NCBI GenBank assembly: GCA_964599285.1 | Contig: CAZREI010000002.1 | Coordinates: 9,955-73,954 of the forward strand | Direction: 5' to 3' | Origin: an uncultured Candidatus Saccharibacteria bacterium | GTDB taxonomy: Bacteria; Patescibacteriota; Minisyncoccia; Minisyncoccales; Staskawiczbacteraceae | DNA length: 64,000 nucleotides | Shown here: positions 1-64,000 of the stretch, in pieces | Position numbering within the stretch: the stretch's first letter is position 1 | How the letters are laid out: each line of letters begins with the position of its first letter | Notes under the pieces: generated by a model | Databases searched by the model: none | What the model was told of the DNA's origin: nothing | The model's input: only the letters and a program-made list of their open reading frames with translations | Made by a program: the position numbers and the translations under genes

Positions 1-84
1 AATAGCGAATGGTGTACGAATTTACGAATGTGCGACGACGTCGTTATTCGAAAATTCGCAAGTAATTCGTTATTCGCTGATAGG
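1..84. repeat. family A hairpin repeat (cgaataacgaatta / taattcgttattcg arms)
   Basis: Other copies at 640-722 and 3437-3522. Confidence 0.8.
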
Positions 85-624
85 CTATCTTGTTTTAAGT
101 TTCCGCAACGCTTCCATCGTCGCCCGCGCGTTGTTTAATTTATTTTTTGATCCGGACAAAATTTTTGATGAAACGTTTTTAATTCCAGCTAAATCGCAAA
201 TGGTTCGGACCGCGCCGCCGGCAACCAAGCCTCGACCCTTTTTCTGGGGTTTGAGCAAAATAACCGCCGGGCCGAACTTAGCTTCTACCTGATGCGGAAT
301 GGTTTCATTGACAATGACCACGTTAATCATATTTTTTTTGGCCCGAGCCGTTGCTTTTTCAACCGCTTGGGATACGTCGCGACCCTTGTCAATTCCAATG
401 CCAATCTTGCTTTTTTTGTCGCCGGCAATGACCACTGCCCGAAAACTCATCCGCTTGCCTCCGCCGGTTACGCGCGTTACGCGGGCCAAATCCAAAAGCT
501 TGGAGTCTATACCATCATTAGCTTCCTGCCTGCGCCCGCCAAAGCCCCGTCGCAAAGGCCGAAAACCATCGTTGGTTCTTGCCACATTTTTAGCTGGAAT
601 AGGTTGTTTTGTATCGTCTGCCAT
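85..624 (-). CDS. rpsE: 30S ribosomal protein S5
   Basis: GGGKRMSFRAVVIAGD...IGIGIDKGRDVSQAVEKA...KNMINV matches uS5. First ATG (MADDTK) chosen because the ORF-track start lies inside a repeat. Confidence 0.9.
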   Translation of the reverse strand: MADDTKQPIPAKNVARTNDGFRPLRRGFGGRRQEANDGIDSKLLDLARVTRVTGGGKRMSFRAVVIAGDKKSKIGIGIDKGRDVSQAVEKATARAKKNMINVVIVNETIPHQVEAKFGPAVILLKPQKKGRGLVAGGAVRTICDLAGIKNVSSKILSGSKNKLNNARATMEALRKLKTR

Positions 625-722
625 TAATAATATCAACGAATAACGAATTACGTACGAATTTACGAATGTGCAACGACGTCGTTATTCGAAAATTCGCAAG
701 TAATTCGTTATTCGATGATGAA

Positions 723-1067
723 TTAAAACTTTAACCCGCCTTCCCTCGCCCCATCGGCCACCGCTTTTATCCTTCCATGAAAAACGTTACCTCCGCGGTC
801 AAACACAGCCTTTTCAATTTTTTTCTCAAGAGCTAATTTTGCTATCAATTTTCCAATCTCCATAGCGTGACTGGTTTTGTTTCCCTTAGATTTTAATTTC
901 AAATCGCTAGCCTGGACCAAAACCTTGGCATTATCGTCATCAATTAATTGGGCGTAAATATGCTGACTGGATCTGAAAACACAAAGCCGCGGCTTGTCTT
1001 TGGTGCCGCTGATTCTGGTTCTTATCTTGGTGTGGATTCTTTGTCGTTTTAGTTGCTTTCTTAACAT
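723..1067 (-). CDS. rplR: 50S ribosomal protein L18
   Basis: RxRxRIxGTxxRPRLxVFRSxxHIYAQLID pattern, plus position in spc operon. Confidence 0.9.
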   Translation of the reverse strand: MLRKQLKRQRIHTKIRTRISGTKDKPRLCVFRSSQHIYAQLIDDDNAKVLVQASDLKLKSKGNKTSHAMEIGKLIAKLALEKKIEKAVFDRGGNVFHGRIKAVADGAREGGLKF

Positions 1068-1074
1068 ATGTTTG

Positions 1075-1180
1075 AATCTTGAATTTTGTATCTAGTATCT
1101 TGAATTGAATGTTGAATTTAGAATTTAACGTCCGTGTTTTTATTCCAGCTTCAAGATACAAAATTCCAGATTCTATTTTT
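1075..1180. repeat. family G repeat (cttgaatcttgaat ... ccagcttcaagatacaa)
   Basis: Copies at 6215-6340 and 22570-22690. Confidence 0.8.
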
Positions 1181-1721
1181 TTGTGGCCACCACTTTCTTT
1201 CCTTCCTTCCTTCTAATCCTCTCGCCCTGATATTTAATTCCTTTGCCTTTATAGGGTTCGGCTTTTTTGGTGGCTCTTATTTGCGCGGAAATTTCACCCA
1301 CTACTTCTTTATTATTTCCAGAAACCGTAATCACGTTTTTTTCTACCAAAAAGGTAATGCCCTCTGGTTTTTTTATTTTTACGGGATTTACAAATCCCAA
1401 ATTCATCACCAGTTCATCTCCTTGCACATTAGCCTTAAAACCAACTCCTTCAATTTCTAATTTTTTTTCAAAGCCCTTGCTGACGCCTTCCACCATATTA
1501 AAAATCAATGCTCGATACAATCCCCAAAGTCCGCGCGCGCTTTTTATTAAATTCCGTTTTGGCGTAACAAAAATCTTGCCATCCTTGTTTTCAACCTGAA
1601 TGTCTTGATGGACGGTCATGTTCAATTCCCCTTTTGGTCCGGTTACTTTTACATCCTGACCGGTAATTTCAACTTTAACAGCTGAAGGAATTTCAATTAA
1701 TTTTTTACCAATTCGGCTCAT
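1173..1721 (-). CDS. rplF: 50S ribosomal protein L6
   Basis: MSRIGKKLIEIPSAVKV...; two-domain L6 pattern; operon order. Confidence 0.9.
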   Translation of the reverse strand: MSRIGKKLIEIPSAVKVEITGQDVKVTGPKGELNMTVHQDIQVENKDGKIFVTPKRNLIKSARGLWGLYRALIFNMVEGVSKGFEKKLEIEGVGFKANVQGDELVMNLGFVNPVKIKKPEGITFLVEKNVITVSGNNKEVVGEISAQIRATKKAEPYKGKGIKYQGERIRRKEGKKVVATKK

Positions 1722-1833
1722 GTTTTTGATTTATGATTTAAGATTTACGATTTATGAATTTGACTTTACGAATTCGTTATTATAGTATATTTATAGCCCT
1801 TTGGCAAGCCACTACACCTATTTCGAGGAATCC

Positions 1834-2040
1834 ATGAAGTGCGAAATCCAAAATCTTGATGATGGACTTATTGTGCTATACCCAGAAGATGACAAGGATC
1901 AGATTTTTCTGCAGAAATTAGCATCAACGGACCAGCTCGTAGGAATCTGGTGTCCAAATCATCCGGAAATTGAAAGAGCTGTAGCTCGCCTGGAATCTGT
2001 AAACCAAACTGCAGTTCTTCGATTTCCTTTCGCCGGCTAA
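1834..2040 (+). CDS. small hypothetical protein (68 aa), opposite strand inside spc operon
   Basis: ATG preceded by GAGGA SD. Upstream TTGACT-17-TAGTAT promoter (1752-1781); downstream hairpin plus T-run. Confidence 0.4.
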   Translation: MKCEIQNLDDGLIVLYPEDDKDQIFLQKLASTDQLVGIWCPNHPEIERAVARLESVNQTAVLRFPFAG

Positions 2041-2046
2041 TAGTCA

Positions 2047-2091
2047 GGCGCTCCATCCCTTTAGCAAGGTAGGATAGAGCGCTCTTTTTTT
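2047..2091 (+). terminator. intrinsic terminator after 1834-2040 ORF
   Basis: gcgctccatcc...ggatagagcgc stem followed by T7. Confidence 0.5.
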
Positions 2092-2092
2092 A

Positions 2093-2482
2093 CTACCATA
2101 TCTCGAGCATTACTTCCCCTCCCAGTTTTGCTTTCCTTGCCTGATTGTTGGTCATCAAACCTTTGGGCGTGGAAATGATGGAAATGCCAAATCCTCCTCT
2201 TACTTTTTTTATTTCTGCGTTTTTTACGTAAATCCTTTGACCTGGTTTTGACACCCTTTTTGCGCCTTCAATAGCCGGAATTCCATTATCATATTTTAAA
2301 ACAATCTTCATTACCTTATTTTTATCTTTGGCAACTTTTTTTACATCGGCCACAAATCCTTCTTGCGCCAAAATCATTCCAATCTGGTTTTTCAATTTTG
2401 AAAAAGGAATCAAAACCTCCGGCTTTCCCAAAGCCTTGGCGTTTCTAATTTGATTTAACATGTCGGTGATTGGATCAGTCAT
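2093..2482 (-). CDS. rpsH: 30S ribosomal protein S8
   Basis: MTDPITDMLNQIRNA...GGEVMLEIW typical uS8. Confidence 0.9.
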   Translation of the reverse strand: MTDPITDMLNQIRNAKALGKPEVLIPFSKLKNQIGMILAQEGFVADVKKVAKDKNKVMKIVLKYDNGIPAIEGAKRVSKPGQRIYVKNAEIKKVRGGFGISIISTPKGLMTNNQARKAKLGGEVMLEIW

Positions 2483-2486
2483 AGTT

Positions 2487-2580
2487 TAACATTTGACAAT
2501 TGACATGTGACATTTGACTTGCGAATTTGTAGCAACGTTGTCAATTGTCAATGGTCAAATGTCAATTGTTGCTGTTACCA
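2487..2580. repeat. family E repeat (tgacaattgacatttgac words)
   Basis: Copies at 6758-6840 and 20745-20830. Confidence 0.8.
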
Positions 2581-2760
2581 GCTTGATTTTGTTACTCCTG
2601 GAATTTCTCCTTTGTTGGCCAGTTCCCTAAAACATATCCGGCAAAGTCCGAACTTTCTCATAAAACCATGCCTTCGACCGCACTTAAAACAGCGTCTTTG
2701 CAGGCGGCTAGAAAACTTGGGTTTCATTTTTGCTTTTGCTTCTTGTGAAACTTTTGCCAT
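2575..2760 (-). CDS. rpsZ: 30S ribosomal protein S14 type Z (zinc-binding)
   Basis: 61 aa; [20 protein letters not shown] motif. Confidence 0.9.
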
Positions 2761-2761
2761 G

Positions 2762-2870
2762 TTTTAAGTATCAGCGATTTTTCAGCGTATTGTTCGGCGT
2801 GATTTCAGCGGACTAACACTATCGCTGAACTTAACGCTGATATCAACGCTGAATCTACGCGGAACATCGA
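2762..2870. repeat. family F repeat (aacgctgatatcaacgctgaat words)
   Basis: Copy at 9425-9480. Confidence 0.7.
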
Positions 2871-3431
2871 TTATTTTTCTCTGATTGGGAAGCCCATTAA
2901 TTTAAATAACTCAAGGCCTTCTTCCCTGCTTTTTGCGTTGGTAGAAACCGTTACCTCCAAACCAAAAATGGTTTTTTCTTTTTCAACCAGAATTTCCGGG
3001 AAAGAAATGTGCTCGCGAAATCCGATATTCAAATTTCCCCGCTTGTCTATTCCATGAGCATCCAAACCTTTAAAGTCGCGCGATCGGGGCAGTGACAAAT
3101 AAATAAACCGTTCCAAAAAATCCCACATTTTGCCTTTTCGCAGCGTCACCATGGCCGCGATATGCAAGCCCTCCCGCAAACTAAACCCTGCAATAGATTT
3201 TTTTGAAGCAACCAGCCGTGGTGCCTGTCCTGCGATTAAAGCCAAATCATGGCTTATGGCATTGTTGATTTTTTCGCGCTCGCCAGAAGTTTTACTGACC
3301 ACCTGCTTGCCAAAAGAACTGTTGATGGTAACTTTGGTAATGCGCGGCACGGCCATGCTATTTTTGTAACCAAACTTAGCCATCATAGCTGGAATTACCT
3401 GTTTTTGATATTTTTGCTGTAACTTCTCCAT
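2871..3431 (-). CDS. rplE: 50S ribosomal protein L5
   Basis: uL5 pattern; start moved to internal MEKLQQKYQ (ATG at 3431) because the upstream ORF-track part is repeat-derived. Confidence 0.85.
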   Translation of the reverse strand: MEKLQQKYQKQVIPAMMAKFGYKNSMAVPRITKVTINSSFGKQVVSKTSGEREKINNAISHDLALIAGQAPRLVASKKSIAGFSLREGLHIAAMVTLRKGKMWDFLERFIYLSLPRSRDFKGLDAHGIDKRGNLNIGFREHISFPEILVEKEKTIFGLEVTVSTNAKSREEGLELFKLMGFPIREK

Positions 3432-3524
3432 AACATTATCATCGAATAACGAATTACTTTCGAATTTGCGAATCGTGTCGGACGTTATTCGTAAATTCGT
3501 ACACAATTCGTTATTCGTTGATAT

Positions 3525-3830
3525 CTAAACTTCTGATTTACACTTTTTGCAAATTCTAAATTTCCTGTCGCCATCAATCTTGTACCCTATTCTGGTTGCC
3601 TTGCCACATTTGGGACAAATCAGTTTCACATTAGAAGCATCCAAGGGAGCCTGTACCGGCACCACTTGTCCTTTTTCTCCCTCTTTTTTTGGCTTGATGT
3701 GTTTCTTTTTTAAATTCATTCCTTCAACCAACACTTTCCGCTCTTTTACCAAGGACTTTAAAATCTTGGCAGTCCTGCCTTTATCTTTTCCGGAAATGAC
3801 TAATACATTGTCGCCTTTCTTCAACTTCAT
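3525..3830 (-). CDS. rplX: 50S ribosomal protein L24 with C-terminal zinc-ribbon extension
   Basis: KOW motif MKLKKGDNVLVISGKDKG; C-terminal CPKCG...CKKC. Confidence 0.85.
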   Translation of the reverse strand: MKLKKGDNVLVISGKDKGRTAKILKSLVKERKVLVEGMNLKKKHIKPKKEGEKGQVVPVQAPLDASNVKLICPKCGKATRIGYKIDGDRKFRICKKCKSEV

Positions 3831-3833
3831 GAT

Positions 3834-3917
3834 TTCGCTACGAAATACGAATCAAGTACGAATATACCAATAAGATTTAATTCGTATATTCGTAAAAAAT
3901 TCGTATTTCGTAGCCCA
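3834..3917. repeat. family C hairpin repeat (gctacgaaatacgaat ... attcgtatttcgtagc)
   Basis: Copies at 4316-4400, 36007-36090, 36325-36410. Confidence 0.85.
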
Positions 3918-3942
3918 ATTTACTTTTACCTTTATGGCTGCA

Positions 3943-4311
3943 TTACAATAATTCTGTGGCCATCATGGCTATCTTATCAAACCCCTTGTCTTTTACTTCT
4001 TTGGCCGCGGGACCGAACACTCTTCCTCCTTTGGGCAATTTGCCTTCTCCTAAAATTACTACCGCGTTATCATCAAATCGTATGTAAGAACCATCTTGCC
4101 GTTTAAATTCCTTTTTCTGCCGGATGATGACTGCCTTGACCACATCGTGCTTTTTTACCAACTTGCGCGGATCGGCCTTTTTAACGGTTCCCACAATCAC
4201 TTCTCCCAGCTGGGCATAATGCTTTCGGGTTCCGCCCGGAAGGTTAATACACTGCAGGATTTTTGCTCCCGAGTTGTCTGCGACAATTAACATAGACCTT
4301 GGCTGAATCAT
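3943..4311 (-). CDS. rplN: 50S ribosomal protein L14
   Basis: MIQPRSMLIVADNSGAK... canonical uL14. Confidence 0.95.
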   Translation of the reverse strand: MIQPRSMLIVADNSGAKILQCINLPGGTRKHYAQLGEVIVGTVKKADPRKLVKKHDVVKAVIIRQKKEFKRQDGSYIRFDDNAVVILGEGKLPKGGRVFGPAAKEVKDKGFDKIAMMATELL

Positions 4312-4405
4312 AATATTGCTACGAAATACGAATCAATTACGAATATACGAACATAGGCGTCTGATTTGGTATATTCGTAAAAAATTCGTATTTCGTAGCC
4401 AGAAA

Positions 4406-4639
4406 TTAAATCTTACTTATTACGGTAAATTTCTTGTCCCTTGAGATTGGGTTGGTTTCTTCAATGACAACTTTATCGCCAACATGGTATTGCTGGCTTT
4501 CATCGTGGGCTTTGTATTTTTTGTGGACTTTGTATCTTCGTTTGTACTTGGGATGCTCTTTGACTCGTTCCACTTCAACCACCACGGTTTTTTGCATCTT
4601 GTCGGAAACCACAATTCCCGTTAATTTCTTTTTGCTCAT
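4406..4639 (-). CDS. rpsQ: 30S ribosomal protein S17
   Basis: GIVVSDKMQKTVVVEVER pattern. Confidence 0.9.
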   Translation of the reverse strand: MSKKKLTGIVVSDKMQKTVVVEVERVKEHPKYKRRYKVHKKYKAHDESQQYHVGDKVVIEETNPISRDKKFTVISKI

Positions 4640-4721
4640 AGTTTTCAGTTTAATATCCGCAATATCCGTAATATCCGATATCTGATATTATTGATATTTG
4701 CTTTGCGATATTGGTTGATAG

Positions 4722-4910
4722 TTATCGTGTTATTTCTTTTATGATCGTCAAAATGGTAGCGATTTCTTTTTTAGTATTATGAATCTCTTTGACGTTCTTT
4801 AACTGGTTGGCGGAAAATTTAAACCGTAAATCACTTAGCTTTTTGGTAAGCTCATGGGCATTTTTTTGCAATTCGCCAATATCTTTTTTTCTTAGTTCTT
4901 GCGTTTTCAT
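4722..4910 (-). CDS. rpmC: 50S ribosomal protein L29
   Basis: MKTQELRKKDIGELQK... uL29 helical pattern; operon position. Confidence 0.85.
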   Translation of the reverse strand: MKTQELRKKDIGELQKNAHELTKKLSDLRFKFSANQLKNVKEIHNTKKEIATILTIIKEITR

Positions 4911-4911
4911 A

Positions 4912-5015
4912 ATAATGGCAATGCAAATCTACAAATCTTATGCTAATCTACAAAATTGCTAATGTGATATTCGCATATTCGCGGCATTCGCATAAGATTC
5001 GCAGATTTGCATTAC
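4912..5015. repeat. family H repeat (gcaatgcaaatctacaaat ... atttgtagatttgcattgcc)
   Basis: Copy at 34862-34975. Confidence 0.8.
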
Positions 5016-5428
5016 CCTTCTCTCTTAATGAATTTGGTCTTGATAGGCAGTTTGATGCCGGCGCCTTTGAACGCTTCGCGCGCCACCTCTTCTTTCAATC
5101 CGTCAATTTCAAAAATAATCCTTCCTGGTTTTATGGGATACACATAGTGATGCACGCCTCCCTTGCCACCACCCAACGGCACTTCTTCTCCCTTTGAAGT
5201 AACTGGTTTGTCCGGAAAAATTCTCACCCATAGTTTTCCGCCCTTTTTCATGTATCGGATAATGTGCCTTCGCGCCGCTTCCAACTGGCGAGCGGTAATC
5301 CACTTGGTGCCCATGGCTTTTAACCCAAAACTGCCGAAATTCAATTCCGTAGCGCGCGTCTCCACTCCTCGGCTGACACCTCGGTGCCACTTGCGGTGCT
5401 TTACTTTTTTGGGCATTAATAAACTCAT
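5012..5428 (-). CDS. rplP: 50S ribosomal protein L16
   Basis: MPKKVKHRKWHRG...; uL16. Confidence 0.9.
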   Translation of the reverse strand: MSLLMPKKVKHRKWHRGVSRGVETRATELNFGSFGLKAMGTKWITARQLEAARRHIIRYMKKGGKLWVRIFPDKPVTSKGEEVPLGGGKGGVHHYVYPIKPGRIIFEIDGLKEEVAREAFKGAGIKLPIKTKFIKREG

Positions 5429-5429
5429 A

Positions 5430-5540
5430 TTCTTTGATATATATTCGCCTCTGGCGAATGATACTTAGAGATATTTGCGCGCCTTGCGCGCGATATTTTT
5501 CTAGTATCTATTAATATCCGTAATATCCATTAATATCTAT
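5430..5540. repeat. family D repeat (gatatttgcgcgccttgcgcgcgatattt...atatccgtaatatc)
   Basis: Near-identical copy at 17910-18020; partial at 4655-4700. Confidence 0.8.
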
Positions 5541-6214
5541 TTATCAAAACGCTCTCCCTTATAAATCCAAACCTTAATTCCAATGACACCGTACGTGCAG
5601 TGCGCTTCCACCTGGGCGTAATCAATATCAGCTCTGATGGTCTGGCGCGGAAGCCTCCCCTGTTTTAACCATTCTTTGCGGGCAATTTCCACGCCATTTA
5701 ACCTGCCCGACACTTCCATGCGCACGCCTTTGACTTCTTTATTTTGCATCACCCGTTCCAATCCCATTTTCAAAACCTGCCGAAAAGGAATCCTTTTTTC
5801 AATCTGCTGAGCCGCCCATTGTCCGACCAGTTCGGCCACAATCCAAGGGTTTTTCATTTCCTTAATGTCAATTTTGATTTCCCGTTTTTCATGTCCTGCC
5901 CCTGCTTTTCCGGTCGCGAATACCTTGTCATGCAGTTTTTTGACAATCATGTTTTTTAAGGTTTCCGTCCCCTGTCCGCCTCTGCCAATGATAATTCCCG
6001 GCCGCGCTGATTCAATAATAATGTTCAGCTTATTGGCCGAATGCTCTATTTCTATGTTGGCAACCGAAGCTTCTTTTAAGATGTCACGCAGAAAATCTTT
6101 GATCAAAAAATCTTCCTCTAAATACTGGGGCATTTGCTTGCCATAAAAACCGCGGACGTTCCAGTCTTCCAGCCCTTTGATTCTAAATGATTTTGGATGT
6201 ACTTTGTGACCCAC
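5537..6214 (-). CDS. rpsC: 30S ribosomal protein S3
   Basis: GHKVHPKSFRIKG (uS3 N-terminal KH motif). Start proposed at GTG 6214; ORF-track N-terminus MRGIPNSLFRSRYKIRDSRFKN is translation of a repeat. Confidence 0.85.
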   Translation of the reverse strand: MGHKVHPKSFRIKGLEDWNVRGFYGKQMPQYLEEDFLIKDFLRDILKEASVANIEIEHSANKLNIIIESARPGIIIGRGGQGTETLKNMIVKKLHDKVFATGKAGAGHEKREIKIDIKEMKNPWIVAELVGQWAAQQIEKRIPFRQVLKMGLERVMQNKEVKGVRMEVSGRLNGVEIARKEWLKQGRLPRQTIRADIDYAQVEAHCTYGVIGIKVWIYKGERFDK

Positions 6215-6327
6215 GTTTTTGAATCTTGAATCTCGTATCTTGTATCTTGAACGGAATAATGAATTTGGAATACCGCGCATTCACTATTCCGTATTCGATT
6301 CCAGCTTCTAGATACAAGATTCTAGAT

Positions 6328-6756
6328 TCACGTTATTTTTTGATACTCTTTTTTCCTTACTTTTACTTCCTTTTTAATTTCCGGTTTCATTGCTTTTTTA
6401 ACTTTCCCTGCTGGCTTTTCCGCTTTACCATCAGTTAATATTAGGGTAATATGGGAAGTTCTTTTCATAATCGGGTATGCTCTGCCCCGCGACATCGGGT
6501 GGGACCTCTTTAATTTTGGCCCTTCGTCAACAAACACTTGGGAAATTTTAAGGTTGCTTTCTTCCAAATGCAAATCATGCACCGCCGATGCCACCGCGCT
6601 GTTTAACAGCCTTAGTACGGGAAGTGCGCCTCGCTTTACGGTAAATTCCAAAAGGGCGCGGGCTTGAGCCACGTCTTTGTTGCGAATCAAATCAACCACT
6701 TCTTTTGACTTTCGTGGCGCTGTCCGTAAATTTCGTAATACTACTTTAACCTCCAT
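6328..6756 (-). CDS. rplV: 50S ribosomal protein L22
   Basis: MEVKVVLRNLRTAPRKSKEVVDLIRNKDV... uL22; internal ATG chosen, upstream part lies in repeat. Confidence 0.85.
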   Translation of the reverse strand: MEVKVVLRNLRTAPRKSKEVVDLIRNKDVAQARALLEFTVKRGALPVLRLLNSAVASAVHDLHLEESNLKISQVFVDEGPKLKRSHPMSRGRAYPIMKRTSHITLILTDGKAEKPAGKVKKAMKPEIKKEVKVRKKEYQKIT

Positions 6757-6836
6757 TGCTACATTTAACATGTGACAATTGACATTTGACCGCCGGTTCG
6801 TTTTTTGGTCAATTGTCAAATGTCAATGGTCAATTG

Positions 6837-7172
6837 TTACTTCTCTGGTTTTTTGACGTCCACTGCTACTTTTGCCGCCTGCGACGCTTCAGCCTGCTGT
6901 TCTATTCCTTTTTGCATCTTGCCGCCGTGTCTTGAAAATTTGGTTGACGCGGAAAATTCCCCTAGCTTGTGCCCTACCATATCTTCAGAAACATACACCG
7001 GCACAAACTCCTTGCCATTGTGGACTCCAAAAGTAACCCCAACCATTTCCGGTGAAATCGTGGAAGAACGCGCCCAGGTTTTTATGATAGTCTTTTCGTC
7101 TTTGCGCAGCCTCAACACTTTTTCCAGCAATCGCTGATCTACGAAAGGACCTTTTCTTAAGCTTCTCGACAT
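6837..7172 (-). CDS. rpsS: 30S ribosomal protein S19 with C-terminal extension
   Basis: [12 protein letters not shown]...GHKLGEF; extra about 25 aa tail. Confidence 0.9.
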
Positions 7173-7179
7173 AATTTTT

Positions 7180-7307
7180 GGAGTAATCACGAATATACAA
7201 ATACGTTCAAATATACAAATGTTACAAATATACGAATACGAGCGACGTGATTTGTATATTAGTAAAATTTGTATATTATTTTAGATTTGTATATTCGTGA
7301 TTACTCC
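7180..7307. repeat. family B hairpin element (ggagtaatcacgaatatacaaat ... atttgtatattcgtgattactcc)
   Basis: Perfect about 23-bp terminal inverted repeats. Other copies at 8150-8289, 10696-10809, 18432-18582, 25112-25314, 27386-27501, 49287-49461. Confidence 0.9.
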
Positions 7308-7312
7308 TTATC

Positions 7313-8143
7313 TTATTTTTTCTTACGCCTTTGTATGATGAATTTGTTGGTCCACTTTTTTCGGTTTCTGGTTTTCACTCCTAATGCCGGTAATCCCCAC
7401 GGAGTTTTTGGATGCTTCAATCCAATGGGTTGGCGACCTTCGCCTCCTCCATGCGGATGGTCAACCGGATTCATGGCTGATCCACGCACATGCGGCCGTC
7501 TTCCTTTCAATCGTGACTTACCGGCTTTTCCAACCGTGTAAAATCGATTTTCCGGATTAGACACCATGCCCACCGAAGCAAAACATTCTCCACTGACTTT
7601 GCGAACTTCGGTTGAAGGCATTTTCAAATTAGTGTAGCCGTGTTCTTGCGCCAATACCTGGGCCGCCGATCCTGCCGATCTTACCAAAATGCCGCCTTTA
7701 CCCGGTTCCAATTCAATGTTGTACACGTTCGTTCCCACCGGAATATTTTTTAACTTCATTCGATTACCCGGAGTTTGCGGCGCGTTTTCTGAAAATACTA
7801 TACTATCGCCCACTTTCAACCCTTGCGGCGCAATAATGTATTGCCTTACTTTATCCGAATATTCAATTAATGCAATAAAGCCGGTTCGGTTTGGGTCATA
7901 TTCCAAAGCAATCACATTTGCGGGCGCGTCCATTTTGGTTTGACTAAACTCAATAATCCGATACAGTTTTTTTACGCCGCCGCCTTTGTGTCGCACCGTA
8001 ATTCTGCCCGAAGCCTTTGATCTGCCAACCGAGCGCCTGACGTATTTTAAAAGCGATTTTTCCGCCCGTTTTTTTGTAAGCAAAGAAAAATCAATTCCGG
8101 TCATGCCCCGTCTGGATGGAGTTGTAGGTTTGTAAATCTTCAT
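7313..8143 (-). CDS. rplB: 50S ribosomal protein L2
   Basis: MKIYKPTTPSRRGMTG...GGEGRQPIG; start 8143 (upstream MRVFVYSCIRDYSKI is repeat-derived). Confidence 0.9.
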   Translation of the reverse strand: MKIYKPTTPSRRGMTGIDFSLLTKKRAEKSLLKYVRRSVGRSKASGRITVRHKGGGVKKLYRIIEFSQTKMDAPANVIALEYDPNRTGFIALIEYSDKVRQYIIAPQGLKVGDSIVFSENAPQTPGNRMKLKNIPVGTNVYNIELEPGKGGILVRSAGSAAQVLAQEHGYTNLKMPSTEVRKVSGECFASVGMVSNPENRFYTVGKAGKSRLKGRRPHVRGSAMNPVDHPHGGGEGRQPIGLKHPKTPWGLPALGVKTRNRKKWTNKFIIQRRKKK

Positions 8144-8288
8144 AATTTTGGAGTAATCACGAATACACGAATATACGAATACTCTCAAATATACAAATCT
8201 TACAAATATACGAATGTGCGCGAATGTCGTAATTTGTATATTGGTAAAATTTGTATATTATTTTAGATTTGTATATTCGTGATTACTC

Positions 8289-8723
8289 CTATATGATCTC
8301 TATTTTTTGCCCTTCCTTGACTGTAACTACGGCTTTGGTAAATCCCTTTCTAAACCCTTCAGTTTTTCCCAGCCTTCTTTTTTTGTGCGGAATTGTTATT
8401 ATGTTGACGCCCAGCACGTCTACTCCGTAAATTCCTTCCACTGATTTTTTTATTTCTAATTTATTGGAGTTGCGGTAAACCTTAAATGTATATTTATTCT
8501 TTTCTGCCAAATTGGTTGCCTTTTCAGAAATATGCGGTTCTTTAATTACACTATAAGAAAACCCCTTTGCTTTCTTTGGTCCTGTGGTCCGAACCACGGG
8601 ACTGGGTTTTTGCGGTTCGGGTTTTGCTGATTTTGTAGTCAAAACTTTTTCCGATTTTTTATCAGCTGGTTTTTTCGCCTTTTCTACTTCCTTTTTTCTT
8701 TTTAAAAAATCAAATAAACTCAT
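8289..8723 (-). CDS. rplW: 50S ribosomal protein L23 with Lys/Pro-rich N-terminal extension
   Basis: C-terminal ISEKATNLAEKNKYTFKV uL23 core; start uncertain. Confidence 0.75.
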   Translation of the reverse strand: MSLFDFLKRKKEVEKAKKPADKKSEKVLTTKSAKPEPQKPSPVVRTTGPKKAKGFSYSVIKEPHISEKATNLAEKNKYTFKVYRNSNKLEIKKSVEGIYGVDVLGVNIITIPHKKRRLGKTEGFRKGFTKAVVTVKEGQKIEII

Positions 8724-8787
8724 GGAACATGGAACATGGAACATGGAACAAAACTACGACGTCTTGTTATGTGTTCCATGTTATGTG

Positions 8788-9426
8788 TTATGTCTTTTTC
8801 GAAGAAAAAGTCGCCTCTATATCCTTAATTCCCTCTTTGCTTACTACCACATATTTGTAATTGAGCAAATCCACGACGTTCAAATTCCGAGCTTCCGACA
8901 CTCCGGTTCTTGCGATGTTTCGCGAAACCAAGAATGTTTTCTTATCTTCATTCGCCCAAACAACTAATCTGCTATGAGCCTTTACCGGCAAATGTTTTAT
9001 CATAGTTGCCATTTCCTTTGTTTTCGAGGTTTTTGTTGCCAACTCATCTACAACCACCAATAAATTCTTTTTTGCTTTTTCTGAAAGCACCATAAACAAA
9101 GCCTTTCTTCTCATTTTAGTAGGCACAGCTTTTGCGTAATTTTTATCGTTTCTTGGACCCCCGGAAACTCCGCCACCTTTCCAAATAGGAGATCGGGTAG
9201 ATCCGTGCCGCGCGCGCCCCGTTCCTTTCTGTCTCCAAGGTTTTCGTCCACCACCGCGCACTTCTCCCCGGGTTTGAGTATGGGCCGAAACTTGTCGCTT
9301 ATTGGCAGTCTGGGAAATTAAAACTTGGTGCACCAAATCCGCGTTCATGGGAACCTCGAAGATGTCTTTGGGTAAGGTTATGCTTCCGTCCTCTGCGCCC
9401 TTTTGATTGTAGACTGGGTATTTCAT
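8788..9426 (-). CDS. rplD: 50S ribosomal protein L4
   Basis: RGGGRKPWRQKGTGRAR motif. Confidence 0.9.
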   Translation of the reverse strand: MKYPVYNQKGAEDGSITLPKDIFEVPMNADLVHQVLISQTANKRQVSAHTQTRGEVRGGGRKPWRQKGTGRARHGSTRSPIWKGGGVSGGPRNDKNYAKAVPTKMRRKALFMVLSEKAKKNLLVVVDELATKTSKTKEMATMIKHLPVKAHSRLVVWANEDKKTFLVSRNIARTGVSEARNLNVVDLLNYKYVVVSKEGIKDIEATFSSKKT

Positions 9427-9608
9427 GGTACTACGCTGAAGTAACGCTGATATCAACGCTGAATTTACGCTGATACTTTGTCCTCCCTCGCGCGCAATTT
9501 CTTGCGAAATTCCGCGCGACGATTGACAAATAGAGTTTATTATTATATACTATCCTTGTTGTTCTTTCAAGTCGCTCAATCCTCTTTTTCTCCTGAAAGG
9601 AGATCGTC

Positions 9609-9830
9609 GTGATCGAAAATGCACTTTATGTTTGGGATCTCTTCCTTGATAGCGAAAAACATGAAGCATCAAGGCGGAGTATCATTGAAAAGCTTGATAG
9701 TCTGTCTATAGTTGGTTTCCGTGTTACTAGTTTCCAACACTTTCCAGACGAGAAGATCATCACCTTTCATCTCCAAAGAGAAAAAAAAGAAACTTCACCA
9801 CCTGCTCCACCGGCAACCATTGCCGACTGA
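9609..9830 (+). CDS. small hypothetical protein (73 aa), opposite strand between rplD and rplC
   Basis: GTG/ATG after AAGGAG SD. TTGACA-17-TATACT promoter at about 9522-9551; terminator 9840-9879. Confidence 0.4.
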   Translation: MIENALYVWDLFLDSEKHEASRRSIIEKLDSLSIVGFRVTSFQHFPDEKIITFHLQREKKETSPPAPPATIAD

Positions 9831-9839
9831 ATGTGTCAT

Positions 9840-9879
9840 GCGCCTCGTCGTTTTGAAAACGGCCTGGCGCTCTTTTTTT
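9840..9879 (+). terminator. intrinsic terminator
   Basis: gcgcctcgtcgttttgaaaacggcctggcgc hairpin plus T-run. Confidence 0.55.
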
Positions 9880-10056
9880 GCTTAAATTTTCAAATTACTC
9901 TGGATTGCCACGTCGCTTCGCTCCTCGCAATGACGACGTTTGGTTTCCGCGTTTTTCCGCGAGACGCTGGGCGTCCCTGCCCCGCTCAGCGTGGGCGTAA
10001 ATTTCCCCGGCCTCGACTCGCTGTCAAGGCGAGGCGGGCGCGTTATTCCGCGATTG

Positions 10057-10689
10057 CTAACCCCTAATCTCCAGCAACGTTCCCCGGTGTCCCGGGACGG
10101 CTCCTTTCAATGCTATCACATTATTTTCTGCATCCACTTTTGCGACTATCAAATTTTTTACCGTTACTCTTTCAAATCCCATTCTTCCTGGCATTTTTCT
10201 TCCTTTGATGGTGTGCTGGGGAAATCGCTGGCCAATGGATCCTACGGTTCTTGCTTCGTGCTTTGCTCCGTGCGTAGCATTTCTGCCATGAAACCCATGC
10301 CGCTTTACTGCTCCTTGAAATCCTTTTCCTTTTGAAGTTCCGATAACCGTCACCTTGTCGCCCTCGGCAAATACTGCCACATTAATTTGGTCGCCCACTT
10401 TCACATTCTCATCGTTCCCCCTAAATTCCTTAATGTATTTATATTCTTTCCCTTTCATTGATTTACCAATTTTGCTTTTCTTCAATATTTTTTCCAAACC
10501 AATTTGAATAGCATCATAACCATCTTTGCCGTCTTTTTCTTTCTTGTCCGCCGTAGCTTTAGCGAGGGAGGAGGTTTTTTTCTGCAAAACCACGCAAGGC
10601 CCCGCTTCAACCAAAGTCACCGGAGTGATATTTCCTTTCGCGTCGAATAACTGGGACATGCCGATTTTTTTGCCGAGGATAAACTTCAT
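10057..10689 (-). CDS. rplC: 50S ribosomal protein L3
   Basis: MKFILGKKIGMSQ...; uL3; ORF-track MYIRDYSKF is repeat-derived. Confidence 0.9.
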   Translation of the reverse strand: MKFILGKKIGMSQLFDAKGNITPVTLVEAGPCVVLQKKTSSLAKATADKKEKDGKDGYDAIQIGLEKILKKSKIGKSMKGKEYKYIKEFRGNDENVKVGDQINVAVFAEGDKVTVIGTSKGKGFQGAVKRHGFHGRNATHGAKHEARTVGSIGQRFPQHTIKGRKMPGRMGFERVTVKNLIVAKVDAENNVIALKGAVPGHRGTLLEIRG

Positions 10690-10952
10690 GAATTTGGAGT
10701 AATCACGAATATACAAATACGATCAAATATACAAATATACTAATACGAACGAGTGTTACGATTTGTATATTCGTATATTATTTTAGATTCGTATATTCGT
10801 GATTACTCCTTTTATAAACAAATACCGGGCACTTCGCCCGGCCAATTCAAAACTATTGAATTTTTTGCGGACTTATCTCTTGATAATCAAGAGTAGTATC
10901 TCGTCTTTTTCAACGATTAATCAGTGTACTATATCTTAATAGAAATATCAAC

Positions 10953-11046
10953 CCCGTCGTTGCTTCGCCTCCTTCAAAACCCTCGGTTTTGAATAATTTC
11001 CTACACGGATGGGACACCAAGTGTCCCCTCCTACCCACCCCTCGAG
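10953..11046 (-). ncRNA. conserved structured RNA motif, copy 1 (S10-L3 intercistronic)
   Basis: Blocks YGTGTAGGAA / TTCAAAACCGAGGGTTTTGAA / GGnnCGAAG are shared with 58557-58670. The intervening hairpin differs but remains a hairpin. Confidence 0.4.
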
Positions 11047-11049
11047 TAG

Positions 11050-11430
11050 CTATATCTTAATAGATATATCTACTCCCGATGGTAAATTCAAGTCTCTTAG
11101 CGCTTCAATGATCTGTTCGTTCGGGCTTAGAATATCAATGATTCTTTTGTGGATTCTCATTTCAAATTGCTCGCGGGCGTTCTTGTGAACAAAGGTTGAT
11201 CGGTTGACCGTATACTTTAAAATTTCCGTTGGCAGTGGCACCGGTCCCACCACTTCAACGCCATGCCGATTGGCAATGTCAATAATCTGGCGCACCGAAT
11301 TGTCTATGATTTTGTGGTCATAGGCTTTCAGCTTGATGCGCAGTTTAGGCAAAGAAGCCACCGTTTGAACTGGCGCTTCTTTGGTTTCAACTTTTTTCCT
11401 GGTAACAGTTTTTTTTGCGACTACCATTAT
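11050..11430 (-). CDS. rpsJ: 30S ribosomal protein S10 with N-terminal extension
   Basis: [29 protein letters not shown] uS10 core. Confidence 0.85.
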
Positions 11431-11494
11431 GTTGGATTTTCTGCGTGATTCCGCGTAAATTTCCGCGTTTTTCCGCGCCAAAAATCATCAAATA

Positions 11495-12688
11495 TTATTT
11501 GATGATTTTTGTGACCACTCCCGCTCCCACCGTCTTGCCTCCTTCGCGGATGGCAAACTTTGACTTTTCTTCCAAGGCAACCGGTACAATCAGTTTGACC
11601 GTCAAATTTACCGTATCTCCGGGCATAACCATTTCGGTTCCAGCTGGCAATACGACGTCTCCAGTAATATCGGAAGTTCTAATATACAGTTGTGGTTTGT
11701 ATCCGGTGAAAAATGGAGTGTGCCTTCCGCCTTCGTCTTTGCTTAATACATATACTTCGCCTTCAAATTCGGTGTGAGGAGTAATAGATCCTGGTTTTGC
11801 CAGCACCTGACCGCGTTCAATGTCTTCTTTTTTCAAACCGCGAAGCAAAATTCCCACATTGTCGCCAGCTTGTCCCTGGTCAAGGCTTTTTTGGAACATT
11901 TCAACCGAAACCACCACCGTTTTTTGCGTTGGCCGAATTCCTACCACTTCCACTTCATCGTTTTGTTTTATCACTCCCCTTTCAATTCTGCCGGTAGCAA
12001 CCGTTCCCCTGCCTTCAATAGAAAACACGTCTTCAATGGCCATGCAAAAAGGTTTATCCAGTTCGCGCACGGGTTCTGGAATGTAATTGTCGCAAGCATC
12101 AAGCAATTCTACAATTGGCTTGGCTGCTGGGTCATCCGCTGATGTGGCGCTTAAAGCTTTCAAAGCCGAGCCTCGGATAATCGGTGTTTGATCTCCTGGG
12201 TAGCCATATTTTTTCAATAATTCACGAACTTCTGATTCCACTAAATCCAAAATTTCCGGATCATCCACCATATCCACTTTATTCATAAACACTACAAGAC
12301 TTGGCAATCCAACCTGTCTTGCGAGCAAAATGTGTTCTTTGGTTTGAGGCATCGGTCCATCGGGTGCTGATACCAGCAAAATTCCACCGTCCATTTGGGC
12401 GGCTCCGGTAATCATGTTTTTAATATAGTCAGCGTGGCCCGGGCAATCAATTAACGCATAGTGCCTTTTGGGCGTTTCGCATTCCAAGTGAGTAATGGAA
12501 ATGGTCACCCCTCTTGCCTTTTCTTCAGGCGAGGCGTCAATTTTATCCACATCAGCTTCGGTTGCTTTAAAACCGCGCAATTTTGAAACTTTCATAATTG
12601 CGGCTGACAAAGTGGTTTTTCCATGGTCAACGTGACCGATGGTTCCGATGTTTACGTGAGGTTTTGTTCGCTCAAATTTATCTGCCAT
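11495..12688 (-). CDS. tuf: elongation factor Tu
   Basis: [22 protein letters not shown] motifs; 397 aa. Confidence 0.97.
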
Positions 12689-12861
12689 TTGTATTTAGGT
12701 TATAGCTTTTAGTTTATAGGTTATAGAATTTCTATAAGCTATAAGCTAGAACCTGTAAGCTAATTAGATTTTATTTATACTAATAATACTATTACACTAC
12801 ATTAAATAAGTCAATGATTTTAACATAAAAAGACGCGACAGGGCGCCTCTTATCAAAAACG

Positions 12862-13149
12862 CTACTGAATTTCCAGCGCTTCCTCAAGCTTTTTCACTCT
12901 CGGCCGAAGATCAGAAATACCTTCTAACTTCACTTCAACATTCTTAAGCCTTTCGTCTATTTTTTCAACCTTAACTTCAACGTTTTTCAATCTATCTTCT
13001 ACTTTTTCAAGCTGAACCTTTGTTGCTACGTTATCAAAACTATCTTTTACCATTTTAGCGGTAGGAAAAGTCTCTTCCATTACTTTGGTAGTAGGAAAAA
13101 TCTCTTTCATCGCCTCAATTATTTTTTTTACATCTTTCTCGTCTATCAT
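12862..13149 (-). CDS. hypothetical coiled-coil protein
   Basis: Repetitive VEDRLKNVEVKVEKIDERLKNVEVKLE heptads; no SD. Confidence 0.4.
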   Translation of the reverse strand: MIDEKDVKKIIEAMKEIFPTTKVMEETFPTAKMVKDSFDNVATKVQLEKVEDRLKNVEVKVEKIDERLKNVEVKLEGISDLRPRVKKLEEALEIQ

Positions 13150-13153
13150 ATTT

Positions 13154-13336
13154 TTATATTTCTTTTTTCTCTTCTTTAATAATGTTATGATTTTTTAGAA
13201 ATTCCACAAGTGGCACATTACAATCTTTGCAAAATTCGTAGTGATCGTAGGCAAACCGCACGGTAGTCCAACCACTTCTATACTTTTCTTCAATTTCTTT
13301 TTTACAAATATCACATTTTGTAACCATCATATGCAT
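13154..13336 (-). CDS. hypothetical zinc-ribbon protein
   Basis: CDIC...CKDC pairs. Confidence 0.35.
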   Translation of the reverse strand: MHMMVTKCDICKKEIEEKYRSGWTTVRFAYDHYEFCKDCNVPLVEFLKNHNIIKEEKKEI

Positions 13337-13450
13337 CCATTATAGTCGGCCAGAGAAGTCTGTCAAATTTGACGGAAAAACTTTTTGGTGCTAAATTATC
13401 AATAGCTGTTTGACATATCGACTTTTCCTCTTTTCACGGGAGAACAGTTC

Positions 13451-13810
13451 ATGACTCAGGAAAATCGTAGGGTTATTAGAGATACGGTTTTCGGCCTTCT
13501 GCGACAACGCCTAGAAAAGCGAGAAAAGATCATTGCGAAATCATGGGAATATTTGAAAGTGAAAGGTATTCCCAGAGAAGAGTTTGAAGAATGGTGGCGA
13601 GAAAGGTTTCCCTCTTGCCCAAAATGCGGATTCGGTTGCAGTTCAACTTTTATGCATTGTCCTGAATGCGGTACCCGATTGCCCCTTCCCAAAACCATTG
13701 AACAGCTCGACGACAGAGAAGAGGAAATGGTTGGATACAGCCACATTGCTCACCACCTCCAAAAAGCAGACGGTTTAAACTTCTGCGTAGATTGTGGCAA
13801 AAAACTTTGA
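13451..13810 (+). CDS. hypothetical zinc-ribbon protein (119 aa), opposite strand between tuf and fusA
   Basis: CPKCG...CPECG and CVDCG; GGGAGA SD; terminator 13822-13852. Confidence 0.45.
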   Translation: MTQENRRVIRDTVFGLLRQRLEKREKIIAKSWEYLKVKGIPREEFEEWWRERFPSCPKCGFGCSSTFMHCPECGTRLPLPKTIEQLDDREEEMVGYSHIAHHLQKADGLNFCVDCGKKL

Positions 13811-13821
13811 CCTTCGTACAT

Positions 13822-13852
13822 GCCCGGCTGGATTTCCGTCGGGCTTTTTTAT
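13822..13852 (+). terminator. intrinsic terminator
   Basis: gcccggctggatttccgtcgggc plus T-run. Confidence 0.55.
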
Positions 13853-13944
13853 TGTAAGACTCTGGATTGCCACGTCTCCGACTACGGTCGGGACTCGCAA
13901 TGACGACGTTATTCGTAATTCGATAAAATTCGTAATTCGTAGGA

Positions 13945-16020
13945 TTACTTTGTCTTCCCTTCGATTATTTGTTGCGCGACATTTGAAGGCACTTGTTCAT
14001 ATGAATTAAATTCCATGGTAAATGACGCTCGTCCTTCCGTTAGAGAGCGAAGGGCCGTCGCGTATCCAAACATTTCTGACAATGGCACCATGGCGTCCAG
14101 TACCTTCATGCCAACGCGCTCATGAGTTTGCTCAATTTTTCCACGCCTTGAATTTAAGTCAGATATAACCGGACCAAAAAATGCTTCGGGAGTGATGACT
14201 TCCGTTTTCATGATTGGCTCCAAAATGACTGGCTTGGCTTTTTTGGCGCCAGCTTGCACGGCCATACTTCCTGCAATTTTAAAAGCAAATTCTGAAGAGT
14301 CAACATCGTGGAAAGACCCGTCATACAGCGTAACTTGCACGTCCACCATGGGGTAACCGGCAATAATTCCCTTGTCTAGCGCTTCAATAATTCCCTTTTC
14401 GGTTGGCTTGATAAATTCTTTGGGAATGGCGCCTCCTTTAATTTCATCCACAAATTCAAAACCCTTGCCCCGTTCCAGCGGCTTTAATCTAATCAACACG
14501 TGGCCGTATTGGCCTTTGCCTCCGGACTGGCGCACATATTTTTCTTCAGCTTCTGATTCGCCGGTGATGGTTTCCTTGTAAGCCACCTGCGGCCGGCCAA
14601 AGTTTGCGTCCACGTTAAACTCGCGCCGCAGCCTATCCTGAATAATATCCAAATGCAATTCCCCCATGCCAGAAATAATGGTTTCGCCCGTTTCAATATC
14701 TTCTTTAATTCTAAAGGTTGGGTCTTCTTGTGTCAGTTTTCTGATAGAAGCAATTAACTTTTCCTGGTCGGCTTTGGTTTTTGGCTCCACGCGCATGCTG
14801 ATGACCGGTTCAGGGAAGGAAATTTTTTCCAAAACCACCGGCTTGTCTTTGTCGCACAATGTGTGGCCGGTTGAAGTATCTTTTAAACCAACTGTGGCGC
14901 CAATTTCGCCGGCATACAGCACATCTAATTCTTCGCGGCTGTTTGACTTCATGCGCAAAATTCGGGCGATTCTTTCCTGCTCGCCGGTTACGGAATTTAA
15001 TACATACGTGCCTTTATTTAAGGTGCCAGAATACACTCTAAAAAACGTCAGCTGGCCGACAAAAGGATCCGTGGCAACTTTAAATACCAGCGCGGCAAAG
15101 GGTTCTGAATCAGAAAATTTCCGTTCAATTTCTGCGCCGGTTTTAGGATCCGTGCCCTTGACCATGCCAATATCGGCTGGCGATGGCAGGTAATCTATGA
15201 CGGCGTCCAAAATAAATTGTGTGCCCTTATTTTTCAAAGCTGAACCGCAAAATACCGGCACCAGTTTGAAAGCCAAACAAGCTTTTCGCATCGCTACCAT
15301 TAATTCCTCGTTGGAAATTTCTTCGCCTCCCAGCAATTTGTTGGTTAAGGTATCGTCTTCGCCGGCAATTCGGTCCACCATTTTTTCGCGCCAAGCTTTG
15401 GCTTTTTCCATCATATCAGCGGGAATTTCGCGCTCTTCCACTTTTTCTCCTTTCTCACCTTCAAAATAAATAGCTTTCATTTTTAGCAAATCAATCACTG
15501 CCGATAAGTTTTCTTCTTCGCCGATGGGAATGGTCATAGCCACCGCGTTTTTGGTCAGTTTATCTAAAATACTTTGAAAAGATTTTTCAAAACTGCCACC
15601 CATTCTATCCAATTTATTGATAAAACAAACCCGAGGTGTGCCGTATTTATCAGCCTGGCGCCAGACGGTTTCCGATTGCGGTTCCACGCCAGCAACTCCG
15701 TCAAAAACCACCACCGCGCCGTCAAGTACGCGCAAAGATCGCTGCACTTCAGCCGTAAAATCAATGTGGCCAGGGGTGTCAATTAAGTTCATTTGGATTC
15801 CCTTCCAGTGCATGGTAATAGCGGCGGCGGTGATGGTAATTCCGCGCTCGCGTTCCTGTGGCATCCAATCCATCACGGTATCGCCCTCGTGCACTTCCCC
15901 AATTTTGTGCGAAACTCCGGTATAAAACAAAAGCCGCTCAGACACGGTAGTTTTACCAGCGTCTATGTGAGCGATAATTCCGAAGTTACGTAGTTTTTCT
16001 AATGGGTATTGACGAGACAT
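13945..16020 (-). CDS. fusA: elongation factor G
   Basis: [17 protein letters not shown], long EF-G body. Confidence 0.95.
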
Positions 16021-16047
16021 TGACAAATTATAGTTTATTGTTTATAT
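16019..16047 (+). promoter_or_regulatory. sigma70-like promoter TTGACA-17-TATATT for 16089 ORF
   Basis: Consensus spacing; overlaps fusA start. Confidence 0.35.
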
Positions 16048-16088
16048 TAAATATAGTTTCGAAACTATATTTTACTAGGAGGTGAGAC

Positions 16089-16307
16089 ATGTTTGAGTAT
16101 GCAGTTGTTCGTTTTGGTGCGTTCGAACCAGATGCAGCGGATGAGGTGGTGAAAACCGCGAACGCAAGGGCGCAAGATGGATGGCGCCTTGTATCTGTGT
16201 GCGCCGTCAAGCCCACCTCAACCTACTCATACGTCCTTCCGCAAGAGGGACAAGGTAGCACCGAAAAAGTACCCACAATCGCCGCTTTTTTCGAAAGGAA
16301 GAAGTAG
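16089..16307 (+). CDS. DUF4177-like small protein
   Basis: M.EY.VV....F......EELLNxxGxxGWxLVSV pattern; AGGAGG SD; higher GC than flanks. Confidence 0.5.
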   Translation: MFEYAVVRFGAFEPDAADEVVKTANARAQDGWRLVSVCAVKPTSTYSYVLPQEGQGSTEKVPTIAAFFERKK

Positions 16308-16323
16308 GAGGATTAACGAGCGA

Positions 16324-16356
16324 GGCGCCAACCCAAAAAGTTGGCGCATTTTTTTA
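16324..16356 (+). terminator. intrinsic terminator
   Basis: ggcgccaacccaaaaagttggcgc plus T7. Confidence 0.6.
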
Positions 16357-16614
16357 CCTGTAAATATCCTTCCGGTGACCAATTTCTACGAATACTGCTT
16401 CATCTTTACTTTCAAAACAATAAATAACTCTATACTCGCTTGTTAATCTTAAAGAATAAAATCCATTAAATTTTCCAGAAAGTTTTTTAACATGAAGGCG
16501 GGTGTCATGTTGGTCAGTTCTAAAAATATCTGTTTGCCGCAGGAGTAATTCTTTTATTTTCAGGGGCAAATTACTTGCATCTTTTAAAAAAGATTTTCTT
16601 AAAACAACTTTCAT
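16354..16614 (-). CDS. type II toxin, RelE/ParE family
   Basis: C-terminal YRVIYCFESKDEAVFVEIGHRKDIY matches RelE/ParE; 86 aa. Confidence 0.8.
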   Translation of the reverse strand: MKVVLRKSFLKDASNLPLKIKELLLRQTDIFRTDQHDTRLHVKKLSGKFNGFYSLRLTSEYRVIYCFESKDEAVFVEIGHRKDIYR

Positions 16615-16958
16615 TTTGAAATAAGCTTTAGGAAATCTCTTTTATTGGTATAAACAACCGACCCACGCCTATCTTTTGCATTCTTTAAAACCCTTTTTAC
16701 AAAATTGGGATTATACTCACCCTCACGGTCAACACCACCACTTAAACGATACTTTTTCTTAACCTGTCCCATTGAATAAGTCCGTCCTGTTTTAACATCT
16801 TCTTGGCCCAACCTGATTTGCTTTATGGCCCAATTACTTAAAGCTTCTTTTTTACCTACTTTTTTGGTTTTTCTAGCGCCAGCTAAAACCAACCTTTTAA
16901 CAAAAGCTAAATCTTTTTCCAGTCTATTAATTTTTTTCTCTAAAAGTCTGTTGGTCAT
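16611..16958 (-). CDS. putative cognate antitoxin (unassigned family)
   Basis: Immediately upstream of toxin with 4-bp ATGA overlap; inferred from genomic position. Confidence 0.45.
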   Translation of the reverse strand: MTNRLLEKKINRLEKDLAFVKRLVLAGARKTKKVGKKEALSNWAIKQIRLGQEDVKTGRTYSMGQVKKKYRLSGGVDREGEYNPNFVKRVLKNAKDRRGSVVYTNKRDFLKLISK

Positions 16959-17030
16959 GGACTTATTTTAGTGTATTCTTTGTGAAAGTCAATTTTGAGC
17001 AATAATTCCAAAGTTACGCATTTTTTCTAT

Positions 17031-17060
17031 TGGACATTGTCTTGACATAAATATATTAAA
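17031..17060 (+). promoter_or_regulatory. sigma70-like promoter TTGACA-17-TATGAT
   Basis: Upstream of 17123 ORF. Confidence 0.35.
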
Positions 17061-17122
17061 AATATATGATTGGGACGTGTAATACTTCTCTCGCCTTTTG
17101 CTCTTACAAGAAGAGAAATCTT

Positions 17123-17380
17123 ATGGCGGAACGAATCTTTCCGAAAGGCGTGCGGACAAGGGGTAACGTAATCAAATTTCGAACGGAGGATGGAAAGGAA
17201 ATTTCCGAGTACGTCGAATTCCGAAAGAAGGAAGATGACGAAACGCTCATTGTCTTTTTAAGGGACACAAATCGTTATCTCACCCACAATCCCTTGAAGG
17301 ACGGAGACAAGTGGACATATCATTACGCACATCACGAGGTTCACAGAGAACTAGGTAGGGTGACAATCGTCACCGATTAG
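17123..17380 (+). CDS. small hypothetical protein (85 aa) opposite strand between fusA and rpsG
   Basis: MAERIFPKG...; own terminator 17402-17432. Confidence 0.4.
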   Translation: MAERIFPKGVRTRGNVIKFRTEDGKEISEYVEFRKKEDDETLIVFLRDTNRYLTHNPLKDGDKWTYHYAHHEVHRELGRVTIVTD

Positions 17381-17401
17381 CCTCAAAAGGGCTGGATACA
17401 A

Positions 17402-17432
17402 ACACGCGAAACGAATTTCGCGTGTCTTTTTT
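17402..17432 (+). terminator. intrinsic terminator
   Basis: acacgcgaaacgaatttcgcgtgt plus T-run. Confidence 0.6.
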
Positions 17433-17441
17433 ATCTCAAAA

Positions 17442-17906
17442 TTATCTTGCAAAGTGAGCAAATGCCTTGTTTGCCTCCGCCATCCTATGCGTATCGTTCT
17501 TTTTCTTCATCGCGTTGCCTTCGTTGTTTGAACAGGCAATCAATTCTTCGCTCAATTTAATGGCCATGCCTTTGCCTTTTTTATTTCTTGCGGCGTCTAA
17601 AATCCATTTAATCGCCAAGTCTAATTTCCGTTCTTGCCGAACTTCCATAGGAACTTGGTAGGTCGCTCCCCCAACTCGCTTTGGTTTTACTTCCAATAAC
17701 GGAGAAACGTTTTCAATAGCTTTGCCAAAAACCTCCAGTGGTTCTTTCTGGGTTTTTTCTTTTATAATATTAAAAGAATCGTACACAATTCTTTGTGCTA
17801 CGGTTTTTTTGCCGTCTTTCATTACCTTGTTAATCAGTTGGGCAACGACCAGGTCATTGTAGACCGAGTCGGGTGAAATTTTTCGTTTCTTAAATGCTCG
17901 TCGCAT
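17442..17906 (-). CDS. rpsG: 30S ribosomal protein S7
   Basis: uS7 body, 154 aa, str operon position. Confidence 0.9.
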
Positions 17907-18014
17907 AATCCTTTGATATTTATTCGCCTTGGCGAATGATACTTAGAGATATTTGCGCGCCTCGCGCGCGATATTTTTCTAGTATCTATTAATATCCGTA
18001 ATATCTATTAATAT

Positions 18015-18425
18015 CTACTTTTTCAGTTTCGTTCCATACCTCGATCTTCCCTGCTTTCGGTTTTCTACTCCTGTCGTATCCAAAATGCCACGGACAATGT
18101 GGTATCTGACTCCGGGCAAGTCCTTTACCCTGCCGCCTCTGATTAATACCACGCTGTGTTCTTGCAAGTTGTGGCCTTCGCCAGGAATGTAGGCTGTCAC
18201 CTCCATACCGTTGGACAGTTTTACCCTGGCAACTTTACGCAAAGCCGAGTTTGGTTTTCTTGGCGTTTGGGTAAATACCTTAATGCACACGCCGCGCTTA
18301 AAGGGCGATGGGTAGTGTGATGGCCGGTTTTGCAAAGCATTAAAACCAAACTGCAAAGCCACGCCCTTCTTTTTGGCTTTAATGGATCTTCTGGGTTTTT
18401 TAATGAGTTGATGAATCGTAGGCAT
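18015..18425 (-). CDS. rpsL: 30S ribosomal protein S12
   Basis: [13 protein letters not shown]...[11 protein letters not shown]...; start 18425 (MYIRDYSKK is repeat-derived). Confidence 0.92.
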
Positions 18426-18479
18426 TTTCTTGGAGTAGTCACGAATATACAAATACGATCAAATATACAAATATACAAA

Positions 18480-18520
18480 TGTGAAGATTGCTTCGGCGCT
18501 CCTCGCAATGACGGACGGAA
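18480..18520. repeat. family I motif (ctggattgccacg...ctcgcaatgacg) nested inside family B copy
   Basis: Also at 9895-9960, 13858-13912, 25170-25262, 31860-31945, 49356-49405; related ctggattcccgattgcgcgggaatgaca at 29060-29090. Confidence 0.8.
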
Positions 18521-18659
18521 CGGATTTGTATATTGGTAAAATTTGTATATTATTTTAGATTTGTATATTAGTGATTACTCCTTCTAAAAAAGAATAAGCG
18601 CACTGCGCTCAATACCTGCAAGTCTATCAAAAAAAATAATGAGAGTCAATACTCGCGGG

Positions 18660-19283
18660 CTACATTCCCGTAATTACGTGGAACAACGAGTCGGTAACGG
18701 TCCCCAATCCTTGCAGGCCGCCAAAGAAAATGACAAAAATTAAAATGAAAATTCCGTATTGCTGCAAAAACATTTTTGCTTTTTGAAACTGGGTGGGAAT
18801 AAAGGTAAACAAAATCCATGATCCGTCCAGCGGAGGAATGGGCACCAGGTTAAAAAGAGCCAAGATAATATTAATGTGAACAATAAAAGAAAAAATAATC
18901 AGCAATCCGGAAAACGTCGCAAAAAAAGCTGGTGAAAACAGACGCATGGGCAGGCCAAACACCAGCGCCAGGGCAATGTTTGACAGGGGCCCGGCGATGG
19001 CGACTTTCAGCGACCCCCAAGCTTGGTCGCGAAAATTATAGGGATTAATGGGAACCGGCTTGGCCCAGCCTACCAAAATGGGGCTGCCGCTGATAAAAAG
19101 CAACAAAGGCAAGGCGATGGACCCGAAAAGATCCAAGTGCTTGATGGGGTTTAAGGTTAGCCGCCCTTGGTACTTTGCCGTCGGGTCGCCCAATGAATAA
19201 GCCACGTAGCCATGCGCCAGTTCGTGGATAATAACGGAAAATAACAGGACAACTAAGGAAAAGATGGTAATGATAATGTCCAT
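18660..19283 (-). CDS. site-2 protease family zinc metalloprotease (peptidase M50)
   Basis: HELAHG motif, polytopic membrane. Confidence 0.7.
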   Translation of the reverse strand: MDIIITIFSLVVLLFSVIIHELAHGYVAYSLGDPTAKYQGRLTLNPIKHLDLFGSIALPLLLFISGSPILVGWAKPVPINPYNFRDQAWGSLKVAIAGPLSNIALALVFGLPMRLFSPAFFATFSGLLIIFSFIVHINIILALFNLVPIPPLDGSWILFTFIPTQFQKAKMFLQQYGIFILIFVIFFGGLQGLGTVTDSLFHVITGM

Positions 19284-19329
19284 GGTTTATTTGTACTACA
19301 TATTGCAAAAAATAGAAAGATAAGATACT

Positions 19330-19470
19330 ATGTAATTATTCTAATTGCTCTAATTGACCTAATTATTCTAAGGAATGTCTAATTTCTAAAACGAACGGTT
19401 TGCATATTTTGAAGTTGGGATTTATTTAGGTTAATTAGAATAATTAGGTTAATTAGAATAATTTCAAAAC
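19330..19470. repeat. family M repeat (ttagaataattag words)
   Basis: Copy at 29950-30120. Confidence 0.7.
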
Positions 19471-19659
19471 ATGGCTTCTAAAATTTGTTCAATCTGCGCC
19501 AAAAAATCTTCCATGGGATGGACGCTGGTCAAACTGCGCGGAAAATATAATCCCACCCAAAAAGTACGCAAGTACCCGAATTTGCAATGGACGCGCAATG
19601 CTTCAGGCGAGCGCGTACTCGCTTGCGCCAAATGCATTAAAGCTTTAGCAAAAGTTTAA
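19471..19659 (+). CDS. rpmB: 50S ribosomal protein L28
   Basis: MASKICSICAKK...PNLQ...CAKC resembles bL28 (PNLQ motif, 4 Cys). Confidence 0.7.
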   Translation: MASKICSICAKKSSMGWTLVKLRGKYNPTQKVRKYPNLQWTRNASGERVLACAKCIKALAKV

Positions 19660-19906
19660 TGCATTTGCACAAAGGGGGTCGGGGAAATTGGGTATTTCCC
19701 CGTGAAGGAAAACAGCTTGCCGAAGGCAAGAGTTAGAAACCGTGGGTTTCTAAGGAGCTCGCCCCGCAGAGGGCGAGTGACAAATGGATTAAGGCAATGG
19801 CCAAGTAACAACATTTGACAATTGCCTGTCCGCCAAAGCTTTAGCGGCGGCGGAACCACTGACATTTAACTGCAACAAAAAATCGCCTTTCGGCGGTTTT
19901 TTGTTG
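19660..19906 (+). ncRNA. multi-hairpin structured region downstream of rpmB, ending in terminator
   Basis: Hairpins ggggaaattgggtatttcccc, cagcttgccgaaggcaag, agaaaccgtgggtttct, ctcgccccgcagagggcgag, ccgccaaagctttagcggcgg. Terminator aaaaaatcgcctttcggcggtttttt. Confidence 0.3.
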
Positions 19907-20019
19907 CTCTGGGATCCTTTAAAATTTCTATGAAATTTTAAGTGGGTATCCTCATGTCCACGACCACAGTCGGAACGAATATTGGATTCCCTAATAAATG
20001 ATAATATAGAATATTATTG

Positions 20020-20190
20020 GGCTTACCAACTAAGTATTTTTCTACTGCAAATTAAATCTTTTGGTTGAAAATTTCCAAAAGCTTCGCGGCTTATCGACGT
20101 TGCTGATAAGCCTTGTCACTTTTGATAATTTTCAACTTCAAAATCTTTAATTTTCGTAACGAACAATACTTAGTTGGTAAGCCCCAGGAA
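20020..20190. repeat. MITE-like element with 20-bp terminal inverted repeats gggcttaccaactaagtatt
   Basis: Internal perfect hairpin ggcttatcgacgttgctgataagcc. Confidence 0.55.
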
Positions 20191-20239
20191 ATCTCAGAGC
20201 TACTTTCATTGTACTCCCCCTAAAAACCGTGTCAAGCTC

Positions 20240-20746
20240 TTATTCGCCCAGCGTGTATTTGGTATAGCTTGGCTTGTGGCTTACCAGCTCTTCGGGTTTA
20301 AACCAAACCGCTATTTCGGCCTCTGCTTCTTCGGGCGTCGCGGAAGCATGGATTAAATTCATAATCGGCATTTCTTTAGCGTCGGCATATCCAAAAGAAA
20401 CATGGGCAAAGTCTCCGCGGATGGTTCCGGGCAAGGATGCCTTGGGTTCGGTAGCACCAACCAACTTTCTGACAATTTCCACGATTTCAACTCCCTCATA
20501 GACAATCGCAACAATGGGGCCGGAAGTTATCATTTCTATCATCATGTTCCTTACTTTTTCACCTCGCCGCTTTGCAAGGTCTTCGGTGTAATGTTTTTGG
20601 GCCGCATCTTTTTCGGAAACCAACATTTTTAAACCCACCATTTTGGCGCCAACCCTTTCAAACCGGTGCATGATCTCGCCCACAATCCCCCGCTGCAAGG
20701 CATCGGGTTTTAAGAGGACCAGAGTTCTTTGTAAGGTATCTGACAT
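20240..20746 (-). CDS. ndk: nucleoside diphosphate kinase
   Basis: LVLLKPDALQRGIVGEI...NLIHASA; start 20746 (upstream part in repeat). Confidence 0.85.
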   Translation of the reverse strand: MSDTLQRTLVLLKPDALQRGIVGEIMHRFERVGAKMVGLKMLVSEKDAAQKHYTEDLAKRRGEKVRNMMIEMITSGPIVAIVYEGVEIVEIVRKLVGATEPKASLPGTIRGDFAHVSFGYADAKEMPIMNLIHASATPEEAEAEIAVWFKPEELVSHKPSYTKYTLGE

Positions 20747-20962
20747 AATGTAACATTTAACAATTGACCATTGACATTTGACCAGCGAAACCAGGTCAAC
20801 GGTCAAATGTTAATTGTCAACTGTTATTTGATTATTTTTGCAAAAGTATTTACTAAAAGCGCCGAGCCCCGCGGGGCTCGGCGCTTTATATTCGCATGGG
20901 CATATTCGCATACCCGAAAATTTCTCGCATAGGCAGAAATTTTTGGTTATGCTGTTAGCATG

Positions 20963-21124
20963 CTATTTCTTCATCCCCATAATCTTAAACATTTTCGTTC
21001 CGCATTTTTCACAAGTTCCCGTCATTGCGGCCCGTTTGGTGCCTCCCTTTCCATTCATTTCAACCTGCTTTTCATCTTTCATCATCCGTTTTGCTTTGCA
21101 CTTTACACAATAAGCTTCAGTCAT
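20963..21124 (-). CDS. small zinc-ribbon protein, DUF5679-like (53 aa; absent from ORF track)
   Basis: Own translation MTEAYCVKCKAKRMMKDEKQVEMNGKGGTKRAAMTGTCEKCGTKMFKIMGMKK. Confidence 0.6.
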   Translation of the reverse strand: MTEAYCVKCKAKRMMKDEKQVEMNGKGGTKRAAMTGTCEKCGTKMFKIMGMKK

Positions 21125-21220
21125 TTCCTTCGCAGAATAACGCGGAATCTTACGCGGAATTCTGCGGAAACACTTCCGCGTTTTTCTGCGTTAATTTCCG
21201 CGTGGTTCCGCGGTATTTAT
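21115..21220. repeat. family J repeat (ttccgcg / cgcggaa words)
   Basis: Related 11440-11482, 31905-31945, 52655-52725. Confidence 0.65.
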
Positions 21221-21478
21221 TTACGATAAATGCTTTGAAACCAATTTGGTCATCTCAAACATATTGACCATCGACTTGCCACCAAATACCATTTTTAGCT
21301 TGGCATCGGCGTTGATATTCCTTTTATTTTTGGTGTCTTGCAAATTATTTTTCTTGATGTACATCCAAAGCTTTTTTACCACTTCAGACCGTGGCATCGG
21401 GCCTTTGCCCACCACTGCTTCTAAATCGGCAGTAAGTTGCATAGGCTTCATAAACGCTGAATTTGATTTTCCTGGCAT
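21221..21478 (-). CDS. SWIB/MDM2 domain protein
   Basis: LTADLEAVVGKGPMPRSEVVKKLWMYIKKNNLQD. Confidence 0.65.
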   Translation of the reverse strand: MPGKSNSAFMKPMQLTADLEAVVGKGPMPRSEVVKKLWMYIKKNNLQDTKNKRNINADAKLKMVFGGKSMVNMFEMTKLVSKHLS

Positions 21479-21479
21479 A

Positions 21480-21550
21480 TAATATGCGATACTAATATAC
21501 GAATTGCATACCAATGATACTAATTACGTTTCCGTATTCGTTTCATTGGC
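21480..21550. repeat. family N repeat (tactaatatacgaatt / ataccaat words)
   Basis: Copy at 28810-28925. Confidence 0.65.
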
Positions 21551-21692
21551 ATGACCGCCCGAAGGCGGATTAGTAGATTGGTATCGCGTTTAAGTTTTAA
21601 ATCGACCTTGTTGTTGCCTTGCCCCGCAAGGCAATTTGATTACGAACTGTTTAAGCCATTTTACCCGATAATAGTCGGGGGGTCAACCGCTG

Positions 21693-22121
21693 TCAAGGAT
21701 TTTTGCTCTTTTTTTGAGAAAAAAACCTGATAACATCCGTTTCCCCGATAATACAGTGAGCGCCGTCCCACACCAGCGGCACTCCTAGCGTTTGTGGATT
21801 AAGGCCGCACGTTTGAGCCTTGTCCGCCAAAATATCGGCATTGGTGGCATTATGAAAAACTTCCAGGCGGGTGAATGTTACGTTTTTTTCAATGGCATTT
21901 TGCTTGATAAATGTCTCTACGACAGCACAGTGCGAACACGGGCTCCCTTCAAATAAAATAATTCCTGGAGGAGAGGCCGGAGTTTTGTGAAAGTAACGCA
22001 AAAGGGCAAAACCGTTATTCCCCTGCCACAAAAAAAGCCATGCCTCTATGATGGCCAAAACGCCAATGACAACAAAAAACAGTAAATTTTTTTTGAAAAA
22101 CGTAGTAATTGTTTTATTCAA
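21693..22121 (-). CDS. membrane-anchored thioredoxin-like protein
   Basis: N-terminal TM; CSHC motif. Confidence 0.5.
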   Translation of the reverse strand: MNKTITTFFKKNLLFFVVIGVLAIIEAWLFLWQGNNGFALLRYFHKTPASPPGIILFEGSPCSHCAVVETFIKQNAIEKNVTFTRLEVFHNATNADILADKAQTCGLNPQTLGVPLVWDGAHCIIGETDVIRFFSQKKSKNP

Positions 22122-22570
22122 AGGAAACGGATGTGATAGCCGGCGACGCCAAATGCTACCGACACGTTTAACGATTCTTTTTGGCCGGCCATGGGCAAGT
22201 AAATGATGCTGTCGGCTTGCGCCAATATTTTTTTAGAGATGCCTTTTACCTCGTTGCCAATAATCAAAGCCAGGGGAAACTTTGGCTTAAACTTAGTGTA
22301 CGGGATACTTTTTGGCGCTTGTTCTAACGCAACAATGTGTACCTTTTCTTGGCGCAGTTTTTTGACCAGCCGCCAGGTTTGCTTGTGGTGCTCAAAGGGA
22401 ATAGATTTTTCCGCACCCAAAGCCGTCTTGGAAATTTTATGGTTTGGCGGAGTTCCGGAAATCCCACACAAATATATTTTTGTTACCGCCAAAGCGTCCG
22501 CAGTTCTAAAAATGGATCCGATATTCTCCAAGCTTCGAATGTTGTCGCAAATCACGTAGAACTCTTCCAT
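22118..22570 (-). CDS. SpoU/TrmH-family RNA 2'-O-methyltransferase
   Basis: NIGSIFRTADA, GNEVKGIS, ESLNVSVA motifs. Confidence 0.8.
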   Translation of the reverse strand: MEEFYVICDNIRSLENIGSIFRTADALAVTKIYLCGISGTPPNHKISKTALGAEKSIPFEHHKQTWRLVKKLRQEKVHIVALEQAPKSIPYTKFKPKFPLALIIGNEVKGISKKILAQADSIIYLPMAGQKESLNVSVAFGVAGYHIRFL

Positions 22571-22691
22571 AACTTGAATCTTGAATCTCGTATCTTGTAG
22601 CTTGAATAGAATAGATGAATTTGGAATTTGCCGCGCATTCAGTATTCTTTTATTCTATTCCAGCTTCCAGATACAAGATTCCAGATTCACA

Positions 22692-23378
22692 CTATAATAG
22701 CCTAAATTTATTGATCACCAACCCAAAATCATATCCCAAAAACTGGGCGGCTTTGCGACAAAAGACCATTCTGTCAGTGAAAATTTCAAAGTACTCCATC
22801 ACCGGACAAAAGTTGGTATCAATTTTCAATGTCAAGGTAATCCGCTTTTTTTTCGCTTGCCCTGAGCCCGTCGAAGGGTTTTCTATTTTTATTTTGCTTT
22901 CCGTAGCTGCGTAATTAACCCTGTCGTGAATATCGGTTTTAAAATGATCTGGATCTTTTTGGGTCACGCGCGACCGGTCAACATCTGATTTATCAGCCAG
23001 CACCAAAATGGCGGAAATGTTGTGAGTAAAATTCATTTCTTCTTTGTCATGGTTTGAAATGGCCTGCATAATCATGGCCAGTTCCCTGGGGTCAAACTGA
23101 TTATTGAAGACCTGGCCAAAGAGCATCGCCCCAAAAAAGTGGTGATACGTGCGAGTCATAAAGTTTCCCATGTCGTGGCAAAACCCGGCAATGGCCGCTA
23201 ATTCCGCTTCGCGCTGATCCAAGCCGATATTCTTGGCAATTTGCATTGCGCGATCCGAAACCACATTGGAATGGCGAAGCCCATGGTTGGTGTAAGCCAA
23301 AGCTTCCATGGCAACTTCTGTTTGGTTGATAAACTCCAGGATTTGAGGGTTTTTCTTTACGTCTTCAAGAGTAATCAT
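22692..23378 (-). CDS. HD-domain phosphohydrolase
   Basis: HGLRHS...CHDMG. Confidence 0.6.
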   Translation of the reverse strand: MITLEDVKKNPQILEFINQTEVAMEALAYTNHGLRHSNVVSDRAMQIAKNIGLDQREAELAAIAGFCHDMGNFMTRTYHHFFGAMLFGQVFNNQFDPRELAMIMQAISNHDKEEMNFTHNISAILVLADKSDVDRSRVTQKDPDHFKTDIHDRVNYAATESKIKIENPSTGSGQAKKKRITLTLKIDTNFCPVMEYFEIFTDRMVFCRKAAQFLGYDFGLVINKFRLL

Positions 23379-23470
23379 GAATTGATTTATGATTTAAAAC
23401 TTCTATTGGTTGATCTGTTGATTATAATTCTGGATCAGCGTTTTCAAATGGATTTTCTACTGACATGATT

Positions 23471-24448
23471 TTATTTTGAATCTAACTCTATTGGTTTATA
23501 TTTACCCAATTTCTTCTTCATTTTTTCAATTGCAGCATGAAGGTCTTTATTTTTTACCACATACTCTGTTGGGTCATTCTCAGCGAATTCAACCGAGGCT
23601 GTGGCGTAAGTAAGAATATCGTTATACAATTGAGCAGATTTTTTGCCCACTTTTGCATTATCAAGTGCATCAAATACTCCTTCCCACCTTTCAATATATC
23701 TTTCGGGAGAAGAGTCCCGCTGCCAGGTACTCCAATTGAAGCCCTCACCAATGGGTTCGGCGAATCCTCGATTACGAGCATGGATATATTCAGGAAGTGA
23801 TTTCTGTTTATTGTAGTGGATGCATCGATCTAATTCGTTTGCTTGCTCCTCTAACCCTAATCTTCTTGCTTCAGCTACCATATCTTTAATACCAGAAAAT
23901 AGTTCAAGCAGTCTATCGTCTGCTGACTCAAAACTATATTCCTGCTTTACCCGGTTGAGCACTTTTTGAAAAACCATTTTTACTAACTTCAACTCTCCTT
24001 TAGAAAGTGATTTTTCGTCGAGGGATTTTAGGTAATTTACAAAATTTTCTTGATTTGTGAAATCTATCTTCATATCACCTACTGCGTAGGTTTCGTGTTC
24101 GTCGTAATCACCTTGCGGATTTGGAGATTCCAAGTCAATACCAAGTTTCTCAAGAGTTTTTTGGTGTCTACTAAGTAAATCCTGCAGTTTTAAATTTTTT
24201 TGTATTTCTTCATGTAGGTGCTCCAACCCCGACGGGCTTTTTTCAGATTCTTCCTCTTCATGTTCCTCGTCTTCTTGCTTTTCAAACAAGCCCATCATTA
24301 AACCAGCCAGGCCCCTTCCAAGCCACGCACCATGACTATGTTGTTCGTCGTAGCTTTCAAGGTCGGCAAGAAGTGCCTCAACCTCTTCTCTTGTTGCTTT
24401 TTCTACTCCCCCTTCTTGATTCTCAAGATTAATTCCTGTTTCTGACAT
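23471..24448 (-). CDS. acidic hypothetical protein
   Basis: Long ORF; Glu-rich N-terminus. Confidence 0.5.
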   Translation of the reverse strand: MSETGINLENQEGGVEKATREEVEALLADLESYDEQHSHGAWLGRGLAGLMMGLFEKQEDEEHEEEESEKSPSGLEHLHEEIQKNLKLQDLLSRHQKTLEKLGIDLESPNPQGDYDEHETYAVGDMKIDFTNQENFVNYLKSLDEKSLSKGELKLVKMVFQKVLNRVKQEYSFESADDRLLELFSGIKDMVAEARRLGLEEQANELDRCIHYNKQKSLPEYIHARNRGFAEPIGEGFNWSTWQRDSSPERYIERWEGVFDALDNAKVGKKSAQLYNDILTYATASVEFAENDPTEYVVKNKDLHAAIEKMKKKLGKYKPIELDSK

Positions 24449-24464
24449 AATTTTTACTCCAATA

Positions 24465-25103
24465 TTAAATATTGCTAAACCTTTTTTCGGCCTCTGCCCA
24501 GTTGACCACGTTCCACCAGGCTTTTAGGTAATCCGGGCGGACGTTTTTGTATTGCAAATAGTAGGCGTGCTCCCAGACGTCGTTGCCCATAATCGGCGTA
24601 TGACCATCGGACATTGGGTTGTCCTGGTTAGCCGTAGACATAACTTCCAGCTTGCCATCTTTATTTTTTACCAACCACACCCAGCCGCTTCCAAAACGCT
24701 TGGCTCCGGCGTCTTCAAATTTAGTTTTAAAATCTTCAAAACTGCCAAAAGTTTTTTTAATTTCTTCGGCTAACTTGCCGGTTGGTTCAGGGAGCCACCC
24801 CGCTGAGCGGGGTTCGGGTCCGCTAAGCGGACCCATAATCTCCCAAAACATGGAATGATTCACATGTCCGCCACCGTTGTTCTTAACAGCGGTGCGAATG
24901 TCTTCCGGAACAGCATTTAAGTCCATCAACAGTTCTTCTGCGCTTTTTTCAAAAAGTTCCGGATGTTTTTCCAAAGCATCATTTACATTTTTAACATAAG
25001 CCGCGTGATGCTTGTCATGGTGGAGCATCATAATTTCTTGTGAAATATAAGGCTCCAAAGCATTGTAGGTATAGGGCAAGTCCGGCAAAGCATGTTTTTT
25101 CAT
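24465..25103 (-). CDS. sodA: Fe/Mn superoxide dismutase
   Basis: [16 protein letters not shown]...HHDKHH...[13 protein letters not shown]. Confidence 0.95.
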
Positions 25104-25318
25104 AGTTTTAAGGAGTAATCACGAATATACAAATTTAGAACAATATACAAATGTTACAAATATACGAATGTGCTGGATTGCCACGCTGGCAAGATGCGTG
25201 GCGTAATTGGCCGCAGCCGATTCGCCCCATCTCCGGCTCGCAATGACGACGACGGGATTTGTATATTTGTAAGATTTGTATATTTGATCGTATTGGTATA
25301 TTCGTGATTACTCCAGCA

Positions 25319-25594
25319 TTATTTTTCTTCTTTTTGCGTCAACCGCAATAAATATACGGTGAAAATTACAATAATAATCGTGATGATAATAGCATACAAA
25401 AATTTTATCAACACTCCCCCGCCAAGATTGGGGAAAAATTGATCAATGGCGGATTTTATCGCTTCGTTCCAAGCCAAACCCGCCACCAATCCCAGCGCCG
25501 CCAAAATATATCCAATGGTTTTTTCCTTGATTTCTTTTCTTAATATCGCCTGCTCCTCTTTGATTTTGCTAATTCCTCCTTTTAATCGTTCCAT
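25319..25594 (-). CDS. small membrane protein
   Basis: Two TM helices. Confidence 0.4.
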   Translation of the reverse strand: MERLKGGISKIKEEQAILRKEIKEKTIGYILAALGLVAGLAWNEAIKSAIDQFFPNLGGGVLIKFLYAIIITIIIVIFTVYLLRLTQKEEK

Positions 25595-25665
25595 GGATTT
25601 ATTGTACCCAAATTAGGTAAAAATAAAAAGCCCCGGGCACGTTGGCACGCGGGGCATGAGGCATG

Positions 25666-26079
25666 TTACTGCTTTTGCTCGTATTGGACGAGGAGGCCAA
25701 TGATTGTCGGACTTGGCTTAGTAGTATTCGATTTATCGGCGTATACCAGAGAAATTGACACTACTTTCTTTGTTGGGTTTTCGCTTTCCCACTGGCGTTT
25801 CGTTTCCCGAAGCCAATGCAGTGTTTCTTCCTCATATCCGCAGCGAGGATTATCGGCGCGGATATAAATGGTACTCTTGCCGTCGTCGTCGACGGCGTTG
25901 GTCATCACGGACTTGGTGTTTTCGGGCGGAGTATCAGTACTAACTCTACTGAGACCGATACAATAAGACCCAACAGGGACCCCAATTGCCACCATTACAC
26001 CGAAGATTATAAGAGCGACTCTCCAGCCCCAACAATCCATCTTTTCAAGAAACGGGTGCCGATTTTTCATTGCTTTCAC
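25666..26079 (-). CDS. membrane-anchored hypothetical protein (GAGGTG SD, raised GC)
   Basis: SD present, unlike neighbours; terminator hairpin gccccgcgtgccaacgtgcccggggc downstream. Confidence 0.45.
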   Translation of the reverse strand: MKAMKNRHPFLEKMDCWGWRVALIIFGVMVAIGVPVGSYCIGLSRVSTDTPPENTKSVMTNAVDDDGKSTIYIRADNPRCGYEEETLHWLRETKRQWESENPTKKVVSISLVYADKSNTTKPSPTIIGLLVQYEQKQ

Positions 26080-26167
26080 CTCTCAAAGAGCTAAGCCACA
26101 ATAAATTGCGGCAACATAGTAAACAACACTACTTTCTTTTACGCCTATTTTTGATAAAAGTCAACGC

Positions 26168-26200
26168 CGCCGCGCCCGCGGGCGCGGCGGCGTACCTTAA
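26168..26200. terminator. GC-rich perfect palindrome (bidirectional terminator-like)
   Basis: cgccgccgcgcccgcgggcgcggcggcg. Confidence 0.5.
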
Positions 26201-26227
26201 TTTTGCATTTTGATTTTTGAATTAGTT

Positions 26228-27385
26228 TTATATTTCTCCCCGCTTAATTTTCCCCCGGATTTCTTCCACGAAATTGTTAAAATAGTACAGATTATGAAAC
26301 GTGAGCAGTTTTAGAGCCGTCAGCTCCCCTGCTTTCAATAAGTGGCATAGGTAATCTTTTTTGTAATTTAAGCAAGTGGCGCAAATGCAATTTTCATCCA
26401 GTGGTTCGCGTTTTTTTAAAAATTTAGTTTGTTTGAGATTTAATTTTCCCTCGCTGGTAAAGGCAACTCCGCGGCGGGCGTATTGGGTTGGGATAGTGCA
26501 GTCAAAGGTATCAACGCCGGTTTTTATGATGTTTTCAATGTCTTCCAGTTTTCCGATGCCAAGCAAGTGGCGTGGTTTTCTTTCAGGCAATTCGGCCATA
26601 ACCCAGCCCAGCATTTCTGACATTATTTTTTTGTCGCTGCCAAATTCTCCGCCAATGCCAAACCCATCAAAGGGCAGTGAGCCGATAAATTTTGCCGATT
26701 CCTGGCGCAAATCTTTATACCTTCCGCCCTGGACAATGCCATATAATGCTTGCTTGGACTTTTTATCCTTTAAACAAACTTGCGCCCACTGATGGGTTTT
26801 GATCAGCGAATTTCTGGTATATTCATGGTTAGCCAACGGAGCGGTGCACTCGTCAAAAGCAAAAATAATATCGGCGCCCAGCTTTTCCTGGATTTTCATG
26901 GACTCTTTGGGCCCCAAAAATAATTCCCTGCCGTCAACCGGAGACCTAAAATACACCCCATCTTGCATGATTTTCAGTTTTTTGGGCTGGTGGCCTATTT
27001 TTATTTCCTGGCGCAAATCGGCGTCCGACCCCATGCGCGTCTTAGGGTTTATCATTTTACCAACCTGCAAATCTTGCCCAAATCCCAATGAAAAAACCTG
27101 GAAGCCTCCCGAATCGGTCATCAGCGGCTTTTTCCAGTTCATAAAATCATGCAGGCCGCCGGCTTTTTCTACTATTTTTTCTCCAGGCTTTAAATGCAAA
27201 TGAAACGTATTGGCAATGAGCACCTGCGAATTGGTTTGGGCCACTTCTTCGCTAGTCAGCGTTTTTACCACCGCTTGCGTAGCCACCGGAACTAAACACG
27301 GAGTTTGGATAACTCCGTGCGATGTTTCGATAAATCCCAGGCGAGCATTGGAAATTTTTGATTTTTTGGAGATATGGAAATTCAT
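26228..27385 (-). CDS. tgt: queuine tRNA-ribosyltransferase
   Basis: TGT fold motifs; Zn site CICATCLNYKKDYLCH. Confidence 0.9.
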   Translation of the reverse strand: MNFHISKKSKISNARLGFIETSHGVIQTPCLVPVATQAVVKTLTSEEVAQTNSQVLIANTFHLHLKPGEKIVEKAGGLHDFMNWKKPLMTDSGGFQVFSLGFGQDLQVGKMINPKTRMGSDADLRQEIKIGHQPKKLKIMQDGVYFRSPVDGRELFLGPKESMKIQEKLGADIIFAFDECTAPLANHEYTRNSLIKTHQWAQVCLKDKKSKQALYGIVQGGRYKDLRQESAKFIGSLPFDGFGIGGEFGSDKKIMSEMLGWVMAELPERKPRHLLGIGKLEDIENIIKTGVDTFDCTIPTQYARRGVAFTSEGKLNLKQTKFLKKREPLDENCICATCLNYKKDYLCHLLKAGELTALKLLTFHNLYYFNNFVEEIRGKIKRGEI

Positions 27386-27503
27386 AAGGAGTGGTCACGA
27401 ATATACAAATACGATCAAATATACAAATATACGAATGCGGACGTTTGTCGTGATTTGTATATTAGTATATTAACGCAGATTCGTATATTCGTGATTACTC
27501 CAA

Positions 27504-27968
27504 TTATTTAAACGTGACCGGCAGAGTAAAAGTTTTGTCGCGCACCGGGTCGCCGCTGGCGTTTTCATTTTTGAAAACTAAAGATCCCAGACTCCCTGAA
27601 GTTGCTGTAAAGGTAATGGTTGTCTCAAATTGGGTTGGCAATTGGGTCCACTCGGTCGTTGCTTTCAAAACGCCTTTGGCCAACTCATTGCCACCGTTGT
27701 CCAGCAAACGCACGGTTCCCACTTGCCCTTCAAATCCAGACCAGCCGTTGCCATTTACAACTCCCGTGATTTTTAAGGGAGATAAAATTGTTTCGTTGAC
27801 TTTTGGAGAAAAAATTTCTATGCCAGAACTTACTGTTATGCTGGGGCTGGGGCTTGGCTCTGTAACAGGGGCTGCGGCTTTTTCTTTTGGCAACAACAGA
27901 AAAATCGCCCCGATTAAAATAAGAACTCCGACAATGGCTTCCACGATGAGAATTGTTTTTTTATTCAT
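27504..27968 (-). CDS. secreted/anchored Ig-like (Gmad2-like) protein
   Basis: Signal/TM then beta-rich domain. Confidence 0.4.
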   Translation of the reverse strand: MNKKTILIVEAIVGVLILIGAIFLLLPKEKAAAPVTEPSPSPSITVSSGIEIFSPKVNETILSPLKITGVVNGNGWSGFEGQVGTVRLLDNGGNELAKGVLKATTEWTQLPTQFETTITFTATSGSLGSLVFKNENASGDPVRDKTFTLPVTFK

Positions 27969-28158
27969 GGTTTTATAGCTGTGAATTGCGAAACCCCATT
28001 TGAAAAAGAGTTTCGGGCTCTTTTTCCCAAATTTGGGCTGAAAATTCGCTATAATTTTTTCCCGTAGCCTCAGGCTACGATAAAAAATTCTATCAAATTT
28101 TCATCTTCCAAATTTGGAAAAAATAGCTCCGAGGGGTTTCGTAATTCACAGCTTTATA
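27968..28158. repeat. MITE-like element with about 25-bp terminal inverted repeats
   Basis: tatagctgtgaattgcgaaacccc ... ggggtttcgtaattcacagctttatag. Confidence 0.6.
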
Positions 28159-28346
28159 GTAGTCGCTATACTGCCAAAAAGCAAACCTTGACATCCCATT
28201 CATTAAAAGTATAATGGATTTAGACAATAAGTAGTCGCTATAAACGACCTTAGCGTCTAAAGGTCGTTTATTTAATTGATCGTTAATTTCGCAAAAAAGT
28301 AAGCACAAGGCTTACCGTAAAATAAGTATAAATTAACGATAAAAGA

Positions 28347-28532
28347 ATGTTCAATAAATTTGACAACAATGGTGGAGGAAACTACCAAAAGCCTCCGATG
28401 ATTCAGGGGAATTGGAAGTGTTCAGAATGCGGCGCGGAAATCACCCAGCTGCCATTTGAGCCAGCTCCTGATCGGCCAATCTATTGCCGAGAATGCTGGT
28501 CCAAAAAGAAACCACCACGATTTAACCGCTAA
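28347..28532 (+). CDS. small zinc-ribbon protein
   Basis: CSECG...CRECW; followed by bidirectional terminator 28551-28576. Confidence 0.45.
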   Translation: MFNKFDNNGGGNYQKPPMIQGNWKCSECGAEITQLPFEPAPDRPIYCRECWSKKKPPRFNR

Positions 28533-28550
28533 AAGTTTAGTGGTTACAGC

Positions 28551-28576
28551 AAAAAACGGCCTTCGGGCCGTTTTTT
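28551..28576. terminator. bidirectional intrinsic terminator
   Basis: aaaaaacggccttcgggccgtttttt. Confidence 0.65.
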
Positions 28577-28603
28577 GCTGTAAAAAATCTACATTTTGCA
28601 ATA

Positions 28604-28810
28604 CTACTTTCTTTCCAGTTTCATGGCGTTAACCGCCAAGTAAATAGCCGACAATCCTACCAGAATGTAAATCAACCTGGCCAAAAAAGACCCTGCGCCA
28701 AAAACGATATCAACCAAGTTAAAGTTGGCCAGTCCCACCAATCCCCAATTCAATCCTCCGACAATCACCAGCACCAAGGCGATCATATCTACGGTAGTTA
28801 ATTTTTGCAT
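28604..28810 (-). CDS. DUF378 membrane protein
   Basis: GGLNWGLVG...FNLV. Confidence 0.6.
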   Translation of the reverse strand: MQKLTTVDMIALVLVIVGGLNWGLVGLANFNLVDIVFGAGSFLARLIYILVGLSAIYLAVNAMKLERK

Positions 28811-29102
28811 AGTATCTGATACCAATATACTAATCCGCCGATGACGGTCATACCAATTATACTAATGGTGAACGTTTTATTAGTATCATTGGAATGTAAA
28901 TTCGTATATTAGTATCACATTATTTCAAATAAAAACGACCTTTCATTTATTGTATCACGCGATACAAAAACAAAGGTCAAAAAGTTATCCACTGAAAAAA
29001 ATTGAGCGTTTTGTCATCCCAGGCCGCGACCCGGGATCCAGAGTATCGGTGCAGTTTCTGGATTCCCGATTGCGCGGGAATGACAGTTTCAAGGAGTTAC
29101 TT

Positions 29103-29675
29103 TTACGGATTTGCCAGTTTATTCTGGCCGCCCAAAATGTTAATCTGTTCCACCTGTGCTTTTTTCAAAACAATATCCTGGATTTGCAAGGCAATTTCTT
29201 TTGATAGCGCGGGCAAAATGATGGTGTCTTGGGTTTTTGCCGCCTGAGGCGATTCGCCGCTCTCGCCAACATCCAGGGTGGTAATAATAATATCACTGAC
29301 GCCAAACAATTGATCTACTAAACTTCTTTCAATTTTTGCATCTTGGATATGCCGATACGGAATGCCGATCTGCTCGGTGGCAATCAAACCCCGCGCGATT
29401 TTTAAATCTTTGTCATCCACAAAAATCCAATAACGGTAATATTGCAGCCAACCAATGCCAAAGGTTGCAAGGCCCAACAAAAGCACCAACGCCAACATCA
29501 TCAATAAAAGATTAATGGCGGTTTCTACATATTGGCTGGGCAAAAAATTTAACAGAACTACCCCGATAATCAAGAGCAGTAAAAAAGCAAAAAAAGTGCC
29601 GCTTTTTTCAAAGATGAGCATAAAAAGCGTCCGGTTGCCCAAAGGATGATAGCGCTGGATATTTTCCTGAACCAT
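29103..29675 (-). CDS. membrane protein with bacterial PH domain (YdbS/YdbT-like)
   Basis: Two TM plus PH-like C-terminus. Confidence 0.5.
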   Translation of the reverse strand: MVQENIQRYHPLGNRTLFMLIFEKSGTFFAFLLLLIIGVVLLNFLPSQYVETAINLLLMMLALVLLLGLATFGIGWLQYYRYWIFVDDKDLKIARGLIATEQIGIPYRHIQDAKIERSLVDQLFGVSDIIITTLDVGESGESPQAAKTQDTIILPALSKEIALQIQDIVLKKAQVEQINILGGQNKLANP

Positions 29676-29722
29676 GGTTGTATGATAGCACAATTTCAAT
29701 GAAAAATCCCACTTGCGGGATT

Positions 29723-29962
29723 TTATTCTACAATACAGCGGACTTCGTTGCCCTGTTTTACCTCCAAAAATCCTGATGCGACTTCAAAAAAGTGTTCTTT
29801 GTTCTGGGAATCGGCCACCCGCATCACGCCCGCCGTCAACACGCCGATATATGGTTCGTGATTATCCAGCACCGTAATCTCTCCCACCATAGTTTTGCAG
29901 TTTAACAAGCTGGCATCGCCGGCAAAGAGAATTTTCTTCAGTGAGTAAATAGAAAGCTTCAC
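29723..29962 (-). CDS. atpC: ATP synthase epsilon chain, N-terminal beta-sandwich only
   Basis: KILFAGDASLLNCKTMVGEITVLDNHEPYIGVL; GTG start proposed; lacks C-terminal helices. Confidence 0.7.
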   Translation of the reverse strand: MKLSIYSLKKILFAGDASLLNCKTMVGEITVLDNHEPYIGVLTAGVMRVADSQNKEHFFEVASGFLEVKQGNEVRCIVE

Positions 29963-30115
29963 TAAAATTATTCTAATTATTCTAATTAACCTAATTGACC
30001 TAATCAAATCCCAATGACAAAATGTCGAATGCCTAAAACTGTACTTAGACATTCATGTATTTCGTCGTTATTTAGAATAATTAGAACAATTAGAATAATT
30101 AGAATAATTTAGAAA

Positions 30116-31841
<1,726 letters not shown>

Positions 31842-31946
31842 AATTTTAAAAATTAATTTCTGGATTGCCACATCGCTTCGCTCCTCGCAATGACGACGTT
31901 TGGTTTCCGCGTTTTTCCGCGTAAATTTCCGCGTGGTTCCGCGATA

Positions 31947-32981
31947 CTACGACAGTGACTCCGCTCCCGCGATGATTTCAATAATTTGGTTTGTAATGGC
32001 TGACTGGCGGCTCTTATTGTATTGCAAATTCAGGGCTTGGCCCAAATCGCCGGCGTTGTCTGACGCTGTTTTCATGGCCATTCTGCGAACGGCGTGTTCG
32101 GACGCGTTGGCTTCCAAAATAATATGATACATTTGCATAAAAAACAAATGCTTTGTTAGGCGTTCCAATACTTTTTCCGGTGAAGGCTCAATTAAATATT
32201 CCCTTGCCCTGTTAAATTGTCCCGTTTTTATCGGGACACCGCTTTGAGCGGATTTAACAGGGTGAACTCTATTTTCTCCTGGTGCAAAACTTAAACCTTG
32301 CTCTTTTATTAATTCAGCAAATTTTCCGGTTTGGGGTATCAATTCTTGCACTGTTTCTTTAATATGATCAAAGTCAATGGGTAAAATTCTTCTGACATGC
32401 GGTTCTTGCTTTAGGGCTGACCTAAAATGGGTGGAAATTACCACAACCCGATCCCACGATTTATCCAAATAACCTTGTACAATAAAATCGGTTAAGGGCT
32501 GGACTTGCTCAAGTGTGGTAAAATCCCCCACTTGGGTAAACTTTTTCAGTCCTGTGGTTTTGACTACAGGACTAAGTTTTTTTGATAAATACTGGAAAGC
32601 TTTTTCCCCTACCGCTACATAAGACTTTTCCTCGTTTTTATATTTTTCTTTGTCGCGTTCCATGTGCTGTTCAAACTTTTTAAACACCGAACTATTAAAC
32701 GCACCTGCCAACCCCTTGTCCGAAGCCACCAAAACAAACAATACTTTTTTGACGCGCCGCTGTTTTAGTAATTCCGGCAATTCCAATTTGGCCGATTTTT
32801 CCATCAGCGTCAAACTGGCGAGCAAATCCAAAGCCACAAAAGCGTAAGGGCGCGAAGCCAGCGCGATTTCCTGCGATCGGCGCATCTTGGTGGCAGCCAC
32901 CAGTTCCATGGCCTTGGTAATTTTATTAATATTACCAATGCTTTTGATTCTCTTTTTTAAGTTTTGTACCGAATCTGGCAT
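31947..32981 (-). CDS. atpG: ATP synthase gamma subunit
   Basis: KITKAMELVAATKMRR; C-terminal IIEIIAGAESL. Confidence 0.9.
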   Translation of the reverse strand: MPDSVQNLKKRIKSIGNINKITKAMELVAATKMRRSQEIALASRPYAFVALDLLASLTLMEKSAKLELPELLKQRRVKKVLFVLVASDKGLAGAFNSSVFKKFEQHMERDKEKYKNEEKSYVAVGEKAFQYLSKKLSPVVKTTGLKKFTQVGDFTTLEQVQPLTDFIVQGYLDKSWDRVVVISTHFRSALKQEPHVRRILPIDFDHIKETVQELIPQTGKFAELIKEQGLSFAPGENRVHPVKSAQSGVPIKTGQFNRAREYLIEPSPEKVLERLTKHLFFMQMYHIILEANASEHAVRRMAMKTASDNAGDLGQALNLQYNKSRQSAITNQIIEIIAGAESLS

Positions 32982-32982
32982 A

Positions 32983-33012
32983 CTTGACAATAATTTACTA
33001 TGGGTATATACT
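32983..33012 (+). promoter_or_regulatory. sigma70-like promoter TTGACA-17-TATACT
   Basis: Upstream of 33054 ORF. Confidence 0.4.
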
Positions 33013-33053
33013 TAAGCTGTGGTAGTTCGAAATACTGCTTGTTCAAGGAGAGT

Positions 33054-33254
33054 GTTATGCCGCAGGTTCTTCTCACGAGCACTCGATCAAATATCGCTGA
33101 GTATGTAACGAGAGGCGAGGGAGACGTCGGGGTGATGTTGTTCAACATCATCCTGAATACCGAACGGTCTGAGGACGGGTTACGATACGTCACCCACATC
33201 GTCCACGATGGAATCCTGGACGTTATCTTCCGAAAAGAAGAAAGACCTCAATAA
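33054..33254 (+). CDS. small hypothetical protein (66 aa) opposite strand between atpG and atpA
   Basis: AAGGAG SD; terminator ggcgccggaatgcaaacggcgcc+T8 at 33268-33298. Confidence 0.4.
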   Translation, partial: VMPQVLLTSTRSNIAEYVTRGEGDVGVMLFNIILNTERSEDGLRYVTHIVHDGILDVIFRKEERPQ

Positions 33255-33305
33255 CAATGTGCTTTAGGGCGCCGGAATGCAAACGGCGCCGTTTTTTTAC
33301 AAATT

Positions 33306-34862
33306 TTACTTCACGCTTTCCACAAATTTTTCAATTACTTCCTTTAATTTTCCTTCAATTTCATCGGTAATTGCCCGTTCTTTTTTCAATGAATCCAATA
33401 AATCTCCATGCAAATCTTTTACGTATTCCAAAAACTTGGCTTCTATTTTTTGGATTTCTTCCGGTTGGAATTTATTAAAATAGCCATTCAGCGCGGCATA
33501 CAACACTAACACCTGTTCTTCAAACGGCATTGGCGCCAAGTCCGATTGCTTCAGCACTTCGGTAATGATTCTGCCTTTTTGGATTCTTGCTTTGGTGGCT
33601 TCGTCAACATCGCTGGCAAACTGCACAAAGGTTTGAAGTTCGCGAAACTGCGCCAATTCTAATCTTAATTTTCCGGCCACTTTTTTCATGGCTTTGGTTT
33701 GGGCTGATGAACCAACGCGCGAAACCGACAACCCCACGTTTACCGCCGGCCGCGTGCCTTGGTAAAATAAATCAGATTCCAAATAAATTTGCCCGTCAGT
33801 GATAGAAATTACGTTGGTGGGAATGTAAGCGGTAACGTCGCCAAGTTGGGTTTCAATAATGGGAATGGCGGTTAGCGAGCCTCCCCCATTTTCCTTTGAT
33901 AATTTGGCGGCTCTTTCTAATAATCGCGAATGTAAATAAAACACATCGCCCGGATAGGCTTCTCTTCCTGGCGGACGACGCAATAAAAGCGAAATTTGCC
34001 GATAGGCCCAGGCGTGTTTTGACAAATCGTCGTAAATAATCAGCGCGTCTTGTCCTTTGTCGCGGAAGTATTCGCCAATGGCCGCTCCCGCAAACGGCGC
34101 CAAGTACCAACTGGATGCCGGACTTGAAGCCGGCGCTGAAACCACCACTGTATTTTCAAAAGCATTATTTTTTTTGAGCGTTTCTACAATTTTGGCAATC
34201 TTACTTTCCTTCTGTCCAACCGCAACATAGATGCTGATGACTGGCTTGTCGCTGGACTTTGACTGGTTGATGATCATGTCCAAAGCAATGGCGGTTTTTC
34301 CGGTTTGGCGGTCGCCGATGACAAGTTCGCGCTGGCCGCGGCCAATGGGAATCATAGAATCAATGGCTTTAATCCCTGTGTGCAACGGATAATTTACCGA
34401 TTCGCGTGCCAATACATTGGGCGCATCATTTTCCAAAAAATTATATTGAGGTTTTTGCGCGGCTGAAAAAAGCGGCCCTTTACCGTCCAACGGATTTCCC
34501 AGAGGGTCCACCACTCGTCCCAATAATTCTTTGCCCACCGGAATTGATAGTAATTGTTTGGTTCTTTTTACGGTTTGACCCGATGTAATTCCAGTTGATT
34601 CGCCCAAAACCAAAGCTCCCACCGAATCTTCTTCCAAGTTTAAAACCACCGCTTTTACTTTGCTTTGGCTCGCCGAAGCCTTGGCGGAGGAGGCTGTCCC
34701 AATCTCAATGGTTAAAACCTCTTGCGACTGCACATTAGTCAGTCCTGAAATTTTTACAATGCCGTCACCCACTTCGGTGACAATACCAATTTCCTCCCAT
34801 TTGGGGTCGTCTTTATAGCCTTCAATGGCCTGCTTTAATTTATCTAAAATTTCTTGAGACAT
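33306..34862 (-). CDS. atpA: ATP synthase alpha subunit
   Basis: [11 protein letters not shown]. Confidence 0.95.
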
Positions 34863-34967
34863 AATGGTAATGCAAATCTACGAATTTAATGCGAATGCCG
34901 CGAATATGCAAATTCGCGGATTAGCAATTTTGTAGATTAGCATGAGATTTGTAGATTTGCATTGCCC

Positions 34968-35330
34968 TTAAAAAATACTGTCCAGTTTATTTTTTAACGA
35001 AAAGTCCAATTGCCTATTCCCATCAACCACGATTTTCACCCCAGCTATCAATGCGGGATTTATTTTTTCTTCAACCATATCACCCTTTTTAATAAAAGAC
35101 TTGGCCGCGTCCTTGGCGTTTATTTTTCGCGCGGTTTCCAGGGCAATCTTTTTATTTCCTGTTTTTTGTAAAAGCAGTTTTTGGGCCAAAGCTATTATTT
35201 CCCGAAACTTTTTCATATCACCATTTCGTTCCAAAAGCTTTAAAAAGTTATTTACCACTTTTTTGTCTTCAGTGCTTGTATCCAAATCTACCAGGGCTTT
35301 GGCGTATGCTTTCGCTTTGTACTTACTCAT
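34968..35330 (-). CDS. atpH: ATP synthase delta subunit (short)
   Basis: OSCP-like; operon position. Confidence 0.7.
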   Translation of the reverse strand: MSKYKAKAYAKALVDLDTSTEDKKVVNNFLKLLERNGDMKKFREIIALAQKLLLQKTGNKKIALETARKINAKDAAKSFIKKGDMVEEKINPALIAGVKIVVDGNRQLDFSLKNKLDSIF

Positions 35331-35473
35331 AGTCTTTTATTTGTGCTGTTAGACCTGTTGCGAAATAAGGATTTACTGCAAATTGTATATGTCGGCCGCA
35401 AATGTGCCATAATTTTTTACCGCACCGCAGAGGGTGCGCTAAAAAATTCTATCACATTTCCAGCTCAACATCT

Positions 35474-35989
35474 TCAATTTTCGTACGAATCCTTATTTCG
35501 CAACAGGTCTACCGCTTTTTTTATGAGCGCCTCGTCTACGGCTTCCGGTTTTAATTCCACGGTTTTTATCAATGTTTTTTTGACTAGCTCCAAAGCCTGG
35601 CTAAACACCAATTGCTTGGTTTCTTCCTGCTGTTTTTTGTAACCGTCTTCAATCTGCGCCATCAATTCTTTTTGATGGTCTTCTGCCTTTTTTTGCAAGG
35701 ATTGTTTTAGGGCTTCGGCTTTTTGCTCGGTGGTTTTGATGATGTGCATAGCCCCCGCATCGGCTTCTTGCAGTTTATGCTTGGCAATCTGGTCAACTTC
35801 TCGCAGGCGAATATCAGCTTGCTCGGCTTTTTGCAGGCCTTCTTGTATGGTATCCCTGCGCTTTTTTATCATTGCTAAAAGCGGCTTATAAACAAACAGC
35901 CGCAAGATGATCAAAAGGATAAAAAAATTAACGGCCTGGCTCAAAAAAAGCTGCCAATTTACACCGAGATTATCTAATAAGGAATTCAT
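35474..35989 (-). CDS. atpF: ATP synthase subunit b
   Basis: N-terminal TM plus long helix. Confidence 0.8.
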   Translation of the reverse strand: MNSLLDNLGVNWQLFLSQAVNFFILLIILRLFVYKPLLAMIKKRRDTIQEGLQKAEQADIRLREVDQIAKHKLQEADAGAMHIIKTTEQKAEALKQSLQKKAEDHQKELMAQIEDGYKKQQEETKQLVFSQALELVKKTLIKTVELKPEAVDEALIKKAVDLLRNKDSYEN

Positions 35990-36086
35990 TTGCTACTCTT
36001 TAAGGCTACGAAATACGAATTTTTTACGAATATACGAAATTAAAACGCTCGCATTCGTATATTCGTATGCAATTCGTATTTCGTAG

Positions 36087-36332
<246 letters not shown>

Positions 36333-36423
36333 TTACGAATGTAGTACGAATATACGAAAGTCAGACGCCCACATTCGTATATTCGTAAAAAATTCGTATT
36401 TCGTAGCCTAATTAATATTAAAC

Positions 36424-37155
36424 TTAATGACTTTCAATGGCGGTATGTAGGGAAATTGAAACCAGGGTGAGCATGGCAAAGACAAACGACTGGATTAATC
36501 CTACAAAAATTTCCAGAAATAAAAATGGCAGCGGGACTACATACGGAACCAAGAAAAACACAATGGTCAGCAATACTTCACCGGCAAACACATTGCCAAA
36601 CAACCGAAACGACAGCGAAATAATTTTAGCAAATTCTGAAACCAGTTCCAAAATTCCAATGAAAAATTTTATGGGATTTTGGAAATTGATAAATTTGCTA
36701 ATGTGCGGCAAAACGCCCACCGCCATCATCCCCAACAAGTTAGTGACAATCACGGAAATGACCGCAAAGGCCAGGGTGAAATTTAAATCAGCGGCCGGAG
36801 ACCTAAACAGTGAAACTTCCCTGCCTCCGTTTTGGATGTACAGCGACCCGACGCCGGGCAAAATTCCCGACAGATTGCAAATCATGATGAAAATAAAAAT
36901 GGTGGCGATGAGCGGAAAATATTGCTCGGCTTTTTTTATGGATCCCAACATCCCTTCCATTAGGCCCAAGAGCCACTCAAAGCCCATTTCCACCACCGAC
37001 TGGACCGCGCCCGGAACGATTTGGATTTTGCGATAGAAAAGAGCCGCGCCGGCCATCAGGATCAGTGAAACTACGAACGTGGAAAACAAGCTATTAGTGA
37101 AAGCAAAATGGCCAATTGAAAATATTTCCTGCGCTTTTAGAGAAATTTCCTCCAT
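36424..37155 (-). CDS. atpB: ATP synthase subunit a
   Basis: Polytopic; conserved Arg region LSFRLFGN. Confidence 0.9.
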   Translation of the reverse strand: MEEISLKAQEIFSIGHFAFTNSLFSTFVVSLILMAGAALFYRKIQIVPGAVQSVVEMGFEWLLGLMEGMLGSIKKAEQYFPLIATIFIFIMICNLSGILPGVGSLYIQNGGREVSLFRSPAADLNFTLAFAVISVIVTNLLGMMAVGVLPHISKFINFQNPIKFFIGILELVSEFAKIISLSFRLFGNVFAGEVLLTIVFFLVPYVVPLPFLFLEIFVGLIQSFVFAMLTLVSISLHTAIESH

Positions 37156-37234
37156 ATCAAAACATCATAGTATACTATTTTGTTTTTTACAATACGCGCG
37201 GCGGCCTTTTGGCCGCCGCGCGTATATTACAAAA

Positions 37235-37720
37235 TCAAAGTTCTGGCGCCGAAGAAACCCTTCTATATTCCAACCAAGTTAATACCACCATCACCATATC
37301 CAAGAGCGTAAAAACCAGCAACAGTCCCGAATGGCGGACGAAAAAACGGTAAACCTGATAGACAATAAAAAAACTGTGAAAGATAATGGCCGCCGGATAC
37401 GCCCATCGCTTGCCTTTGAGCAAGGCAACGACCAAAAAAATGTTAACCAGGCCGTAAAACAAAAAGTAAAAAGCAATAAAATTTTTGGTGCTGGCTGAAA
37501 AGTTATCGGCTTGCCAGGTCAGGTATCCGGTCAGGTATTCCGAATGGTTGATGATGCGACGCTCGGTAATCCAAATGATGGCGTTGTAAATAGTTTCGGT
37601 CTTAAATAAAAAAAACAAGGCGCCAATCACGATTTCCCAGACGCCGTTGATTCCTTTGACCAAAATGACCGCTTCGAAAAGTTCATGGAGAATAGTGTTT
37701 TGCCAAAATTTTTTTATCAT
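37235..37720 (-). CDS. DUF2127-like membrane protein
   Basis: 4 TM; last gene of the two-component-system operon. Confidence 0.45.
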   Translation of the reverse strand: MIKKFWQNTILHELFEAVILVKGINGVWEIVIGALFFLFKTETIYNAIIWITERRIINHSEYLTGYLTWQADNFSASTKNFIAFYFLFYGLVNIFLVVALLKGKRWAYPAAIIFHSFFIVYQVYRFFVRHSGLLLVFTLLDMVMVVLTWLEYRRVSSAPEL

Positions 37721-37731
37721 GTAACATTGGG

Positions 37732-38112
37732 TTATCGTGCTGCCAATTTTTCTTTTGCCCGGGCGACAATATTACTGATGCGCATGTCGGACTTTACAAT
37801 GTAATCAGCTCCCAACGATATATCAATAGCTTCGCTGACGTGCCCCTGGTCGCTTAAATTAGTCAGAAAAATCATCTTAGTTTCAATCCCCGCTTCTTTT
37901 ATTTTTTTAGCCATGGTGATGCCGTCCATGATGGGCAAGTTGATGTCTATCATCATCAGGTCCGGATGCTCTTTTTGAGCCATGTCAAAACCTTCTTGGC
38001 CGTCTTTGGCAAATGCCATGGAAAATCCGGTACCGGCGAAAGCCTGCTCCAAAAGCCAGGAAAAATCCTTGTCGTCTTCCACAATGAGAATTTTTTTAAG
38101 CTGTTTATTCAT
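37732..38112 (-). CDS. response regulator, receiver domain only
   Basis: ILIVEDD...D (phospho-acceptor) ...K. Confidence 0.8.
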   Translation of the reverse strand: MNKQLKKILIVEDDKDFSWLLEQAFAGTGFSMAFAKDGQEGFDMAQKEHPDLMMIDINLPIMDGITMAKKIKEAGIETKMIFLTNLSDQGHVSEAIDISLGADYIVKSDMRISNIVARAKEKLAAR

Positions 38113-38120
38113 GGAGATTA

Positions 38121-38522
38121 TTAATCTTTTTTATCAAGCTCTTTTGTCACCATGTCCGCCAGTTCCGTGGGAGTAATGCTGGATTTAAGCAAACATTTGT
38201 CGGGCTTGATGTACTGCATATTCTGCAGGGAATCGCTGGTGTAGTTGCTTAAAATAAAAACGATGAGATTTTTGGTTTGGTCGTTTTCGCGGATAGCCCG
38301 CAACACTTCCAGCCCGTTAATATCGGGCAGAGCCAGGTCAAGCAATACCAGCGAAGGATTTTCTTCCTTTTTTTCCTGCACCTTTTTTAACTTTTCCATG
38401 GTTTCCTTGCCCGTACTCATTCCTTCCACCAAAAAACCGGCGTGGGCCAATGCCGTTTTGTTGATGTACATGATGTCTAGTTCGTCTTCAATGAGCCAAA
38501 TTTTTTGTTTTGATTTTATCAT
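38121..38522 (-). CDS. response regulator, receiver domain only
   Basis: IWLIEDE...LLDLALPDINGLEVL. Confidence 0.8.
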   Translation of the reverse strand: MIKSKQKIWLIEDELDIMYINKTALAHAGFLVEGMSTGKETMEKLKKVQEKKEENPSLVLLDLALPDINGLEVLRAIRENDQTKNLIVFILSNYTSDSLQNMQYIKPDKCLLKSSITPTELADMVTKELDKKD

Positions 38523-38660
38523 GAGTAGTTTTTGGTTTTAGGTTCCGGCCGCGCCGCCCGTTGGGCGGCGCGGCCTATTAGTTAAAGTTCTTTAGTTTTT
38601 AGTTTTAAAACTGGAAACTTTTTCAAACTTCAACTTTAAACTATCAACTAATAACTGCGT
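38520..38660. repeat. family O repeat (GC palindrome ggccgcgccgcccgttgggcggcgcggcc plus agtttt/aaactt words)
   Basis: Copies at 51050-51180 and 53815-53925. Confidence 0.8.
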
Positions 38661-38670
38661 TACTATAATC

Positions 38671-40404
38671 TTACCCTATCGGCAGCTCAATGTAAAAAGT
38701 GGATCCCTGGTTTTCGCCCTTGGACTCTGCCCAAATCTTGCCGTTATGAGCTTTGATAATTTGCGTTGCCAGATACAAACCGATGCCGCTGCCAGAAGCA
38801 ACATCCTTGGCCTTTTGATCCCGCTCAAACACGCGGTCAAACAAAGTTTTTAGGCTTTCGGGTGTCATGCCAATACCCGTATCGGCAATGGTAATTAAAA
38901 TGGCGTTTTTGGAATTTTCGTTTTTTGGATTTTCATTGGAAATTGGTAATTGGGAATTGGAATTTATTTTCACCGTCACGCTTCCCTTCGGCGTGTACTT
39001 TATAGAATTATCAATGACATTGAAAATGGCTGCTTTTAATTTTTCTCGGTCGGCGGTGATGCTTACGTCCTTGGCCATTTTTTCCAGCTTCAACACAACC
39101 CCTTTTGATTCGGCCTTAAACGAAAGTTCGTTTACAATTTCATCCAACATTGGTGAAATCGCAATGCCAGGCTTTAATGTTACCGGATTTTTGCCCAACT
39201 GAAACTGCGTCACATCCAAAAAATTGTTGACTTTACGAATCATGTTTTGCGCCACGGCTTGCATTTTTTTGATGACCTCCAGCGTTTTTTTGTTCTGCTT
39301 GCCAAAGGTACCATTAAGCAACAGGTCGGAGTAGCCCATGATGGAAGTCAGCGGCGTTCGCAAATCGTGCTGGGTATTTTGCACAAACTGGTTTTTGATT
39401 TTATCCAACTTTTCCAGTTCTTCATTGGCCTTTTTTTCAACCAGGTAGGCCCGGTCAATATTTTCCTTGGCCCGCTTTTCCGTAACATAAGCGCGCCGAA
39501 CATCCTCAGCCATAGCGGCAATCTTCTCCCGCTGCTGCACCTCCCTCAAAACCCCGCGAATCAATAAAATGCCAAAGATAAGTACTGACAAAAAAACCGA
39601 AGACCGGTAGAAGATGACAACCAAAGAATCCGCCTGAGTGATTTCTAAAAAAGTAACCACCGAAAGTGCGAAGACCAAAGCCGCAGTTCCAATAACTCTG
39701 ATATTGAATAATTTATGCCTAATGATTGCGTAGGAAGTAAATAAAATAAATGGAAAAACAAATAAAGAACCGAATGGTGCAAATCTGGGATTACCAAACA
39801 CTGTTGGTAATATTAAATTAAATAAAATGTGCAAAACAAAAGTAATAGTTACACCTGTAAGCAATAATCTTAACTCACTTTTTTCCGTCGTATTAGTTGC
39901 TTTGATTAATTTTCTACACAATAAATAAATTGCATAGACTATTAAAAAGATAACCGTAATACCAAAAATAATAACACCAAAACCATTGCTAACTTTTTCT
40001 ATTCCTCCACTTTCTGAAAACTGGGTAACGCGCTCAAAAACAAATGGCGTCAAAGTTAGTAAGGTACTTAAAACTACCGCAGGAAGAACAAGTAAATAAT
40101 AAACTTTTGGAAATGAGATTTTTTCTTGAGGGAAAATATAAAAAAGCCTATAAAGAAAAAAGCAATACAAAATTGCAAAAAAAACATGGGCTCTTAAAAC
40201 CCAAATGGCTATATTTGATGGTAATGGTTGAAATATAAGATAATTTAAAATACCCCAAGGGATAGTTGAAATAACGAATGTGAAAAACGCACGATTTACC
40301 GCGCTCTTACTATTACTCAAAATAACAGTAAAACCCAAAACTCCATTTGCTGCTAATGCAATGCCAACAAATAATAGATCAAAATTTTGAAAATAATCAG
40401 TCAT
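38671..40404 (-). CDS. membrane sensor histidine kinase carrying a repeat-derived in-frame insert
   Basis: HisKA H-box QHDLRTPLTSI; HATPase G-boxes. Low-complexity SNENPKNENSKN encoded by an intergenic-type repeat at 38920-38962. Confidence 0.85.
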   Translation of the reverse strand: MTDYFQNFDLLFVGIALAANGVLGFTVILSNSKSAVNRAFFTFVISTIPWGILNYLIFQPLPSNIAIWVLRAHVFFAILYCFFLYRLFYIFPQEKISFPKVYYLLVLPAVVLSTLLTLTPFVFERVTQFSESGGIEKVSNGFGVIIFGITVIFLIVYAIYLLCRKLIKATNTTEKSELRLLLTGVTITFVLHILFNLILPTVFGNPRFAPFGSLFVFPFILFTSYAIIRHKLFNIRVIGTAALVFALSVVTFLEITQADSLVVIFYRSSVFLSVLIFGILLIRGVLREVQQREKIAAMAEDVRRAYVTEKRAKENIDRAYLVEKKANEELEKLDKIKNQFVQNTQHDLRTPLTSIMGYSDLLLNGTFGKQNKKTLEVIKKMQAVAQNMIRKVNNFLDVTQFQLGKNPVTLKPGIAISPMLDEIVNELSFKAESKGVVLKLEKMAKDVSITADREKLKAAIFNVIDNSIKYTPKGSVTVKINSNSQLPISNENPKNENSKNAILITIADTGIGMTPESLKTLFDRVFERDQKAKDVASGSGIGLYLATQIIKAHNGKIWAESKGENQGSTFYIELPIG

Positions 40405-40407
40405 AGA

Positions 40408-41484
40408 CTAAAGCCACTGAATTTCTGGTTTCTTTTTCAAGGATTGGGCAGTCGGCGGAGCGGCGTACCCTATCCTAAAACTAAAAGTTGGAATTCTTCC
40501 TGAAGTACTAAAAATTTTCACAATATTTTGATAAGCTTTTTTTATAAACACTACCTGATTTGGTGTAAATTCTTCTGGAGTTTCCTCCTGCATCCTCTGT
40601 CCTATATATAAAAGGCCTGCTGACACTGGTTGGAAACTTAGTCCTAAAGAAGTCACGGTAAGCCAAAATAATTGAAGAATTCTTCCAGTTTCAATAAAGT
40701 CTTTAGGTAAATCACTTTTAGCAACAATTAAACCTATCGCAGAGCAGTTACAATAGAGCTCTTCTCTCTTTTTTGCAGCTTTTACTGATATCTTAAATTT
40801 ATTTAGTATCTTTAAAATATTCCAATTACTAAACAGGTATTTAAATATAATTCGCATTAAAAATGGGAGCTCCTTAGTCCCGACATACAAACCTTCTCGT
40901 TTCTTTTTCTCTTCTTCTACGGTCCAGCTTACTTTTGCAAAAAAAGCTTTATGAATATCAAAGTTTTCAAAAATTAATCTATCCGCCATACTAAACGAAC
41001 CTGAAAGATTGCTTATATCTTCAACATTCTGTTTTAATAAAATCTCTAATCCTGAATTTTTTATTGATTCACAAAATGCTTTTATTGACTTTTCGTCCTC
41101 CTGTTTGAGGGGGATCTTTTTGTAAGGTTTTCTATTTGTAGCACGCTTCAAAATAAAAGGAAAAAGATAATTATAAGGATATTTGATATCACTTTTTTCA
41201 AAACTTATTTCTGCAACTAAATCAACTTCATTTTCTTTTGGAAACAAAGTTAAGTTCCCTCTATACCCTTTTTCTGATGCAGTAATTAAAATATTCTCAA
41301 TTAAGGCTCCGTGAGCAATAAACGATCCTCTTTGTTGATAATTAAATAAGAATTTATCCTTATTAGGAAGATTCCATAGAAAAATTTTATTATCGCTGAC
41401 AACAAATCTCCATGGCTGGGAATTATTTCCAGATGGAGCGTTTACGGCAATATTCAAAATTTCATTAATTATTCCTTTCATCAA
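40408..41484 (-). CDS. tandem nitroreductase-family protein (SagB-like or Acg-like)
   Basis: N-terminal VNAPSGNNSQPWRFVV nitroreductase signature; second nitroreductase-like half. Confidence 0.65.
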   Translation of the reverse strand: MMKGIINEILNIAVNAPSGNNSQPWRFVVSDNKIFLWNLPNKDKFLFNYQQRGSFIAHGALIENILITASEKGYRGNLTLFPKENEVDLVAEISFEKSDIKYPYNYLFPFILKRATNRKPYKKIPLKQEDEKSIKAFCESIKNSGLEILLKQNVEDISNLSGSFSMADRLIFENFDIHKAFFAKVSWTVEEEKKKREGLYVGTKELPFLMRIIFKYLFSNWNILKILNKFKISVKAAKKREELYCNCSAIGLIVAKSDLPKDFIETGRILQLFWLTVTSLGLSFQPVSAGLLYIGQRMQEETPEEFTPNQVVFIKKAYQNIVKIFSTSGRIPTFSFRIGYAAPPTAQSLKKKPEIQWL

Positions 41485-42564
41485 CTATCGTGAAATAAAA
41501 TCATCGAATGTCACCCGACTCCTTCCGCTTTTCACAGGCTCTCCAAGAGCAATCTTTCTGGCAATAAAACACGCAATACCAGAAGCTATGGTTACCGTGC
41601 TCATCAGCTGAGGCCTTCCCACTAAAGTTTTGCCGATCTCTTTTACCGAATCCATCACTTTTGGTGGAATATTCTGGGGCCCTACAATCTGCACTACATA
41701 TTTATTGACTTCTGCTTTAGGAACTTTGCCTTGCAACAAATCATCTAAGATTTTTTCCTCAACCATTCCATTAAATATTTTGGTATCTAGGTCATTGTCA
41801 TAGCGCTCCACATCAATGAGTACAGAGTCTCCAATACTGGTAAGCATGACCACGGGAATTTTTTGTTTTTTAGCTTCTTTCCTAAGTAAAATTTTCAATT
41901 CCAGATCATCAATAATTTCAAATACTAAATTTGTTTTTTGCTTGCCACCTAAAAAATCACCCATAGTTTCTTTGGTAAGACCTTTTTCAAACGGTATTAC
42001 ATTTACATAGGGATCTAACTCATATAACTGCTTGCTGATAATATCTATTTTTGGAGATCCCACGTCAGAAAGCTTTCCCCTCACCCTATTTAAATTGGTT
42101 GTTTCCAGAGTATCAAAATCAGCAATTTTTATATGTTTTGGAAACCCATTATATAAAAGTGTTGTGGCAATATTTCCTCCCACGGAAAGACCGGCAATGG
42201 CAATGGTAAAATTCCGTAACTTTTGTTGCTCTTCCGCAGTAATAATATTTCTATTGCGATTTGTTCGCAATGCGTCATTTTCTTGTTCTGAAAGTGTATG
42301 TAAAAGGACATTGCTCCAGGGATAATAGATCCAATCGCCAAGTAAATCTTGATCTTCTTGAGTTTTTATTTTTTTGAATACTAAGAATTCTTTATTAAAT
42401 TCTTCTTTCCCTGCAATGTGCGCATTTCTTATCTCAAAAAACTCTTTTAGTTGTTGTAAATAAACATCAACTACTTTGGGTTTATATTTATCTTCAAGAT
42501 TAGTAATTTCTTTTTCAGTGTATGCGCCCTCTTTTAAAATAGTGGGGTTTTTTAAATTATCCAT
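41485..42564 (-). CDS. E1-like ThiF/MoeB-family adenylyltransferase
   Basis: IAIAGLSVGGNIAT...IKIADFDTLETTNLNR. Confidence 0.75.
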   Translation of the reverse strand: MDNLKNPTILKEGAYTEKEITNLEDKYKPKVVDVYLQQLKEFFEIRNAHIAGKEEFNKEFLVFKKIKTQEDQDLLGDWIYYPWSNVLLHTLSEQENDALRTNRNRNIITAEEQQKLRNFTIAIAGLSVGGNIATTLLYNGFPKHIKIADFDTLETTNLNRVRGKLSDVGSPKIDIISKQLYELDPYVNVIPFEKGLTKETMGDFLGGKQKTNLVFEIIDDLELKILLRKEAKKQKIPVVMLTSIGDSVLIDVERYDNDLDTKIFNGMVEEKILDDLLQGKVPKAEVNKYVVQIVGPQNIPPKVMDSVKEIGKTLVGRPQLMSTVTIASGIACFIARKIALGEPVKSGRSRVTFDDFISR

Positions 42565-42593
42565 TCTATTATGTCGAGTTATATTTTAAAACT

Positions 42594-43367
42594 TTATTTT
42601 TTACTAACTTTTCTAGCTAATATTTTTGCAGATATATTAAATATGGGACTTCCATCTAATTTTTTGCCAAATGCCTTTCTCTTAACTTCATTGTATTCTA
42701 AAATTTCCCAACCCATATACATCTCTTTCAATTCGCCCTCATCTGGATAAAAATTATCTGTTTTGGGATCCTCCCTAAAAAAATCACCATTTTTCGTAAA
42801 AACCGTTATCGCATTTAATCCTTTAAGATTAGTGTGCTCCTGAATTTCCCGTATTAGTTTTATTGCTTCCTCATAAGACAAATGATGCAGCATAAAAGTA
42901 GAGACTAACACATCAAAATTACTATCAAGATTTAAATGGCGGCTATCTACAATTTCTGTTTTTATACCTAAATCTTTTTCCTGAGATACTTTTTTTATTT
43001 TTTCTATTCCAACTTTGGAAATATCTTCTGCCGTAACTTCAAATCCATTTTCAGCCAAAAATATAGAATTTCTCCCTTCACCAGCTCCTAATTCTAAAAC
43101 GGAACCTGAATTGCGATATTTTAGTATATCTTCAACAATTTTTTCTGGTTTTCCTTGGCCAAAAGTAACCCCATTTTCAGAATACATTTTGTCATAATGT
43201 TCTGCTATCTTATCTGCTGCTCCATCTTCACTTTCATTATTTTTTAACTGCTCTGCCATAAATTTACTACTAGGAATATTTTGATTTCGTTGCTGTATTT
43301 TACCATAAATCGGTTCAATCAGGCAACTGAAAGCTGTACATTTGTATATTTTCTTTACCTTGTTCAT
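42594..43367 (-). CDS. class I SAM-dependent methyltransferase (TehB-like)
   Basis: VLELGAGEGRNSIFLAENGFEVTAEDIS. Confidence 0.7.
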   Translation of the reverse strand: MNKVKKIYKCTAFSCLIEPIYGKIQQRNQNIPSSKFMAEQLKNNESEDGAADKIAEHYDKMYSENGVTFGQGKPEKIVEDILKYRNSGSVLELGAGEGRNSIFLAENGFEVTAEDISKVGIEKIKKVSQEKDLGIKTEIVDSRHLNLDSNFDVLVSTFMLHHLSYEEAIKLIREIQEHTNLKGLNAITVFTKNGDFFREDPKTDNFYPDEGELKEMYMGWEILEYNEVKRKAFGKKLDGSPIFNISAKILARKVSKK

Positions 43368-43482
43368 TGAGAAATAGATTCTGTCTCATTACCCAACACC
43401 ATTGACAATGGAGGGCATATGATATAATGTAAAAATAGTTTTTGGTACTTTGAAAATCCGAACTTCAATTTGGAGGATTGTT

Positions 43483-43977
43483 ATGTCTCATGCTATATCT
43501 AAGCAAAAAGTCTACGAAATGCTGATTGAGGAGATTAACCAAGTTATTGATAGGCTCACGAAGGTATATGAGACCACAAGTGATGCTGCGGTCAAGGCGC
43601 AGGGACGTATGGAATCACGCTACGACACGACCAAGGAAGAGCAAAGTAAGCTCGCAGATGCTATTGGTATGCAAGTTTATGAGCATAGGAAGCGTCTTAA
43701 GTCGCTTCAGTATTTCTGGTCTATAACAACGAAAAACGTAGGGACAGTTATTGGTCCCGGGTCGTTAGTTATAGTTGAAGCTGATAATCAAGAAGAAGTA
43801 TACTTTATTATTGAATCAGGGAGCGGTTACGTTTTTGAACTAGAAGGTTGCGAAATTGTTTGTATCTCTGTTCAGACGCCGCTCGCTCAATCACTAACTG
43901 GGCACAAACAAGGTGAAGTAGTGGAAGTGATAGTTGGGGGGGAAAAACGCTTACTAACTATCAAGTCCCTGCAGTAA
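43483..43977 (+). CDS. GreA/GreB-family-like protein
   Basis: C-terminal FKBP-like domain ISVQTPLAQSLTGHKQGEVVEVIVGGEKRLLTIKSL resembles GreA C-terminus; GGAGG SD. Confidence 0.55.
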   Translation: MSHAISKQKVYEMLIEEINQVIDRLTKVYETTSDAAVKAQGRMESRYDTTKEEQSKLADAIGMQVYEHRKRLKSLQYFWSITTKNVGTVIGPGSLVIVEADNQEEVYFIIESGSGYVFELEGCEIVCISVQTPLAQSLTGHKQGEVVEVIVGGEKRLLTIKSLQ

Positions 43978-43997
43978 TCCAACTGAAAGGATTTGAG

Positions 43998-44564
43998 ATG
44001 AAACTGGAACATGTCTTTGTTAGTATTGATGGAGTAGATGGTGTTGGCAAGACCACGGTAGCAAAGCTTCTTGCTGCTGATGGATCTTTCCAATATCACA
44101 AGTCTCCAACCAGCCCTTTTGCGCAACTGCGAAAAGAAGTTGACGCTCACGCAAATCCGATTGAACGCTACTGCTTCTACCGTATAGCAACGCAGTTTGA
44201 TTCAGCGCAGATAAGCAAGTTGCTGGAAACAAACTCAGTTGTCTGTGATCGCTACATTGCGTCAACGGCGGCATATCACATCGCAATGGACGCTCGTATT
44301 CGAGTTATCCATAGTGATGCGGAACTCCTTAAGCCACATTTTGCGTTTCTTCTAGGTGCTCGTTCGGAGATTCGTGATAAGCGAATACTTGAACGCGCAA
44401 AAGTGTTAAGCGATGTAAAACTTGAGAGAGATAGTATGCTCCTCGATCGCGTCGCTGAAATTTTTATGTCGTTCGGTCTTACCTACATTGACACCAGCGA
44501 CATCCCAGCTGAAGAAGTCGTACAAGTAATAAAGCGCATCGTTGCGCAAGGAGGAATACCATGA
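43998..44564 (+). CDS. thymidylate-kinase-like P-loop nucleotide kinase
   Basis: SIDGVDGVGKTT P-loop; DRYIAS; AAGGA SD. Confidence 0.65.
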   Translation: MKLEHVFVSIDGVDGVGKTTVAKLLAADGSFQYHKSPTSPFAQLRKEVDAHANPIERYCFYRIATQFDSAQISKLLETNSVVCDRYIASTAAYHIAMDARIRVIHSDAELLKPHFAFLLGARSEIRDKRILERAKVLSDVKLERDSMLLDRVAEIFMSFGLTYIDTSDIPAEEVVQVIKRIVAQGGIP

Positions 44565-45574
44565 GCTTGAAGCCGCTTTCGTACGCTCACATCATGGCCA
44601 TTGCAGATGCGTGGCGTGATATGGGTGGTGTTCCTGAAGTAGAAATCGGTGCCCTTGAACCGCTTTTGTGGCGTGACGAGCAATATCGCATTCACGATGT
44701 TGTGAGTGCGCTGACTGAACGCGGATTCAATGTTTCGATGACCACCAATGGACAATTACTGGATATCTTCGCCAAGAATTTGAGTCGTGCAGGTCTCTCA
44801 CTCATACGAACTAGCTGGCACTCGACTGACCCACTTATGTTTCGGGAAATATCTGGAGGTTATGGTGATTACAATCGGTTCATGCGTGGGATAATACTTG
44901 CGCTTGAATCGGGTATAAAAATTGCCTTCAATCGCGTACTCCACAAAGGGTACACTGATGATATTCCCGAACAATTGTCGTTCATTGAGCGGTACAAAAG
45001 CCGACTCAAACTCTACACACTTCTATGGACGCCGCAGGGTGCATCTACTCACGAGTTGTTCTATCAAGATTGGCATCCTGTTGTGCGAGAATCAGTTTTG
45101 CCACGCACACTCAAGATAGTCAGAGTCAGAAAACAACTTGGTCGTGGACGTCTTCGGTTTCATCTTGTTGGAGGTGGATCGGTTGAAGTAAAGTTAGGTG
45201 ATAAATTGGACCGTAGTATGCACCCCTGTACATCATGCTCGTTTAAAAACGAGTGTGAAGAGGGGTTTGGCGACTATGTTCGAATTGACCCGCGTCTGCA
45301 CCTTTACTTCTGCTATATGCGCAGGGATATCGGATTCCAAATACCGGAATACTTTGGGAGACCAGAGGTATTGAAGCAGAAGTTACAAGAAGCAATTGGG
45401 ACAATAGATGTTGAGAATCTTCTTGTAACGGCTCCGCTACGCCTGACCGTAACGCCATTCTGCAATTTTAATTGCAGAGCGCCTGGCGCAAAACAGGGAT
45501 GGTGCATGGAGGAGCCAGGTGAGTACACATATCCAAAAATTCGTTTGTCTCTCCTGGGAGAAAACAAACCTTAA
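44561..45574 (+). CDS. MoaA-like radical-SAM-fold protein with cluster-loop-like motif at C-terminus
   Basis: EPLL...SMTTNGQLL...SWHSTDPLMF...IKIAFNRVLHKGYTDD...CTSC..C follows MoaA. No N-terminal CX3CX2C. C-terminal LRLTVTPFCNFNCRAPGAKQGWC resembles the MoaA N-terminal loop. Confidence 0.55.
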   Translation: MSLKPLSYAHIMAIADAWRDMGGVPEVEIGALEPLLWRDEQYRIHDVVSALTERGFNVSMTTNGQLLDIFAKNLSRAGLSLIRTSWHSTDPLMFREISGGYGDYNRFMRGIILALESGIKIAFNRVLHKGYTDDIPEQLSFIERYKSRLKLYTLLWTPQGASTHELFYQDWHPVVRESVLPRTLKIVRVRKQLGRGRLRFHLVGGGSVEVKLGDKLDRSMHPCTSCSFKNECEEGFGDYVRIDPRLHLYFCYMRRDIGFQIPEYFGRPEVLKQKLQEAIGTIDVENLLVTAPLRLTVTPFCNFNCRAPGAKQGWCMEEPGEYTYPKIRLSLLGENKP

Positions 45575-45595
45575 TGCCGCGATGAGCTTACAAGT

Positions 45596-46174
45596 TCATG
45601 CGGCTTTTTTCTTTGGTGGATTTGAGAATGTGATTTTCGACAAACGAATTATTGTTTCGGCAGGAATACCTATTTCTTTTTCGTATATAAGATCAATACT
45701 ACCAAAGACAGCTTTTCTGAATTCAAAACCTAATTCACTGGATATTTCTTGCACTATTTTCTCGTTTGACCCCTCAATCTCTACAAATGGATTTAGTCCA
45801 GGCCATGTATCAATCATTACTTCCACTCCGTCACGCACCCATACCTCGCGCATATTTTCCTGAAATGCTTTTACGGGGGCACCACATGCTTCTAAAAACG
45901 ATGCGGCAGTATCAAAATCATTGACAATAAGCTCAACTTCATAAGTGTCGTTGATGCCCAATCCACGAACTTCTTTAATAGTCATTGTTACCTTATCGGA
46001 TTCTTGCCGAACACGACCCCATTTATTTCGTCCAGGCGCAATACGAGAAAAATCAAAAGTTTTTCTCCGCATCATATAATCCGGGGTTTTTAAATCAAAT
46101 CCCTTACTTTTTAATTTGACTCGTAGTAAATCTTTATTGACCGATAGGAATTTTGCCTCTACTTCTTTTTTCAT
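45596..46174 (-). CDS. CYTH-domain protein
   Basis: N-terminal EVEAKF. Confidence 0.65.
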   Translation of the reverse strand: MKKEVEAKFLSVNKDLLRVKLKSKGFDLKTPDYMMRRKTFDFSRIAPGRNKWGRVRQESDKVTMTIKEVRGLGINDTYEVELIVNDFDTAASFLEACGAPVKAFQENMREVWVRDGVEVMIDTWPGLNPFVEIEGSNEKIVQEISSELGFEFRKAVFGSIDLIYEKEIGIPAETIIRLSKITFSNPPKKKAA

Positions 46175-46238
46175 AACTGTAGTTTATCACGAATTTTATC
46201 ATCTGCATAATTTAAAGAAATACAATTTTATAGGCTCT

Positions 46239-46817
46239 CTATAATACTTCCGCAGAAAATAATTTTAGTTTATCCGCTAACTTACTAATAGGAAGCCCTT
46301 CAGCACCAAAAAAGTCACCTTCTATTTTTTCAATCAATACCGCGCCAATGCCTTGAATGGCATATGAACCAGCTTTATCTAAAGGTTCCCCGGTTTCTAT
46401 ATATTTTTTGATTGTACTGGAAGTAAACTTTTTCATATAAACCACTGTTTTATCGTGAAAAGATAGTGATTTGCCGTTCTTGGTATCGATAATAGTAACT
46501 CCAGATATAATATCGTGTTTTGTCCCGCTTAACATTGTAAGCATTTTCTCGGCATCTTTTTTATTTTTTGGTTTACCCAATTTCTTATTCTTATATACTA
46601 CAATCGTGTCAGCAGCGATGATAATGGTATTAGGATTTTTAAGAGCAACACTTTCTGCTTTTCCTTGCGACAAATATTCAACCAGTTTTTCGGGTGACAT
46701 TTTCAGATTCATATCTTCCCGATAATCACTTGCCTGAATTTGAAAAACTAACCCTGTTCTTGCAAGGATTTCTTTTCTTCGCGGAGAAGTTGAGGCTAAT
46801 ACTATTTTTCTATTCAT
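46239..46817 (-). CDS. maf: Maf-like nucleoside triphosphate pyrophosphatase
   Basis: IVLASTSPRRKEIL. Confidence 0.85.
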   Translation of the reverse strand: MNRKIVLASTSPRRKEILARTGLVFQIQASDYREDMNLKMSPEKLVEYLSQGKAESVALKNPNTIIIAADTIVVYKNKKLGKPKNKKDAEKMLTMLSGTKHDIISGVTIIDTKNGKSLSFHDKTVVYMKKFTSSTIKKYIETGEPLDKAGSYAIQGIGAVLIEKIEGDFFGAEGLPISKLADKLKLFSAEVL

Positions 46818-46830
46818 GATAAAAAATCTA

Positions 46831-47370
46831 TTATGTTTTTTTATAAAAACTTTCAGGTGGCGCGATTATCTGAATGAAGGCATTTCTTAAAGATTCTTCC
46901 AAACTTATTTCCCGTATCAGCACCCCTCCAGAATATGTTCCCCATGTATCATTCGGCAAGTTGCCAAATTCCTTTTCAATCATTGCCATAACGCCATAAT
47001 GTTCCATGTTTAGATCATCCATTTTTTGCAAGATATAATCTGGAACTTTTAATCCACTAGAATATCCGTAGTATTCTTTGCTGTCACCAGTTATAATAAC
47101 AGCCCAACACTCTTCATACATATGTCCGTATCTTTCTACTAAACCGCTTTCCAATCCTATATAATAATCGCAATTTATAACATGATGTTTAGAGTCCATC
47201 GCCCTATTCCTTGCTCCATCAAAAGTTTGCTGATCGTAAGGAGTATAAGGAACTTTGGATTCTGCATCATAACTTTCAGTAACTATATTTTTCTCATTAA
47301 AAAGTTGGCCAACAACCTTTTCAGTGACAGCAATTTTTCTCTGACTTTTGGAACCAACAACAAATTTCAT
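46831..47370 (-). CDS. YjjX-like non-canonical purine NTP phosphatase
   Basis: MKFVVGSKSQRKIAVTEK...YIGLESGLV. Confidence 0.6.
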   Translation of the reverse strand: MKFVVGSKSQRKIAVTEKVVGQLFNEKNIVTESYDAESKVPYTPYDQQTFDGARNRAMDSKHHVINCDYYIGLESGLVERYGHMYEECWAVIITGDSKEYYGYSSGLKVPDYILQKMDDLNMEHYGVMAMIEKEFGNLPNDTWGTYSGGVLIREISLEESLRNAFIQIIAPPESFYKKT

Positions 47371-47438
47371 AATTTCTATTTTTAATTTTTGTATCCCCCA
47401 TTTATCTATATGTGAAAAGCAAAAAATAGGAAAATAGA

Positions 47439-48986
47439 TTACTTCTTCACCCACTTCTGTTTGATGCCCAGTTTAAAATGCTTTGGATCTTCGGCTGGCC
47501 AAAATTGTAATCTAGGCAATGCACGGTTACCGATAAATTTATGCAACTCCCGATATTCGGAGTTTTTTAATTCTAACTGTTCAGTGATAGCGTTAACCAT
47601 GGCACGTTTAATGACCTTGGGGATACCATTCTCTCCATAAGGTTTTTTCATCTCCAAATGAATTAAAAGATACTGGTTTTGCTTGCGGTCAAATTGGGTC
47701 TCCAAAGTGAATTTTCCTGTCACATACATGGCCAGCGGTTTTTTGAGCAAGGCCGCCCTGATCGGTTCTGGATAAATTTGCAAGCCATATAACGTAACTG
47801 ACAAGTCGCTGCGTTCAAAAACAAACACAAACGGAAGTTCGTTGGCAACTGTATCTATGCCGGCTTTTTTTTCTTCACGGACAATATCTACGCCATGCTT
47901 TTTGAGCAGGGCAACCATTTGCGAATAAGAATACACTCCCCCATGATCTCCAACATTATAGCGGATTAAGGGAATTTCGTTATTACCCGTTAAAATAATA
48001 TTCCCGTCTACTGACTCAAAATTAATAAATAACGGATTAAATTGAGTTAAGGTGGGTGTCTTATTGATTGATCCGAAGATATCTTTAAATAAGTCTGGCT
48101 TACTGGTGGCTATTCTCCGAATTAAAATACTCAGCGGAGTTTCATAAGCCATAGCACCAATATCCGCAGTTCCGTAAATATTCAACGTATCCAAGTAAAT
48201 ATTTTTAATACGGACACTATCGGCTAAGTAACTTCTGAACTCTTCGGTAAAAGCTTCTGCCGCAAAGAGTAACTTCACATTCATCTTTTTAAAGTCTACG
48301 CTTTGGGAAGCTGACTCATCAACAATATCTTTGATAAACGGCGGGTATCCGACTAAAACGACGGTATGAAAATGAGGCGCCAACTTTTTTAAGGTGTTGA
48401 AAATTTCTTTTTTATTAATGCCCGGGGTAATAATGGATATTGGAGTACCAATACGCTGGGCAGCCATTTCAAATGCTTTATAGGTAATCAAGCCCCCTAT
48501 CCACACTCCCATCCCAAAACAAATAACCACCAAGGTAGGGCCTTGTTTTTTTTGCAAACTATTCTTAAGAAATTCTTCAATCAACAAAGAATACTGCCAA
48601 TCCAGTTCGTTTCCCCTAGGAAAATAAAATGGCTCTCCCGTAGAACCAGATGTTGAAGTAAATACTAATGGTTTTTCCAGATTTCCGTTCCAGCAAACTT
48701 TTTCAAGTGAATATTTACGCAGATAGTCTTTTTTGCTAATAGGCGGAACTTGCACAAAATCGTCCCATGTTTTTATTTCTCCAGGATTAACTCTATTTTT
48801 TTTAAGAAAATCCTGATAAGCGGGAACAAATTCAGCTGCTTTACGGAAAAGTGCCAATGAACGTTTTTTTTGTTCCAATGACCAATCATTTGAATTTCTT
48901 TTTTTTACATCCAAAAGATCCGGGCTATTCTGTTTGATAACTTTAAAAAGAGTAGATGTGGTAAAACTTTTTTGAGATTTCATCAA
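47439..48986 (-). CDS. adenylate-forming enzyme, PaaK-like (F390 synthetase-like)
   Basis: TSTSGSTGEPF. Confidence 0.7.
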   Translation of the reverse strand: MMKSQKSFTTSTLFKVIKQNSPDLLDVKKRNSNDWSLEQKKRSLALFRKAAEFVPAYQDFLKKNRVNPGEIKTWDDFVQVPPISKKDYLRKYSLEKVCWNGNLEKPLVFTSTSGSTGEPFYFPRGNELDWQYSLLIEEFLKNSLQKKQGPTLVVICFGMGVWIGGLITYKAFEMAAQRIGTPISIITPGINKKEIFNTLKKLAPHFHTVVLVGYPPFIKDIVDESASQSVDFKKMNVKLLFAAEAFTEEFRSYLADSVRIKNIYLDTLNIYGTADIGAMAYETPLSILIRRIATSKPDLFKDIFGSINKTPTLTQFNPLFINFESVDGNIILTGNNEIPLIRYNVGDHGGVYSYSQMVALLKKHGVDIVREEKKAGIDTVANELPFVFVFERSDLSVTLYGLQIYPEPIRAALLKKPLAMYVTGKFTLETQFDRKQNQYLLIHLEMKKPYGENGIPKVIKRAMVNAITEQLELKNSEYRELHKFIGNRALPRLQFWPAEDPKHFKLGIKQKWVKK

Positions 48987-48989
48987 ATC

Positions 48990-49289
48990 TTATCTTACAA
49001 GCAGCAGCAATGCCGCTCCGCCGCTTTCTATGTGGTCTCCTACGACTTTTCCTATGCAACGGTTTTCATAGTCAAAAACCTGGCCGTCGCCGTGGACCGT
49101 GCCGATGTGGCTTCCGGCTTTGTACACGTACCCGTTGGCTCCAAAATTTCCGACCACGCTTCCCGAAGCATTGTGCACTTCACTATCGCTTGAAACATAT
49201 CCAATAATAACGTTTGCCGTGTTGCGGACCCTCCCATCTTCTCCAATGGTCGCCATTTTTTGCCCGGATATATCTAAGATGTCTGACAT
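48990..49289 (-). CDS. beta-rich hypothetical (bactofilin-like repeats)
   Basis: Start at MSDILD; G-x-V repeats. Confidence 0.35.
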   Translation of the reverse strand: MSDILDISGQKMATIGEDGRVRNTANVIIGYVSSDSEVHNASGSVVGNFGANGYVYKAGSHIGTVHGDGQVFDYENRCIGKVVGDHIESGGAALLLLVR

Positions 49290-49454
49290 AGTTTTTGGAG
49301 TAATCACGAATATACCAATACGATCAAATATACAAATGTTACAAATATACGAATGTGCTGGATTGCCACGTCGCTTCGCTCCTCGCAATGACGGACAGAA
49401 CGGATTTGTATATTGGTAAAATTTGTATATTGTTCTAAATTTGTATATTCGTGA

Positions 49455-50117
49455 TTACTCCCTAATTAGTTGGTATTCTTTGTTAAAAATCTTTTTGGAA
49501 ATAATAAAAATACTATAGGTGATAAAGGGCGCGGCAAAGACATCTATGGAATAATGCATGTGGGCCAAAATCATGGTGACGCCAAAAATGCCGGCGGCGA
49601 CAAAAAAGAAGTTTCTCCAAAGGGCTTCTTTCCAAAAAATCAGGCCAAATAAAAATGGCGCGCCCACGTGTCCCGAAAAGAAAAAATCATTTTTGGCATT
49701 GTATAAAAAATCGTAAATACTGAAACCAACGCCCTGGGCGTTTAAGGTGATTTGATGAAGGCTGACTCCCAAGTGCGTCAAGCTGATAAAAAAGGACCTG
49801 ACAATAATAAAAAATGCCAAAGATTTAATAGAAAAAAGCAGGTAGCGGGGCTGGATGGCGCAGAGCATCATAACGACAAAAGACAGTATCAGCGCGCCTT
49901 GCACAATGAAAAAATCTAAATTAATGGTGGGCAGGTTGTCCAATAATAAATCCCCCACGTAGGTTACCTGCGCGTGATGGTCAACATAATTGTAGGCAAA
50001 ATGCTGCACGAGCAAAGCGGCCGCCAATAGCGCCACGGCACCCAAGAACAACAAAAACGTATCCTTTTTCCAAAAATGCGTATGGCGCAAATATATTTTT
50101 TCTATGTAGCTATTCAT
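49455..50117 (-). CDS. PAP2-family membrane phosphatase
   Basis: SGH and HMHYSIDV motifs. Confidence 0.7.
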   Translation of the reverse strand: MNSYIEKIYLRHTHFWKKDTFLLFLGAVALLAAALLVQHFAYNYVDHHAQVTYVGDLLLDNLPTINLDFFIVQGALILSFVVMMLCAIQPRYLLFSIKSLAFFIIVRSFFISLTHLGVSLHQITLNAQGVGFSIYDFLYNAKNDFFFSGHVGAPFLFGLIFWKEALWRNFFFVAAGIFGVTMILAHMHYSIDVFAAPFITYSIFIISKKIFNKEYQLIRE

Positions 50118-50658
50118 ACCTTTCCCTGCGGAATTTATAAAACACTAAAAAAATAATCACTAAGGCAAAAGCGGTCAGCGCCATCATAGGAATGGTCACG
50201 TAGCCAAACTCAAATACGTAGCGCTTAATACAGGAAACTTGCACACCCCCGCGCAGGCAAAACACGTTCAATCCCCCATTATAGTAATAAATATAATTGT
50301 GATACAGTGACACCAAAAATCCCAAGCCCGCGAGCGCCAATCCATAGTCAGCCATGTGTCGGTCTTTTTTTACTAGCGCCATGCCCAACACTACCACCAA
50401 AGGATACATGAAAATCCGTTGAAACCAACACAGTTCGCAGGGAGGAAAACCGATTACGTTTGAATAAAAAAGGCTACCGGCTACTGAAATCAAACTGACC
50501 AAAAATGCTAATATCAATCCGCGACGCTCCACAAATTCCACCAAGGAAAACTGCTTTTTTTTAAAAAACAAAAGATAGATAATCGCCAAAACAATGCCAA
50601 CCTGGCTTAAAATTATCCCCAAAGAAAAAATGGTATTGGTAGCTGAAAGCAATGTCAT
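50110..50658 (-). CDS. DsbB/BdbC-family disulfide oxidoreductase
   Basis: PPCELCWFQRIFMYP. Confidence 0.7.
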   Translation of the reverse strand: MTLLSATNTIFSLGIILSQVGIVLAIIYLLFFKKKQFSLVEFVERRGLILAFLVSLISVAGSLFYSNVIGFPPCELCWFQRIFMYPLVVVLGMALVKKDRHMADYGLALAGLGFLVSLYHNYIYYYNGGLNVFCLRGGVQVSCIKRYVFEFGYVTIPMMALTAFALVIIFLVFYKFRRERYE

Positions 50659-50659
50659 G

Positions 50660-51046
50660 TTATTTGGGCAAGGCGCAGCCGGATTTTTGCGCCAGTTCCT
50701 GCAAACTTAATTCGCCCTCTTGTTTTGAATCGTCGGGTAGTTTCCAGGTTGGGTAACCTTCAATTTTTTGATCAGTGCATACCGCGAGCTCTCCGTTGCT
50801 ATCGGGCGTTGAGCACTCAACATAGGGAAGGTACTTTGCTGATTTTCCAAACAGTGACTTTTGGTCCTGGCAGTGCGGACACCAAAAAGCTCCGTACATT
50901 TTCAGTCCCTTGCTGTCAAGGCATTTGGCAAAATCATCCAGCTTGCCCGGCCCCTGGTCTTTTGCCCACAGAAAATAAAATAATCCGGCAACAACCAGCA
51001 AGGCTCCAATGATAATTAACAGGGTATTTTTCACTTTTGAATCCAT
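50660..51046 (-). CDS. membrane-anchored thioredoxin-fold thiol:disulfide oxidoreductase
   Basis: WCPHC. Confidence 0.7.
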   Translation of the reverse strand: MDSKVKNTLLIIIGALLVVAGLFYFLWAKDQGPGKLDDFAKCLDSKGLKMYGAFWCPHCQDQKSLFGKSAKYLPYVECSTPDSNGELAVCTDQKIEGYPTWKLPDDSKQEGELSLQELAQKSGCALPK

Positions 51047-51179
51047 GTAGTTTTTAGTTTTAGGTTCCGGCCGCGTCGCCCGCGGGCGACACGGCCTGTT
51101 AGTTTAGGTTTTTTTGGTTGTTAGTTTTAAACTGGAAACTTTCTAAACTTAAACTTTAAACTTAAAACTGATAACTATT

Positions 51180-51947
51180 TTAGATGAGACTCATCTGATT
51201 TTTCAATGACTCATTACTGATCAGTCTCCGATAAGCGCAATGCTGGCAATCCGGATTTGACGGTGGAATATTGTCCGAATCCAAACACTTTTTAATATTC
51301 ATAATGGCTTGGTCAACCCACGCGCTGTTTCCCTGATACGGAATAATAGACGTTTCAAATTCCAATTTGCCGCCAAACCCGGGCCGATTGCGCGACGCGT
51401 TGGCAAACAAGAAATAACCGACATCAGAAACAGAAAATCCAAGCCTTGCAAAAATCCACTGATACACTTCCATTTGCCTTTTATACCCTATTTTGTACTG
51501 GCTGTCCAACGATATGGGATAATCCGTGCTGGTGGATTTGTAATCCACAATGTGTAGCGCCCCAGTTTTTTGATCCGCCCAAATATCGTCCACAATGCCG
51601 CAGATGTTCAAATTGGTTTCTTTGTGCAACACGCAGGCTCCTAATTTTTTATTGTTGTCATCGCGCCAGATAGCAAAATCGGGATGGTAAAACGGAATAG
51701 CATCAATGCCATATTTTTGCATCAGCGGGTGCGACTTTTTTTGCTCGCGCAGCAGGTCAAACTCATTTTTCAAAAGCGCGTCAACGGCGCTGTTGAGCGA
51801 CCAGCCGGGCATATCGGGCCGCACAATCCCCAACCGCCGGTCCAACCAAAAGCACTGCGGGCATTCCAAAAAAAAGTCAATTTTTGAGCGGCTGACGTTG
51901 AATGGCTCTTTGGATGTCGGATTATAAAGATTGGTTCTGCGCTTTTG
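51180..51947 (-). CDS. PD-(D/E)xK nuclease, Cas4/RecB-like, with Cys cluster
   Basis: DYKST motif; CPQC...CQHC. Confidence 0.55.
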   Translation of the reverse strand, partial: QKRRTNLYNPTSKEPFNVSRSKIDFFLECPQCFWLDRRLGIVRPDMPGWSLNSAVDALLKNEFDLLREQKKSHPLMQKYGIDAIPFYHPDFAIWRDDNNKKLGACVLHKETNLNICGIVDDIWADQKTGALHIVDYKSTSTDYPISLDSQYKIGYKRQMEVYQWIFARLGFSVSDVGYFLFANASRNRPGFGGKLEFETSIIPYQGNSAWVDQAIMNIKKCLDSDNIPPSNPDCQHCAYRRLISNESLKNQMSLI

Positions 51948-51959
51948 CATAAATATGGC

Positions 51960-52095
51960 GACGCTAATTCCCAAGTCCCCAATTACCAATTCCCAATGAA
52001 ATGCTAAAAATCTTAATGCCCAAACCTGTTTTGGAATTTAGGATTTAGGATTTTCATTGGGAATTGGATATTGGGAATTGGAAATTAAGACCAGC
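51960..52095. repeat. family P repeat (gggaattgg/ccaattccc words)
   Basis: Related 53465-53530 and intragenic 38920-38962. Confidence 0.7.
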
Positions 52096-52098
52096 AGG

Positions 52099-52575
52099 TT
52101 ACGCGCTTCCGATGAGCATTCCCGCGATGGCGACCAGCACTCCTCCCACCACTACCTGAGCGACCGACCACAAAAAATTCATTTTAAAGTAGCGGGTGCG
52201 GATGTAGGCGATGACCAGAAGTTCGACTCCCACCACTAAGTATGCCACAGAAAGAGCTCGCCACACGTTGGGCAAAAAAAAGGGAACGGTGTGTAAAAAT
52301 CCGCCAATGAAAGTGGCTAGGCCCGTCACTAATCCCCGACGCACGGGGTGTCCCCTACCAGTGTGGACTCCCGTATCGGAAAGCGCTTCGGCAAACCCCA
52401 TACTGATGGCTGCTCCGATGGCCGCTGATAATCCAATCAGCAAGGTAACGTGGGAAGATTTGGTTGCAAAAGCGGCGGCAAACAGCGGGGCCAAGGTTGA
52501 TACCGATCCGTCCATCAGTCCCAGCAAAGCCGGCTGGATATATTGGAGCACAAAAGCTTTTTCTTTTTGATCCAT
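52099..52575 (-). CDS. VIT1/CCC1-family metal transporter
   Basis: LMDGSVSTLAP...GFAEALSDTG. Confidence 0.6.
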   Translation of the reverse strand: MDQKEKAFVLQYIQPALLGLMDGSVSTLAPLFAAAFATKSSHVTLLIGLSAAIGAAISMGFAEALSDTGVHTGRGHPVRRGLVTGLATFIGGFLHTVPFFLPNVWRALSVAYLVVGVELLVIAYIRTRYFKMNFLWSVAQVVVGGVLVAIAGMLIGSA

Positions 52576-52741
52576 TTTACTATTGTAGCATATTCTTTTT
52601 CAATGAAAAAGAAAGCAAAACAAAAATAGCAAAGTGGCGGCGCCCGAAGGCGCCGCCACTTTTTTCACATCCGCGTTAATCCGCGTTTCGCCAGCTGGCG
52701 AATATCCGCGTAAATCCGCGAATTTTACGAAGTAAAATTGA

Positions 52742-52993
52742 TTAGCAGCACTTGCACATCCCTGCCTTATTGGCCCACTTCATAAAACCTCCAATGATAA
52801 CCAAAATTGGCCAAACAATTGCCGAAAATCCGGCGGTCACAACGCCCAAAGCTTGCAACAAAAAGGTCAAACCAAACAAAATGATCAGCACCGGTACTAC
52901 TTTATGATGAGGGCACTTGCACATATTTTTCATTCCCCCACCCATATTTTGCATATTTTCCATATTTTTTAAATGATAAATGATAATTAACAA
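52742..52993 (-). CDS. small Cys-rich membrane protein
   Basis: CKCPHH...CKCC flanking two TM. Confidence 0.35.
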   Translation of the reverse strand: MLIIIYHLKNMENMQNMGGGMKNMCKCPHHKVVPVLIILFGLTFLLQALGVVTAGFSAIVWPILVIIGGFMKWANKAGMCKCC

Positions 52994-53031
52994 TCTATTA
53001 ATTATCGACCTTTACCTGATCATACCATAGA

Positions 53032-53463
53032 TTAAGACCAAAGTGCCAGCACTGATCCCATAATCAGCAAGGCAAGCAAGTAATACGCGTTCATCAAAAA
53101 CCAAAGTTTCCACGATTTTCCTTCCCAAAGCACCGACCCCAGCGTCACCGGAGCAATAAATCCCAGCCAACTCCAAAACCCCACCATCAGGCCTGCGCCA
53201 ATGCCCGCCGCCTGCAAATAAGCACTGGCAAACACCAAGCTGTGCGCCAACACATATCCCATGACCAGCGACCCGATAAAGGCCAGCAAATATCCTTTCC
53301 ACATGCCGCCCTTGGCTTTGGCAGCGTCCATGTGTTCTTTGGTCATGCCCATCAGCGACATCCAAAGTTTGCCAAATAAGGGCCCGTACCAAACAAAACC
53401 CAGCACCATATTGGCCAGAGCCGCCACCAAAATGGCCCAGTAATTTACGACAACTTGCACCAT
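53032..53463 (-). CDS. DUF1761 membrane protein
   Basis: YGPLFGKLW pattern. Confidence 0.55.
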   Translation of the reverse strand: MVQVVVNYWAILVAALANMVLGFVWYGPLFGKLWMSLMGMTKEHMDAAKAKGGMWKGYLLAFIGSLVMGYVLAHSLVFASAYLQAAGIGAGLMVGFWSWLGFIAPVTLGSVLWEGKSWKLWFLMNAYYLLALLIMGSVLALWS

Positions 53464-53583
53464 ATTTTTAAAAATTCCAAATTACAAGCACCAAATTACA
53501 ATAGCGAATTGGAATTGGGATGCTGCAGTTTGAAAGATTTATATTTTTTCATTATACCACGCTAATCTTGACATGCCTATTGC

Positions 53584-53612
53584 AAGCATTGAAAAAATGG
53601 CTTACTATAAAA
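53584..53612 (+). promoter_or_regulatory. promoter TTGCAA-17-TACTAT upstream of tRNA
   Basis: Spacing consensus. Confidence 0.3.
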
Positions 53613-53646
53613 CTGCGAATAAGGGAAATGGTTCATTAAAAATACA

Positions 53647-54010
53647 TTCCGGTGTAGCTCAGCGGTAGAGCGATTCCCTGTCAACAAGGCAGCGCTCAGA
53701 AGAAACTCTGAGATGAACTTTTCGGGATATCGGTGAACCCTTCGACATTAATTGTCATGGCGATACCGAGGGAACCTAAATAATTTATTTGGGGCTCCGT
53801 AGAGACTAGATACCGAAATGCCTAATGTAGTTATTAGTTAGAAGTTTAAAGTTATAGTTATTAGTTCTTGGTTTAAAACTGAAAACTAAAAAACTTAAAC
53901 TTGGAACTTAAAACCAAAAACTGCCACGGCAAAGATATAGTCCACGCCTTGTGGAAACACAAGAATAAAGTGTAAGGAATGGGTCGTAGGTTCGAATCCT
54001 ACCACCGGAG
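53647..54010 (+). tRNA. tRNA (probably Asn-GUU) split by an about 292-nt group I intron in the anticodon loop
   Basis: 5' half tccggtg-ta-gctcagcggtagagc-g-attcc-ctgt. 3' half taa-ggaat-gggtc-gtagg-ttcgaat-cctac-caccgga-g. Intron has R-like gtagagactaga and exact S element aagatatagtcc, ends in G after exon U, and GCAG can pair CUGU for P1. Confidence 0.65.
53815..53925. repeat. family O repeat copy lodged inside the tRNA intron
   Basis: agttattagtt...aaactgaaaactaaaaaacttaaactt, similar to 38520-38660 and 51050-51180. Confidence 0.6.
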
Positions 54011-54011
54011 C
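53997..54011 (+). repeat. 15-bp direct repeat (tRNA 3' end), left copy
   Basis: tcctaccaccggagc; identical at 58681-58695. Confidence 0.7.
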
Positions 54012-54055
54012 AAGACAGGATTTGCTTCGTACAAATCCTCAATTTTAATTTCATT

Positions 54056-54484
54056 TTGTGCTGTTTTGAGATGAACTTTATGTCGTTGTTGAACTCAAAA
54101 AATATCGTTGCTTTAGGAATCATTGCTTTTTTAGTAGTGAGCATTTGGAGTTTATCTACCATGTGCATAATGGACATGAGCGGCCATATGGTAAATTGCC
54201 CATTCATGAACGGCTCATCAGGTTTTTGCCAGATGACCCTAACCGAGCATATCAGCCTTTGGCAGCAAACCTTTTCTTTGATAAAAATAAAAGATTTGTT
54301 TTTATTGTCTTTGCTGGTTTTTCTTTTTTCTGTTTTAGGTGCTGCGATCAGAAAAACCTACTACCAGTTAGAATCTCAGCCGTTTCGTCACTATTTTTAT
54401 AGGTATCGACCGGAAATAAAATTATTTAACCATCTGGAGCTGGCTTTTTCAGACGGCCTCATCCACTCAAAAATCTACGCTTAA
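54056..54484 (+). CDS. Cys/Met/His-rich membrane protein
   Basis: MSGHMVNCPFMNGSSGFCQM; start uncertain. Confidence 0.4.
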   Translation: MCCFEMNFMSLLNSKNIVALGIIAFLVVSIWSLSTMCIMDMSGHMVNCPFMNGSSGFCQMTLTEHISLWQQTFSLIKIKDLFLLSLLVFLFSVLGAAIRKTYYQLESQPFRHYFYRYRPEIKLFNHLELAFSDGLIHSKIYA

Positions 54485-54612
54485 TATTCGAAGCTGCCTT
54501 TTGTTTTTGTCAGCTCTCTTTACATACTAACTTTCATTGCGAAAGATTATTGTAAAAGAGAGCTGTAAGGCAGTTTTTTGTTAAACGTTTTCAGGGTAAA
54601 GTTAATCAAAAC

Positions 54613-55656
54613 ATGAATAAGGAACAGACCTATTTTATCAAAGGCATGCATTGCTCGGCCTGCGAAATACTCATCGAAAAAAAGCTCCTGGCAATTCCCG
54701 GGGTGAAATCCGTTGATGCTTCCCTATCCAAGGGAGAAGCGATAATTGAATACGATGGAGAAAAGCCGACAACTGAAACGCTCAACGACATGTTCAGGAA
54801 AGACAATTACACTTTTTCTGAAGATCGGCAGTTAGTAAGTAGCCAAGTTCAAGAGAAAAGCAAAGAATCAATAAATCCAACGCTGCTTGGATTGGCAATA
54901 GCCATGGTCATTGTGACAGGATTTTTGGTGCTGGATCGTCTGGGAATATCGGGGTTGCTCAATATCAGCTCAAAATCTTCGGCCATCACTTTTTTTGGTT
55001 TTGGAATCATAGCCGGCTTGTCCTCCTGTGCCGCGTTGGTAGGAGGTATCGTGCTATCTATGTCAAAGCAATGGCTCCAAATGTATAACTCCCAGCAAAG
55101 CAAAATAAAAAAACTCGAGCCGCACTTACTGTTTAATGTTGGCAGGGTTCTATCTTACGCCGTACTGGGCGGAGCGCTGGGATTGATTGGGGGCAGGCTG
55201 CAAATATCGGTAGGGCTTACTACTACATTGGTCATTGTCATTTCTGTCCTCATGATAGGGTTGGGATTGCAAATGCTCGAAGTAAAAGGGTTTCGGAGAT
55301 TTCAATTTTCAATGCCAAGATTCATTACCCGAGGCATTGCCAACGAAAATAATTTTAAGGGAAAGTATATGCCGTTTGTTATGGGGGCCGCCACCTTTTT
55401 TCTGCCTTGCGGTTTTACCATCACCGCTCAAACGATAGCATTGTTATCGGGAAACGCGTTGCAGGGAGGTTTGATTATGGGGTTTTTTGCCTTGGGAACT
55501 TTGCCCATGCTTTTGCTTATTGGATTATCAAGCGTTGCCTTTTCTTCAAAGCCTCGCTTAGCATTAATCTTCTCAAAAGTTGCCGGGTTCTTGGTGTTGT
55601 TCTTTGCCTTGTATAATATTTACCATCAATTAATACTATTAGGATTAATCAAATAA
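54613..55656 (+). CDS. HMA domain fused to CcdA/DsbD-like membrane domain
   Basis: GMHCSACE metal-binding motif; Cys in TM helices. Confidence 0.6.
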   Translation: MNKEQTYFIKGMHCSACEILIEKKLLAIPGVKSVDASLSKGEAIIEYDGEKPTTETLNDMFRKDNYTFSEDRQLVSSQVQEKSKESINPTLLGLAIAMVIVTGFLVLDRLGISGLLNISSKSSAITFFGFGIIAGLSSCAALVGGIVLSMSKQWLQMYNSQQSKIKKLEPHLLFNVGRVLSYAVLGGALGLIGGRLQISVGLTTTLVIVISVLMIGLGLQMLEVKGFRRFQFSMPRFITRGIANENNFKGKYMPFVMGAATFFLPCGFTITAQTIALLSGNALQGGLIMGFFALGTLPMLLLIGLSSVAFSSKPRLALIFSKVAGFLVLFFALYNIYHQLILLGLIK

Positions 55657-55661
55657 AAATT

Positions 55662-56078
55662 ATGCAAAAAAATAACCTCATTCAGCCGATATTAATTTCA
55701 GTGATCCTGATTTGCGTACTCATTTCAGGATATATTCTTGTAACTTCAAACAAGCAAACTGCAAGCCAGGGCGCGAGCGCCTTGGCACCCATGGTCAATG
55801 GCAAGCAGCTAATCCAAATGACGGTAAATGCGGTAAAATATAATCCCAATTCATTTACCGTAAAAGCCGGCATTCCGGTAAGCTGGCAAATTACTTCATC
55901 GGGCGAACCGGGATGCGATAGCGGAGAGGTAATCGCGCGCGGTTTAACTGATCCGATTTTTTTAAATCCCAATCAGGGGCAAGTTACTATCAAAGAATTC
56001 ACTGCGCAAACTCCAGGCACTTATCAGTTCGGTTGCCCGATGGGTATGGTACTTGGCACCATTGAAGTAGTAAATTAA
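55662..56078 (+). CDS. cupredoxin-like protein
   Basis: GTYQFGCPMGMVLG C-terminal ligand loop. Confidence 0.5.
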   Translation: MQKNNLIQPILISVILICVLISGYILVTSNKQTASQGASALAPMVNGKQLIQMTVNAVKYNPNSFTVKAGIPVSWQITSSGEPGCDSGEVIARGLTDPIFLNPNQGQVTIKEFTAQTPGTYQFGCPMGMVLGTIEVVN

Positions 56079-56090
56079 CATCAAAAATCC

Positions 56091-58394
56091 ATGACTCATA
56101 AAACATATCAAATTAAGGGAATGCATTGCGCTTCTTGCGCGAGCATCATTGAGATGGCTTTTAAGGAAACGGAAGGAGTCGCCTCCGCGCAAGTCAACTA
56201 CGGCACGGAAACCGCCAAAGTTTCTTTTGATCAATCAAAAACAAGTGTGGAAGCGCTTTCAAAGAAAATAGAACCTTATGGCTATTCCATTATCATGCCA
56301 ACGGCGGAAGAAATGGGCATGTCTACTGATGAACACGCCGCTCACACCGGCATCGGGCAATCAAAAAAAGAAAAACTAAAGGAAATTGCGGAGCAAAAAA
56401 CCATGGTCATGTCGGCCATTCCGCTGGCCATTGTCAGTATTTTTGCTATGACTTGGGAAACGCTGGCTCAATTCAATTTAGTGGCGCAGCAGCCGTTTGC
56501 CGTGGCAGAATTTTTTAGTCACCTACTACCGATTATGGCTACCTACGTTTTGTTTGTGGTGGGAAAGCCGTATTTACTCGGCATGTATCGGTTCCTGCGC
56601 TATGGCAAAGCCAATATGGATACATTGATTGGGCTCGGTACTTCAGTCGCTTTCCTGTACAGCTTTATTGTTACTGCGTTCACCAATTCAATGGCTCATA
56701 CTTATTACGATGTCACCATTGTGGTTATTACGTTCATTGCTCTGGGCAAATATCTTGAAGCCCGGGCTAAACTAAAAACAGGAGATGCTATTGAAAAGCT
56801 GCTGAACCTTCAAGCAAAAACGGCCTTAGTGATCCGGGACAGTAAAGAGCAAAAAGTTTCTATTAATGATGTGGTGCATGGGGATTTATTAATAGTAAAA
56901 CCGGGAGGAAGAATTCCCGTTGACGGAACTATTACCCAGGGAACTTCTTTTGTTGACCAAGCCATGATCACCGGCGAGCCCATGCTCGTTGAGAAAAAAT
57001 TGGGAGACCAAGTGGTTGCCGGCACCATCAATACCACTGGCAGCTTCACATTCAAAGCCACAAAAGTTGGGTCTGAAACGTTGCTATCTCATATTGTGAA
57101 AATGGTTCAGGAGGCACAGGGAAGCAAAGCTCCCATCCAGGCCTTGGCCGATAAAATCTCGGGCGTATTTGTGCCGGTAGTACTGGTGATTTCTTTTATT
57201 ACGCTTGGAATATGGCTTACGATTGGAACTCATTACCTAGGTTTTGCTGAAGCATTATCCTTCGGCCTAACTTCGTTTGTGGGAATCTTAGTCATCGCCT
57301 GTCCATGTGCTTTGGGATTGGCAACACCGACGGCAATTATTGTCGGCGTAGGCAAAGGAGCCAAAGAAGGCATTCTCATTAAAGATGCGGCAACGCTGGA
57401 AAAACTTCACAAGGTAAATACCGTGGTTATGGATAAAACCGGGACGATCACCAAAGGAAAAACAGAGCTTACGGACATTAAGAATTATTCCTTCCTTCGC
57501 CAAGGCTTCGGCGGGCAGGCAAAACTGGATGATAAAAAAGTAATATCCATCCTGGCTTCGCTCGAAAAAAATTCAGAGCATCCGATCGCCTCCGCAATCA
57601 CTAACTACGCAAAAGAAAAATCCATTGAAACAATAACGGTAGAAAAATTCGAAATCATCAAAGGCAAGGGGCTCAAAGGAATTGTTGATGGCAAGGAATA
57701 CTTCGCCGGAAATGCAAAACTTATCTTTGATCTAAAAATTCCTTTTGATGCCAAAAGCATTGAAACGGAAACCCGACAAGGGAAAACGCCGGTGATTCTT
57801 GCAACCCAAAAAGAGATCATCGGCGTCGTAATGATTGCTGACGCCATAAAACCAGAAGCAATCGATGCTGTAAAAAATCTGCACAAGATGGGCATTAAAA
57901 TCGTGATGCTTACCGGCGATGATAAAAATACCGCACAGGCAATTGCTAAAGAAGTTGGCATCGATAAAGTGATCTCGGAGGTGTTACCTGAAGATAAACT
58001 CAAAACTATCAAGGAGCTGCAGCAGAAAGGCGCGGTGATTGCCATGGCAGGTGACGGAGTAAATGATGCTCCGGCGCTAGCACAAGCTGACGTCGGCATT
58101 GCCATGGGGACAGGCACAGATGTTGCTATTGAAACCGCTGGCATTACACTTTTGCACGGCGATATTTCAAAGCTGGTCAAAGCGGTGCGCCTTTCAAAAA
58201 TGACGATGCTTGGCATCAAGCAAAATCTCTTCTGGGCGTTTATTTATAACATAGCAGGAATCCCGATCGCCGCCGGCATCTTATATCCATTCTTTGGAAT
58301 ATTGCTTTCACCGGTGTTTGCGGGATTGGCCATGGCATTTTCAAGCGTAAGCGTGGTTGGAAATAGTTTGAGGATTAGAGGGAAGAAATTGTAG
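56091..58394 (+). CDS. copA: Cu+-exporting P1B-type ATPase
   Basis: GMHCASCA, CPC, DKTGT, GDGVNDAP. Confidence 0.95.
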   Translation: MTHKTYQIKGMHCASCASIIEMAFKETEGVASAQVNYGTETAKVSFDQSKTSVEALSKKIEPYGYSIIMPTAEEMGMSTDEHAAHTGIGQSKKEKLKEIAEQKTMVMSAIPLAIVSIFAMTWETLAQFNLVAQQPFAVAEFFSHLLPIMATYVLFVVGKPYLLGMYRFLRYGKANMDTLIGLGTSVAFLYSFIVTAFTNSMAHTYYDVTIVVITFIALGKYLEARAKLKTGDAIEKLLNLQAKTALVIRDSKEQKVSINDVVHGDLLIVKPGGRIPVDGTITQGTSFVDQAMITGEPMLVEKKLGDQVVAGTINTTGSFTFKATKVGSETLLSHIVKMVQEAQGSKAPIQALADKISGVFVPVVLVISFITLGIWLTIGTHYLGFAEALSFGLTSFVGILVIACPCALGLATPTAIIVGVGKGAKEGILIKDAATLEKLHKVNTVVMDKTGTITKGKTELTDIKNYSFLRQGFGGQAKLDDKKVISILASLEKNSEHPIASAITNYAKEKSIETITVEKFEIIKGKGLKGIVDGKEYFAGNAKLIFDLKIPFDAKSIETETRQGKTPVILATQKEIIGVVMIADAIKPEAIDAVKNLHKMGIKIVMLTGDDKNTAQAIAKEVGIDKVISEVLPEDKLKTIKELQQKGAVIAMAGDGVNDAPALAQADVGIAMGTGTDVAIETAGITLLHGDISKLVKAVRLSKMTMLGIKQNLFWAFIYNIAGIPIAAGILYPFFGILLSPVFAGLAMAFSSVSVVGNSLRIRGKKL

Positions 58395-58556
58395 CGGATA
58401 ATTTTTACTCCTCCCTGACCAAAGGCTTCTCCATTTGCATAATATCGGCGTCGGGGAAGCGCAGTAGGTCTTCCCATTTGGTGTTTATGAACTCGTTCCA
58501 CTTCGGGAGCAGTGAAATCAGAACGCCCCTTGCGGGTGTTTTTGATTTCACTTGAT

Positions 58557-58670
58557 TCGTTGAGGTAGGAGTCGAACCTAGGATGGGGTCGGGAAGGAGA
58601 AGTCCTTCCCGTGTAGGAAGCCTTCAAAACCGAGGGTTTTGAAAAAGGATCGAAGTGACGCTGGTTCAAG
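58557..58670 (+). ncRNA. conserved structured RNA motif, copy 2
   Basis: Same blocks as 10953-11046 (reverse complement); preceded by T-loop-like ggagtcgaacc. Confidence 0.4.
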
Positions 58671-58680
58671 TAAAACGGAG

Positions 58681-58695
58681 TCCTACCACCGGAGC
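58681..58695 (+). repeat. 15-bp direct repeat (tRNA 3' end), right copy
   Basis: tcctaccaccggagc. Confidence 0.7.
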
Positions 58696-59060
58696 CATCG
58701 TATACGAATAGAGGCGAGAGCCTCTGTTTTGTTCGTAAAATCGCCTGTTTTTGCCAGTTCTAACCTTAAATACTCTGCTTGTAGGGCAGGATAGCCTTCG
58801 CCGATAGGTTGTAGCCACTCTTTTGGCTCAATAGTTAGATTTTTGTTCTTAATTATGGGCTTTTCTCCCAAGCTCATTAAGATTTCTTTCTTCAATTCTA
58901 ACCCTCTTTCTAAAAACTTGATTCTGGCGTAGGCGGCAAAGTGAAAAGTTTTTTCATTTATCTCAAACCAATGCTCGACTCGGGCTTCGGTTTCTTTTAC
59001 CAGATTTTTTAGCTTGTTTATTTTTGCCGCTAGTAAACCTATATTAAAAGTAAAATAAAG
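58683..59060 (-). pseudogene. C-terminal gene remnant without start codon
   Basis: About 120-codon frame opening directly after a stop; first Met only 70 codons from end. Confidence 0.3.
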
Positions 59061-59107
59061 CCCCCAATCAGTTTCCGTAGAAACCGACTAGGGGCATGTT
59101 GAAAGAA

Positions 59108-59518
59108 CTACCTGATGCTTGAGTTGCTCACGCTACTCAAACTGCTCTCCTCACGAACGTTGTTGATAGCACCGTTGCTATGAACATCGTGAGGCGTGTC
59201 GTTGACTGATCGAAACGGTGTCAGTTTGATGACCACGCCGCTTACGATTGCGGCGATGGCCACGATCACGAACACCGAGACGAAAAGGTCAATGACAACC
59301 CACTGCGAAACAACCACGGGCTGGTAAATCACGACGAGCGTGATCGCCACCCAGTGGCTGGTGCAGTAAGAGCATGACACAAGCTCACCGAGCCAGGTGT
59401 TTTTCTTGGCACTCCATTCCCTTGCGGAAGCGAAGAGCCGAGATTTGGAGGTGGTCACCGAAATCGCCGCTGTCGCCAGAGCGAGAACGATAACCTGATA
59501 CAAGCCGTTCAGATCCAT
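59108..59518 (-). CDS. DUF1360-like membrane protein
   Basis: SCSYCTSHWVA; AAAGGAGG SD; high GC. Confidence 0.5.
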   Translation of the reverse strand: MDLNGLYQVIVLALATAAISVTTSKSRLFASAREWSAKKNTWLGELVSCSYCTSHWVAITLVVIYQPVVVSQWVVIDLFVSVFVIVAIAAIVSGVVIKLTPFRSVNDTPHDVHSNGAINNVREESSLSSVSNSSIR

Positions 59519-59533
59519 TGCGCTACCTCCTTT

Positions 59534-59737
59534 CTAGCAGGTACATCCGCCCTGGGACTTGGACTGTTCGCGACGCATTTGTTCGTTGATGCTGTCGGCC
59601 AGCTTCAGGGCTTTGTCCACCCCGGCCAACACATCGTCAACCTCCGGAACCTGGTCGGAAATGTCAGTCGTCTCAAGAGACGAACTGCCACCTGGACCCG
59701 GCCCTTTGGTTTTCTTGCGGAACCGATCTTGGAGCAT
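59534..59737 (-). CDS. Pup-like small protein ending ...QGGCTC
   Basis: Gly-rich N-terminus; EVDDVLAGVD...KSQGG resembles Pup DEIDDVLEEN...QKGGQ; AAGGAGA SD; directly after ARC stop. Confidence 0.5.
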   Translation of the reverse strand: MLQDRFRKKTKGPGPGGSSSLETTDISDQVPEVDDVLAGVDKALKLADSINEQMRREQSKSQGGCTC

Positions 59738-59749
59738 GGATGTTTCTCC

Positions 59750-61487
59750 TTACGCCTTGGCCTGGCGAAGCTTCTGAATGCCCACGACTTCCTCGCGGAA
59801 ATCATGGACGAAATCAGAGAGTTCGTCGGTGTGGTTGAGGTCACGGTTTTGTTGTTCCACCAGATCCACTGCCACCACCAGATCGTCCTTGCGCATCCCT
59901 TCCGGCTTTTTCTTGGAAAGGTCGCGTTGCAGAGCAATCGAAGTGGCTTGGTCGATGATACTCACGATCATCCCACCGTTCACGATGTGACCGAGGGTGA
60001 AATCGCAGACACCATCTTTCTTCTTGACTTGGTAGAGCACCCGACGAGACGAGAACACCTCGTCACTGCCGAGCTTTGCCAGCTCCTCGCGCGTGTAACC
60101 GTTGTTAAGCGGCACTCGCTTGAGGTTGAGCTGGAAAATGTCCACCGCGCCTTGCGGAGTCGGACGCCCAATCTTGATCTTGCGATCAATGCGCCCGTCA
60201 CGAACCACAGCCGGGTCGAGGATGTCGGAGCGGTTCGTGGCCAGAATGACCAGAGCGCCCGAATCTTCGAGACCGTCCATTTCCGTCAGGAACATGGGAA
60301 CGATCGTGCGTTCCACATCCGAGCTGATGCCCGAACCGCGCTTGGACAAGATCGCGTCGGCTTCGTCGATGAACACCACCGCCGGATAGCCATGCGTTTC
60401 CTTGTGCTTGCGCGCCCGCTGGAAGATTTGACGAACCGTTGCTTCGGCCATACCCACGAAACGATCGAGAATCTCGGGACCCTTGATGTAGATGAATCCC
60501 GCAGACTTCGAGCCGCCGTTGTAGATCTTGGCCAGAGCTGTCGCCGTCGCCTTTCCCAGCATGGTCTTGCCGCATCCCGGAGGGCCATAGAGGAGAATTC
60601 CCTTTACTGGCTTCTTGCCGTAGAACCGGAAAATATCCGGGTTCCTGTGTGGAAGCTCCACGGCTTCGATCATCTGTTTCTTGGCTTCCGCCAAACCACC
60701 GACATCGTTCCAAGTGACGTTCGTTTCAGCCGAAAAGCTGAAGCGTTCGTCGTCTTTCCCGAGGTTGCGGATGATGACGCTGGCCGTTCCGTCAAGCACG
60801 ACGCGGTCGCCCTTTTCGAGCGCCTTGCCGAGCTTGCCGTTGAAAACGACCCGAACCGAAGACTGGTAGTCCACTTCCGAGAACATTTCGTCGATCACGC
60901 GTCGCAGGTAGCCGATGTCACCGCCCAGTTGCGTTGCCGCAACGTCGACGATTTGCATCGTCTCCATAACGATCGTGACCGTGTCGCCAGGGTTGACCTG
61001 TTTGTCCTTCGGCAGAAGGACTTCGAGGAACTTCCCTTCGACGGCGATGAGGGCAGTGTTGCCATAACTAGCAGATGCCTTCTTAGTGTACCATCGTTCG
61101 ACATCTGCACAAAAATCGAGAAACACCTTTCCGTCGTGATCAGTGAAAATCTTGGAGCCCTGAAAACCCGCCACCACATGCTTCTTGGCCTTCATGACAT
61201 GGGAGGTAAGACCCACATCGGGTTTAATCTCAAGCTCATCACCCACAGCGTAACCCCGCAACGTCCTGACGATATTATCCACTTTTTCAGTGCTGCCGTT
61301 CACCATAACAATGGACGAAGGGATTTTTACCTCCCTCTTCACTTCCACCGCCACCACCGTCGCATACGCGAAGGGGGGGGGTAGTGAGCTGTTCGAGCAT
61401 CTCCTTCTGTTCGAGGAGCTTGGCTTTCGCCTGCTCGAGAGCGTCACGGAGCTTCTGGACCTGTTCTTGGACTTCACGTTCGTTCAT
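59750..61487 (-). CDS. proteasome-associated AAA ATPase (ARC/Mpa-like), frameshifted in a C9 run
   Basis: GILLYGPPGCGKT...FIDEADA...ILATNR...RxGRID; N-terminal coiled coil MNEREVQEQVQKLRDALEQAK encoded in the other frame upstream of G9/C9 at 61373-61381. Confidence 0.85.
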
Positions 61488-61774
61488 GACTGACCTCCTG
61501 ACCTGACGTTCGCGGTTTGATCTTCAACGGGATTTTGCAGGCATACGTCAACTGCTCGCAAAACTTTCGCCCCCGCTGGATCGTCAATCGTTCCGATGGC
61601 AAAGTGAACATTCAGTCCCCTTGCCAACTCCAGTCCTCCCCGGACCGAAGCTACGATTAGTTTTTGTCCGTCATGGGAACTGGTCGGATCCTTCACGCGC
61701 ACCTTCCAGACTGTTCGTCCTTTCGATGGCGTGTCGAACCCGACGACGAACCCATTGGTTCTTTTCGGGTTCAT
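61484..61774 (-). CDS. hypothetical protein (96 aa)
   Basis: ATGA overlap with ARC start; no family recognised. Confidence 0.4.
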   Translation of the reverse strand: MNPKRTNGFVVGFDTPSKGRTVWKVRVKDPTSSHDGQKLIVASVRGGLELARGLNVHFAIGTIDDPAGAKVLRAVDVCLQNPVEDQTANVRSGGQS

Positions 61775-61894
61775 GACTGGTTCCTTTCTGAACTAGTGAC
61801 CGATTTACCAAAAGACCGTCAGACCGTTTGACACCTCCTTTTAGTTTTCAAAGACCATTCCTAATGATCTCCAAGGCACATACCTTGAGATACC

Positions 61895-61925
61895 CCATCT
61901 TATCACATTGACAGTTTTATGTCAA
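61895..61925 (-). promoter_or_regulatory. promoter TTGACA-17-TAAGAT with palindromic operator ttgacaNNNNNNNtgtcaa
   Basis: On the reverse complement upstream of 61774; palindrome cattgacagttttatgtcaatag. Confidence 0.4.
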
Positions 61926-61930
61926 TAGTT

Positions 61931-61966
61931 TGTAGTAAAATAAAATCCCCTAGCGCTTTGTTTGCA
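61931..61966 (-). terminator. intrinsic terminator after 62003-62437 gene
   Basis: cccctag...ctagggg stem plus T-run on minus strand. Confidence 0.5.
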
Positions 61967-62002
61967 CTAGGGGATACTGTTGCCGACGGCGGTGCCGATG
62001 GC

Positions 62003-62437
62003 CTACGAAAAGATGTGCTCGACCAGTTCGGAGAGCGCCTTCTTGGCCTTGACCCACGGGTCGATGAGGACGACCTGCCAGTCCTTGCGGAGACCGACGT
62101 CGTCGCTGCCGACTTTGGGGAACTCGAGGCGGACGCAGGTCCAGAATGCCTTGTGAATGAGGTCTTCCTCGAGATGAACGGTCGCGTGCTCGCGGATGAT
62201 CTCCTTCTTTTTCTCCTCGGTGATCTTGTCGCCGAGTTCGGGAATCTCCTTCTGTAGCCGGGTGTGCAAAGCCTTCGTTTTCTCCTCGGCGCCCACCATC
62301 ACGACGTAGAGCTTCTTGAGATCGTCGGAAAGAATGCCCACGACTTCTTCGCCTTCCTCTACTCCGTAATCCGGAGACTTCATTCCCTTGAGAGAGACCT
62401 CGGATACCATTCCCATGACCTTCTTGAGAAACAACAT
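62003..62437 (-). CDS. hypothetical protein (144 aa), high GC
   Basis: GGAGG SD; consensus TTGACA-17-TATAAT promoter upstream on minus strand (about 62515-62545). Confidence 0.5.
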   Translation of the reverse strand: MLFLKKVMGMVSEVSLKGMKSPDYGVEEGEEVVGILSDDLKKLYVVMVGAEEKTKALHTRLQKEIPELGDKITEEKKKEIIREHATVHLEEDLIHKAFWTCVRLEFPKVGSDDVGLRKDWQVVLIDPWVKAKKALSELVEHIFS

Positions 62438-62603
62438 GGCAAACCTCCAATGTGTTACTCGAAAACCCTACACCGTGCAGGATTTCAGGGGTAACGAATT
62501 GACGAAATGTTCTGAAAATCATTATATTACAATAGGGTTCTATTGTCAATGGTTTTGGTTTTCTTTGATTAAATTTTAGATTTCCTTGGCTGGTCTGGTA
62601 GGT

Positions 62604-62633
62604 TGACACAGATTTTTATTTTGCTATAATTCC
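62604..62633 (+). promoter_or_regulatory. promoter TTGACA-16-TATAAT facing an ORF-less 400-nt region
   Basis: ttgacacagatttttattttgctataat. Confidence 0.4.
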
Positions 62634-63180
62634 ACTATAAAGCTCTTTGTAATTAACTCCGCTCCGCCTGCAGATGTAACAGCAAATTAGCCTCGGTACC
62701 TGCAGTTCTATGCAAAGATTCTAATATGAGAAATGTAAAAATGCTTATGACCTCCTTAGAATTCAATCTTCTAAAAGACAGTTGTTATTTTCGGAATCAT
62801 TAAATTAGAGGAACGAATGAAGTGCTAAATAGGCGATTTCAAGGATTATTAGAGATGAGTGGAGTTAATTACAGAGAGTTTTTTTAAGTTTTAAACTGGC
62901 GATAAACTTATTGGCCCTACATTAGGAAACTGCTGCAAATACCAAATTTTGATATCATTCCAGTGAGTTCTAATATTGTTTTCTTGCCAGAGCAAATGAA
63001 AATCTCCTTTACGGAGGTTTTTATTTTGCTTTAATGTTATTATTTGTAGAAATAAATTTGACATATTTATATATAAATATTATATATAATACATACAATT
63101 ACATAATATTGCAGGACAAAACTTGACAACAGTACATGATAGAATATATGATTGATTCAAATACATAAAAGCATATCATT

Positions 63181-63921
63181 ATGGAAATCATACCACTATT
63201 AAAAAAGTTCGGGCTTAGTGAAAAAGAAATCAAGGTATATTTGGCTTTGTTGGAATACGGCCCCGCTTCCGTAAGAAAATCAGCACAAATAAGCGGCGTT
63301 AATCGAGGGACCGCCTACGATATTTTAAAATCTTTAAAAACAATGGGGCTTATCAGTTATTACCACAAGGGTGCAAAACAAATGTTTGCTGCTGAAGATC
63401 CTAGGAAATTTTTAGACGCTATTAATGAAAAAGAACAAAACCTCATTACCGTAAGACAAGATATGCAAAACGCCATACCGCTACTTCAATCCTTGTATAG
63501 CAAGGCAGGCAGCAAGCCGACGGTGAAATTTTATGAAGGCATTAAAGCAATGAAAACTATTTTGCAAGATGTGCTTGAGGTTACTGAACATTCGAAAGAA
63601 AAAACGTACTATATCTTTTCTTCTTCCACGATTCGCCCTTACCTGCACCAGGCGTGGCCGCTTTTTACAACAGAAAGAGTTAAAAGAGGTATTTACGTTA
63701 AGTCGATTGGGCTGGGCCACACTGGCACCAAAGCTCCCCTGGCAGAGAGAAAAGGAATTACCGAAAAGCAGGGCCCTCCTACGTACTTTTTAATTTATCC
63801 GGGCAAGGTAGCCATGATTTCAGTTAATGAACACAAAGAATTGATGGGATTAATCGTACAAGATCAGGCAATGTTTGAATCGCAATTACAGATTTTCAAT
63901 TACATTTGGCAGACCCTGTAA
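63181..63921 (+). CDS. TrmB-family transcriptional regulator
   Basis: N-terminal wHTH FGLSEKEIKVYLALLEYGPASVRKSAQISGVNRGTAYDILKSL. Confidence 0.7.
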   Translation: MEIIPLLKKFGLSEKEIKVYLALLEYGPASVRKSAQISGVNRGTAYDILKSLKTMGLISYYHKGAKQMFAAEDPRKFLDAINEKEQNLITVRQDMQNAIPLLQSLYSKAGSKPTVKFYEGIKAMKTILQDVLEVTEHSKEKTYYIFSSSTIRPYLHQAWPLFTTERVKRGIYVKSIGLGHTGTKAPLAERKGITEKQGPPTYFLIYPGKVAMISVNEHKELMGLIVQDQAMFESQLQIFNYIWQTL

Positions 63922-64000
63922 AACCGTGAGTTACGAAATAGTTTGAAGGGGCTGTCACATCGCTCTTTTACAATTCCATAAAACAAAGAAAGGACCATGG

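Follow-up and report, generated by a model that had tools for sequence, protein, structure and literature searches.

Does the DNA analysed here, a stretch of 64 kb called the window in what follows, contain a tRNA gene that standard searches overlook, and what is the sequence that interrupts this gene? With default settings, ARAGORN detected no tRNA over the whole 64-kb window, and Rfam at the gathering threshold gave no match over the same length. Both halves of one tRNA, proposed in an earlier note on this DNA, can be read directly in the sequence. They are listed here with the element that separates them and with a hairpin that follows them.

53648 to 53681, plus strand: 5' exon of tRNA-Asn (sequence read; the joined exons are tRNA-Asn(gtt) according to ARAGORN)
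53682 to 53972, plus strand: group I intron of 291 nt without ORF (match to Rfam RF00028; aligned with 75 homologues)
53973 to 54010, plus strand: 3' exon of tRNA-Asn (sequence read; ARAGORN on the joined exons)
54017 to 54039, plus strand: terminator-like hairpin with a T-rich tail (consensus scan only)

The 5' exon (TCCGGTG TA GCTC AGCGGTA GAGC G ATTCC CUGU) is composed of the acceptor strand, the D arm, the 5' strand of the anticodon stem and the loop positions C32, U33, G34 and U35. The 3' exon (UAA GGAAT GGGTC GTAGG TTCGAAT CCTAC CACCGGA G) contains U36, A37 and A38, the 3' strand of the anticodon stem, the variable loop, the T arm, the acceptor strand and G73; the CCA end is not encoded. 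Once joined, the exons are recognized by ARAGORN as a tRNA-Asn(gtt) of 73 bases that forms a perfect cloverleaf with the anticodon GUU, and the intron splits this anticodon between U35 and U36. The earlier note had placed the start at 53647, one base too early, its remaining coordinates being right within one base; it had estimated the insert at about 292 nt, against an actual 291 nt, and had correctly positioned it in the anticodon loop. The locus is very probably a tRNA-Asn(GUU) gene of a Patescibacteria/CPR bacterium, split between U35 and U36 by an ORF-less self-splicing group I intron.

The host of the split gene is a Patescibacteria/CPR bacterium. Downstream of the tRNA, a copper-handling cluster (54613-58394) is composed of an HMA-DsbD_2 fusion, a cupredoxin-like protein and a Cu-type P-type ATPase, and the named homologues of this ATPase (56091-58394) belong to Taylorbacteria, Portnoybacteria, Paceibacterota and similar groups. 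Genes of a thioredoxin-like protein, a DsbB-like protein and a PD-(D/E)XK nuclease lie upstream on the other strand. The terminator-like hairpin (AGGATTTG...CAAATCCT) starts 7 nt past the 3' end of the tRNA, and the region upstream of the tRNA-Asn yielded no convincing promoter of the sigma-70 type.

The nature of the insert was established with the Rfam model Intron_gpI (RF00028), a check that the earlier note had suggested. Run with an E-value threshold on the short stretch 53550-54100, the model matches the positions 53666-53964 from end to end (model positions 1-253, full length) with a score of 43.4 bits and an E-value of 8.3e-10, well outside what chance would give. This score does not reach the gathering score of 50 bits, and therefore the standard Rfam and tRNA scans of the window report nothing. 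In the Rfam alignment, about 100 nt are treated as inserted into the loop of P8, the helix that follows the 3' strand of P3 and precedes the S element, and this insertion probably lowers the score of the window copy. Among seven homologues that lack the P8 insert, four reach 55 to 100 bits and three remain below the gathering score, so that the CPR subfamily lies near the threshold even without an insert.

A model of the helices P1 to P9 was drafted on the window sequence with the Rfam alignment as guide, and projected onto a MAFFT alignment of 76 distinct introns of at most 300 nt, the window copy included (alignment A2). The elements of the model are the following.

53678 to 53692, plus strand: P1, formed by 53678-53682 (exon C-U-G-U and intron C1) with 53688-53692 (G-G-C-A-G), loop of 5 nt
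53695 to 53712, plus strand: P2 hairpin, 53695-53700 with 53707-53712, L2 GAAA at 53702-53705
53718 to 53725, plus strand: 5' strand of P3, paired with 53813-53820; changes on both sides at 6 of 8 pairs
53730 to 53769, plus strand: P4 enclosing P5; P4 is 53730-53735 with 53764-53769, P5 is 53739-53740 with 53759-53760
53744 to 53747 with 53753 to 53756, plus strand: predicted distal stem of P5 (reading of the window sequence only)
53770 to 53798, plus strand: P6, 53770-53771 with 53797-53798 and 53775-53778 with 53790-53793
53799 to 53810, plus strand: R element GTAGAGACTAGA, invariant in 76 of 76; the 5' strand of P7 is G53802 with 53804-53808
53813 to 53820, plus strand: 3' strand of P3, paired with 53718-53725
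53821 to 53929, plus strand: P8, CC/GG pairs 53821-53822 with 53928-53929, receptor-like loop UAAU / CAC and a long extension
53932 to 53943, plus strand: S element AAGATATAGTCC; the 3' strand of P7 is 53938-53943
53947 to 53964, plus strand: P9 hairpin, L9 GAAA at 53954-53957; changes on both sides at 6 of 7 pairs

In the 76 sequences, 88.6% of the cells of the model form standard pairs, against 35-43% when the 3' partners are slid by 1 to 3 columns. The covariation score is 0.494 as modelled versus 0.07-0.14 for the slid versions, none of 500 shuffles reaches the observed value, and changes on both sides are seen in 38 of the 56 pairs. The CG, UA, GC and UG pairs of P1 are each present in 76 of 76 sequences, whereas the first pair internal to the intron covaries (GC in 39 sequences, AU in 15, CG in 14, UG in 3 and GU in 2). 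All eight pairs of P2 change on both sides and L2 is GAAA in 66 of 76 sequences; the window copy itself has two mismatched end pairs in P2 and one U.U in P3. P4 is paired at 100%, five of its six pairs being swapped on both sides, largely between two subfamilies, and P5 is paired at 99%. The outer pairs of P6 are paired at 100%, one of them with a compensatory change, and its inner stem at 73%. The loop L9 is GAAA in 47 sequences and GTAA in 18. GAAA tetraloops in L2 and L9, together with P8 motifs of the type CCUAA...NAUGG, would be compatible with the subgroup IC3 of tRNA introns, which is characterized by a compact core without P5abc, a short P2 and the tetraloop contacts L2-P8 and L9-P5.

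These data bear out the group I assignment of the earlier note, through the Rfam match and through covariation for P1, P2, P3, P4, P5, P6, P8 and P9. The S element that it had reported is found exactly at 53932-53943 and the R-like element at 53799-53810. The core from P3 to P7, which it had named as the test of its reading, can be built: P3 to P6 covary and P7, which gives no covariation evidence because its pairs are invariant, is able to form. The conservation of the S element and of the terminal G among the homologues arises by construction, both being part of the search pattern, while the R element, partner of the S element, is invariant and lies outside this pattern.

The splice sites follow from the same model. 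The intron is preceded by the exon base U53681 and its last base is G53972 (omega-G), directly before UAA, which agrees with the exon U and the final G noted previously. The GCAG that had been proposed to pair with the exon CUGU is located at 53689-53692, facing 53678-53681, with U53681 opposite G53689 as a wobble at the 5' splice site. The constancy of this U.G wobble (76 of 76 sequences) and the covariation of the first intron base with the base that precedes the guide G place the 5' splice site firmly after U35. The 5' exon supplies C32-U33-G34-U35 to the anticodon loop, which needs U36-A37-A38 in addition to reach 7 nt, and the intron therefore ends at G53972.

Homologues of this intron were searched in a scan of one genome per species with the pattern AGATATAGTC-N(15-45)-G-TAA-N13-GGTTCRANTCC, in which a part of the S element (AGATATAGTC) is followed, after a spacer, by the terminal G and then by the beginning of the 3' half of a class I tRNA. 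At least 120 loci were recovered. Among the 120 matches listed, and according to the titles of the records, about 68 belong to Patescibacteria/CPR, 20 to Omnitrophota and 6 to Planctomycetales; about 12 are MAGs labelled Gammaproteobacteria or Bdellovibrionales, and the remainder is unclassified. The layout tRNA-Asn CUGU / intron / UAA could be rebuilt by script in 107 of the 120 matches listed, with introns of 185 to 618 nt. The spliced products of these 107 loci and of the window were all identified by ARAGORN as tRNA-Asn(gtt) (108 of 108), which, together with the constant U.G wobble, upholds the tRNA-Asn(GUU) split after position 35 that the earlier note had preferred. Being common to at least 107 other genomes, this layout represents the norm in a large family to which the window copy belongs. 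Two loci from Phycisphaerae, L009 and L053, were rejected as members, no tRNA-Asn having been rebuilt from them and their acceptor end being different (...GGCGGCT); they probably reflect either chance or a group I intron in a different setting.

Two structural subfamilies can be distinguished in alignment A2 (76 loci), with fully compensated P4 and P6 strands. The CPR type is GGGATAAC-GGTGAA...ATACCGTGGGAACC and the type of Omnitrophota and Planctomycetales is GGAGAATTG-CTGGAA...AATCAGCAGCCGAGCC. The first type obtains 43 to 61 bits with Rfam, and the second can score higher (99.7 bits for L016). Most MAGs with a Gammaproteobacteria or Bdellovibrionales label have an intron of the CPR type, and these labels may therefore be unreliable.

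Among the matches listed, 27 relatives have introns of more than 380 nt, and most of these hold about 310 extra nt in the loop of P1. In most of the 27, this loop contains an ORF of about 105 amino acids with the motifs CxxC...HH...CxxCH; the introns that bear the ORF measure about 500-620 nt (L008, L011, L026, L028, L031, L039, L040, L043 and others). The three ORFs tested all matched the Pfam family HNH with E-values of about 1e-3, below the Pfam cut-off, and by its motifs the P1-loop ORF is presumably a homing endonuclease of the HNH type. Such an endonuclease, if confirmed, would explain the spread of the intron across phyla. The window intron has no endonuclease ORF. A viral-contig collection scanned with the intron/tRNA pattern gave no match, and hence no sign of a phage vector.

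The particularity of the window copy is its P8, the interior of which measures 105 nt for a family median of about 17 and is the longest of the 76. Its distal part corresponds to a repeat that is also found twice between genes of the window.

53827 to 53924, plus strand: nested A+T-rich palindromic repeat of 98 nt in the distal part of P8 (alignment to two intergenic copies)
38527 to 38662, minus strand: intergenic copy of the repeat, directly past the stop of the minus-strand ORF 38671-40404
51049 to 51183, minus strand: intergenic copy of the repeat, between the minus-strand ORFs 51180-51989 and 50660-51046

The related copies were detected by blastn with short words; an exact or near-exact search with the first 40 nt of the repeat recovered the intron copy only. 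The intergenic form is an A+T-rich palindrome of about 130 nt, with a central G+C-rich hairpin of 29 nt (GGCCGCG...CGCGGCC in both intergenic copies), placed directly past gene ends. This G+C hairpin has no U tract in the transcribed direction and is therefore not a classical terminator. When metagenomes were scanned with the conserved 3' end of the repeat, one contig was detected (L122, 1108-1230), in which the repeat again lies past a gene end and includes the G+C hairpin. The orientation with respect to transcription is identical in the four copies, which with n=4 is weak evidence. Dispersed copies (three in the 64-kb window, a fourth in a metagenome contig) and inverted-repeat ends are traits shared with MITE/REP-like elements.

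The repeat leaves the ribozyme core untouched, since it prolongs P8 beyond the receptor-like internal loop. This UAAU/CAC loop sits where most relatives have motifs resembling CCUAA...UAUGG. With the insert, P8 folds as one continuous imperfect hairpin of -25.2 kcal/mol (z = -3.0), and none of 200 shuffles is as stable. Foreign hairpin DNA of about 100 nt is evidently tolerated at the tip of P8. The repeat that the earlier note had seen in a peripheral part of the intron, and had measured at 100 nt, is this element of 98 nt that extends the tip of P8. Additional hairpins are observed elsewhere in the family: in P8 (L025, L093), between the P3 and P4 strands (L082, L112) and after the R element (L042, L045, L056, L066, L088). 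With members other than the window copy extended at several distinct peripheral positions, nested insertion is a recurrent event in the tRNA-Asn intron family.

That the repeat was inserted into the tip of P8 is the reading that we favour as the more probable. It competes with the view that the long P8 arm is native or ancestral, the intergenic copies being derived from this arm or A+T-rich hairpins having converged. P8 is variable, and two other members have interiors of 87 and 61 nt; no target-site duplication is seen at 53827/53924; the intron copy is devoid of the G+C hairpin of the other copies. The metagenome scan for the exon-intron junction GATTCCCTGTCAACAAGGCAGC gave no match, and a contig encoding a Cu-ATPase of 90% identity stops short of the tRNA, so that no close relative was recovered for an empty-site comparison. 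All of this would suit a native arm, which we nevertheless regard as unlikely in view of the intergenic copies. The positions 53827-53924 align over the full length, with 76% mean column identity, to the reverse complements of 38527-38662 and 51049-51183, copies located 15 kb and 2.6 kb away, and the ends also match (GTAGTTATTAGTT... and ...AACCAAAAACTRC). The further copy past a gene end lies in an unrelated metagenome contig, and the repeat is absent from 75 of the 75 aligned homologues.

The insertion into P8 raises in turn the question of the activity of the intron. Judged by its sequence, the window intron probably still splices and is active. Of the 62 columns whose conservation reaches 90% among the other 75 sequences, it deviates at 2: G replaces A at 53762 in J5/4, and A replaces G at 53964, the latter change breaking the outermost pair of P9. 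A decaying intron, dead for splicing, would make the locus a tRNA pseudogene with the tRNA-Asn supplied by another gene. These two altered positions could be taken in this sense, as could the Rfam score under gathering, the 98-nt foreign insert that adjoins the probable receptor of L2, and the 3' half of this receptor, CACGG instead of the commonest UAUGG; moreover, the coverage of the genome is 64 kb only, and a second intact tRNA-Asn that relaxes selection may be present outside the window. Such a decay is nonetheless quite improbable. The 60 highly conserved columns kept out of 62 are within the normal range of the family (0 to 6 deviations), every core helix is intact, L2 and L9 are both GAAA as in most members, and CACGG is shared by 4 of the 76 sequences, including that of the window. 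The exons form a cloverleaf without defect and the insert prolongs P8 as a continuous helix with no disruption. CPR genomes are small and their tRNAs are usually single-copy, which also counts against a relic. The remaining alternative concerns the boundaries: applied with the option -i to 53601-54060, ARAGORN proposes a tRNA-Thr(tgt) with i(33,291). The gene would then be a tRNA-Thr(UGU) in which the 291 nt of intron are shifted upstream by two bases and follow U33. This solution, too, has a U at the end of the 5' exon and a G (53970) closing the intron, but it can hardly be right and was discarded on the geometry of P1. ARAGORN contains no group I model; U33 pairs in P1 with A53691 and not with a G, the U.G lying at U35/G53689 in all 76 sequences; and the base found two positions before the terminal G in the homologues is not a conserved G (ends ...CTTG, ...TACG, ...ACATG and ...ATTCG). 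The acceptor features U1-A72 and G73 presumably fit Asn rather than Thr.

For the preferred reading, a tRNA-Asn gene with an active intron after U35, the following course of events can be proposed. The precursor would be transcribed as a single RNA, in which the anticodon stem of 5 bp (ATTCC/GGAAT) would keep the exons together. The guide GCAG would pair with the exon CUGU in P1, with the U.G wobble at the splice site, and a free guanosine bound in P7 would attack after U35. G53972 would then occupy the same P7 pocket and the exons would be joined, giving the anticodon loop CUGUUAA and an exon junction that would read ...GAUUCCCUGUUAAGGAAU.... The GAAA loops L2 and L9 would probably dock on the receptor-like motifs of P8 and P5. 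The 98-nt palindromic repeat, whose family is otherwise located past gene ends, would have been inserted at the tip of P8.

Since the default tRNA and Rfam scans are blind to such genes, this genome and many genomes of CPR, Omnitrophota and Planctomycetales appear to be without tRNA-Asn. This apparent absence distorts completeness checks and inferences of a reduced translation machinery. With the window copy, a very widespread intron family gains a further well-preserved member, at a site that the classical literature on bacterial tRNA introns is not known to list. This does not change the understanding of group I intron function, and the main practical value lies in annotating the tRNA-Asn of CPR bacteria and of neighbouring phyla. 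Although real, the finding is ordinary, and its sole local twist is the repeat nested in P8. A broader interpretation, tentative and on the whole rather doubtful, would be that the 35/36 intron represents a distinct and undescribed lineage of tRNA group I introns in Patescibacteria, Omnitrophota and Planctomycetales, spread by the P1-loop HNH endonuclease and responsible for a systematic 'missing tRNA-Asn' artefact, the window offering the first lineage-specific palindromic repeat nested in P8. If this were true, the loss of the G+C hairpin could reflect selection against a structure harmful in a tRNA precursor.

That tRNA genes of CPR bacteria can contain group I introns has been reported before. 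Some tRNAs of circularised CPR genomes contain group I introns that are hard to detect (Lui et al. 2021, PMC8172020), and the window intron resembles these introns in host group, kind of element and poor detectability. The same problem of detection is described for tRNA-fMet and tRNA-Ile2 in the paper on tRNAscan-SE 2.0. According to its citation in PMC12641178, the preprint of Nakagawa et al. 2025 (bioRxiv 10.1101/2025.07.03.662931) deals with tRNA introns of Patescibacteria and a 'novel insertion site'. No nested repeat is mentioned by Lui et al. or in the citation of Nakagawa et al. 2025. A search of full-text literature gave no description of a bacterial tRNA-Asn group I intron, the matches being papers on organelles or unrelated subjects. 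The tRNA-Asn intron family is very large and poorly annotated, and its description is possibly only recent.

The best known introns of this kind are those of the cyanobacterial and plastid tRNA-Leu(UAA), the cyanobacterial tRNA-fMet, the Azoarcus tRNA-Ile(CAU) and the Agrobacterium tRNA-Arg(CCU), which are likewise small group I introns (about 200-300 nt) of the anticodon loop. The window intron shares with these bacterial tRNA introns near-consensus R and S elements, GAAA loops on P2 and P9 and receptor-like motifs in P8 and P5. The classical sites of insertion are 34/35 in tRNA-Leu(UAA) and 36/37 in tRNA-fMet, tRNA-Ile and tRNA-Arg. The insertion site that the earlier note had called unusual does differ from these sites, whereas 35/36 is the rule within its own large family. 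Also in common with these introns, P10 is absent and the exons are held by the anticodon stem, a requirement that Zaug et al. 1993, according to the listing in PMC3984707, demonstrated with the Anabaena intron. Unlike them, the window intron resides in a tRNA-Asn(GUU), split at 35/36, and its family is hosted by Patescibacteria, Omnitrophota and Planctomycetales instead of cyanobacteria and proteobacteria.

A parallel for the nested repeat is offered by the tRNA-Leu(UAA) introns of Nostoc, whose peripheral helices contain repeat arrays or inserted elements, with heptanucleotide arrays in P6b. In these introns as in that of the window, repetitive DNA of the host is accommodated in a peripheral helix and the core remains intact. 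They differ in that the window has a single palindromic element of 98 nt in P8, where Nostoc has heptanucleotide arrays in P6b, and in that the repeat family of the window, unlike the Nostoc arrays, is otherwise located past gene ends and carries a G+C hairpin.

Follow-up and report, generated by a model that had tools for sequence, protein, structure and literature searches.

Cis-mobilisable elements (CIMEs) of Streptococcus thermophilus are flanked by att sites and carry no integrase, and the composite islands of SCCmec and pseudo-SCC elements sit at rlmH (orfX). Islands in tRNA genes are defined by a regenerated tDNA and a displaced 3′ fragment in direct orientation, and Islander requires an integrase inside the island (Hudson, Lau & Williams 2015, PMC4383910). 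Tycheposons of Prochlorococcus occur as tandem arrays in which integrases are fragmented and additional partial tRNAs appear (10.1101/2020.12.28.424599). We analyzed a 64-kb stretch of CPR/Parcubacteria DNA (the window), whose features of interest are listed in Table 1. The locus is best read as a tRNA-Asn(GUU) integration hot spot that carries a tandem array of acquired DNA, where an integrase-less copper islet probably arrived via site-specific recombination, later than a now-decayed element with a large serine recombinase (LSR) at the same tRNA-Asn. The islet itself is an ordinary type of gene-acquisition scar; the intron in the tRNA and an LSR family that seems to target tRNA ends are its less ordinary neighbours.

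The islet shares with the islands found by Islander an intact tRNA at one end and a direct displaced 3′ tRNA fragment at the other, an identity block running from the T-loop/T-stem to the 3′ end, adaptive metal-resistance cargo, and the occurrence of tandem arrays at one tRNA. It differs from them in having no integrase (tyrosine recombinase) inside; the sole recombinase trace at the locus is of the serine type and belongs to the neighbouring element. Also unlike those islands, it has a target tRNA with a group I intron, is very small (4.7 kb), and lacks atypical composition. Tycheposon arrays offer a similar picture of a streamlined genome in which successive tRNA-proximal integrations push older elements outward and leave partial tRNAs between units, with fragmented integrases and nutrient or metal cargo, but they belong to a different phylum, and the decayed integrase of the window is an LSR with an ORF that overlaps the tRNA. 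As in CIMEs, att-type repeats flank a cargo without recombination genes, and an element with an integrase gene occupies the same site in tandem, although mobilisation in trans is only putative for the islet and the neighbouring integrase gene is a pseudogene. The likeness to SCCmec and pseudo-SCC lies in the LSR system, the conserved gene's 3′ end as target, the direct repeats of ~15–18 bp that bound each cassette, and recombinase-less cassettes in tandem with recombinase-bearing ones; here, however, a tRNA takes the place of the protein gene as target, and LSR and cop cassette are linked by position only.

Table 1. Features at the tRNA-Asn(GUU) locus, in window coordinates.
Feature	Position	Strand	Remarks
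tRNA-Asn(GUU) exon 1	53648..53681	+	acceptor 5′ strand, D arm, anticodon stem 5′ strand, loop C32-U35; direct reading
Predicted group I intron, 291 nt	53682..53972	+	between anticodon-loop positions 35 and 36
tRNA-Asn(GUU) exon 2	53973..54010	+	U36 to discriminator G73; CCA not encoded (GCAAG)
Copper-export islet	53997-58695		bounded by direct repeats; 4.7-kb block (4.67 kb inserted) at tRNA-Asn 3′ end
Direct repeat copy 1 (attL-like core)	53997..54011	+	within functional tRNA
Hairpin and T-run, terminator-like	54017..54039	+	directly after tRNA; first bases of inserted segment
Small membrane ORF, Cys/Met/His-rich stretch (MCIMDMSGHMVNCPFMNGSSGFCQM)	54071..54484	+	alternative start TTG 54056
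HMA (CxxC)-DsbD_2/CcdA-type thiol-disulfide transporter fusion	54613..55656	+	Pfam PF00403 5.6e-13, PF13386 6.8e-31
Membrane-anchored cupredoxin-like protein	55662..56078	+	C-terminal GCPMGM; PF13473 (Cupredoxin_1) 1.7e-7, above cutoff
CopA, P1B-1 Cu(I)-exporting ATPase	56091..58394	+	E1-E2_ATPase/HMA/Hydrolase domains
Nested hairpin then T-run, terminator-like	58511..58552	+	after copA; inverted repeat I19, fold
Non-coding right end of insert	58564..58660	-	inverted T-arm-like copy (58564-58580) and ~60-nt two-hairpin element
Direct repeat copy 2 (15 nt) and CA, attR-like	58681..58697	+	displaced original tRNA-Asn 3′ end
5′-truncated LSR pseudogene, last ~120 codons	58683..59054	-	outside repeats; TAG stop within repeat copy 2
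Strong terminator hairpin	59095-59060		at edge of foreign block
Compositionally foreign block	59100..62650	-	GC 0.533; DUF1360 protein, proteasome-ATPase-like AAA protein, small ORFs; truncates LSR gene

Neither ARAGORN nor Rfam at its gathering score called a tRNA on the unspliced locus, because the group I intron interrupts the gene. When 53681 is joined to 53973, ARAGORN reports tRNA-Asn(gtt), so that a complete tRNA stands at the islet boundary. Exon 1 is nearly identical to the intron-less tRNA-Asn(gtt) genes of three other loci (L011, L015 and L016), and the spliced anticodon loop is identical to that of intron-less alleles, the precise restoration of the gene that marks a group I intron. 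At the splice sites (...CCCTGT/CAAC...AAAGTG/TAAGG, slashes marking the cuts) a U precedes the 5′ site and the intron ends in G. Rfam RF00028 matches the sequence at 43.4 bits, short of its gathering score (50), with E = 1e-9 when 651 nt were searched. Homologous introns at the same tRNA site reach 90.8 bits in L012 and 72.4 bits in L013. The sequence is a predicted self-splicing group I intron.

Bacterial group I introns in anticodon loops include those of tRNA-Leu(UAA) in cyanobacteria, tRNA-Ile in Azoarcus and tRNA-Arg in Agrobacterium. Like these, the present intron would be a small anticodon-loop ribozyme of group I, with a U at the 5′ splice site and a terminal G, and its relatives comprise both intron-plus and intron-less alleles. 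It is unlike them in its host tRNA, Asn(GUU), in its insertion between positions 35 and 36, and in the CPR lineage that carries it; the literature searched yielded no description of a tRNA-Asn(GUU) intron of such a site in CPR.

The 15-mer TCCTACCACCGGAGC occurs exactly twice in the window, both times on the plus strand, and no further copy with up to two mismatches was found there. None of 100 dinucleotide shuffles yielded two matches; the uniqueness of the 15-mer refers to the 64-kb window and about 100 fetched loci. Copy 1 comprises T-loop position 60, the 3′ strands of the T-stem and acceptor, the discriminator G and the C of the non-encoded CCA, and the CA that follows copy 2 completes an encoded CCA. 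Extended leftward, the repeat is identical at 17 of 18 positions (GA[A/G]TCCTACCACCGGAGC); beyond that, the resemblance to the tRNA does not reach significance (shuffle P = 0.24). At the far boundary there is consequently a displaced 3′ tRNA fragment (15/15, or 17/18 when extended) in direct orientation, as the definition of tDNA islands has it. These observations support the view that the second 15-mer is a displaced att-type tRNA 3′ end rather than a chance repeat, and that the copper cluster is an inserted segment without an integrase.

The cargo is plausibly a copper-handling operon. CopA scores 607.5 bits against TIGR01511 (cutoff 397) and 654 bits against NF007952, under the equivalog cutoff of the latter, and carries the motifs CxxC, TGE, CPC404, DKTGT448, SEHP495, GDGVND, YN719 and MAFSS748 (MxxSS), so that both a subfamily model above its cutoff and the CPC/YN/MxxSS metal-site motifs place it in P1B-1. 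The small membrane ORF has no family match and no relative among 80 cop loci. Judged from domains only, CopA would export Cu(I) from the cytoplasm, the HMA-CcdA fusion would carry reducing equivalents across the membrane and possibly sense or bind Cu, and the anchored cupredoxin-like protein and the Cys/Met-rich membrane protein would bind Cu outside the cytoplasm. No recombinase domain was found in the ORFs between the repeats by Pfam, PHROGs and NCBIfam scans or by tblastn with LSRs; att repeats at both ends with no recombination genes inside are what distinguishes CIMEs and pseudo-SCC elements. The GC content of the insert is 0.434 against 0.414 in the host, and its tetranucleotide correlation (r = 0.906) falls at the 10th percentile of host chunks. 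The ~60-nt two-hairpin element of its right end recurs at window 10960-11030, with a 21-nt exact hairpin common to the insert and window 10973-10993. Because the composition is host-like and a small repeated element is common to the host part, nothing here indicates a recent foreign origin; the donor may have been a close relative, or the insertion may be old. The cassette ends bear no resemblance to those of any other locus compared, including L081 discussed below.

An earlier note on this DNA had described a copper cluster bracketed by a 15-nt tRNA-end repeat, with this cargo, no integrase between the repeats and host-like GC, and all four points agree with the results above. It had also assigned the first copy of the 15-mer correctly to a tRNA 3′ end, although the gene needs to be redescribed as a tRNA-Asn split by a group I intron.

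The same note pointed to a start-less gene fragment (58683-59060) as the only nearby remnant. The fragment is indeed a recombinase remnant, but of another element. In tblastn searches with LSRs the window was matched only at 59054-58677, and the remnant aligns to residues 418-537 of the full-length LSR of L011 (60% identity, 4e-43), which has Resolvase (PF00239), Recombinase (PF07508) and Zn_ribbon_recom (PF13408) domains; longer relatives of the remnant have PF07508 and PF13408. Since only the part homologous to residues 418-537 of this 538-aa relative is present, the window copy is a pseudogene remnant, short of the full LSR architecture of Resolvase, Recombinase, zinc ribbon and coiled coil in one protein. 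The LSRs of L011 and L013 are full-length (538 and 535 aa) and end in ...RWLRW* inside tRNA-Asn, as the window remnant does. Among the 77 family members in which an anchor can be recognised, about 54 terminate in translated antisense tRNA, so a position flush against the tRNA is the normal state of the family. Situated outside the repeats, the remnant is part of an older, adjacent element that is normally flush against the tRNA, and it is therefore not the leftover integrase of the copper element.

This normal state was also found without the islet. A search for the predicted uninterrupted junction GGTTCGAATCCTACCACCGGAGCCANCGTNNACGAA retrieved six metagenome contigs in which a complete tRNA-Asn with CCA and with the 3′ end found in the window (GGTTCGAA-TCCTACCACCGGAGCCA) is joined directly to the end of an LSR gene, which is full-length in two of them. 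Behind the tRNA these contigs have the conserved sequence found after the second 15-mer of the window, and the sole difference at the junction is the 4.67 kb inserted within the last 15 nt of the tRNA. The same conserved DNA follows a whole tRNA in L003 (tRNA-Trp) and L009 (tRNA-Asn). The arrangement that the earlier note expected of an empty site, the tRNA followed by the flank from 58696 onward, thus exists, but the six junctions are analogous rather than orthologous, because they come from other species in which synteny is lacking upstream of the tRNA. The searches brought up no orthologous empty site, and the predicted junction of tRNA-Asn with CCA and LSR end was not found in 185,579 species genomes.

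Judging from these relatives, an LSR element would have integrated at the extreme 3′ end of tRNA-Asn, producing the junction tRNA...GGAGCCA/TCGTATACGAA..., with the LSR ORF running antisense into the tRNA and its stop inside it. A 4.67-kb circular DNA bearing a copy of the last 15–18 nt of tRNA-Asn (reconstructed attP ...AACGGAG-TCCTACCACCGGAGC-AAGACAGG...) would subsequently have recombined site-specifically with the tRNA within the 15-nt identity. The rebuilt tRNA would have taken its 3′ end from the element, and CAA and a hairpin terminator now come next. Its original 3′ end would have moved 4.7 kb downstream together with the CCA and LSR gene end to which it was, and still is, joined. The LSR gene was later cut back, at the border of the 55%-GC foreign block, to its final ~120 codons. 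The insert could be a non-autonomous cassette moved by an enzyme in trans, or selected cargo that survived the loss of a larger element's mobility genes. A bolder proposal, which we regard as doubtful, is that the cassette was moved in trans by a CPR-wide LSR family targeting tRNA 3′ ends, the recombinase having its stop inside the tRNA and exchanging its C-terminal tail on integration.

The geometry of the islet is not unique to the window. In L081, an unrelated Gracilibacteria MAG, tRNA-Arg(GCG) is followed by csoR-like, copA, HMA-dsbD and cupredoxin-like genes and then by an exact 20-nt repeat of the tRNA end. This cassette is flanked by housekeeping genes, has no recombinase within 20 kb, and is an independent parallel of the window islet. 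More generally, a same-strand tRNA lies at most 1.5 kb upstream in 13 of 71 CPR cop clusters, compared with 4.4% expected (~4-fold enrichment, P~1e-5), and the tRNAs concerned represent eight tRNA species with ten anticodons. L056 is a marginal further case of the kind seen in L081.

The cop genes might instead be cargo of the LSR element, in a single composite element whose present order resulted from rearrangement or from a tandem dimer followed by deletion. Cop genes do occur near LSR genes in other CPR (tRNA-Gln/LSR...copA in L053, tRNA-Gln/cop/LSR in L028, and in L022 and L037), and the att site of the LSR overlaps the end of its own ORF, so that Y-repeat-LSR could in principle be an unrecombined attP. 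We consider this unlikely, however, as the deletion must end exactly at the repeat boundary beside the tRNA, the conserved non-tRNA tails of the LSRs (..DDVRT..) are not matched anywhere in the window to the left of copy 2, the repeat of 15–18 nt exceeds the ~9 nt of identity (the WLR codons) implied between an unintegrated LSR and the tRNA, and the L081 cassette has repeats but no LSR.

The two events could also have taken place in reverse order, with the cop cassette integrating first and leaving a 15-nt fragment with CCA into which, rather than into the functional tRNA, the LSR element later integrated. The LSR adjoins a complete tRNA in every relative examined, and this order requires the displaced fragment to have retained or gained an encoded CCA that is absent from the present functional copy. 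Although the resulting structure would be identical and GAGTCCTACCACCGGAGCCA (17/18 identity to the tRNA) could largely satisfy an LSR half-site of ~16–20 bp, this order appears distinctly improbable; LSR before cop is the simpler reading, if an unproven one.

An origin without integration, from two tandem tRNA-Asn genes that flanked a native cop operon and of which the distal one decayed to 18 nt, would suit the host-like composition and the failure to find an orthologous empty site. It is very improbable, for the decay must have stopped by chance at the typical att-core point (T-loop to 3′ end), L081 independently repeats this geometry at another tRNA, cop clusters are unusually frequent downstream of a whole range of tRNAs, and no fetched locus contains duplicate tRNA-Asn genes.

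The right junction (cassette end, repeat copy 2 and fragment) is matched at 0 mismatches by two independent Logan contigs, both beginning exactly at 58590, and the cassette interior was found in three runs; the Logan graph has no branch at 58678-58681 and hence points to no insert-free variant among the samples concerned. That the contig is a chimera joined via the tRNA-Asn 3′ end, with tRNA and cop segment from different genomes, is hardly credible given this twofold confirmation and the composition and 21-nt hairpin common to insert and host, even though the last 25 nt of the tRNA are identical in several species, the Logan assemblies are fragmented (one contig, L002, stops precisely at 53681, inside the tRNA) and no independent assembly supporting the left junction at 54011/54012 was found. 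Even in a chimera, the true genome of the cop segment must place a tRNA-Asn 3′ end before it, so the order of tRNA end, cop genes, tRNA end and LSR stands.

The islet and its neighbours have several implications. The intron adds a bacterial tRNA intron site, and its intron-plus, intron-less and HNH-bearing alleles suit homing studies. The hidden, intron-split tRNA is also a practical warning to annotators: because the intron conceals the tRNA from standard finders, the locus would escape any island search that takes tRNA calls as its starting point. If the LSR family, seen at tRNA-Asn, Trp and Gln, is confirmed to consist of tRNA-specific integrases, tDNA targeting extends to serine recombinases, and the family could supply compact integrases with highly conserved natural targets. 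If it moves the islet in trans, this would be an SCCmec-like cassette system based in tRNA genes, and would contradict the rule that tDNA targets are used by tyrosine recombinases alone. The islet documents adaptive gene gain, in this case of copper export, by ultra-small CPR genomes at tRNA-proximal hot spots, a pattern known from Prochlorococcus and many pathogens and little described in CPR bacteria, where such acquisition leaves tiny recombinase-free islets with clean att scars.

The 15-mer TCCTACCACCGGAGC is present in exactly two copies in the window (53997–54011 and 58681–58695, both on the + strand); no third copy was found in the window with up to two mismatches permitted. No shuffle of the window sequence gave two matches, and chance repetition as the origin of the pair was considered and rejected. 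With one mismatch (GAATCC... versus GAGTCC...) the repeat extends to 18 nt. A gapped leftward extension of the tRNA similarity from the second repeat was rejected (P = 0.24, not above chance), as were a "tRNA-Leu" at 58601–58688, reported by ARAGORN under relaxed settings and judged spurious, and a further pseudo-tRNA suspected at 58560–58600 of the minus strand, which consists of a T-arm-like hairpin without an acceptor partner.

The first copy had been described as the last 15 nt of a tRNA, and direct reading of the sequence together with splice-junction testing identifies this tRNA as tRNA-Asn. Because a group I intron interrupts the gene, it was missed by ARAGORN and at the Rfam gathering score, and across the 64 kb neither default ARAGORN nor Rfam at curated thresholds reported a tRNA. 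When 53681 is spliced to 53973, ARAGORN calls a tRNA-Asn(GUU); the intron ends fit the U/...G/ rule for group I splice sites, and the intron scores 43.4 bits against RF00028, below the gathering score of 50 (E = 1e-9 in a local search). Near-identical exons without the intron (tRNA-Asn(GUU), loop CTGTTAA) are found in three metagenome contigs, while three others (L012, L013 and L014) carry an intron at the same position. The introns of L012 (239 nt) and L013, in which exon 1 was not located, exceed the curated Rfam score with 90.8 and 72.4 bits. Among related CPR contigs we observed intron-less alleles, intron-plus alleles and one allele with an HNH endonuclease ORF (PF01844, 22.8 bits) by the ribozyme core. 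A contig from Logan, a set of independent assemblies of sequencing runs, is identical to window 49432–53681 and terminates on the last base of exon 1; an assembly graph that forks where alleles with and without the intron diverge would give such an end, although this is circumstantial.

The segment between the repeats carries the copper genes that the earlier note had recognized, and domain and motif searches support their assignment. The HMA-DsbD_2 and cupredoxin genes are separated by 5 nt, and the cupredoxin gene and copA by 12 nt. The absence of an integrase from the cluster also held, as Pfam, PHROGs, NCBIfam and tblastn searches detected no recombinase domain between the repeats; an ORF at 58397–58669 had no Pfam, PHROGs or NCBIfam match. 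The composition of the cassette is host-like, as previously stated (GC 0.434 compared to 0.414), with a tetranucleotide correlation of 0.906 that corresponds to the 10th percentile of equal-length host chunks. The nearest CopA relatives (65–73% identity, the best 73%) belong almost all to Patescibacteria, and exact-protein look-ups of CopA, HMA-DsbD, the AAA protein of a neighbouring block and the first cassette ORF returned no record.

Features of the tRNA-Asn locus, with the LSR junctions of two relatives (a slash marks the junction)
Feature	Position	Strand	Description
tRNA-Asn 5' half	53648–53681	+	TCCGGTG TA GCTC AGCGGTA GAGC G ATTCC CTGT
Group I intron	53682–53972	+	291 nt, between anticodon-loop positions 35 and 36
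tRNA-Asn 3' half	53973–54010	+	TAA GGAAT GGGTC GTAGG TTCGAAT CCTAC CACCGGA G
Hairpin with T-run	54017–54039		after tRNA
Membrane ORF		+	137/142 aa; Cys/Met/His-rich stretch; no family match
HMA-DsbD_2 (CcdA-type) fusion		+	second cassette gene
Cupredoxin-like protein		+	third cassette gene; membrane-anchored
CopA		+	fourth cassette gene; full P1B-1 motif set CxxC, TGE, CPC, DKTGT, SEHP, GDGVND, YN, MxxSS
Hairpin with T-run	58511–58552		after copA
5'-truncated LSR pseudogene	58683–59072	-	LSR homology to 59054; family searches and alignment
High-GC block	59100–62650		GC 0.533 (host 0.41); tetranucleotide r = 0.12 with host
Junction, window			...acggagTCCTACCACCGGAGCCA/TCGTATACGAATAGAGG
Junction, L009 (tRNA-Asn)			...GGGAGCCA/GCGTGTACGAACAGAGG
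Junction, L003 (tRNA-Trp)			...CCCTGCCA/TCGTAGACGAACAGAGG

The start-less fragment noticed beside the cluster is a recombinase remnant by homology to large serine recombinases (LSRs), but it lies outside the repeats, from 58683 onward. The fragment matches no Pfam, PHROGs or NCBIfam profile and was identified only through two rounds of homology search. The first returned 39 short hypothetical proteins of Parcubacteria; the second, with one of the longest of these as query, returned 186 proteins, the longer of which are annotated as site-specific recombinases and contain the domains Recombinase (PF07508) and recombinase zinc-ribbon (PF13408). Full-length LSR genes with Resolvase, Recombinase and Zn-ribbon domains were recovered from the metagenome contigs L011 and L013 (538 and 535 aa). 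Since the window ORF aligns only to residues 418–537 of the L011 protein (60% identity, 4e-43) and tblastn detected no other piece of an LSR gene anywhere in the window, its sequence marks it as a 5'-truncated LSR pseudogene. Its stop codon, TAG at 58683–58685, is inside the second 15-mer.

The predicted uninterrupted site for the window is GGTTCGAA-TCCTACCACCGGAGCCA-TCGTATACGAA, and GGTTCGAATCCTACCACCGGAGCCANCGTNNACGAA, used as the query, was absent among species-representative genomes and retrieved six metagenome contigs (L011–L016). Each of the six has an entire tRNA-Asn(GUU) with encoded CCA that abuts the end of an LSR gene, 65–74% identical to window 58678–59019. The locus in the window differs only in having 4.67 kb interposed at T-loop position 59/60, ahead of the tRNA's last 15 nt. 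After its functional tRNA the window reads CAA where the contigs have CCA, which would follow if the insert had supplied the tRNA 3' end. Because the contigs have nothing else in common with the window, they are analogous and not orthologous empty sites. The arrangement that the earlier note proposed to look for, a tRNA joined directly to this flank, is present in these contigs of other species, without shared synteny around it.

Many CPR genomes (including L003, L009, L011–L016 and L053) have members of this LSR family flush with a tRNA gene for Asn, Trp or Gln, and in relatives the LSR gene end overlaps, antisense, a complete tRNA at its 3' end, namely tRNA-Trp (L003/L004) or tRNA-Asn (L009). 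Translating the antisense strand of CCA, acceptor stem and T-loop gives LSR tails such as W-L-P-E-S-D-S-N-R-R-P. An anchor was recognisable in 77 of the family members retrieved, and about 54 of these have tRNA-derived C-terminal tails; 29 display the fixed-geometry signature W-x4-[DE][SL]N, and 25 have a stop three codons past the Trp, like the window copy (WLRW*). Another ~20 of the 77 end in a conserved non-tRNA tail (...DDVRT...Y.PDL), a motif shared by the full-length but distant LSR of a viral contig that is not integrated; the viral collection contained only a distant LSR. By its sequence, this tail looks like the unintegrated form of the LSR. The tRNA-derived tails and the occurrence of the non-tRNA motif on an unintegrated viral contig together imply that the att site overlaps the 3' end of the LSR ORF, with "tRNA...CCA/LSR end" as the usual integrated state.

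The simplest history of the locus is tandem accretion at tRNA-Asn. An LSR element would have arrived first at the tRNA; a cop-bearing circle with a 15–18-nt copy of the tRNA end (in-silico junction ...GTTCAAGTAAAACGGAG-TCCTACCACCGGAGC-AAGACAGGATTTGC...) would then have recombined within that identity at the empty site (in silico ...GTCGTAGGTTCGAA-TCCTACCACCGGAGCCATCGTATACGAAT...), and the LSR gene would have decayed afterwards. Candidates for the insertion of the cassette are a tyrosine integrase acting in trans, an on-board integrase since lost, and SCC-like LSR action. With its 15–18 nt, the repeat exceeds the stretch of roughly 9 nt (WLR codons) in which the tRNA and the unintegrated LSR form would be identical, and a parallel cop locus (L081, below) has no LSR nearby. 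That cassette and remnant stem from a single, rearranged LSR element is unlikely. No third tRNA-end piece that could serve as the distal att of an LSR element is present up to 853 nt past the window, and the fetched parts of L011–L016 showed no second copy. The reverse order of events, with the cassette preceding the LSR element, is distinctly improbable beside the six contigs in which tRNA and LSR are joined. Decay of a duplicated tRNA seems very unlikely as the source of the second repeat. An assembly chimera is hardly credible: two Logan contigs from two runs match window 58590–61861 and 58590–60259 without mismatch, both running from the end of the cassette through the second repeat and the LSR remnant into the high-GC block, and the cupredoxin gene and its neighbours are present in short contigs of three runs, although the assembly look-ups gave no independent confirmation of the left junction; a chimeric join via the conserved tRNA end would leave the inferred structure unchanged, because the cassette still needs a tRNA-Asn 3' end on its left.

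The right end of the cassette has further features. An inverted near-copy of the tRNA-Asn T-arm (GTAGGAGTCGAACCTAG) is located at 58564–58580, ~100 nt left of the second repeat. The two independent Logan contigs (L097 and L098) both start right after it, which suggests that this T-arm-like k-mer is common to a real tRNA elsewhere in the community. The end itself, at 58590–58660 on the minus strand, is one of two copies in the window of a ~60-nt two-hairpin element (TTCAAAACCCTCGGTTTTGAA ... TTCCTACACGG ... second hairpin), for which there is no Rfam family. The other copy (10960–11030, + strand) is flanked by a 21-nt direct repeat, CTATATCTTAATAGA[A/T]ATATC (10929–10949 and about 11050–11071). 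A 21-nt hairpin of the element is exact in both copies, given a flip of the palindromic loop. Apart from a short hairpin, the non-coding cassette ends matched none of ~100 loci.

Parallel cases were found among cop loci of other genomes. In a Gracilibacteria MAG (L081), a tRNA-Arg(GCG) is followed by a CsoR-type repressor gene, copA, HMA-dsbD and a cupredoxin-like gene, and, 4.06 kb downstream of the tRNA, its 3' end recurs as an exact 20-nt repeat; the segment is flanked by rpiB and rpe on one side and by genes for an inositol monophosphatase, UvrB and ATP synthase on the other, with no recombinase seen in 20 kb. Because its gene order and cassette ends differ from those of the window, it is a separate event of the same kind. 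Another locus (L056), with tRNA-Gln, an 18-nt repeat after 127 nt, cop genes and then an 11-nt third piece, may be a marginal third case. Overall, a tRNA on the same strand precedes 13 of 71 cop clusters by no more than 1.5 kb, where the tRNA density of these loci predicts 4.4% (binomial P of about 1e-5, only indicative as the loci are phylogenetically non-independent); these tRNAs represent eight species and ten anticodons. In six CPR loci (L030, L031, L034, L056, L059 and L086) a 13–24-nt copy of the tRNA 3' end lies only 127–219 nt downstream of the tRNA; such copies may have been left behind by elements that were excised or decayed, or may be miniature inserts. Locus L017, whose CopA is the closest (73%), has its cop genes between tRNA-Ser(gct) and tRNA-Ser(gga) (6510–6608 and 15643–15738), which share their last 10 nt (including CCA) and 16 of 17 nt of downstream flank (GACACTCTAA[G/A]GAGAC), with a further CTCTCCGCCA piece 30 nt beyond one of them.

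The 3.5-kb high-GC block directly past the LSR remnant carries genes for a DUF1360 protein and for an AAA protein of proteasome-ATPase/ARC-like type (302 bits to TIGR03689, a score below cutoff); the block was probably acquired horizontally, in a separate event, from a donor of high GC. Its strong terminator hairpin (59095–59060) is exactly at the end of the LSR homology, and the LSR gene was therefore truncated by the arrival of the block or by an associated deletion. A 219-aa ORF at 61950–62609 has a GC3 of 0.32 in a stretch of 0.52 GC and is probably not the real frame. Just upstream of the tRNA, VIT1 and DUF1761 (window 51600–53460), which belong to a DsbB-thioredoxin-PD(D/E)XK-VIT1-DUF1761 block at window 49455–53463, have GC3 values of 0.57–0.64 compared to about 0.4–0.47 in typical window genes. 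In L053 and L062, too, a DUF1761 gene is found beside tRNA-Gln and LSR or cop genes. It is possible that the upstream flank of the tRNA is itself part of a variable region.

Islands in tDNA are defined by a regenerated tDNA and a displaced 3' fragment (PMC4383910), a description that the islet fits except for the on-board integrase, which it lacks, and among tycheposons there are arrays that contain partial tRNAs and fragmented integrases (10.1101/2020.12.28.424599). The islet itself is of a kind already known. Two by-products are less ordinary as far as a limited literature search can tell. Group I introns in tRNA-Asn(GUU), such as the one beside the islet, were not found described in it, CPR included, and neither were LSRs targeting tRNA genes; the literature searched states that tDNA targeting by serine recombinases is not known. 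The LSR family flush against tRNA genes implies that serine recombinases would be able to target tDNA.

Follow-up and report, generated by a model that had tools for sequence, protein, structure and literature searches.

What does an Mpa/ARC-type ATPase do beside a Pup-like protein and a DUF1360 membrane protein, in a GC-rich island of an uncultured Candidatus Saccharibacteria bacterium, with no Dop, PafA or 20S proteasome gene in view? The stretch analysed (64,000 nucleotides of a 101-kb contig, referred to as the window) had been described from its sequence in an earlier note, which left two explanations standing: a minimal pairing of Mpa with a Pup-like protein in a CPR-like setting, or a chimeric contig.

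The compositional break is where the earlier note had placed it, rising at about 59100 and dropping at about 62450. GC content is 0.545 in 59100–62450, versus 0.414 ± 0.025 (maximum 0.448; z = 5.2) in 17 non-overlapping segments of the same size elsewhere; in 300-nt steps it goes from 0.38–0.43 to 0.53–0.60 at ~59100 and back down at ~62400–62550. GC3 is 0.54–0.79 for the island genes and 0.39–0.47 for the remaining genes of the window. The five island genes are all on the minus strand and each start codon is preceded by a GGAGG-type Shine-Dalgarno (SD) sequence, which agrees with the strong SDs first described. The island also carries two sigma-70-type promoters and two terminators, and its features are as follows:

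59060–59095, minus strand: intrinsic terminator ending the operon (16-bp stem, then a T run)
59108–59518, minus strand: DUF1360 membrane protein, 136 aa, with three predicted transmembrane (TM) segments
59534–59737, minus strand: 67-aa Pup-related protein ending in QGGCTC
59750–61487, minus strand: Mpa/ARC-type AAA+ ATPase, 578 aa if the frame is corrected
61373–61381, minus strand: run of nine C that shifts the ATPase frame; eight C would restore ...LTTPPFAYATVV...
61484–61774, minus strand: p96, a 96-aa OB-fold/cold-shock-domain-like protein
61775–61890, minus strand: conserved 5' leader, with a 5' hairpin, GGTCTTTGAAAAC, AAAAGGAGGTG and GTCAAACGGTC-type repeats, followed by the SD
61897–61925, minus strand: operon promoter, TTGACA-17-TAAGAT with a TG (10/12 match)
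61925–61908: palindrome TTGACATAAAACTGTCAA, overlapping the operon promoter
61945–61975, minus strand: intrinsic terminator after p144 (12-bp stem, then a T run)
62003–62437, minus strand: p144, 144 aa, an ORF with a GGAGG SD, forming its own transcription unit
62521–62549, minus strand: p144 promoter, TTGACA-17-TATAAT (12/12 consensus match)

An assembly chimera or contaminant, with foreign high-GC DNA joined into a low-GC contig, would fit so abrupt a change of composition, and the Logan contigs that match the window do break in the promoter/leader region of the island (L001 ends at 61861 and L019 starts at 61757). Each junction, however, is contained in a contig that matches exactly, and the two contigs were assembled separately, from different runs: L001, from SRR8931234, equals window positions 58590–61861 with 0 mismatches and spans the lower GC junction, while L019, from SRR8931233, equals 61757–64000, also with 0 mismatches, and spans the upper one. 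Along the edges of the island, the promoters and terminators are undamaged and share the AT-richness of the host, and the same high-GC-in-low-GC layout is found in independent MAGs and metagenomes. The chimeric alternative is thus extremely improbable. In six to seven other low-GC loci (those listed are L003, L005, L007, L014, L015 and L021) the cassette is 5–15 points higher in GC than its flanks, and in the high-GC hosts L002 and L020 it has the same GC as the flanks. Genomic surroundings differ from locus to locus; integrases and serine recombinases, tRNA genes, and genes of restriction-modification, Abi or DGR (diversity-generating retroelement) type are frequent in them. Because the GC and GC3 offset, the exact junction contigs, the same offset in other loci and the differing genome contexts all point the same way, the island is a real, horizontally acquired accessory cassette, circulating among CPR (Patescibacteria) genomes.

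The gene order ATPase – small protein – DUF1360 is kept in 17 distinct loci, in 16 of which the small protein ends in CxC and in one in HW..CC. p96 is upstream of this core in at least 15 of the 17 (L006 and L020 are without it). The named loci among the 17 are CPR genomes, and named homologues come from Kerfeldbacteria, Staskawiczbacteria, Parcubacteria and Taylorbacteria MAGs, which fits the minimal pair in a CPR-like context originally suggested. The conserved core consists of four genes (p96, ATPase, Pup-like protein and DUF1360) that share one promoter and are preceded by a conserved leader.

The ATPase is indeed ARC/Mpa-like, as first proposed. Its AAA domain matches PF00004 (E 1.3e-34) and has the catalytic motifs and the pore loop: Walker A (GPPGCGKT), Walker B (VVFIDE), the pore loop RFVG, ATNR and RDGRID. 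The best NCBIfam model is TIGR03689, pup_AAA (321.2 bits, compared with 202 for CDC48 and 198 for PAN), a score below the equivalog cut-off of that model (504.75). In a Foldseek search of the PDB with the AF2 model (pLDDT 87), the best 30 matches are all Mycobacterium tuberculosis Mpa (455–489 columns, E 1e-34 to 1e-27), with Rpt subunits next at 1e-25. The N-terminus, as read from the sequence, has hydrophobic heptad positions at 6, 10, 13, 17, 20, 24, 31 and 34, after which come PP and then beta-rich domains. The overall layout is that of Mpa/ARC (N-terminal coiled coil, tandem OB domains, one AAA domain and a C-terminal domain) with an additional variable beta domain inserted between the coiled coil and the OB domains.

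The true ATG of the ATPase gene is at 61487, where it encodes the coiled coil, and the frameshift at the poly-C run downstream of it had been missed in the first reading. Homologues cover 100% of the intact 578-aa protein (the 8-C version) and at the equivalent site read ...PPFAYATVV, with CCG CCG as codons instead of a long C tract. The same nine C are present in the Logan contig L001. The copy in the window, with its +1 insertion, may be off, phase-variable or dependent on slippage for expression.

The small proteins of the family are 56–77 aa in length. The window member has a basic N-terminus, a Gly-rich linker, a heptad helix (VPEVDDVLAGVDKALKLA; hydrophobic residues at 30, 33, 37, 40, 44, 47, 50 and 54) and a C-terminal CxC (CTC), and is probably disordered. 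The earlier note had called it Pup-like for its helix region and had read its end as QGG followed by CTC in place of GGQ/GGE. The likeness in the helix region is supported: with a 57-member alignment, hhalign places VPEVDDVLAEID.AL.K on residues 33–49 of M. tuberculosis Pup (probability 68.6%, E 4.6e-5), and Pup (PF05639) is the commonest sub-threshold Pfam match (9/57 members, best E 0.0019). QGG itself is not conserved; what the family keeps is a terminal CxC, found within the last eight residues in 65 of 71 members, with C65 and C67 the sole invariant columns among 57 sequences. CxC as the defining end of the protein was overlooked in the first reading.

The small protein might instead be unrelated to Pup: a Cys-dependent peptide that binds metal or has a redox role, or one that regulates the ATPase or is acted on by it, with a convergent acidic helix. 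The cassette would then be mechanistically set apart from pupylation-type recognition. In line with this, the window protein itself has no Pfam or PDB match and a PDB profile search with ten sequences did not retrieve Pup; hhalign with just those ten gave 12% probability on a different segment, aligning the Gly-rich part only; and the GG[QE] C-terminus that defines Pup is found in 0 of 71 members. Similarity to Pup could indeed be a convergence of acidic amphipathic helices. Against it, Pup is the most frequent Pfam match (the next family reaches 3/57), Smith-Waterman scores against Pup exceed those of composition-preserving shuffles (p ≤ 0.01) for 66% of the 71 members, the aligned segment is exactly the Mpa-binding helix of Pup, and the partner gene encodes the nearest known relative of the Pup-reading ATPase. 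We consider an origin unrelated to Pup quite unlikely.

Could the cassette be one part of a canonical Pup-proteasome system, with Dop, PafA and 20S genes elsewhere in the genome? The window covers 64 kb of the 101-kb contig, which leaves room for such genes beyond it. No Pup_ligase (PafA/Dop) or proteasome family was, however, found by Pfam in 30 other ORFs of the window (182–577 aa, including every ORF of at least 300 aa without prior assignment), which encode ribosomal proteins, ATP synthase subunits, TGT, SOD and similar proteins, nor was any Pup ligase, depupylase or 20S gene found within 7–10 kb in the seven Pfam-annotated homologous loci (L002, L003, L005, L006, L007, L020 and L021). The absence of these partners, first remarked on for the window, extends to the neighbourhoods of these seven loci. 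A GQYL/HbYX tail, needed for docking to the 20S proteasome (PMC8223512), or a penultimate aromatic residue is present in 0 of 50 members of the ATPase family, where the C-termini are ...RQ(A/S/G)xA (...RQAKA in the window). No member of the small-protein family has a GGQ/GGE end and so ligation through a C-terminal Glu (PMC8223512) is not available to them. Together with the sub-cut-off TIGR03689 score of the ATPase, this makes a canonical system very unlikely.

The last gene of the operon encodes a DUF1360 protein (PF07098, 32.1 bits against a cut-off of 21, E 1.2e-7), which confirms the original assignment; no function for this family was reported in the literature searched. TM2 begins with a motif, CxYCxSHW, that reaches at least 90% conservation across 17 cassette copies and comes after a K/R-rich loop. 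By the positive-inside rule, the motif is predicted to be at the cytoplasmic face.

The coiled coil of Mpa is bound by Pup in helical form, and the pore engages the N-terminus of Pup (PMC8223512). We propose, at about even odds, that the cassette is an imported unfoldase module in which Pup-like helix docking is combined with a CxC/CxxC(H) membrane tether. The module would be free of both ligase and proteasome. The small protein would act without being conjugated by a ligase: its amphipathic helix would dock on the N-terminal coiled coil of the ATPase, as Pup does on Mpa, and its basic N-terminus would face the ATPase pore. Its C-terminal CxC and the CxxC(H) of DUF1360 might be linked by sharing a metal ion (a 'zinc clasp') or by a disulfide, and the unfoldase would thereby be recruited to, or pull on, the membrane protein. 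The hexameric unfoldase would then serve as a stand-alone remodelling or extraction machine that requires no 20S proteasome.

The first gene of the operon, p96, has a stop codon that overlaps the ATPase start (ATGA). Its product has the five strands of an OB/cold-shock barrel and no sequence match in Pfam (including CSD), NCBIfam or the PDB, nor does it have RNP1/RNP2-type sequences. Neither this fold nor the conserved leader upstream had been noticed before. The leader alignment took in L003, L005, L007, L022, L023 and L028, and no Rfam family matches the leader. Of 34 loci, 16 carry the motif TC[ATC]TT[GA]AAA ahead of p96, where 0.9 would be expected by chance, a hint of nucleic-acid binding by p96 that is only suggestive. 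The operon had been said to be under a promoter with a palindromic operator: the promoter is supported by equivalents in six related leaders, and the palindrome is present in the window, but it is missing from five of the seven related leaders (the only other copy, in L003, is imperfect), and a role as operator is not supported. p96 is most likely a nucleic-acid-binding regulator that would act on its own leader. Since it is likewise the first gene of operons that lack this ATPase (type-B AAA, JAB-containing and multi-HTH), p96 may be a regulator only and stand outside the machine.

Upstream of the operon, p144 is a separate gene with its own consensus promoter and terminator, as first described, and its product has no match in Pfam, NCBIfam, PADLOC or the PDB. 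In L002 (two copies), L010, L011, L013, L027, L029 and L039, homologues of p144 immediately precede p96 genes, a recurrence that had not been recognised previously.

In a different reading, the cassette would be a conflict or defence module spread as genomic-island cargo, with DUF1360 as a membrane-damaging effector checked or triggered by the ATPase and small protein, and p96 sensing foreign nucleic acid. DGR, Fic, RadC, restriction-modification, AbiEii and SMC-like genes and serine/tyrosine recombinases adjoin the cassette in L003, L007 and L020, tRNA genes are nearby, the GC pattern points to recurrent horizontal transfer, and p96 heads JAB-containing and other variable operons beside defence-like genes. 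By contrast, the neighbours in the window, L002, L005 and L021 are housekeeping or unrelated genes; PADLOC gives generic AAA matches only (IetA, TRIP13) for the ATPase and, among the remaining four proteins, no match at E ≤ 0.001 (DUF1360 has three chance-level matches, E 0.025–0.063); and no relatives, which might have suggested arms-race exchange, were found in IMG/VR or GenBank phages. We regard a defence role as unlikely.

The proposed unfoldase module resembles the actinobacterial Pup-Mpa/ARC pair in several ways. In both, a Gly-rich, probably disordered protein, about 60 aa long and carrying an acidic heptad helix (here aligning to the Mpa-binding helix of Pup), is encoded next to an AAA ATPase (here with a fold match to Mpa over 455–489 columns) in which an N-terminal coiled coil is followed by PP and OB domains. 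Unlike Pup, the cassette protein ends in an invariant CxC and not in GGQ/GGE; unlike Mpa, the ATPase lacks GQYL, falls below the pup_AAA equivalog cut-off and has the additional beta domain, which is variable and in some members KOW-like. PafA and Dop are not nearby, the DUF1360 membrane partner is obligatory, and the host lineage is CPR and not Actinobacteria. In some Actinobacteria, including Corynebacterium glutamicum, the 20S genes are missing from the Pup-proteasome locus, and mobilisation of iron from ferritin depends on pupylation (PMC8223512). As in C. glutamicum, the cassette keeps an Mpa/ARC-type ATPase without 20S genes at the locus; there, however, PafA/Dop ligate Pup-GGE, while the cassette has no evident ligase, and its tag-like protein is not ligatable in that way. 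ARC in the Actinobacteria without a 20S proteasome acts as an unfoldase and not as the partner of a protease, and Küberl et al. in 2016 are said to have found that ARC carries out the ferritin step in C. glutamicum. UBact/Pup-like systems are reportedly present in Nitrospirae and other Gram-negative phyla (Lehmann et al. 2017). UBact resembles the cassette in pairing a Pup-type small protein with an Mpa homologue outside Actinobacteria, and differs in that its loci are reported to encode Dop/PafA homologues, often 20S subunits, and a protein ending in a conjugatable Q/E, none of which is found here.

For the putative tether, CxC and CxxC motifs share one Zn in the CD4/CD8-Lck zinc clasp and in the Hsp33 redox switch. 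By analogy only, a CxC from one partner and a CxxC from the other would have a geometry suited to a tetrahedral Zn releasable by oxidation, although the cassette proteins are unrelated to these and their metal binding is putative. Like FtsH and other membrane-anchored AAA proteins of the classical clade, the ATPase is proposed to be a classical AAA hexamer at the cytoplasmic face of the membrane; unlike FtsH, it has no TM segment or protease domain, and two separate small proteins would have to anchor it indirectly.

The cassette may show Pup-like recognition working without pupylation. A bolder and distinctly improbable extension is that the CxC family stands for a form of Pup-type recognition that does not depend on conjugation and may be ancestral, with an encoded adaptor delivering its partner to an Mpa-like unfoldase via a reversible cysteine or metal link (disulfide or zinc clasp) and not an isopeptide bond. 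If true, this would be a new 'tagging' chemistry for AAA unfoldases, at the membrane of CPR bacteria without a proteasome, and would provide a concrete route by which pupylation could have arisen from an ARC adaptor.

The GC content between 59100 and 62450 is 0.545, compared with 0.414 ± 0.025 (maximum 0.448) in the 17 other segments of equal size, giving a z of 5.2. In 300-nt steps it goes from about 0.38-0.43 to 0.53-0.60 near 59100 and drops again at about 62400-62550, and GC3 is 0.54-0.79 in the genes of this island as against 0.39-0.47 in EF-Tu, EF-G, the Cu-ATPase and other genes of the window. The abrupt shift described in the earlier note is confirmed and is large. As also described there, all five island genes are on the minus strand and have strong, GGAGG-type ribosome-binding sites. 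The genes, together with the signals from the consensus and terminator scans, are as follows (L-numbers denote homologous loci or contigs from other genomes or metagenomes):

62549-62521, minus strand, p144 promoter, TTGACA-17-TATAAT, 12/12 (consensus scan)
62437-62003, minus strand, p144 (144 aa)
61975-61945, minus strand, strong terminator (terminator scan)
61925-61897, minus strand, operon promoter, TTGACA-17-TAAGAT with TG, 10/12 (consensus scan)
61775-61890, minus strand, conserved leader, also in L003 (9575-9707), L005, L007, L022, L023 and L028
61774-61484, minus strand, p96 (96 aa)
61487-59750, minus strand, ATPase
59737-59534, minus strand, 67-aa protein
59518-59108, minus strand, DUF1360 membrane protein
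59095-59060, minus strand, strong terminator (terminator scan)

The palindromic operator that had been proposed was not upheld, as the palindrome is not conserved in related leaders. The two terminators have a common 26-nt sequence with 77% identity (AGTAAAATAAAGCCCCCAATCAGTTT and AGTAAAATAAAATCCCCTAGCGCTTT, at 59049-59074 and 61934-61959). No flanking direct repeats, att sites, integrase or tRNA genes were found at the island borders in the window. An AT-rich spacer (GC 0.27-0.35) separates the island from a TrmB-type gene and carries, on the plus strand at 62603-62630, a perfect TTGACA-16-TATAAT promoter with no ORF of at least 40 aa behind it. A second copy of this 28-nt promoter sequence, 82% identical, is present 405 nt further on (63008-63035), and the spacer also contains an inverted repeat pair of 26 nt each (62639-62664 and 62857-62882), 192 nt apart. 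These features could represent a small RNA or what is left of a mobile element. The window has a second anomaly of composition, here towards low GC, at 40000-43400 (GC 0.31-0.34, compared with 0.42 for the window overall). This stretch contains:

40408-41484, nitroreductase-family protein
41485-42564, ThiF-family protein
42594-43367, TehB-like methyltransferase

Logan contigs, which derive from a separate assembly of each public sequencing run, were found by exact-sequence look-up of the island proteins. A 3272-bp contig (SRR8931234) corresponds to 58590-61861, of which 510 bp lie in the low-GC flank beyond the 59100 junction, and a 3097-bp contig (SRR8931233) corresponds to 61757-64000 and beyond with 0 mismatches, crossing the 62450 junction into the TrmB-type gene. 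The earlier note had allowed that the contig might be chimeric; with both junctions present in exact Logan contigs and the same GC pattern recurring in other loci, chimerism is extremely improbable. The cassette (p96, the ATPase, the small protein and the DUF1360 protein) is 5-15 GC points above its flanks in L003, L005, L007, L014, L015 and L021, and has the same GC as its flanks in high-GC hosts, namely a Kerfeldbacteria MAG (L002, about 61%) and L020. The pattern is most simply explained by a cassette that was born in high-GC relatives and has been transferred horizontally more than once.

The context of the cassette varies by genome, often with genes for tyrosine/serine recombinases, tRNAs, restriction-modification, AbiEii and diversity-generating retroelements (DGR). 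Such mobile and defence-island neighbourhoods suggest the main alternative, that the cassette is a conflict or defence module, for which PADLOC, being negative, gives no support; we consider this alternative unlikely, and chimerism, convergence and canonical pupylation with distant partner genes less likely than it. L014 (1447-1568) and L040 (2810-2928), two related loci, have a LOOT RNA (Rfam RF03000, 78-92 bits) some 2 kb upstream of the cassette, and in L022 and L034 the cassette has tRNA genes at a distance of no more than about 0.4 kb. A phage origin was rejected: relatives of p96 are absent from IMG/VR and a tblastn search of GenBank phages with DUF1360 gave no match, the only phage-related leftovers being a weak match to PHROG 781 and, from BFVD, generic OB/SSB folds.

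The ATPase is Mpa/ARC-like. Its ORF as listed, of 575 aa, opens with out-of-frame residues; translation truly begins with the ATG at 61487, whose overlap with the p96 stop codon reads ATGA, and this start encodes MNEREVQEQVQKLRDALEQAKAKLLEQKEMLEQLTTPP, in which hydrophobic residues occupy heptad positions. A run of nine C at 61373-61381 (minus strand) shifts the frame, and with eight C the sequence reads ...LTTPPFAYATVV... and gives a 578-aa protein that is 100% covered by homologues of 563-588 aa, with identities of up to 76%. At this site the homologues have ...PPFAYATVV and use CCG CCG codons instead of a long C run; the run is unique to this genome. The nine C are also found in the separately assembled Logan contig and are therefore in the consensus of the reads; they could represent a fixed frameshift, a phase-variable tract or a +1 slippage site on CCC-C. 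The best NCBIfam model is pup_AAA (321 bits, residues 161-556; equivalog cut-off 504.75, above this score), compared with 202 for CDC48 and 198 for PAN. In a Foldseek search of PDB with an AlphaFold model made from 50 sequences (pLDDT 87), the best 30 matches were all M. tuberculosis Mpa (455-489 columns, 28-32% identity, E 1e-34 to 1e-27), with the proteasomal Rpt subunits next at 1e-25. Walker A and B, the pore loop RFVG, the sensor and the arginine fingers are intact. Mpa docks on the 20S core via a GQYL/HbYX motif (PMC8223512), the penultimate aromatic residue of which is found in 0 of 50 members of this ATPase family.

The 67-aa protein has nine close homologues and, searched alone, no match in Pfam, NCBIfam, PADLOC or PHROGs. 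A profile search of 1.84 billion representatives gave 69 matches, about 62 of which are proteins of 56-87 aa; the long proteins matched (P0273 and P0274) are unrelated repeat proteins. At the N-terminus, members of the family are basic (MLQDRFRKKTKRP); a Gly-rich stretch comes next, then a helix (VPEVDDVLAEVDKAL.KA) whose hydrophobic residues follow a 3-4 heptad rhythm, and last a variable basic linker that ends in CxC. The two cysteines are the sole invariant columns among 57 sequences, and the CxC is within the last eight residues in 65 of 71 members; a small subclass ends HW..CCGVRRWVED. The conserved 'leader' and the Cys-containing C-terminus had suggested a RiPP precursor, which was rejected, as a modifying enzyme is never adjacent.

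It took an enlarged family of 57 sequences for a signal to Pup to emerge; with 10 sequences, a profile search of PDB had given only TAL-effector matches to the Gly-rich segment, which were judged spurious. Pfam Pup is the commonest sub-threshold match (9 of 57 members, best E 0.0019), and hhalign of the family with M. tuberculosis Pup (sequence checked against PDB) places the helix on Pup residues 33-49, TEETDDLLDEIDDVLEE, with a probability of 68.6% and an E of 4.6e-5. Two thirds of the members outscore all but 1% of composition-preserving shuffles of Pup. This modest but consistent evidence points to a relationship with Pup; a helix of non-Pup origin, similar by convergence, would be compatible with the sub-threshold Pfam scores, and with the alignment and the shuffles set against it appears more doubtful than a defence role. 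Wang et al. 2010 are said to have found that the region of Pup containing 33-49 becomes a helix on the Mpa coiled coil. The Pup-Mpa coiled-coil interaction has been described (PMC8223512), and, in the part of Striebel et al. 2010 related there, the pore engages the Pup N-terminus. The small protein probably acts like the Mpa-binding half of Pup, to judge from these alignments. The resemblance to Pup in the helix region proposed in the earlier note is supported. GGQ or GGE ends 0 of the 71 members, and the protein is not a Pup family member as defined by a conjugatable C-terminus.

The last gene of the cassette matches PF07098 (DUF1360) above threshold, and nothing on what this family does was found in the searchable literature. 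In 17 distinct cassette copies C.YC.SHW is present at the start of the second hydrophobic segment, directly behind a Lys/Arg-rich loop, which by the positive-inside rule would place it at the cytoplasmic face. Loci were gathered via protein look-up, GTDB genomes and JGI metagenomes, and in every one with this ATPase clade (17 distinct loci, to 47% ATPase identity) the downstream order is the same: the small ORF ending in the Cys pair directly follows the ATPase and is followed by DUF1360, the stop and start codons often overlapping or closely spaced. Among the MAGs with the cassette are GCA_016199145.1, GCA_040961635.1, GCA_964512925.1 and GCA_040384245.1.

Canonical pupylation would require partner genes located at a distance. 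No Pfam families of Pup ligase, depupylase or proteasome were found within 7-10 kb in seven Pfam-annotated homologous loci, nor Pup ligase or proteasome families in a Pfam scan of 30 other ORFs of the window, which include all those of at least 300 aa without an earlier assignment. The absence of Dop, PafA and 20S genes noted previously is borne out over this range, and canonical pupylation is very improbable. The other ORFs encode ribosomal proteins, ATP synthase subunits, TGT, SOD, a histidine kinase and similar proteins, and the island therefore sits in the core chromosome. In L006, at 11068-16603, a second AAA ATPase is encoded about 1.2 kb downstream of the cassette. Behind it come two uncharacterised proteins, a ubiquitin-like candidate of 86 aa (...NAEGGIQTS), a Prok-JAB protein and a ThiF/E1 protein; this stretch looks like a bacterial ubiquitin-like conjugation operon.

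p96 has 79 homologues and a model with a five-strand, OB/cold-shock-like barrel (pLDDT 83), and no sequence-level match to any family in Pfam, NCBIfam or PDB. Its 'GGQS' end was considered as a Pup-like GGQ and rejected, being gone in distant members; its codons coincide in part with the SD of the ATPase (AGGAGG) and with the ATGA at which p96 stops and the ATPase starts, and the end is an artefact of the overlapping ribosome-binding site. p96 is a promiscuous front-end module of accessory operons in the candidate phyla radiation (CPR), also heading operons with a distinct type of AAA ATPase, 487-519 aa long (L011-L013, L016 and L035; L011 1863-4115), with JAB/MPN proteins (L017 6986-11477 and L037 5001-7056) and with a multi-HTH (five-fold HTH) protein (L034 1764-3667). 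In L042 (4995-8597) the OB-like domain of p96 shares an uninterrupted reading frame with a protein of roughly 1100 aa, which opens with a signal peptide of lipoprotein type and is secretin-like in appearance; this is either a fusion or two genes without an intervening stop.

In front of operon-initial p96 genes lie a promoter of the sigma-70 type and a conserved leader that is about 115-130 nt long. The leader of the class found in the window consists of a 5' hairpin, GGTCTTTGAAAAC, AAAAGGAGGTG and GTCAAACGGTC repeats and then the SD, and that of L021, L033, L034 and L037 is of a different class. The leader is conserved whichever genes follow p96, has the single-stranded repeats GGTCWTTGAAA and GTCAAACGGTC, and matches no Rfam family. 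TC[ATC]TT[GA]AAA occurs upstream of p96, at a distance of up to 300 nt, in 16 of 34 loci, compared with 0.9 expected. Because of the conserved leader and the enriched motif, p96 is read as a putative nucleic-acid-binding regulator of its own operon, and the leader may be its autoregulatory binding site. p144 has no detectable relatives of known function. In eight other loci, most of which have the other type of AAA ATPase, diverged homologues immediately precede p96.

That the parts are correctly identified and that they were acquired horizontally is, taken jointly, highly probable. For their mode of action we tentatively propose that the helix of the small protein, at residues 30-54, would dock on the ATPase coiled coil and the CxC of this protein would pair with the DUF1360 CxxC(H) via a shared metal or a disulfide, such that the ATPase hexamer would be tethered to, or pull on, DUF1360. 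A shared metal would be held by C65 and C67 of the small protein together with C48, C51 and possibly H54 of DUF1360. CD4 and Lck form a CxC/CxxC zinc clasp and Hsp33 has a zinc centre, which the proposed pairing would resemble. The hexamer would work without a protease; some Actinobacteria, similarly, retain ARC and pupylation but lack 20S genes (PMC8223512).

Pupylation and Mpa/ARC are seen as largely actinobacterial and go together with PafA/Dop and, in most cases, with the 20S proteasome (PMC8223512). Searches of PMC and bioRxiv on pupylation/Mpa in CPR and on DUF1360 revealed no description of the cassette, and its proteins are annotated in databases only as 'AAA family ATPase', 'proteasome-associated ATPase' or 'hypothetical protein'. 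What would be new is a Pup/Mpa-type recognition that involves neither conjugation nor a proteasome and is coupled to a membrane protein. The cassette pairs an Mpa-type unfoldase with a dedicated, non-ligatable Pup-like partner, the invariant cysteine pair of which has a counterpart in the invariant CxxCxxH of the obligatory membrane partner, and this arrangement spreads horizontally among CPR bacteria with tiny genomes. If the proposed docking and cysteine/metal tether are true, the cassette would be a plausible evolutionary precursor of Pup. It would then also offer a simple and testable system for proteasome- and ligase-independent recognition of a substrate or anchor by an Mpa-like motor, and the first functional handle on DUF1360.

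Follow-up and report, generated by a model that had tools for sequence, protein, structure and literature searches.

Organization of the locus

The window, i.e., the whole stretch of 64,000 nucleotides analyzed here (GCA_964599285.1 CAZREI010000002.1:9955-73954, from an uncultured Candidatus Saccharibacteria bacterium), harbors an operon of four genes that lies between a promoter and a terminator and codes for p96, an AAA+ ATPase, a small protein and a membrane protein belonging to the DUF1360 family (Table 1). The genes of the cassette either overlap or are separated by gaps of 0–27 nt.

Table 1. Features of the operon and of its immediate surroundings, in the direction of transcription; coordinates are those of the window.
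Feature	Coordinates	Strand	Basis or comment
144-aa protein with its own promoter and terminator, in the same GC-rich island; membership in the cassette uncertain	62003..62437	-	No family match
Sigma-70-like promoter (TTGACA, 17 nt spacer, TAAGAT, TG extension)	61897..61925	-	Near-consensus; lies after the terminator of the upstream gene (61945-61975)
p96, 96-aa OB-fold-like beta-barrel protein	61484..61774	-	Stop codon overlaps the ATPase start (ATGA)
Mpa/ARC-like AAA+ ATPase (coiled coil, OB, AAA, C-terminal domain), split by a frameshift	59750..61487	-	TIGR03689, PDB, Pfam AAA (E 1e-34)
C9 homopolymer (G9 on the plus strand), +1 frameshift in the ATPase gene	61373..61381	-	Comparison with intact relatives
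Pup-like 67-aa protein, predicted to be intrinsically disordered, with a Cys-Thr-Cys C-terminus	59534..59737	-	Homologue alignments, AF2
Residues 30-46 (VPEVDDVLAGVDKALKL) of the small protein, aligning with Pup residues 33-49 in the Mpa-binding helix	59600..59650	-	hhalign, TIGR03687, 3m91_B
Codons C65-T66-C67, conserved C-x-C end of the small protein	59537..59545	-	C65 invariant; C67 at least 90% conserved
Shine-Dalgarno sequence AAGGAGG of the DUF1360 gene	59526..59532	-	Sequence reading; ATG at 59518, 7 nt further on
DUF1360 membrane protein, 136 aa, three predicted TM helices	59108..59518	-	Pfam PF07098, E 1.2e-7, 32.1 bits vs. 21
Codons C49-S-Y-C52, predicted cytoplasmic entry of TM2	59363..59374	-	C-[SP]-Y-C invariant in cassette copies
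Intrinsic-terminator-like hairpin with T-run, end of the operon	59060..59095	-	Sequence

The small gene has an ATG start codon and fills its interval exactly (product MLQDRFRKKTKGPGPGGSSSLETTDISDQVPEVDDVLAGVDKALKLADSINEQMRREQSKSQGGCTC); the codons for G63-G64 lie at positions 59546-59551 and the TAG stop codon at 59534-59536. The original prediction, which had the ORF ending in SQGG-CTC with the Shine-Dalgarno sequence of the next gene directly after it, is literally correct on this point. Since homologues exist and share the same synteny wherever the contig extends far enough, the ORF is not a chance one, and the small gene is a genuine gene. Two Logan contigs (L006 and L007), probably derived from the same source samples as the window, are 100% identical to it over the small gene. 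Antisense ORFs overlap the gene, e.g., at 59579..61384 on the plus strand; these appear to be a side effect of the high GC content.

The order ATPase, small protein, DUF1360 was found in every locus with enough flanking sequence (L001-L005, L008, L009, L011-L018, L020, and L021); this fixed order (about 15 loci) reaches members that are about 30–40% identical to the window protein. In L019, a single DUF1360 gene lies between two small paralogues. Upstream of the ATPase, many loci (L001, L009, L012, L013, and others) harbor a p96-type protein of 79–127 aa whose gene overlaps the ATPase start codon. Homologues of p96 fall into 79 clusters; most of the source names refer to CPR lineages (Kerfeldbacteria, Staskawiczbacteria), and one MAG is labelled Verrucomicrobiae. 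The AF2 model of p96 is a five-stranded beta-barrel (mean pLDDT 85), for which Foldseek retrieved only weak OB-fold matches (SSB, PriB, S12, and cold-shock proteins; E of at least 6e-3). The end of p96, RSGGQS, was considered as a second Pup-like terminus and discarded: it is the in-frame reading of the ATPase Shine-Dalgarno sequence (GGAGG) and of the ATGA overlap, and it is absent where the p96 and ATPase genes do not overlap. As regards the 144-aa protein, a homologue is encoded directly upstream of the ATPase in L008; no equivalent was found in L013 or L016.

The original prediction had suggested looking for a processing protease or a Dop-like depupylase. In the annotated flanks of six loci (L001, L002, L013, L014, L016, and L020), neither PafA nor Dop (Pup_ligase) was found within 6–10 kb, nor was any 20S subunit, JAMM or other protease annotated there. 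Searches with Pfam and PADLOC retrieved no protease, ligase or DUB from the cassettes of these six loci, and no Pup_ligase, 20S subunit or protease is encoded among the ten largest other ORFs of the window.

Genomic context and mobility

The operon of the window is a horizontally acquired island, and operons of this kind are horizontally mobile. The GC content between positions ~59100 and 62450 ranges from 0.50 to 0.61 (the flanks have 0.22–0.40, the window as a whole about 0.41), and the cassette DNA is 74–79% identical to loci that include those of MAGs named Candidatus Saccharibacteria (L008) and Candidatus Parcubacteria (L009). Serine recombinases adjoin the cassette in L001 and L004; the context of L016 is a phage-like run of many small co-oriented ORFs, and that of L013 is made up of chromosomal housekeeping genes (S16, TrmD, RNase R). 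In L008, genes for a JAB-like protein, an E1/ThiF protein and a Ubl are located just upstream of the cassette. The island of the window adjoins metal-homeostasis genes, a neighborhood that is not conserved in the other loci examined.

A locus search with the 23-sequence alignment of the small protein yielded three metagenome loci only and retrieved no relative from the viral contigs of IMG/VR. Among GenBank phages, no DUF1360 match was obtained at E 1e-3, and the ATPase gave only partial AAA matches. Inspection of direct repeats flanking the island did not reveal any convincing att sites, and no tRNA or Rfam elements were detected in the window.

The small protein family and its C-terminus

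A word-indexed search of 5.8 billion proteins retrieved nine close homologues of the small protein (62–65 aa), and about 64 further small relatives were added when 1.84 billion cluster representatives were scanned exhaustively with HMMER. None of the Pfam, PHROGs, and PADLOC families matched the small protein, which belongs to an undescribed family. In the literature that we searched, neither this family nor a Pup-like protein ending in cysteine nor an operon with an Mpa-type ATPase in CPR bacteria is described.

The termini were counted in a set of 71 small proteins of 56–87 aa. A C-x-C motif lies within the last eight residues in 65 of them, and 43 of the 71 end exactly with it; four carry a CC variant (...CCGVRRWVED or CC), and in two the C-x-C is somewhat more internal. 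Almost all of these proteins (69/71) have no other cysteine. Some members bear four or five clustered cysteines (GCCFCGCD, LCTCCC, GCCGCGC), resembling metal-thiolate sites, and in several the cysteines are flanked by glycines (CGCGG). This end is not an effect of the profile, because about 24 matches whose HMM alignment stops short of the C-terminus still end in C-x-C or CC. In the alignment of the close homologues (A1), the invariant C-terminal residues are the two cysteines, as C-T-C or C-G-C, while the GG pair is unique to the window protein and falls inside its five-residue linker insertion. The residue preceding the first cysteine is variable, mostly R, G or S. The N-terminus is strongly conserved and basic (MLQDRFRKKTKRP), and in the same alignment the N-terminus and the helix are better conserved than the stretch preceding the cysteine pair.

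According to these data, reading the end of the protein as a di-glycine followed by three residues is a mis-parse, because the conserved terminus is C-x-C: GG precedes the first cysteine in only 4/71 relatives and none of the 71 ends with GG[QE]. Together with the lack of a linked protease, PafA or Dop, these counts leave the processed precursor of the original prediction unsupported. A tail created by a sequencing error, which had been put forward as a possible objection, is excluded, given the conservation of C65 and C67 across the family. The other proposal, a non-conjugating tag, is compatible with the evidence, although the functional end would be the cysteine pair rather than the glycines. 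Taken as a single claim, it is rather probable that the cysteine pair is the functional end of a protein whose Pup-type helix would bind the unfoldase.

Two further types of processing were considered and discarded. A double-glycine leader or RiPP is at odds with the lack of a linked maturase or exporter and with the non-conserved GG; an intein- or hedgehog-like cleavage before the cysteine does not fit the variability of the preceding residue.

Similarity to Pup

To evaluate the likeness to Pup, we built an alignment from database sequences annotated as PF05639. The hhalign comparison of the 66-member family alignment with it gave a probability of 83.7% (E 8e-6) over only 17 columns, VPEIDDVLAEIDxALxk matching TEETDDLLDEIDDVLEE of Pup (residues 33-49); with the narrower alignment of 23 members the probability was only 26%. 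Among the NCBIfam models, TIGR03687 (Pup) received sub-threshold matches from 11 of the 66 members, whereas every other family was matched by one member only. The best result had an E of 0.0021 (about 17 bits, vs. a cut-off of 41.45 bits); the orthologue of L001 reached E 0.0049, with residues 32-46 placed on profile positions 4-18, and the window protein itself did not match this model. None of the ten close members matched any Pfam family, even at E values up to 10. When the broad profile was compared with 177,635 PDB sequences, the top match (E only 0.23) was the Pup chain 3m91_B, the Pup fragment crystallized with the Mpa coiled coil, and four Pup sequences, 3m91_B included, were present among the 25 matches. 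Two earlier attempts were superseded by these broader alignments: the narrow profile A1 retrieved only TAL-effector repeat noise from the PDB, and hhalign of A1 with a single Pup sequence gave 12%, with only the Gly-rich N-termini aligned.

The AF2 model computed from the family alignment has an unstructured N-terminal part (residues 1-30) with a Gly-rich stretch and a single helix (residues 33-62; core pLDDT 86–93). In the alignment, V33, V36/L37, V40, A43/L44, A47, I50, and M54 follow a 3-4 heptad spacing, and the hydrophobic positions of the helix are in register with L39/L40, I43, and V46/L47 of Pup; the helix motif reads (E/Q)(V/I)DD(V/I)LxE(V/I)DxAL. In Pup, the helix spans residues 21-51, and it is the disordered N-terminal segment, with five glycines in it, that is threaded into the pore (PMC8755798); the same layout, a disordered N-terminus and one helix, is found in the AF2 model of our family.

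The family shares with Pup (PF05639, TIGR03687; Actinobacteria) a length of about 60–70 aa, predicted intrinsic disorder, a Gly-rich N-terminal segment, one acidic amphipathic helix whose ExDDxLxx[IV]DxxL pattern keeps to the same heptad register, and a location beside a gene for an Mpa/ARC-type ATPase. It differs from Pup in ending with C-x-C instead of GG[QE], in the lack of linked PafA, Dop or 20S genes, in scoring under every curated threshold, in its named sources, which are almost all CPR lineages and not Actinobacteria, and in having a membrane protein as obligate neighbor. Judging from its sequence, then, the small protein is outside the Pup family as defined; it probably works like, and may be a distant relative of, the Mpa-binding part of Pup. 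The label "Pup-like" of the original prediction finds weak support, in a recurrent signal that is confined to the Mpa-binding helix and stays below every threshold, with no match in Pfam. An acidic amphipathic helix could also be convergent.

Two other groups of proteins deserve a comparison. UBact is a Pup-like tag of several Gram-negative phyla and, to our knowledge, the main one described outside the canonical system, where it keeps a PafA-type ligase. Compared by description, it is likewise a short, disordered Pup analogue outside Actinobacteria, but it has a Gln/Glu end and linkage to PafA/Dop-like and proteasome genes, neither of which is seen in the small family. The second group comprises the cysteine "swinging arms", i.e., the SoxY GGCGG, Erv2 C-G-C, and CCS C-X-C tails, which shuttle sulfur, disulfide or metal to a CxxC partner. 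They, too, are flexible C-terminal tails with one or two cysteines, sometimes flanked by glycines. Unlike the small protein, which is disordered and linked to an unfoldase, they belong to folded redox or carrier proteins, and there is no relation in sequence or fold.

The Mpa/ARC-like ATPase

In the window, the ATPase is divided into two ORFs, with the coiled-coil N-terminus (MNEREVQEQVQKLRDALEQAKAKLLEQKEMLEQLTTPP...) encoded in 61287..61487 and the remainder in 59750..61477. At the homopolymer responsible for the split, the reading LT[ST/A/N]PPFAYATVVA, shared by most intact relatives, would take eight C residues. The same C9 is present in a Logan assembly (L006, run SRR8931234), probably from the same sample as the window. 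The frameshift could mean that the gene is a true pseudogene, that the run is a switch prone to slippage, or that both assemblies share an error in the homopolymer; because of it, the window's copy may be inactive.

The intact orthologue of L001 (583 aa) matches TIGR03689 (pup_AAA) with an E of 4e-97 and 326.1 bits, below the equivalog cut-off of 504.75; the alignment runs from residue 8 to 560 and from profile position 12 to 490 out of 512. A match along the full length implies, in turn, an N-terminal coiled-coil helix, an OB region, an AAA module and a C-terminal domain. In the PDB, the only full-length relatives are Mpa chains; Cdc48/VCP chains outscore them only by virtue of having two AAA modules each. 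The pore loop is RFVG, an Ar-Hb-Gly loop like that of Mpa (K340-F341-V342-G343; PMC8755798). The arrangement differs from that of Mpa/ARC in that a free-standing OB-fold protein precedes the ATPase.

Mpa/ARC proteins dock on the 20S core through a C-terminal GQYL motif with a penultimate Tyr (PMC8755798). The window ATPase ends with ...LRQAKA, and across the loci we found RQAKA, RQASA, RQATA, RQTVE, HQGYN, and GVRQ; with ...LRQA[KS]A in place of GQYL, the ATPase has no canonical 20S-docking motif.

The DUF1360 membrane protein

The downstream protein is a bona fide member of DUF1360 (PF07098) and carries the family motif C-x-Y-C-x-S-H-W; in all the cassette copies, C-[SP]-Y-C-x-[SG]-[HF]-[WY] opens the second hydrophobic segment. 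Following the positive-inside rule, the K/R-rich loop that precedes C-x-Y-C and the C-terminal tail are predicted to be cytoplasmic, and the DUF1360 cysteines would therefore face the compartment of the small protein.

Unlike other DUF1360 proteins, some cassette members bear a C-terminal helix, in the cytoplasmic tail, that copies the N-terminal coiled-coil helix of the ATPase (in L012, L013, and L016, and more weakly in L019); an example is ERVEQLFTALETARAKIIEQQRIIQKL, to be compared with EQLENLNAALELAREKLSEQDTLLRQL of the ATPase. When the tails of L012, L013, and L016 were compared with the ATPases, 11 of the 12 comparisons gave z scores of 4–13, equalled by at most 1 in 500 composition-preserving shuffles; the exception was the L016 tail with the L013 ATPase (z 1.5, 53/500 shuffles). 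This copying argues that the membrane protein would contact the same helical partners as the ATPase. The DUF1360 protein of the window has no coiled-coil tail.

A DUF1360 homologue with the motif C-F-Y-C-F-S-H-W (46% identity, E 1e-11) is encoded on Klebsiella and Providencia plasmids, with neither the ATPase nor the small protein beside it; it is adjacent and divergent to a regulator of the Rrf2 family, which includes Fe-S and redox sensors. Because C-x-Y-C is also present in this homologue, which has no cassette neighbors, it is an intrinsic and general feature of DUF1360, and pairing with the C-x-C tail is not what it specifically evolved for. In the cassette copies, the middle residue of C-x-C and the second residue of C-x-Y-C showed no covariation.

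A possible role of the cassette and alternative explanations

The explanation that we prefer, tentatively and as one that may well hold, is that the small protein recruits the unfoldase in a Pup-like manner, independently of a ligase, and that its working end is a thiol pair, probably paired with the DUF1360 cysteines. Its central amphipathic helix would dock on the coiled coil at the N-terminus of the neighboring ATPase, just as Pup docks on Mpa with its helix, and its Gly-rich, basic, disordered N-terminal region of about 30 residues would enter the ATPase pore. The C-x-C thiol pair, rather than a ligation-competent GG[QE], would link the protein without a ligase, either by sharing a metal ion or by thiol-disulfide exchange. 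As partner, the best candidate is the C-x-Y-C motif of the co-translated DUF1360 protein, which is invariant in the cassette and predicted to face the cytoplasm. The result would be an unfoldase coupled to a membrane protein, with the thiol pair supplying the attachment that GGQ/PafA chemistry supplies in Actinobacteria.

In principle, other scenarios can be depicted. In one, which we regard as possible but rather unlikely, the small protein would sense redox state or metal as a regulator or substrate of the ATPase; its cysteine pair would act alone, as a disulfide switch or as a Cu, Zn or Fe-S ligand, possibly between two copies, without contacting DUF1360, which would be a separate client or anchor. 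The use of C-terminal CxC tails as shuttle or ligand arms in Erv2, CCS and SoxY, the clustered cysteines of some members, the metal-homeostasis genes beside the island and the Rrf2-family neighbor of the Klebsiella plasmid homologue, which hints at a redox or metal theme, are consistent with it; the metal genes, however, are not a conserved neighborhood, and the fact that DUF1360 is strictly adjacent and translationally coupled speaks for partners in physical contact. Others of these findings, namely the mobility of the GC-rich island across Saccharibacteria and Parcubacteria MAGs, the adjoining serine recombinases, the phage-like context of L016, the JAB/E1/Ubl operon next to the cassette of L008 and weak matches of the ATPase to the defense ATPases IetA and TRIP13, would suit a defense, abortive-infection or addiction cargo, in which DUF1360 would be a membrane-damaging effector restrained by the small protein until the ATPase, upon a trigger, removed or unfolded the latter. 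Such a cargo is compatible with the same physical contacts as the preferred model, but we consider it unlikely, as no PADLOC model matches the cassette proteins beyond those weak ATPase matches, IMG/VR and the GenBank phages yielded no small protein and no DUF1360, respectively, and the context of L013 is one of chromosomal housekeeping.

The remaining alternatives concern the small protein itself. That it has no relationship with Pup, its helix being convergent and the ATPase unrelated (it might be, for instance, the precursor of a small cysteine-containing peptide or metallophore), would agree with the position of every Pup signal under the curated thresholds and with the low hhalign probability of the narrower alignment. 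This is nonetheless quite unlikely, given that Pup is the sole recurrent match and the top one in three independent libraries or methods, that the neighboring gene codes for the one ATPase type known to read Pup, that no maturation enzyme or exporter is linked, and that conservation is higher in the N-terminus and helix than before the cysteines, the opposite of a leader-and-core peptide. A ubiquitin-style precursor, from which a protease would remove CTC so that the exposed GG could be conjugated to targets, is very improbable: the window protein does read ...GG-CTC and ubiquitin-related genes do lie just upstream of the cassette in L008, but the rarity of GG among the 71 relatives, the complete lack of GG[QE] ends and of a protease, ligase or DUB in the six cassettes searched, the AF2 model (a helix with disorder, not a beta-grasp fold) and the fact that L008 encodes a Ubl of its own all stand against it. 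As for a spurious ORF or a tail due to sequencing error, its probability is practically negligible; the same island does hold a homopolymer frameshift in the ATPase gene, yet 71 conserved relatives share the terminus and the synteny of the small gene, and its sequence is identical in the two Logan assemblies.

A more far-reaching version of the preferred model, a ligase-free, thiol-based analogue of pupylation, is conceivable, but we think it unlikely. The terminal cysteines would attach reversibly, by a disulfide or a bridging metal, to cysteine-bearing partners, whether DUF1360 or others. If this were the case, such partners would be delivered to an Mpa-like unfoldase with no linked proteasome, and the part of the "ligase" would fall to the redox or metal state.

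How Mpa recognizes Pup is well understood. What we regard as new in the recruiter model is that this recognition logic would operate with another terminus and another partner, and without a ligase. If the model is correct, a Pup-type module, i.e., a disordered threader with a coiled-coil-binding helix, would exist outside the context of ligase and proteasome and could be combined with a different attachment chemistry, that of a conserved C-terminal thiol pair. It would also follow that unfoldases of the Mpa type can be connected to a membrane protein, which would offer the first functional handle on DUF1360, and a mobile protein-remodelling module would be added to the poorly understood cell biology of CPR/Patescibacteria.

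The ATPase Frameshift and the C-Terminal End of p96

The gene coding for the Mpa-like ATPase, on the minus strand of the window, contains a C9 homopolymer leading to a +1 frameshift; the enzyme is thereby divided between two ORFs, one of 66 aa encoding the coiled coil and one of 575 aa (Table). Comparison with intact ATPase relatives implies eight C at this position; the nine are also present in a Logan assembly, probably obtained from the same samples. The frameshift could represent a pseudogene, a shared error, or a slippage switch, +1 shifts being frequent at CCC-C sites.

Many homologues of the OB-fold-like p96 (alignment A5) end with RSGGQS. The resemblance to the GGQ of Pup was judged superficial, the motif being the in-frame reading of the ATPase Shine–Dalgarno sequence (GGAGG) and of the ATGA stop/start overlap; it is absent where the p96 and ATPase genes do not overlap.

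Table. Features of the window and of the compared loci.
Sequence	Positions	Feature
Window	40408-42564	Nitroreductase-family (358 aa) and ThiF-family (359 aa) proteins
Window	47439-48986	515-aa ORF
Window	52099-58394	Metal-homeostasis cluster
Window	56091-58394	767-aa ORF
Window	59100-62450	GC-rich island
Window	59750..61487 (-)	ATPase gene
Window	61373-61381	C9 homopolymer
Window	61484-61504	3' end of p96 (RSGGQS)
Window	62521-62549 (-)	Sigma-70 promoter
Window	62603-62630 (+)	Sigma-70 promoter
L008	2296-5678	Ubiquitination-like gene run
L012	7228-7640	DUF1360, ATPase-like tail helix
L013	8184-8582	DUF1360, ATPase-like tail helix
L016	7887-8360	DUF1360, ATPase-like tail helix
L019	216-629	DUF1360, ATPase-like tail helix
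L019	4-889	DUF1360 gene between two small proteins
L023	5444-6348	Plasmid DUF1360 homologue

The GC-Rich Island and Its Surroundings

The cassette lies in an island with a GC content of 0.50-0.61, versus about 0.41 for the genome. The island DNA is 74-79% identical to the cassettes of other CPR MAGs. Logan contigs from the samples of the window end at 58590 and 61861, and no att-like repeats were found flanking the island. At its edge, two sigma-70 promoters stand back-to-back, each a perfect 12/12 consensus (TTGACA, 16-17 nt spacer, TATAAT).

The island adjoins a metal-homeostasis cluster, embedding a VIT1 family protein, a DUF1761 protein, an HMA-DsbD fusion, a cupredoxin-like protein, and a 767-aa ORF that by eye looks like a putative P-type ATPase (HMA-like MHCASCA N-terminus, CPC, and DKTGT). 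Since this neighbourhood is not maintained at the other cassette loci, its position beside the Cys-tailed protein is probably a coincidence.

Elsewhere in the window, the adjoining nitroreductase- and ThiF-family genes, within a low-GC stretch (0.33-0.35), recall peptide-modification (TOMM-like) loci. No Pfam family matches the 515-aa ORF at E 1e-5.

Ubiquitination-like Genes and DUF1360 Proteins at Other Loci

In L008, a Candidatus Saccharibacteria MAG, the genes directly upstream of the cassette code for a 445-aa protein, a JAB/MPN-like protein (motif HLHPGDMTEPSGQD), an E1/ThiF protein, a 105-aa Ubl-like protein weakly matching Ub-Mut7C, and a zinc-ribbon protein. This run, seen at a single locus, resembles a bacterial ubiquitination-like (Bil-type) operon.

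At locus L019, a single DUF1360 gene is located between two paralogous small proteins, one ending in CGCGG and the other, of 87 aa, having a longer six-cysteine tail. In L012, L013, L016, and L019, the cytoplasmic C-terminal tail of DUF1360 finishes with a close copy of the coiled-coil helix found at the N-terminus of the adjacent ATPase. Against shuffled sequences, most comparisons reached a z of 4-13, with a weaker signal in L019; this tail is missing from the window copy.

A DUF1360 homologue (46% identity), in which the motif shared with the cassette proteins reads C-F-Y-C-F-S-H-W, is carried by the Klebsiella quasipneumoniae plasmid NZ_CP133224.1 (L023) and by about 20 other enterobacterial plasmids. 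It is transcribed divergently from an Rrf2-family regulator, with neither an ATPase nor a small CxC protein nearby. These features are a hint that DUF1360 proteins generally have a redox- or metal-related function.
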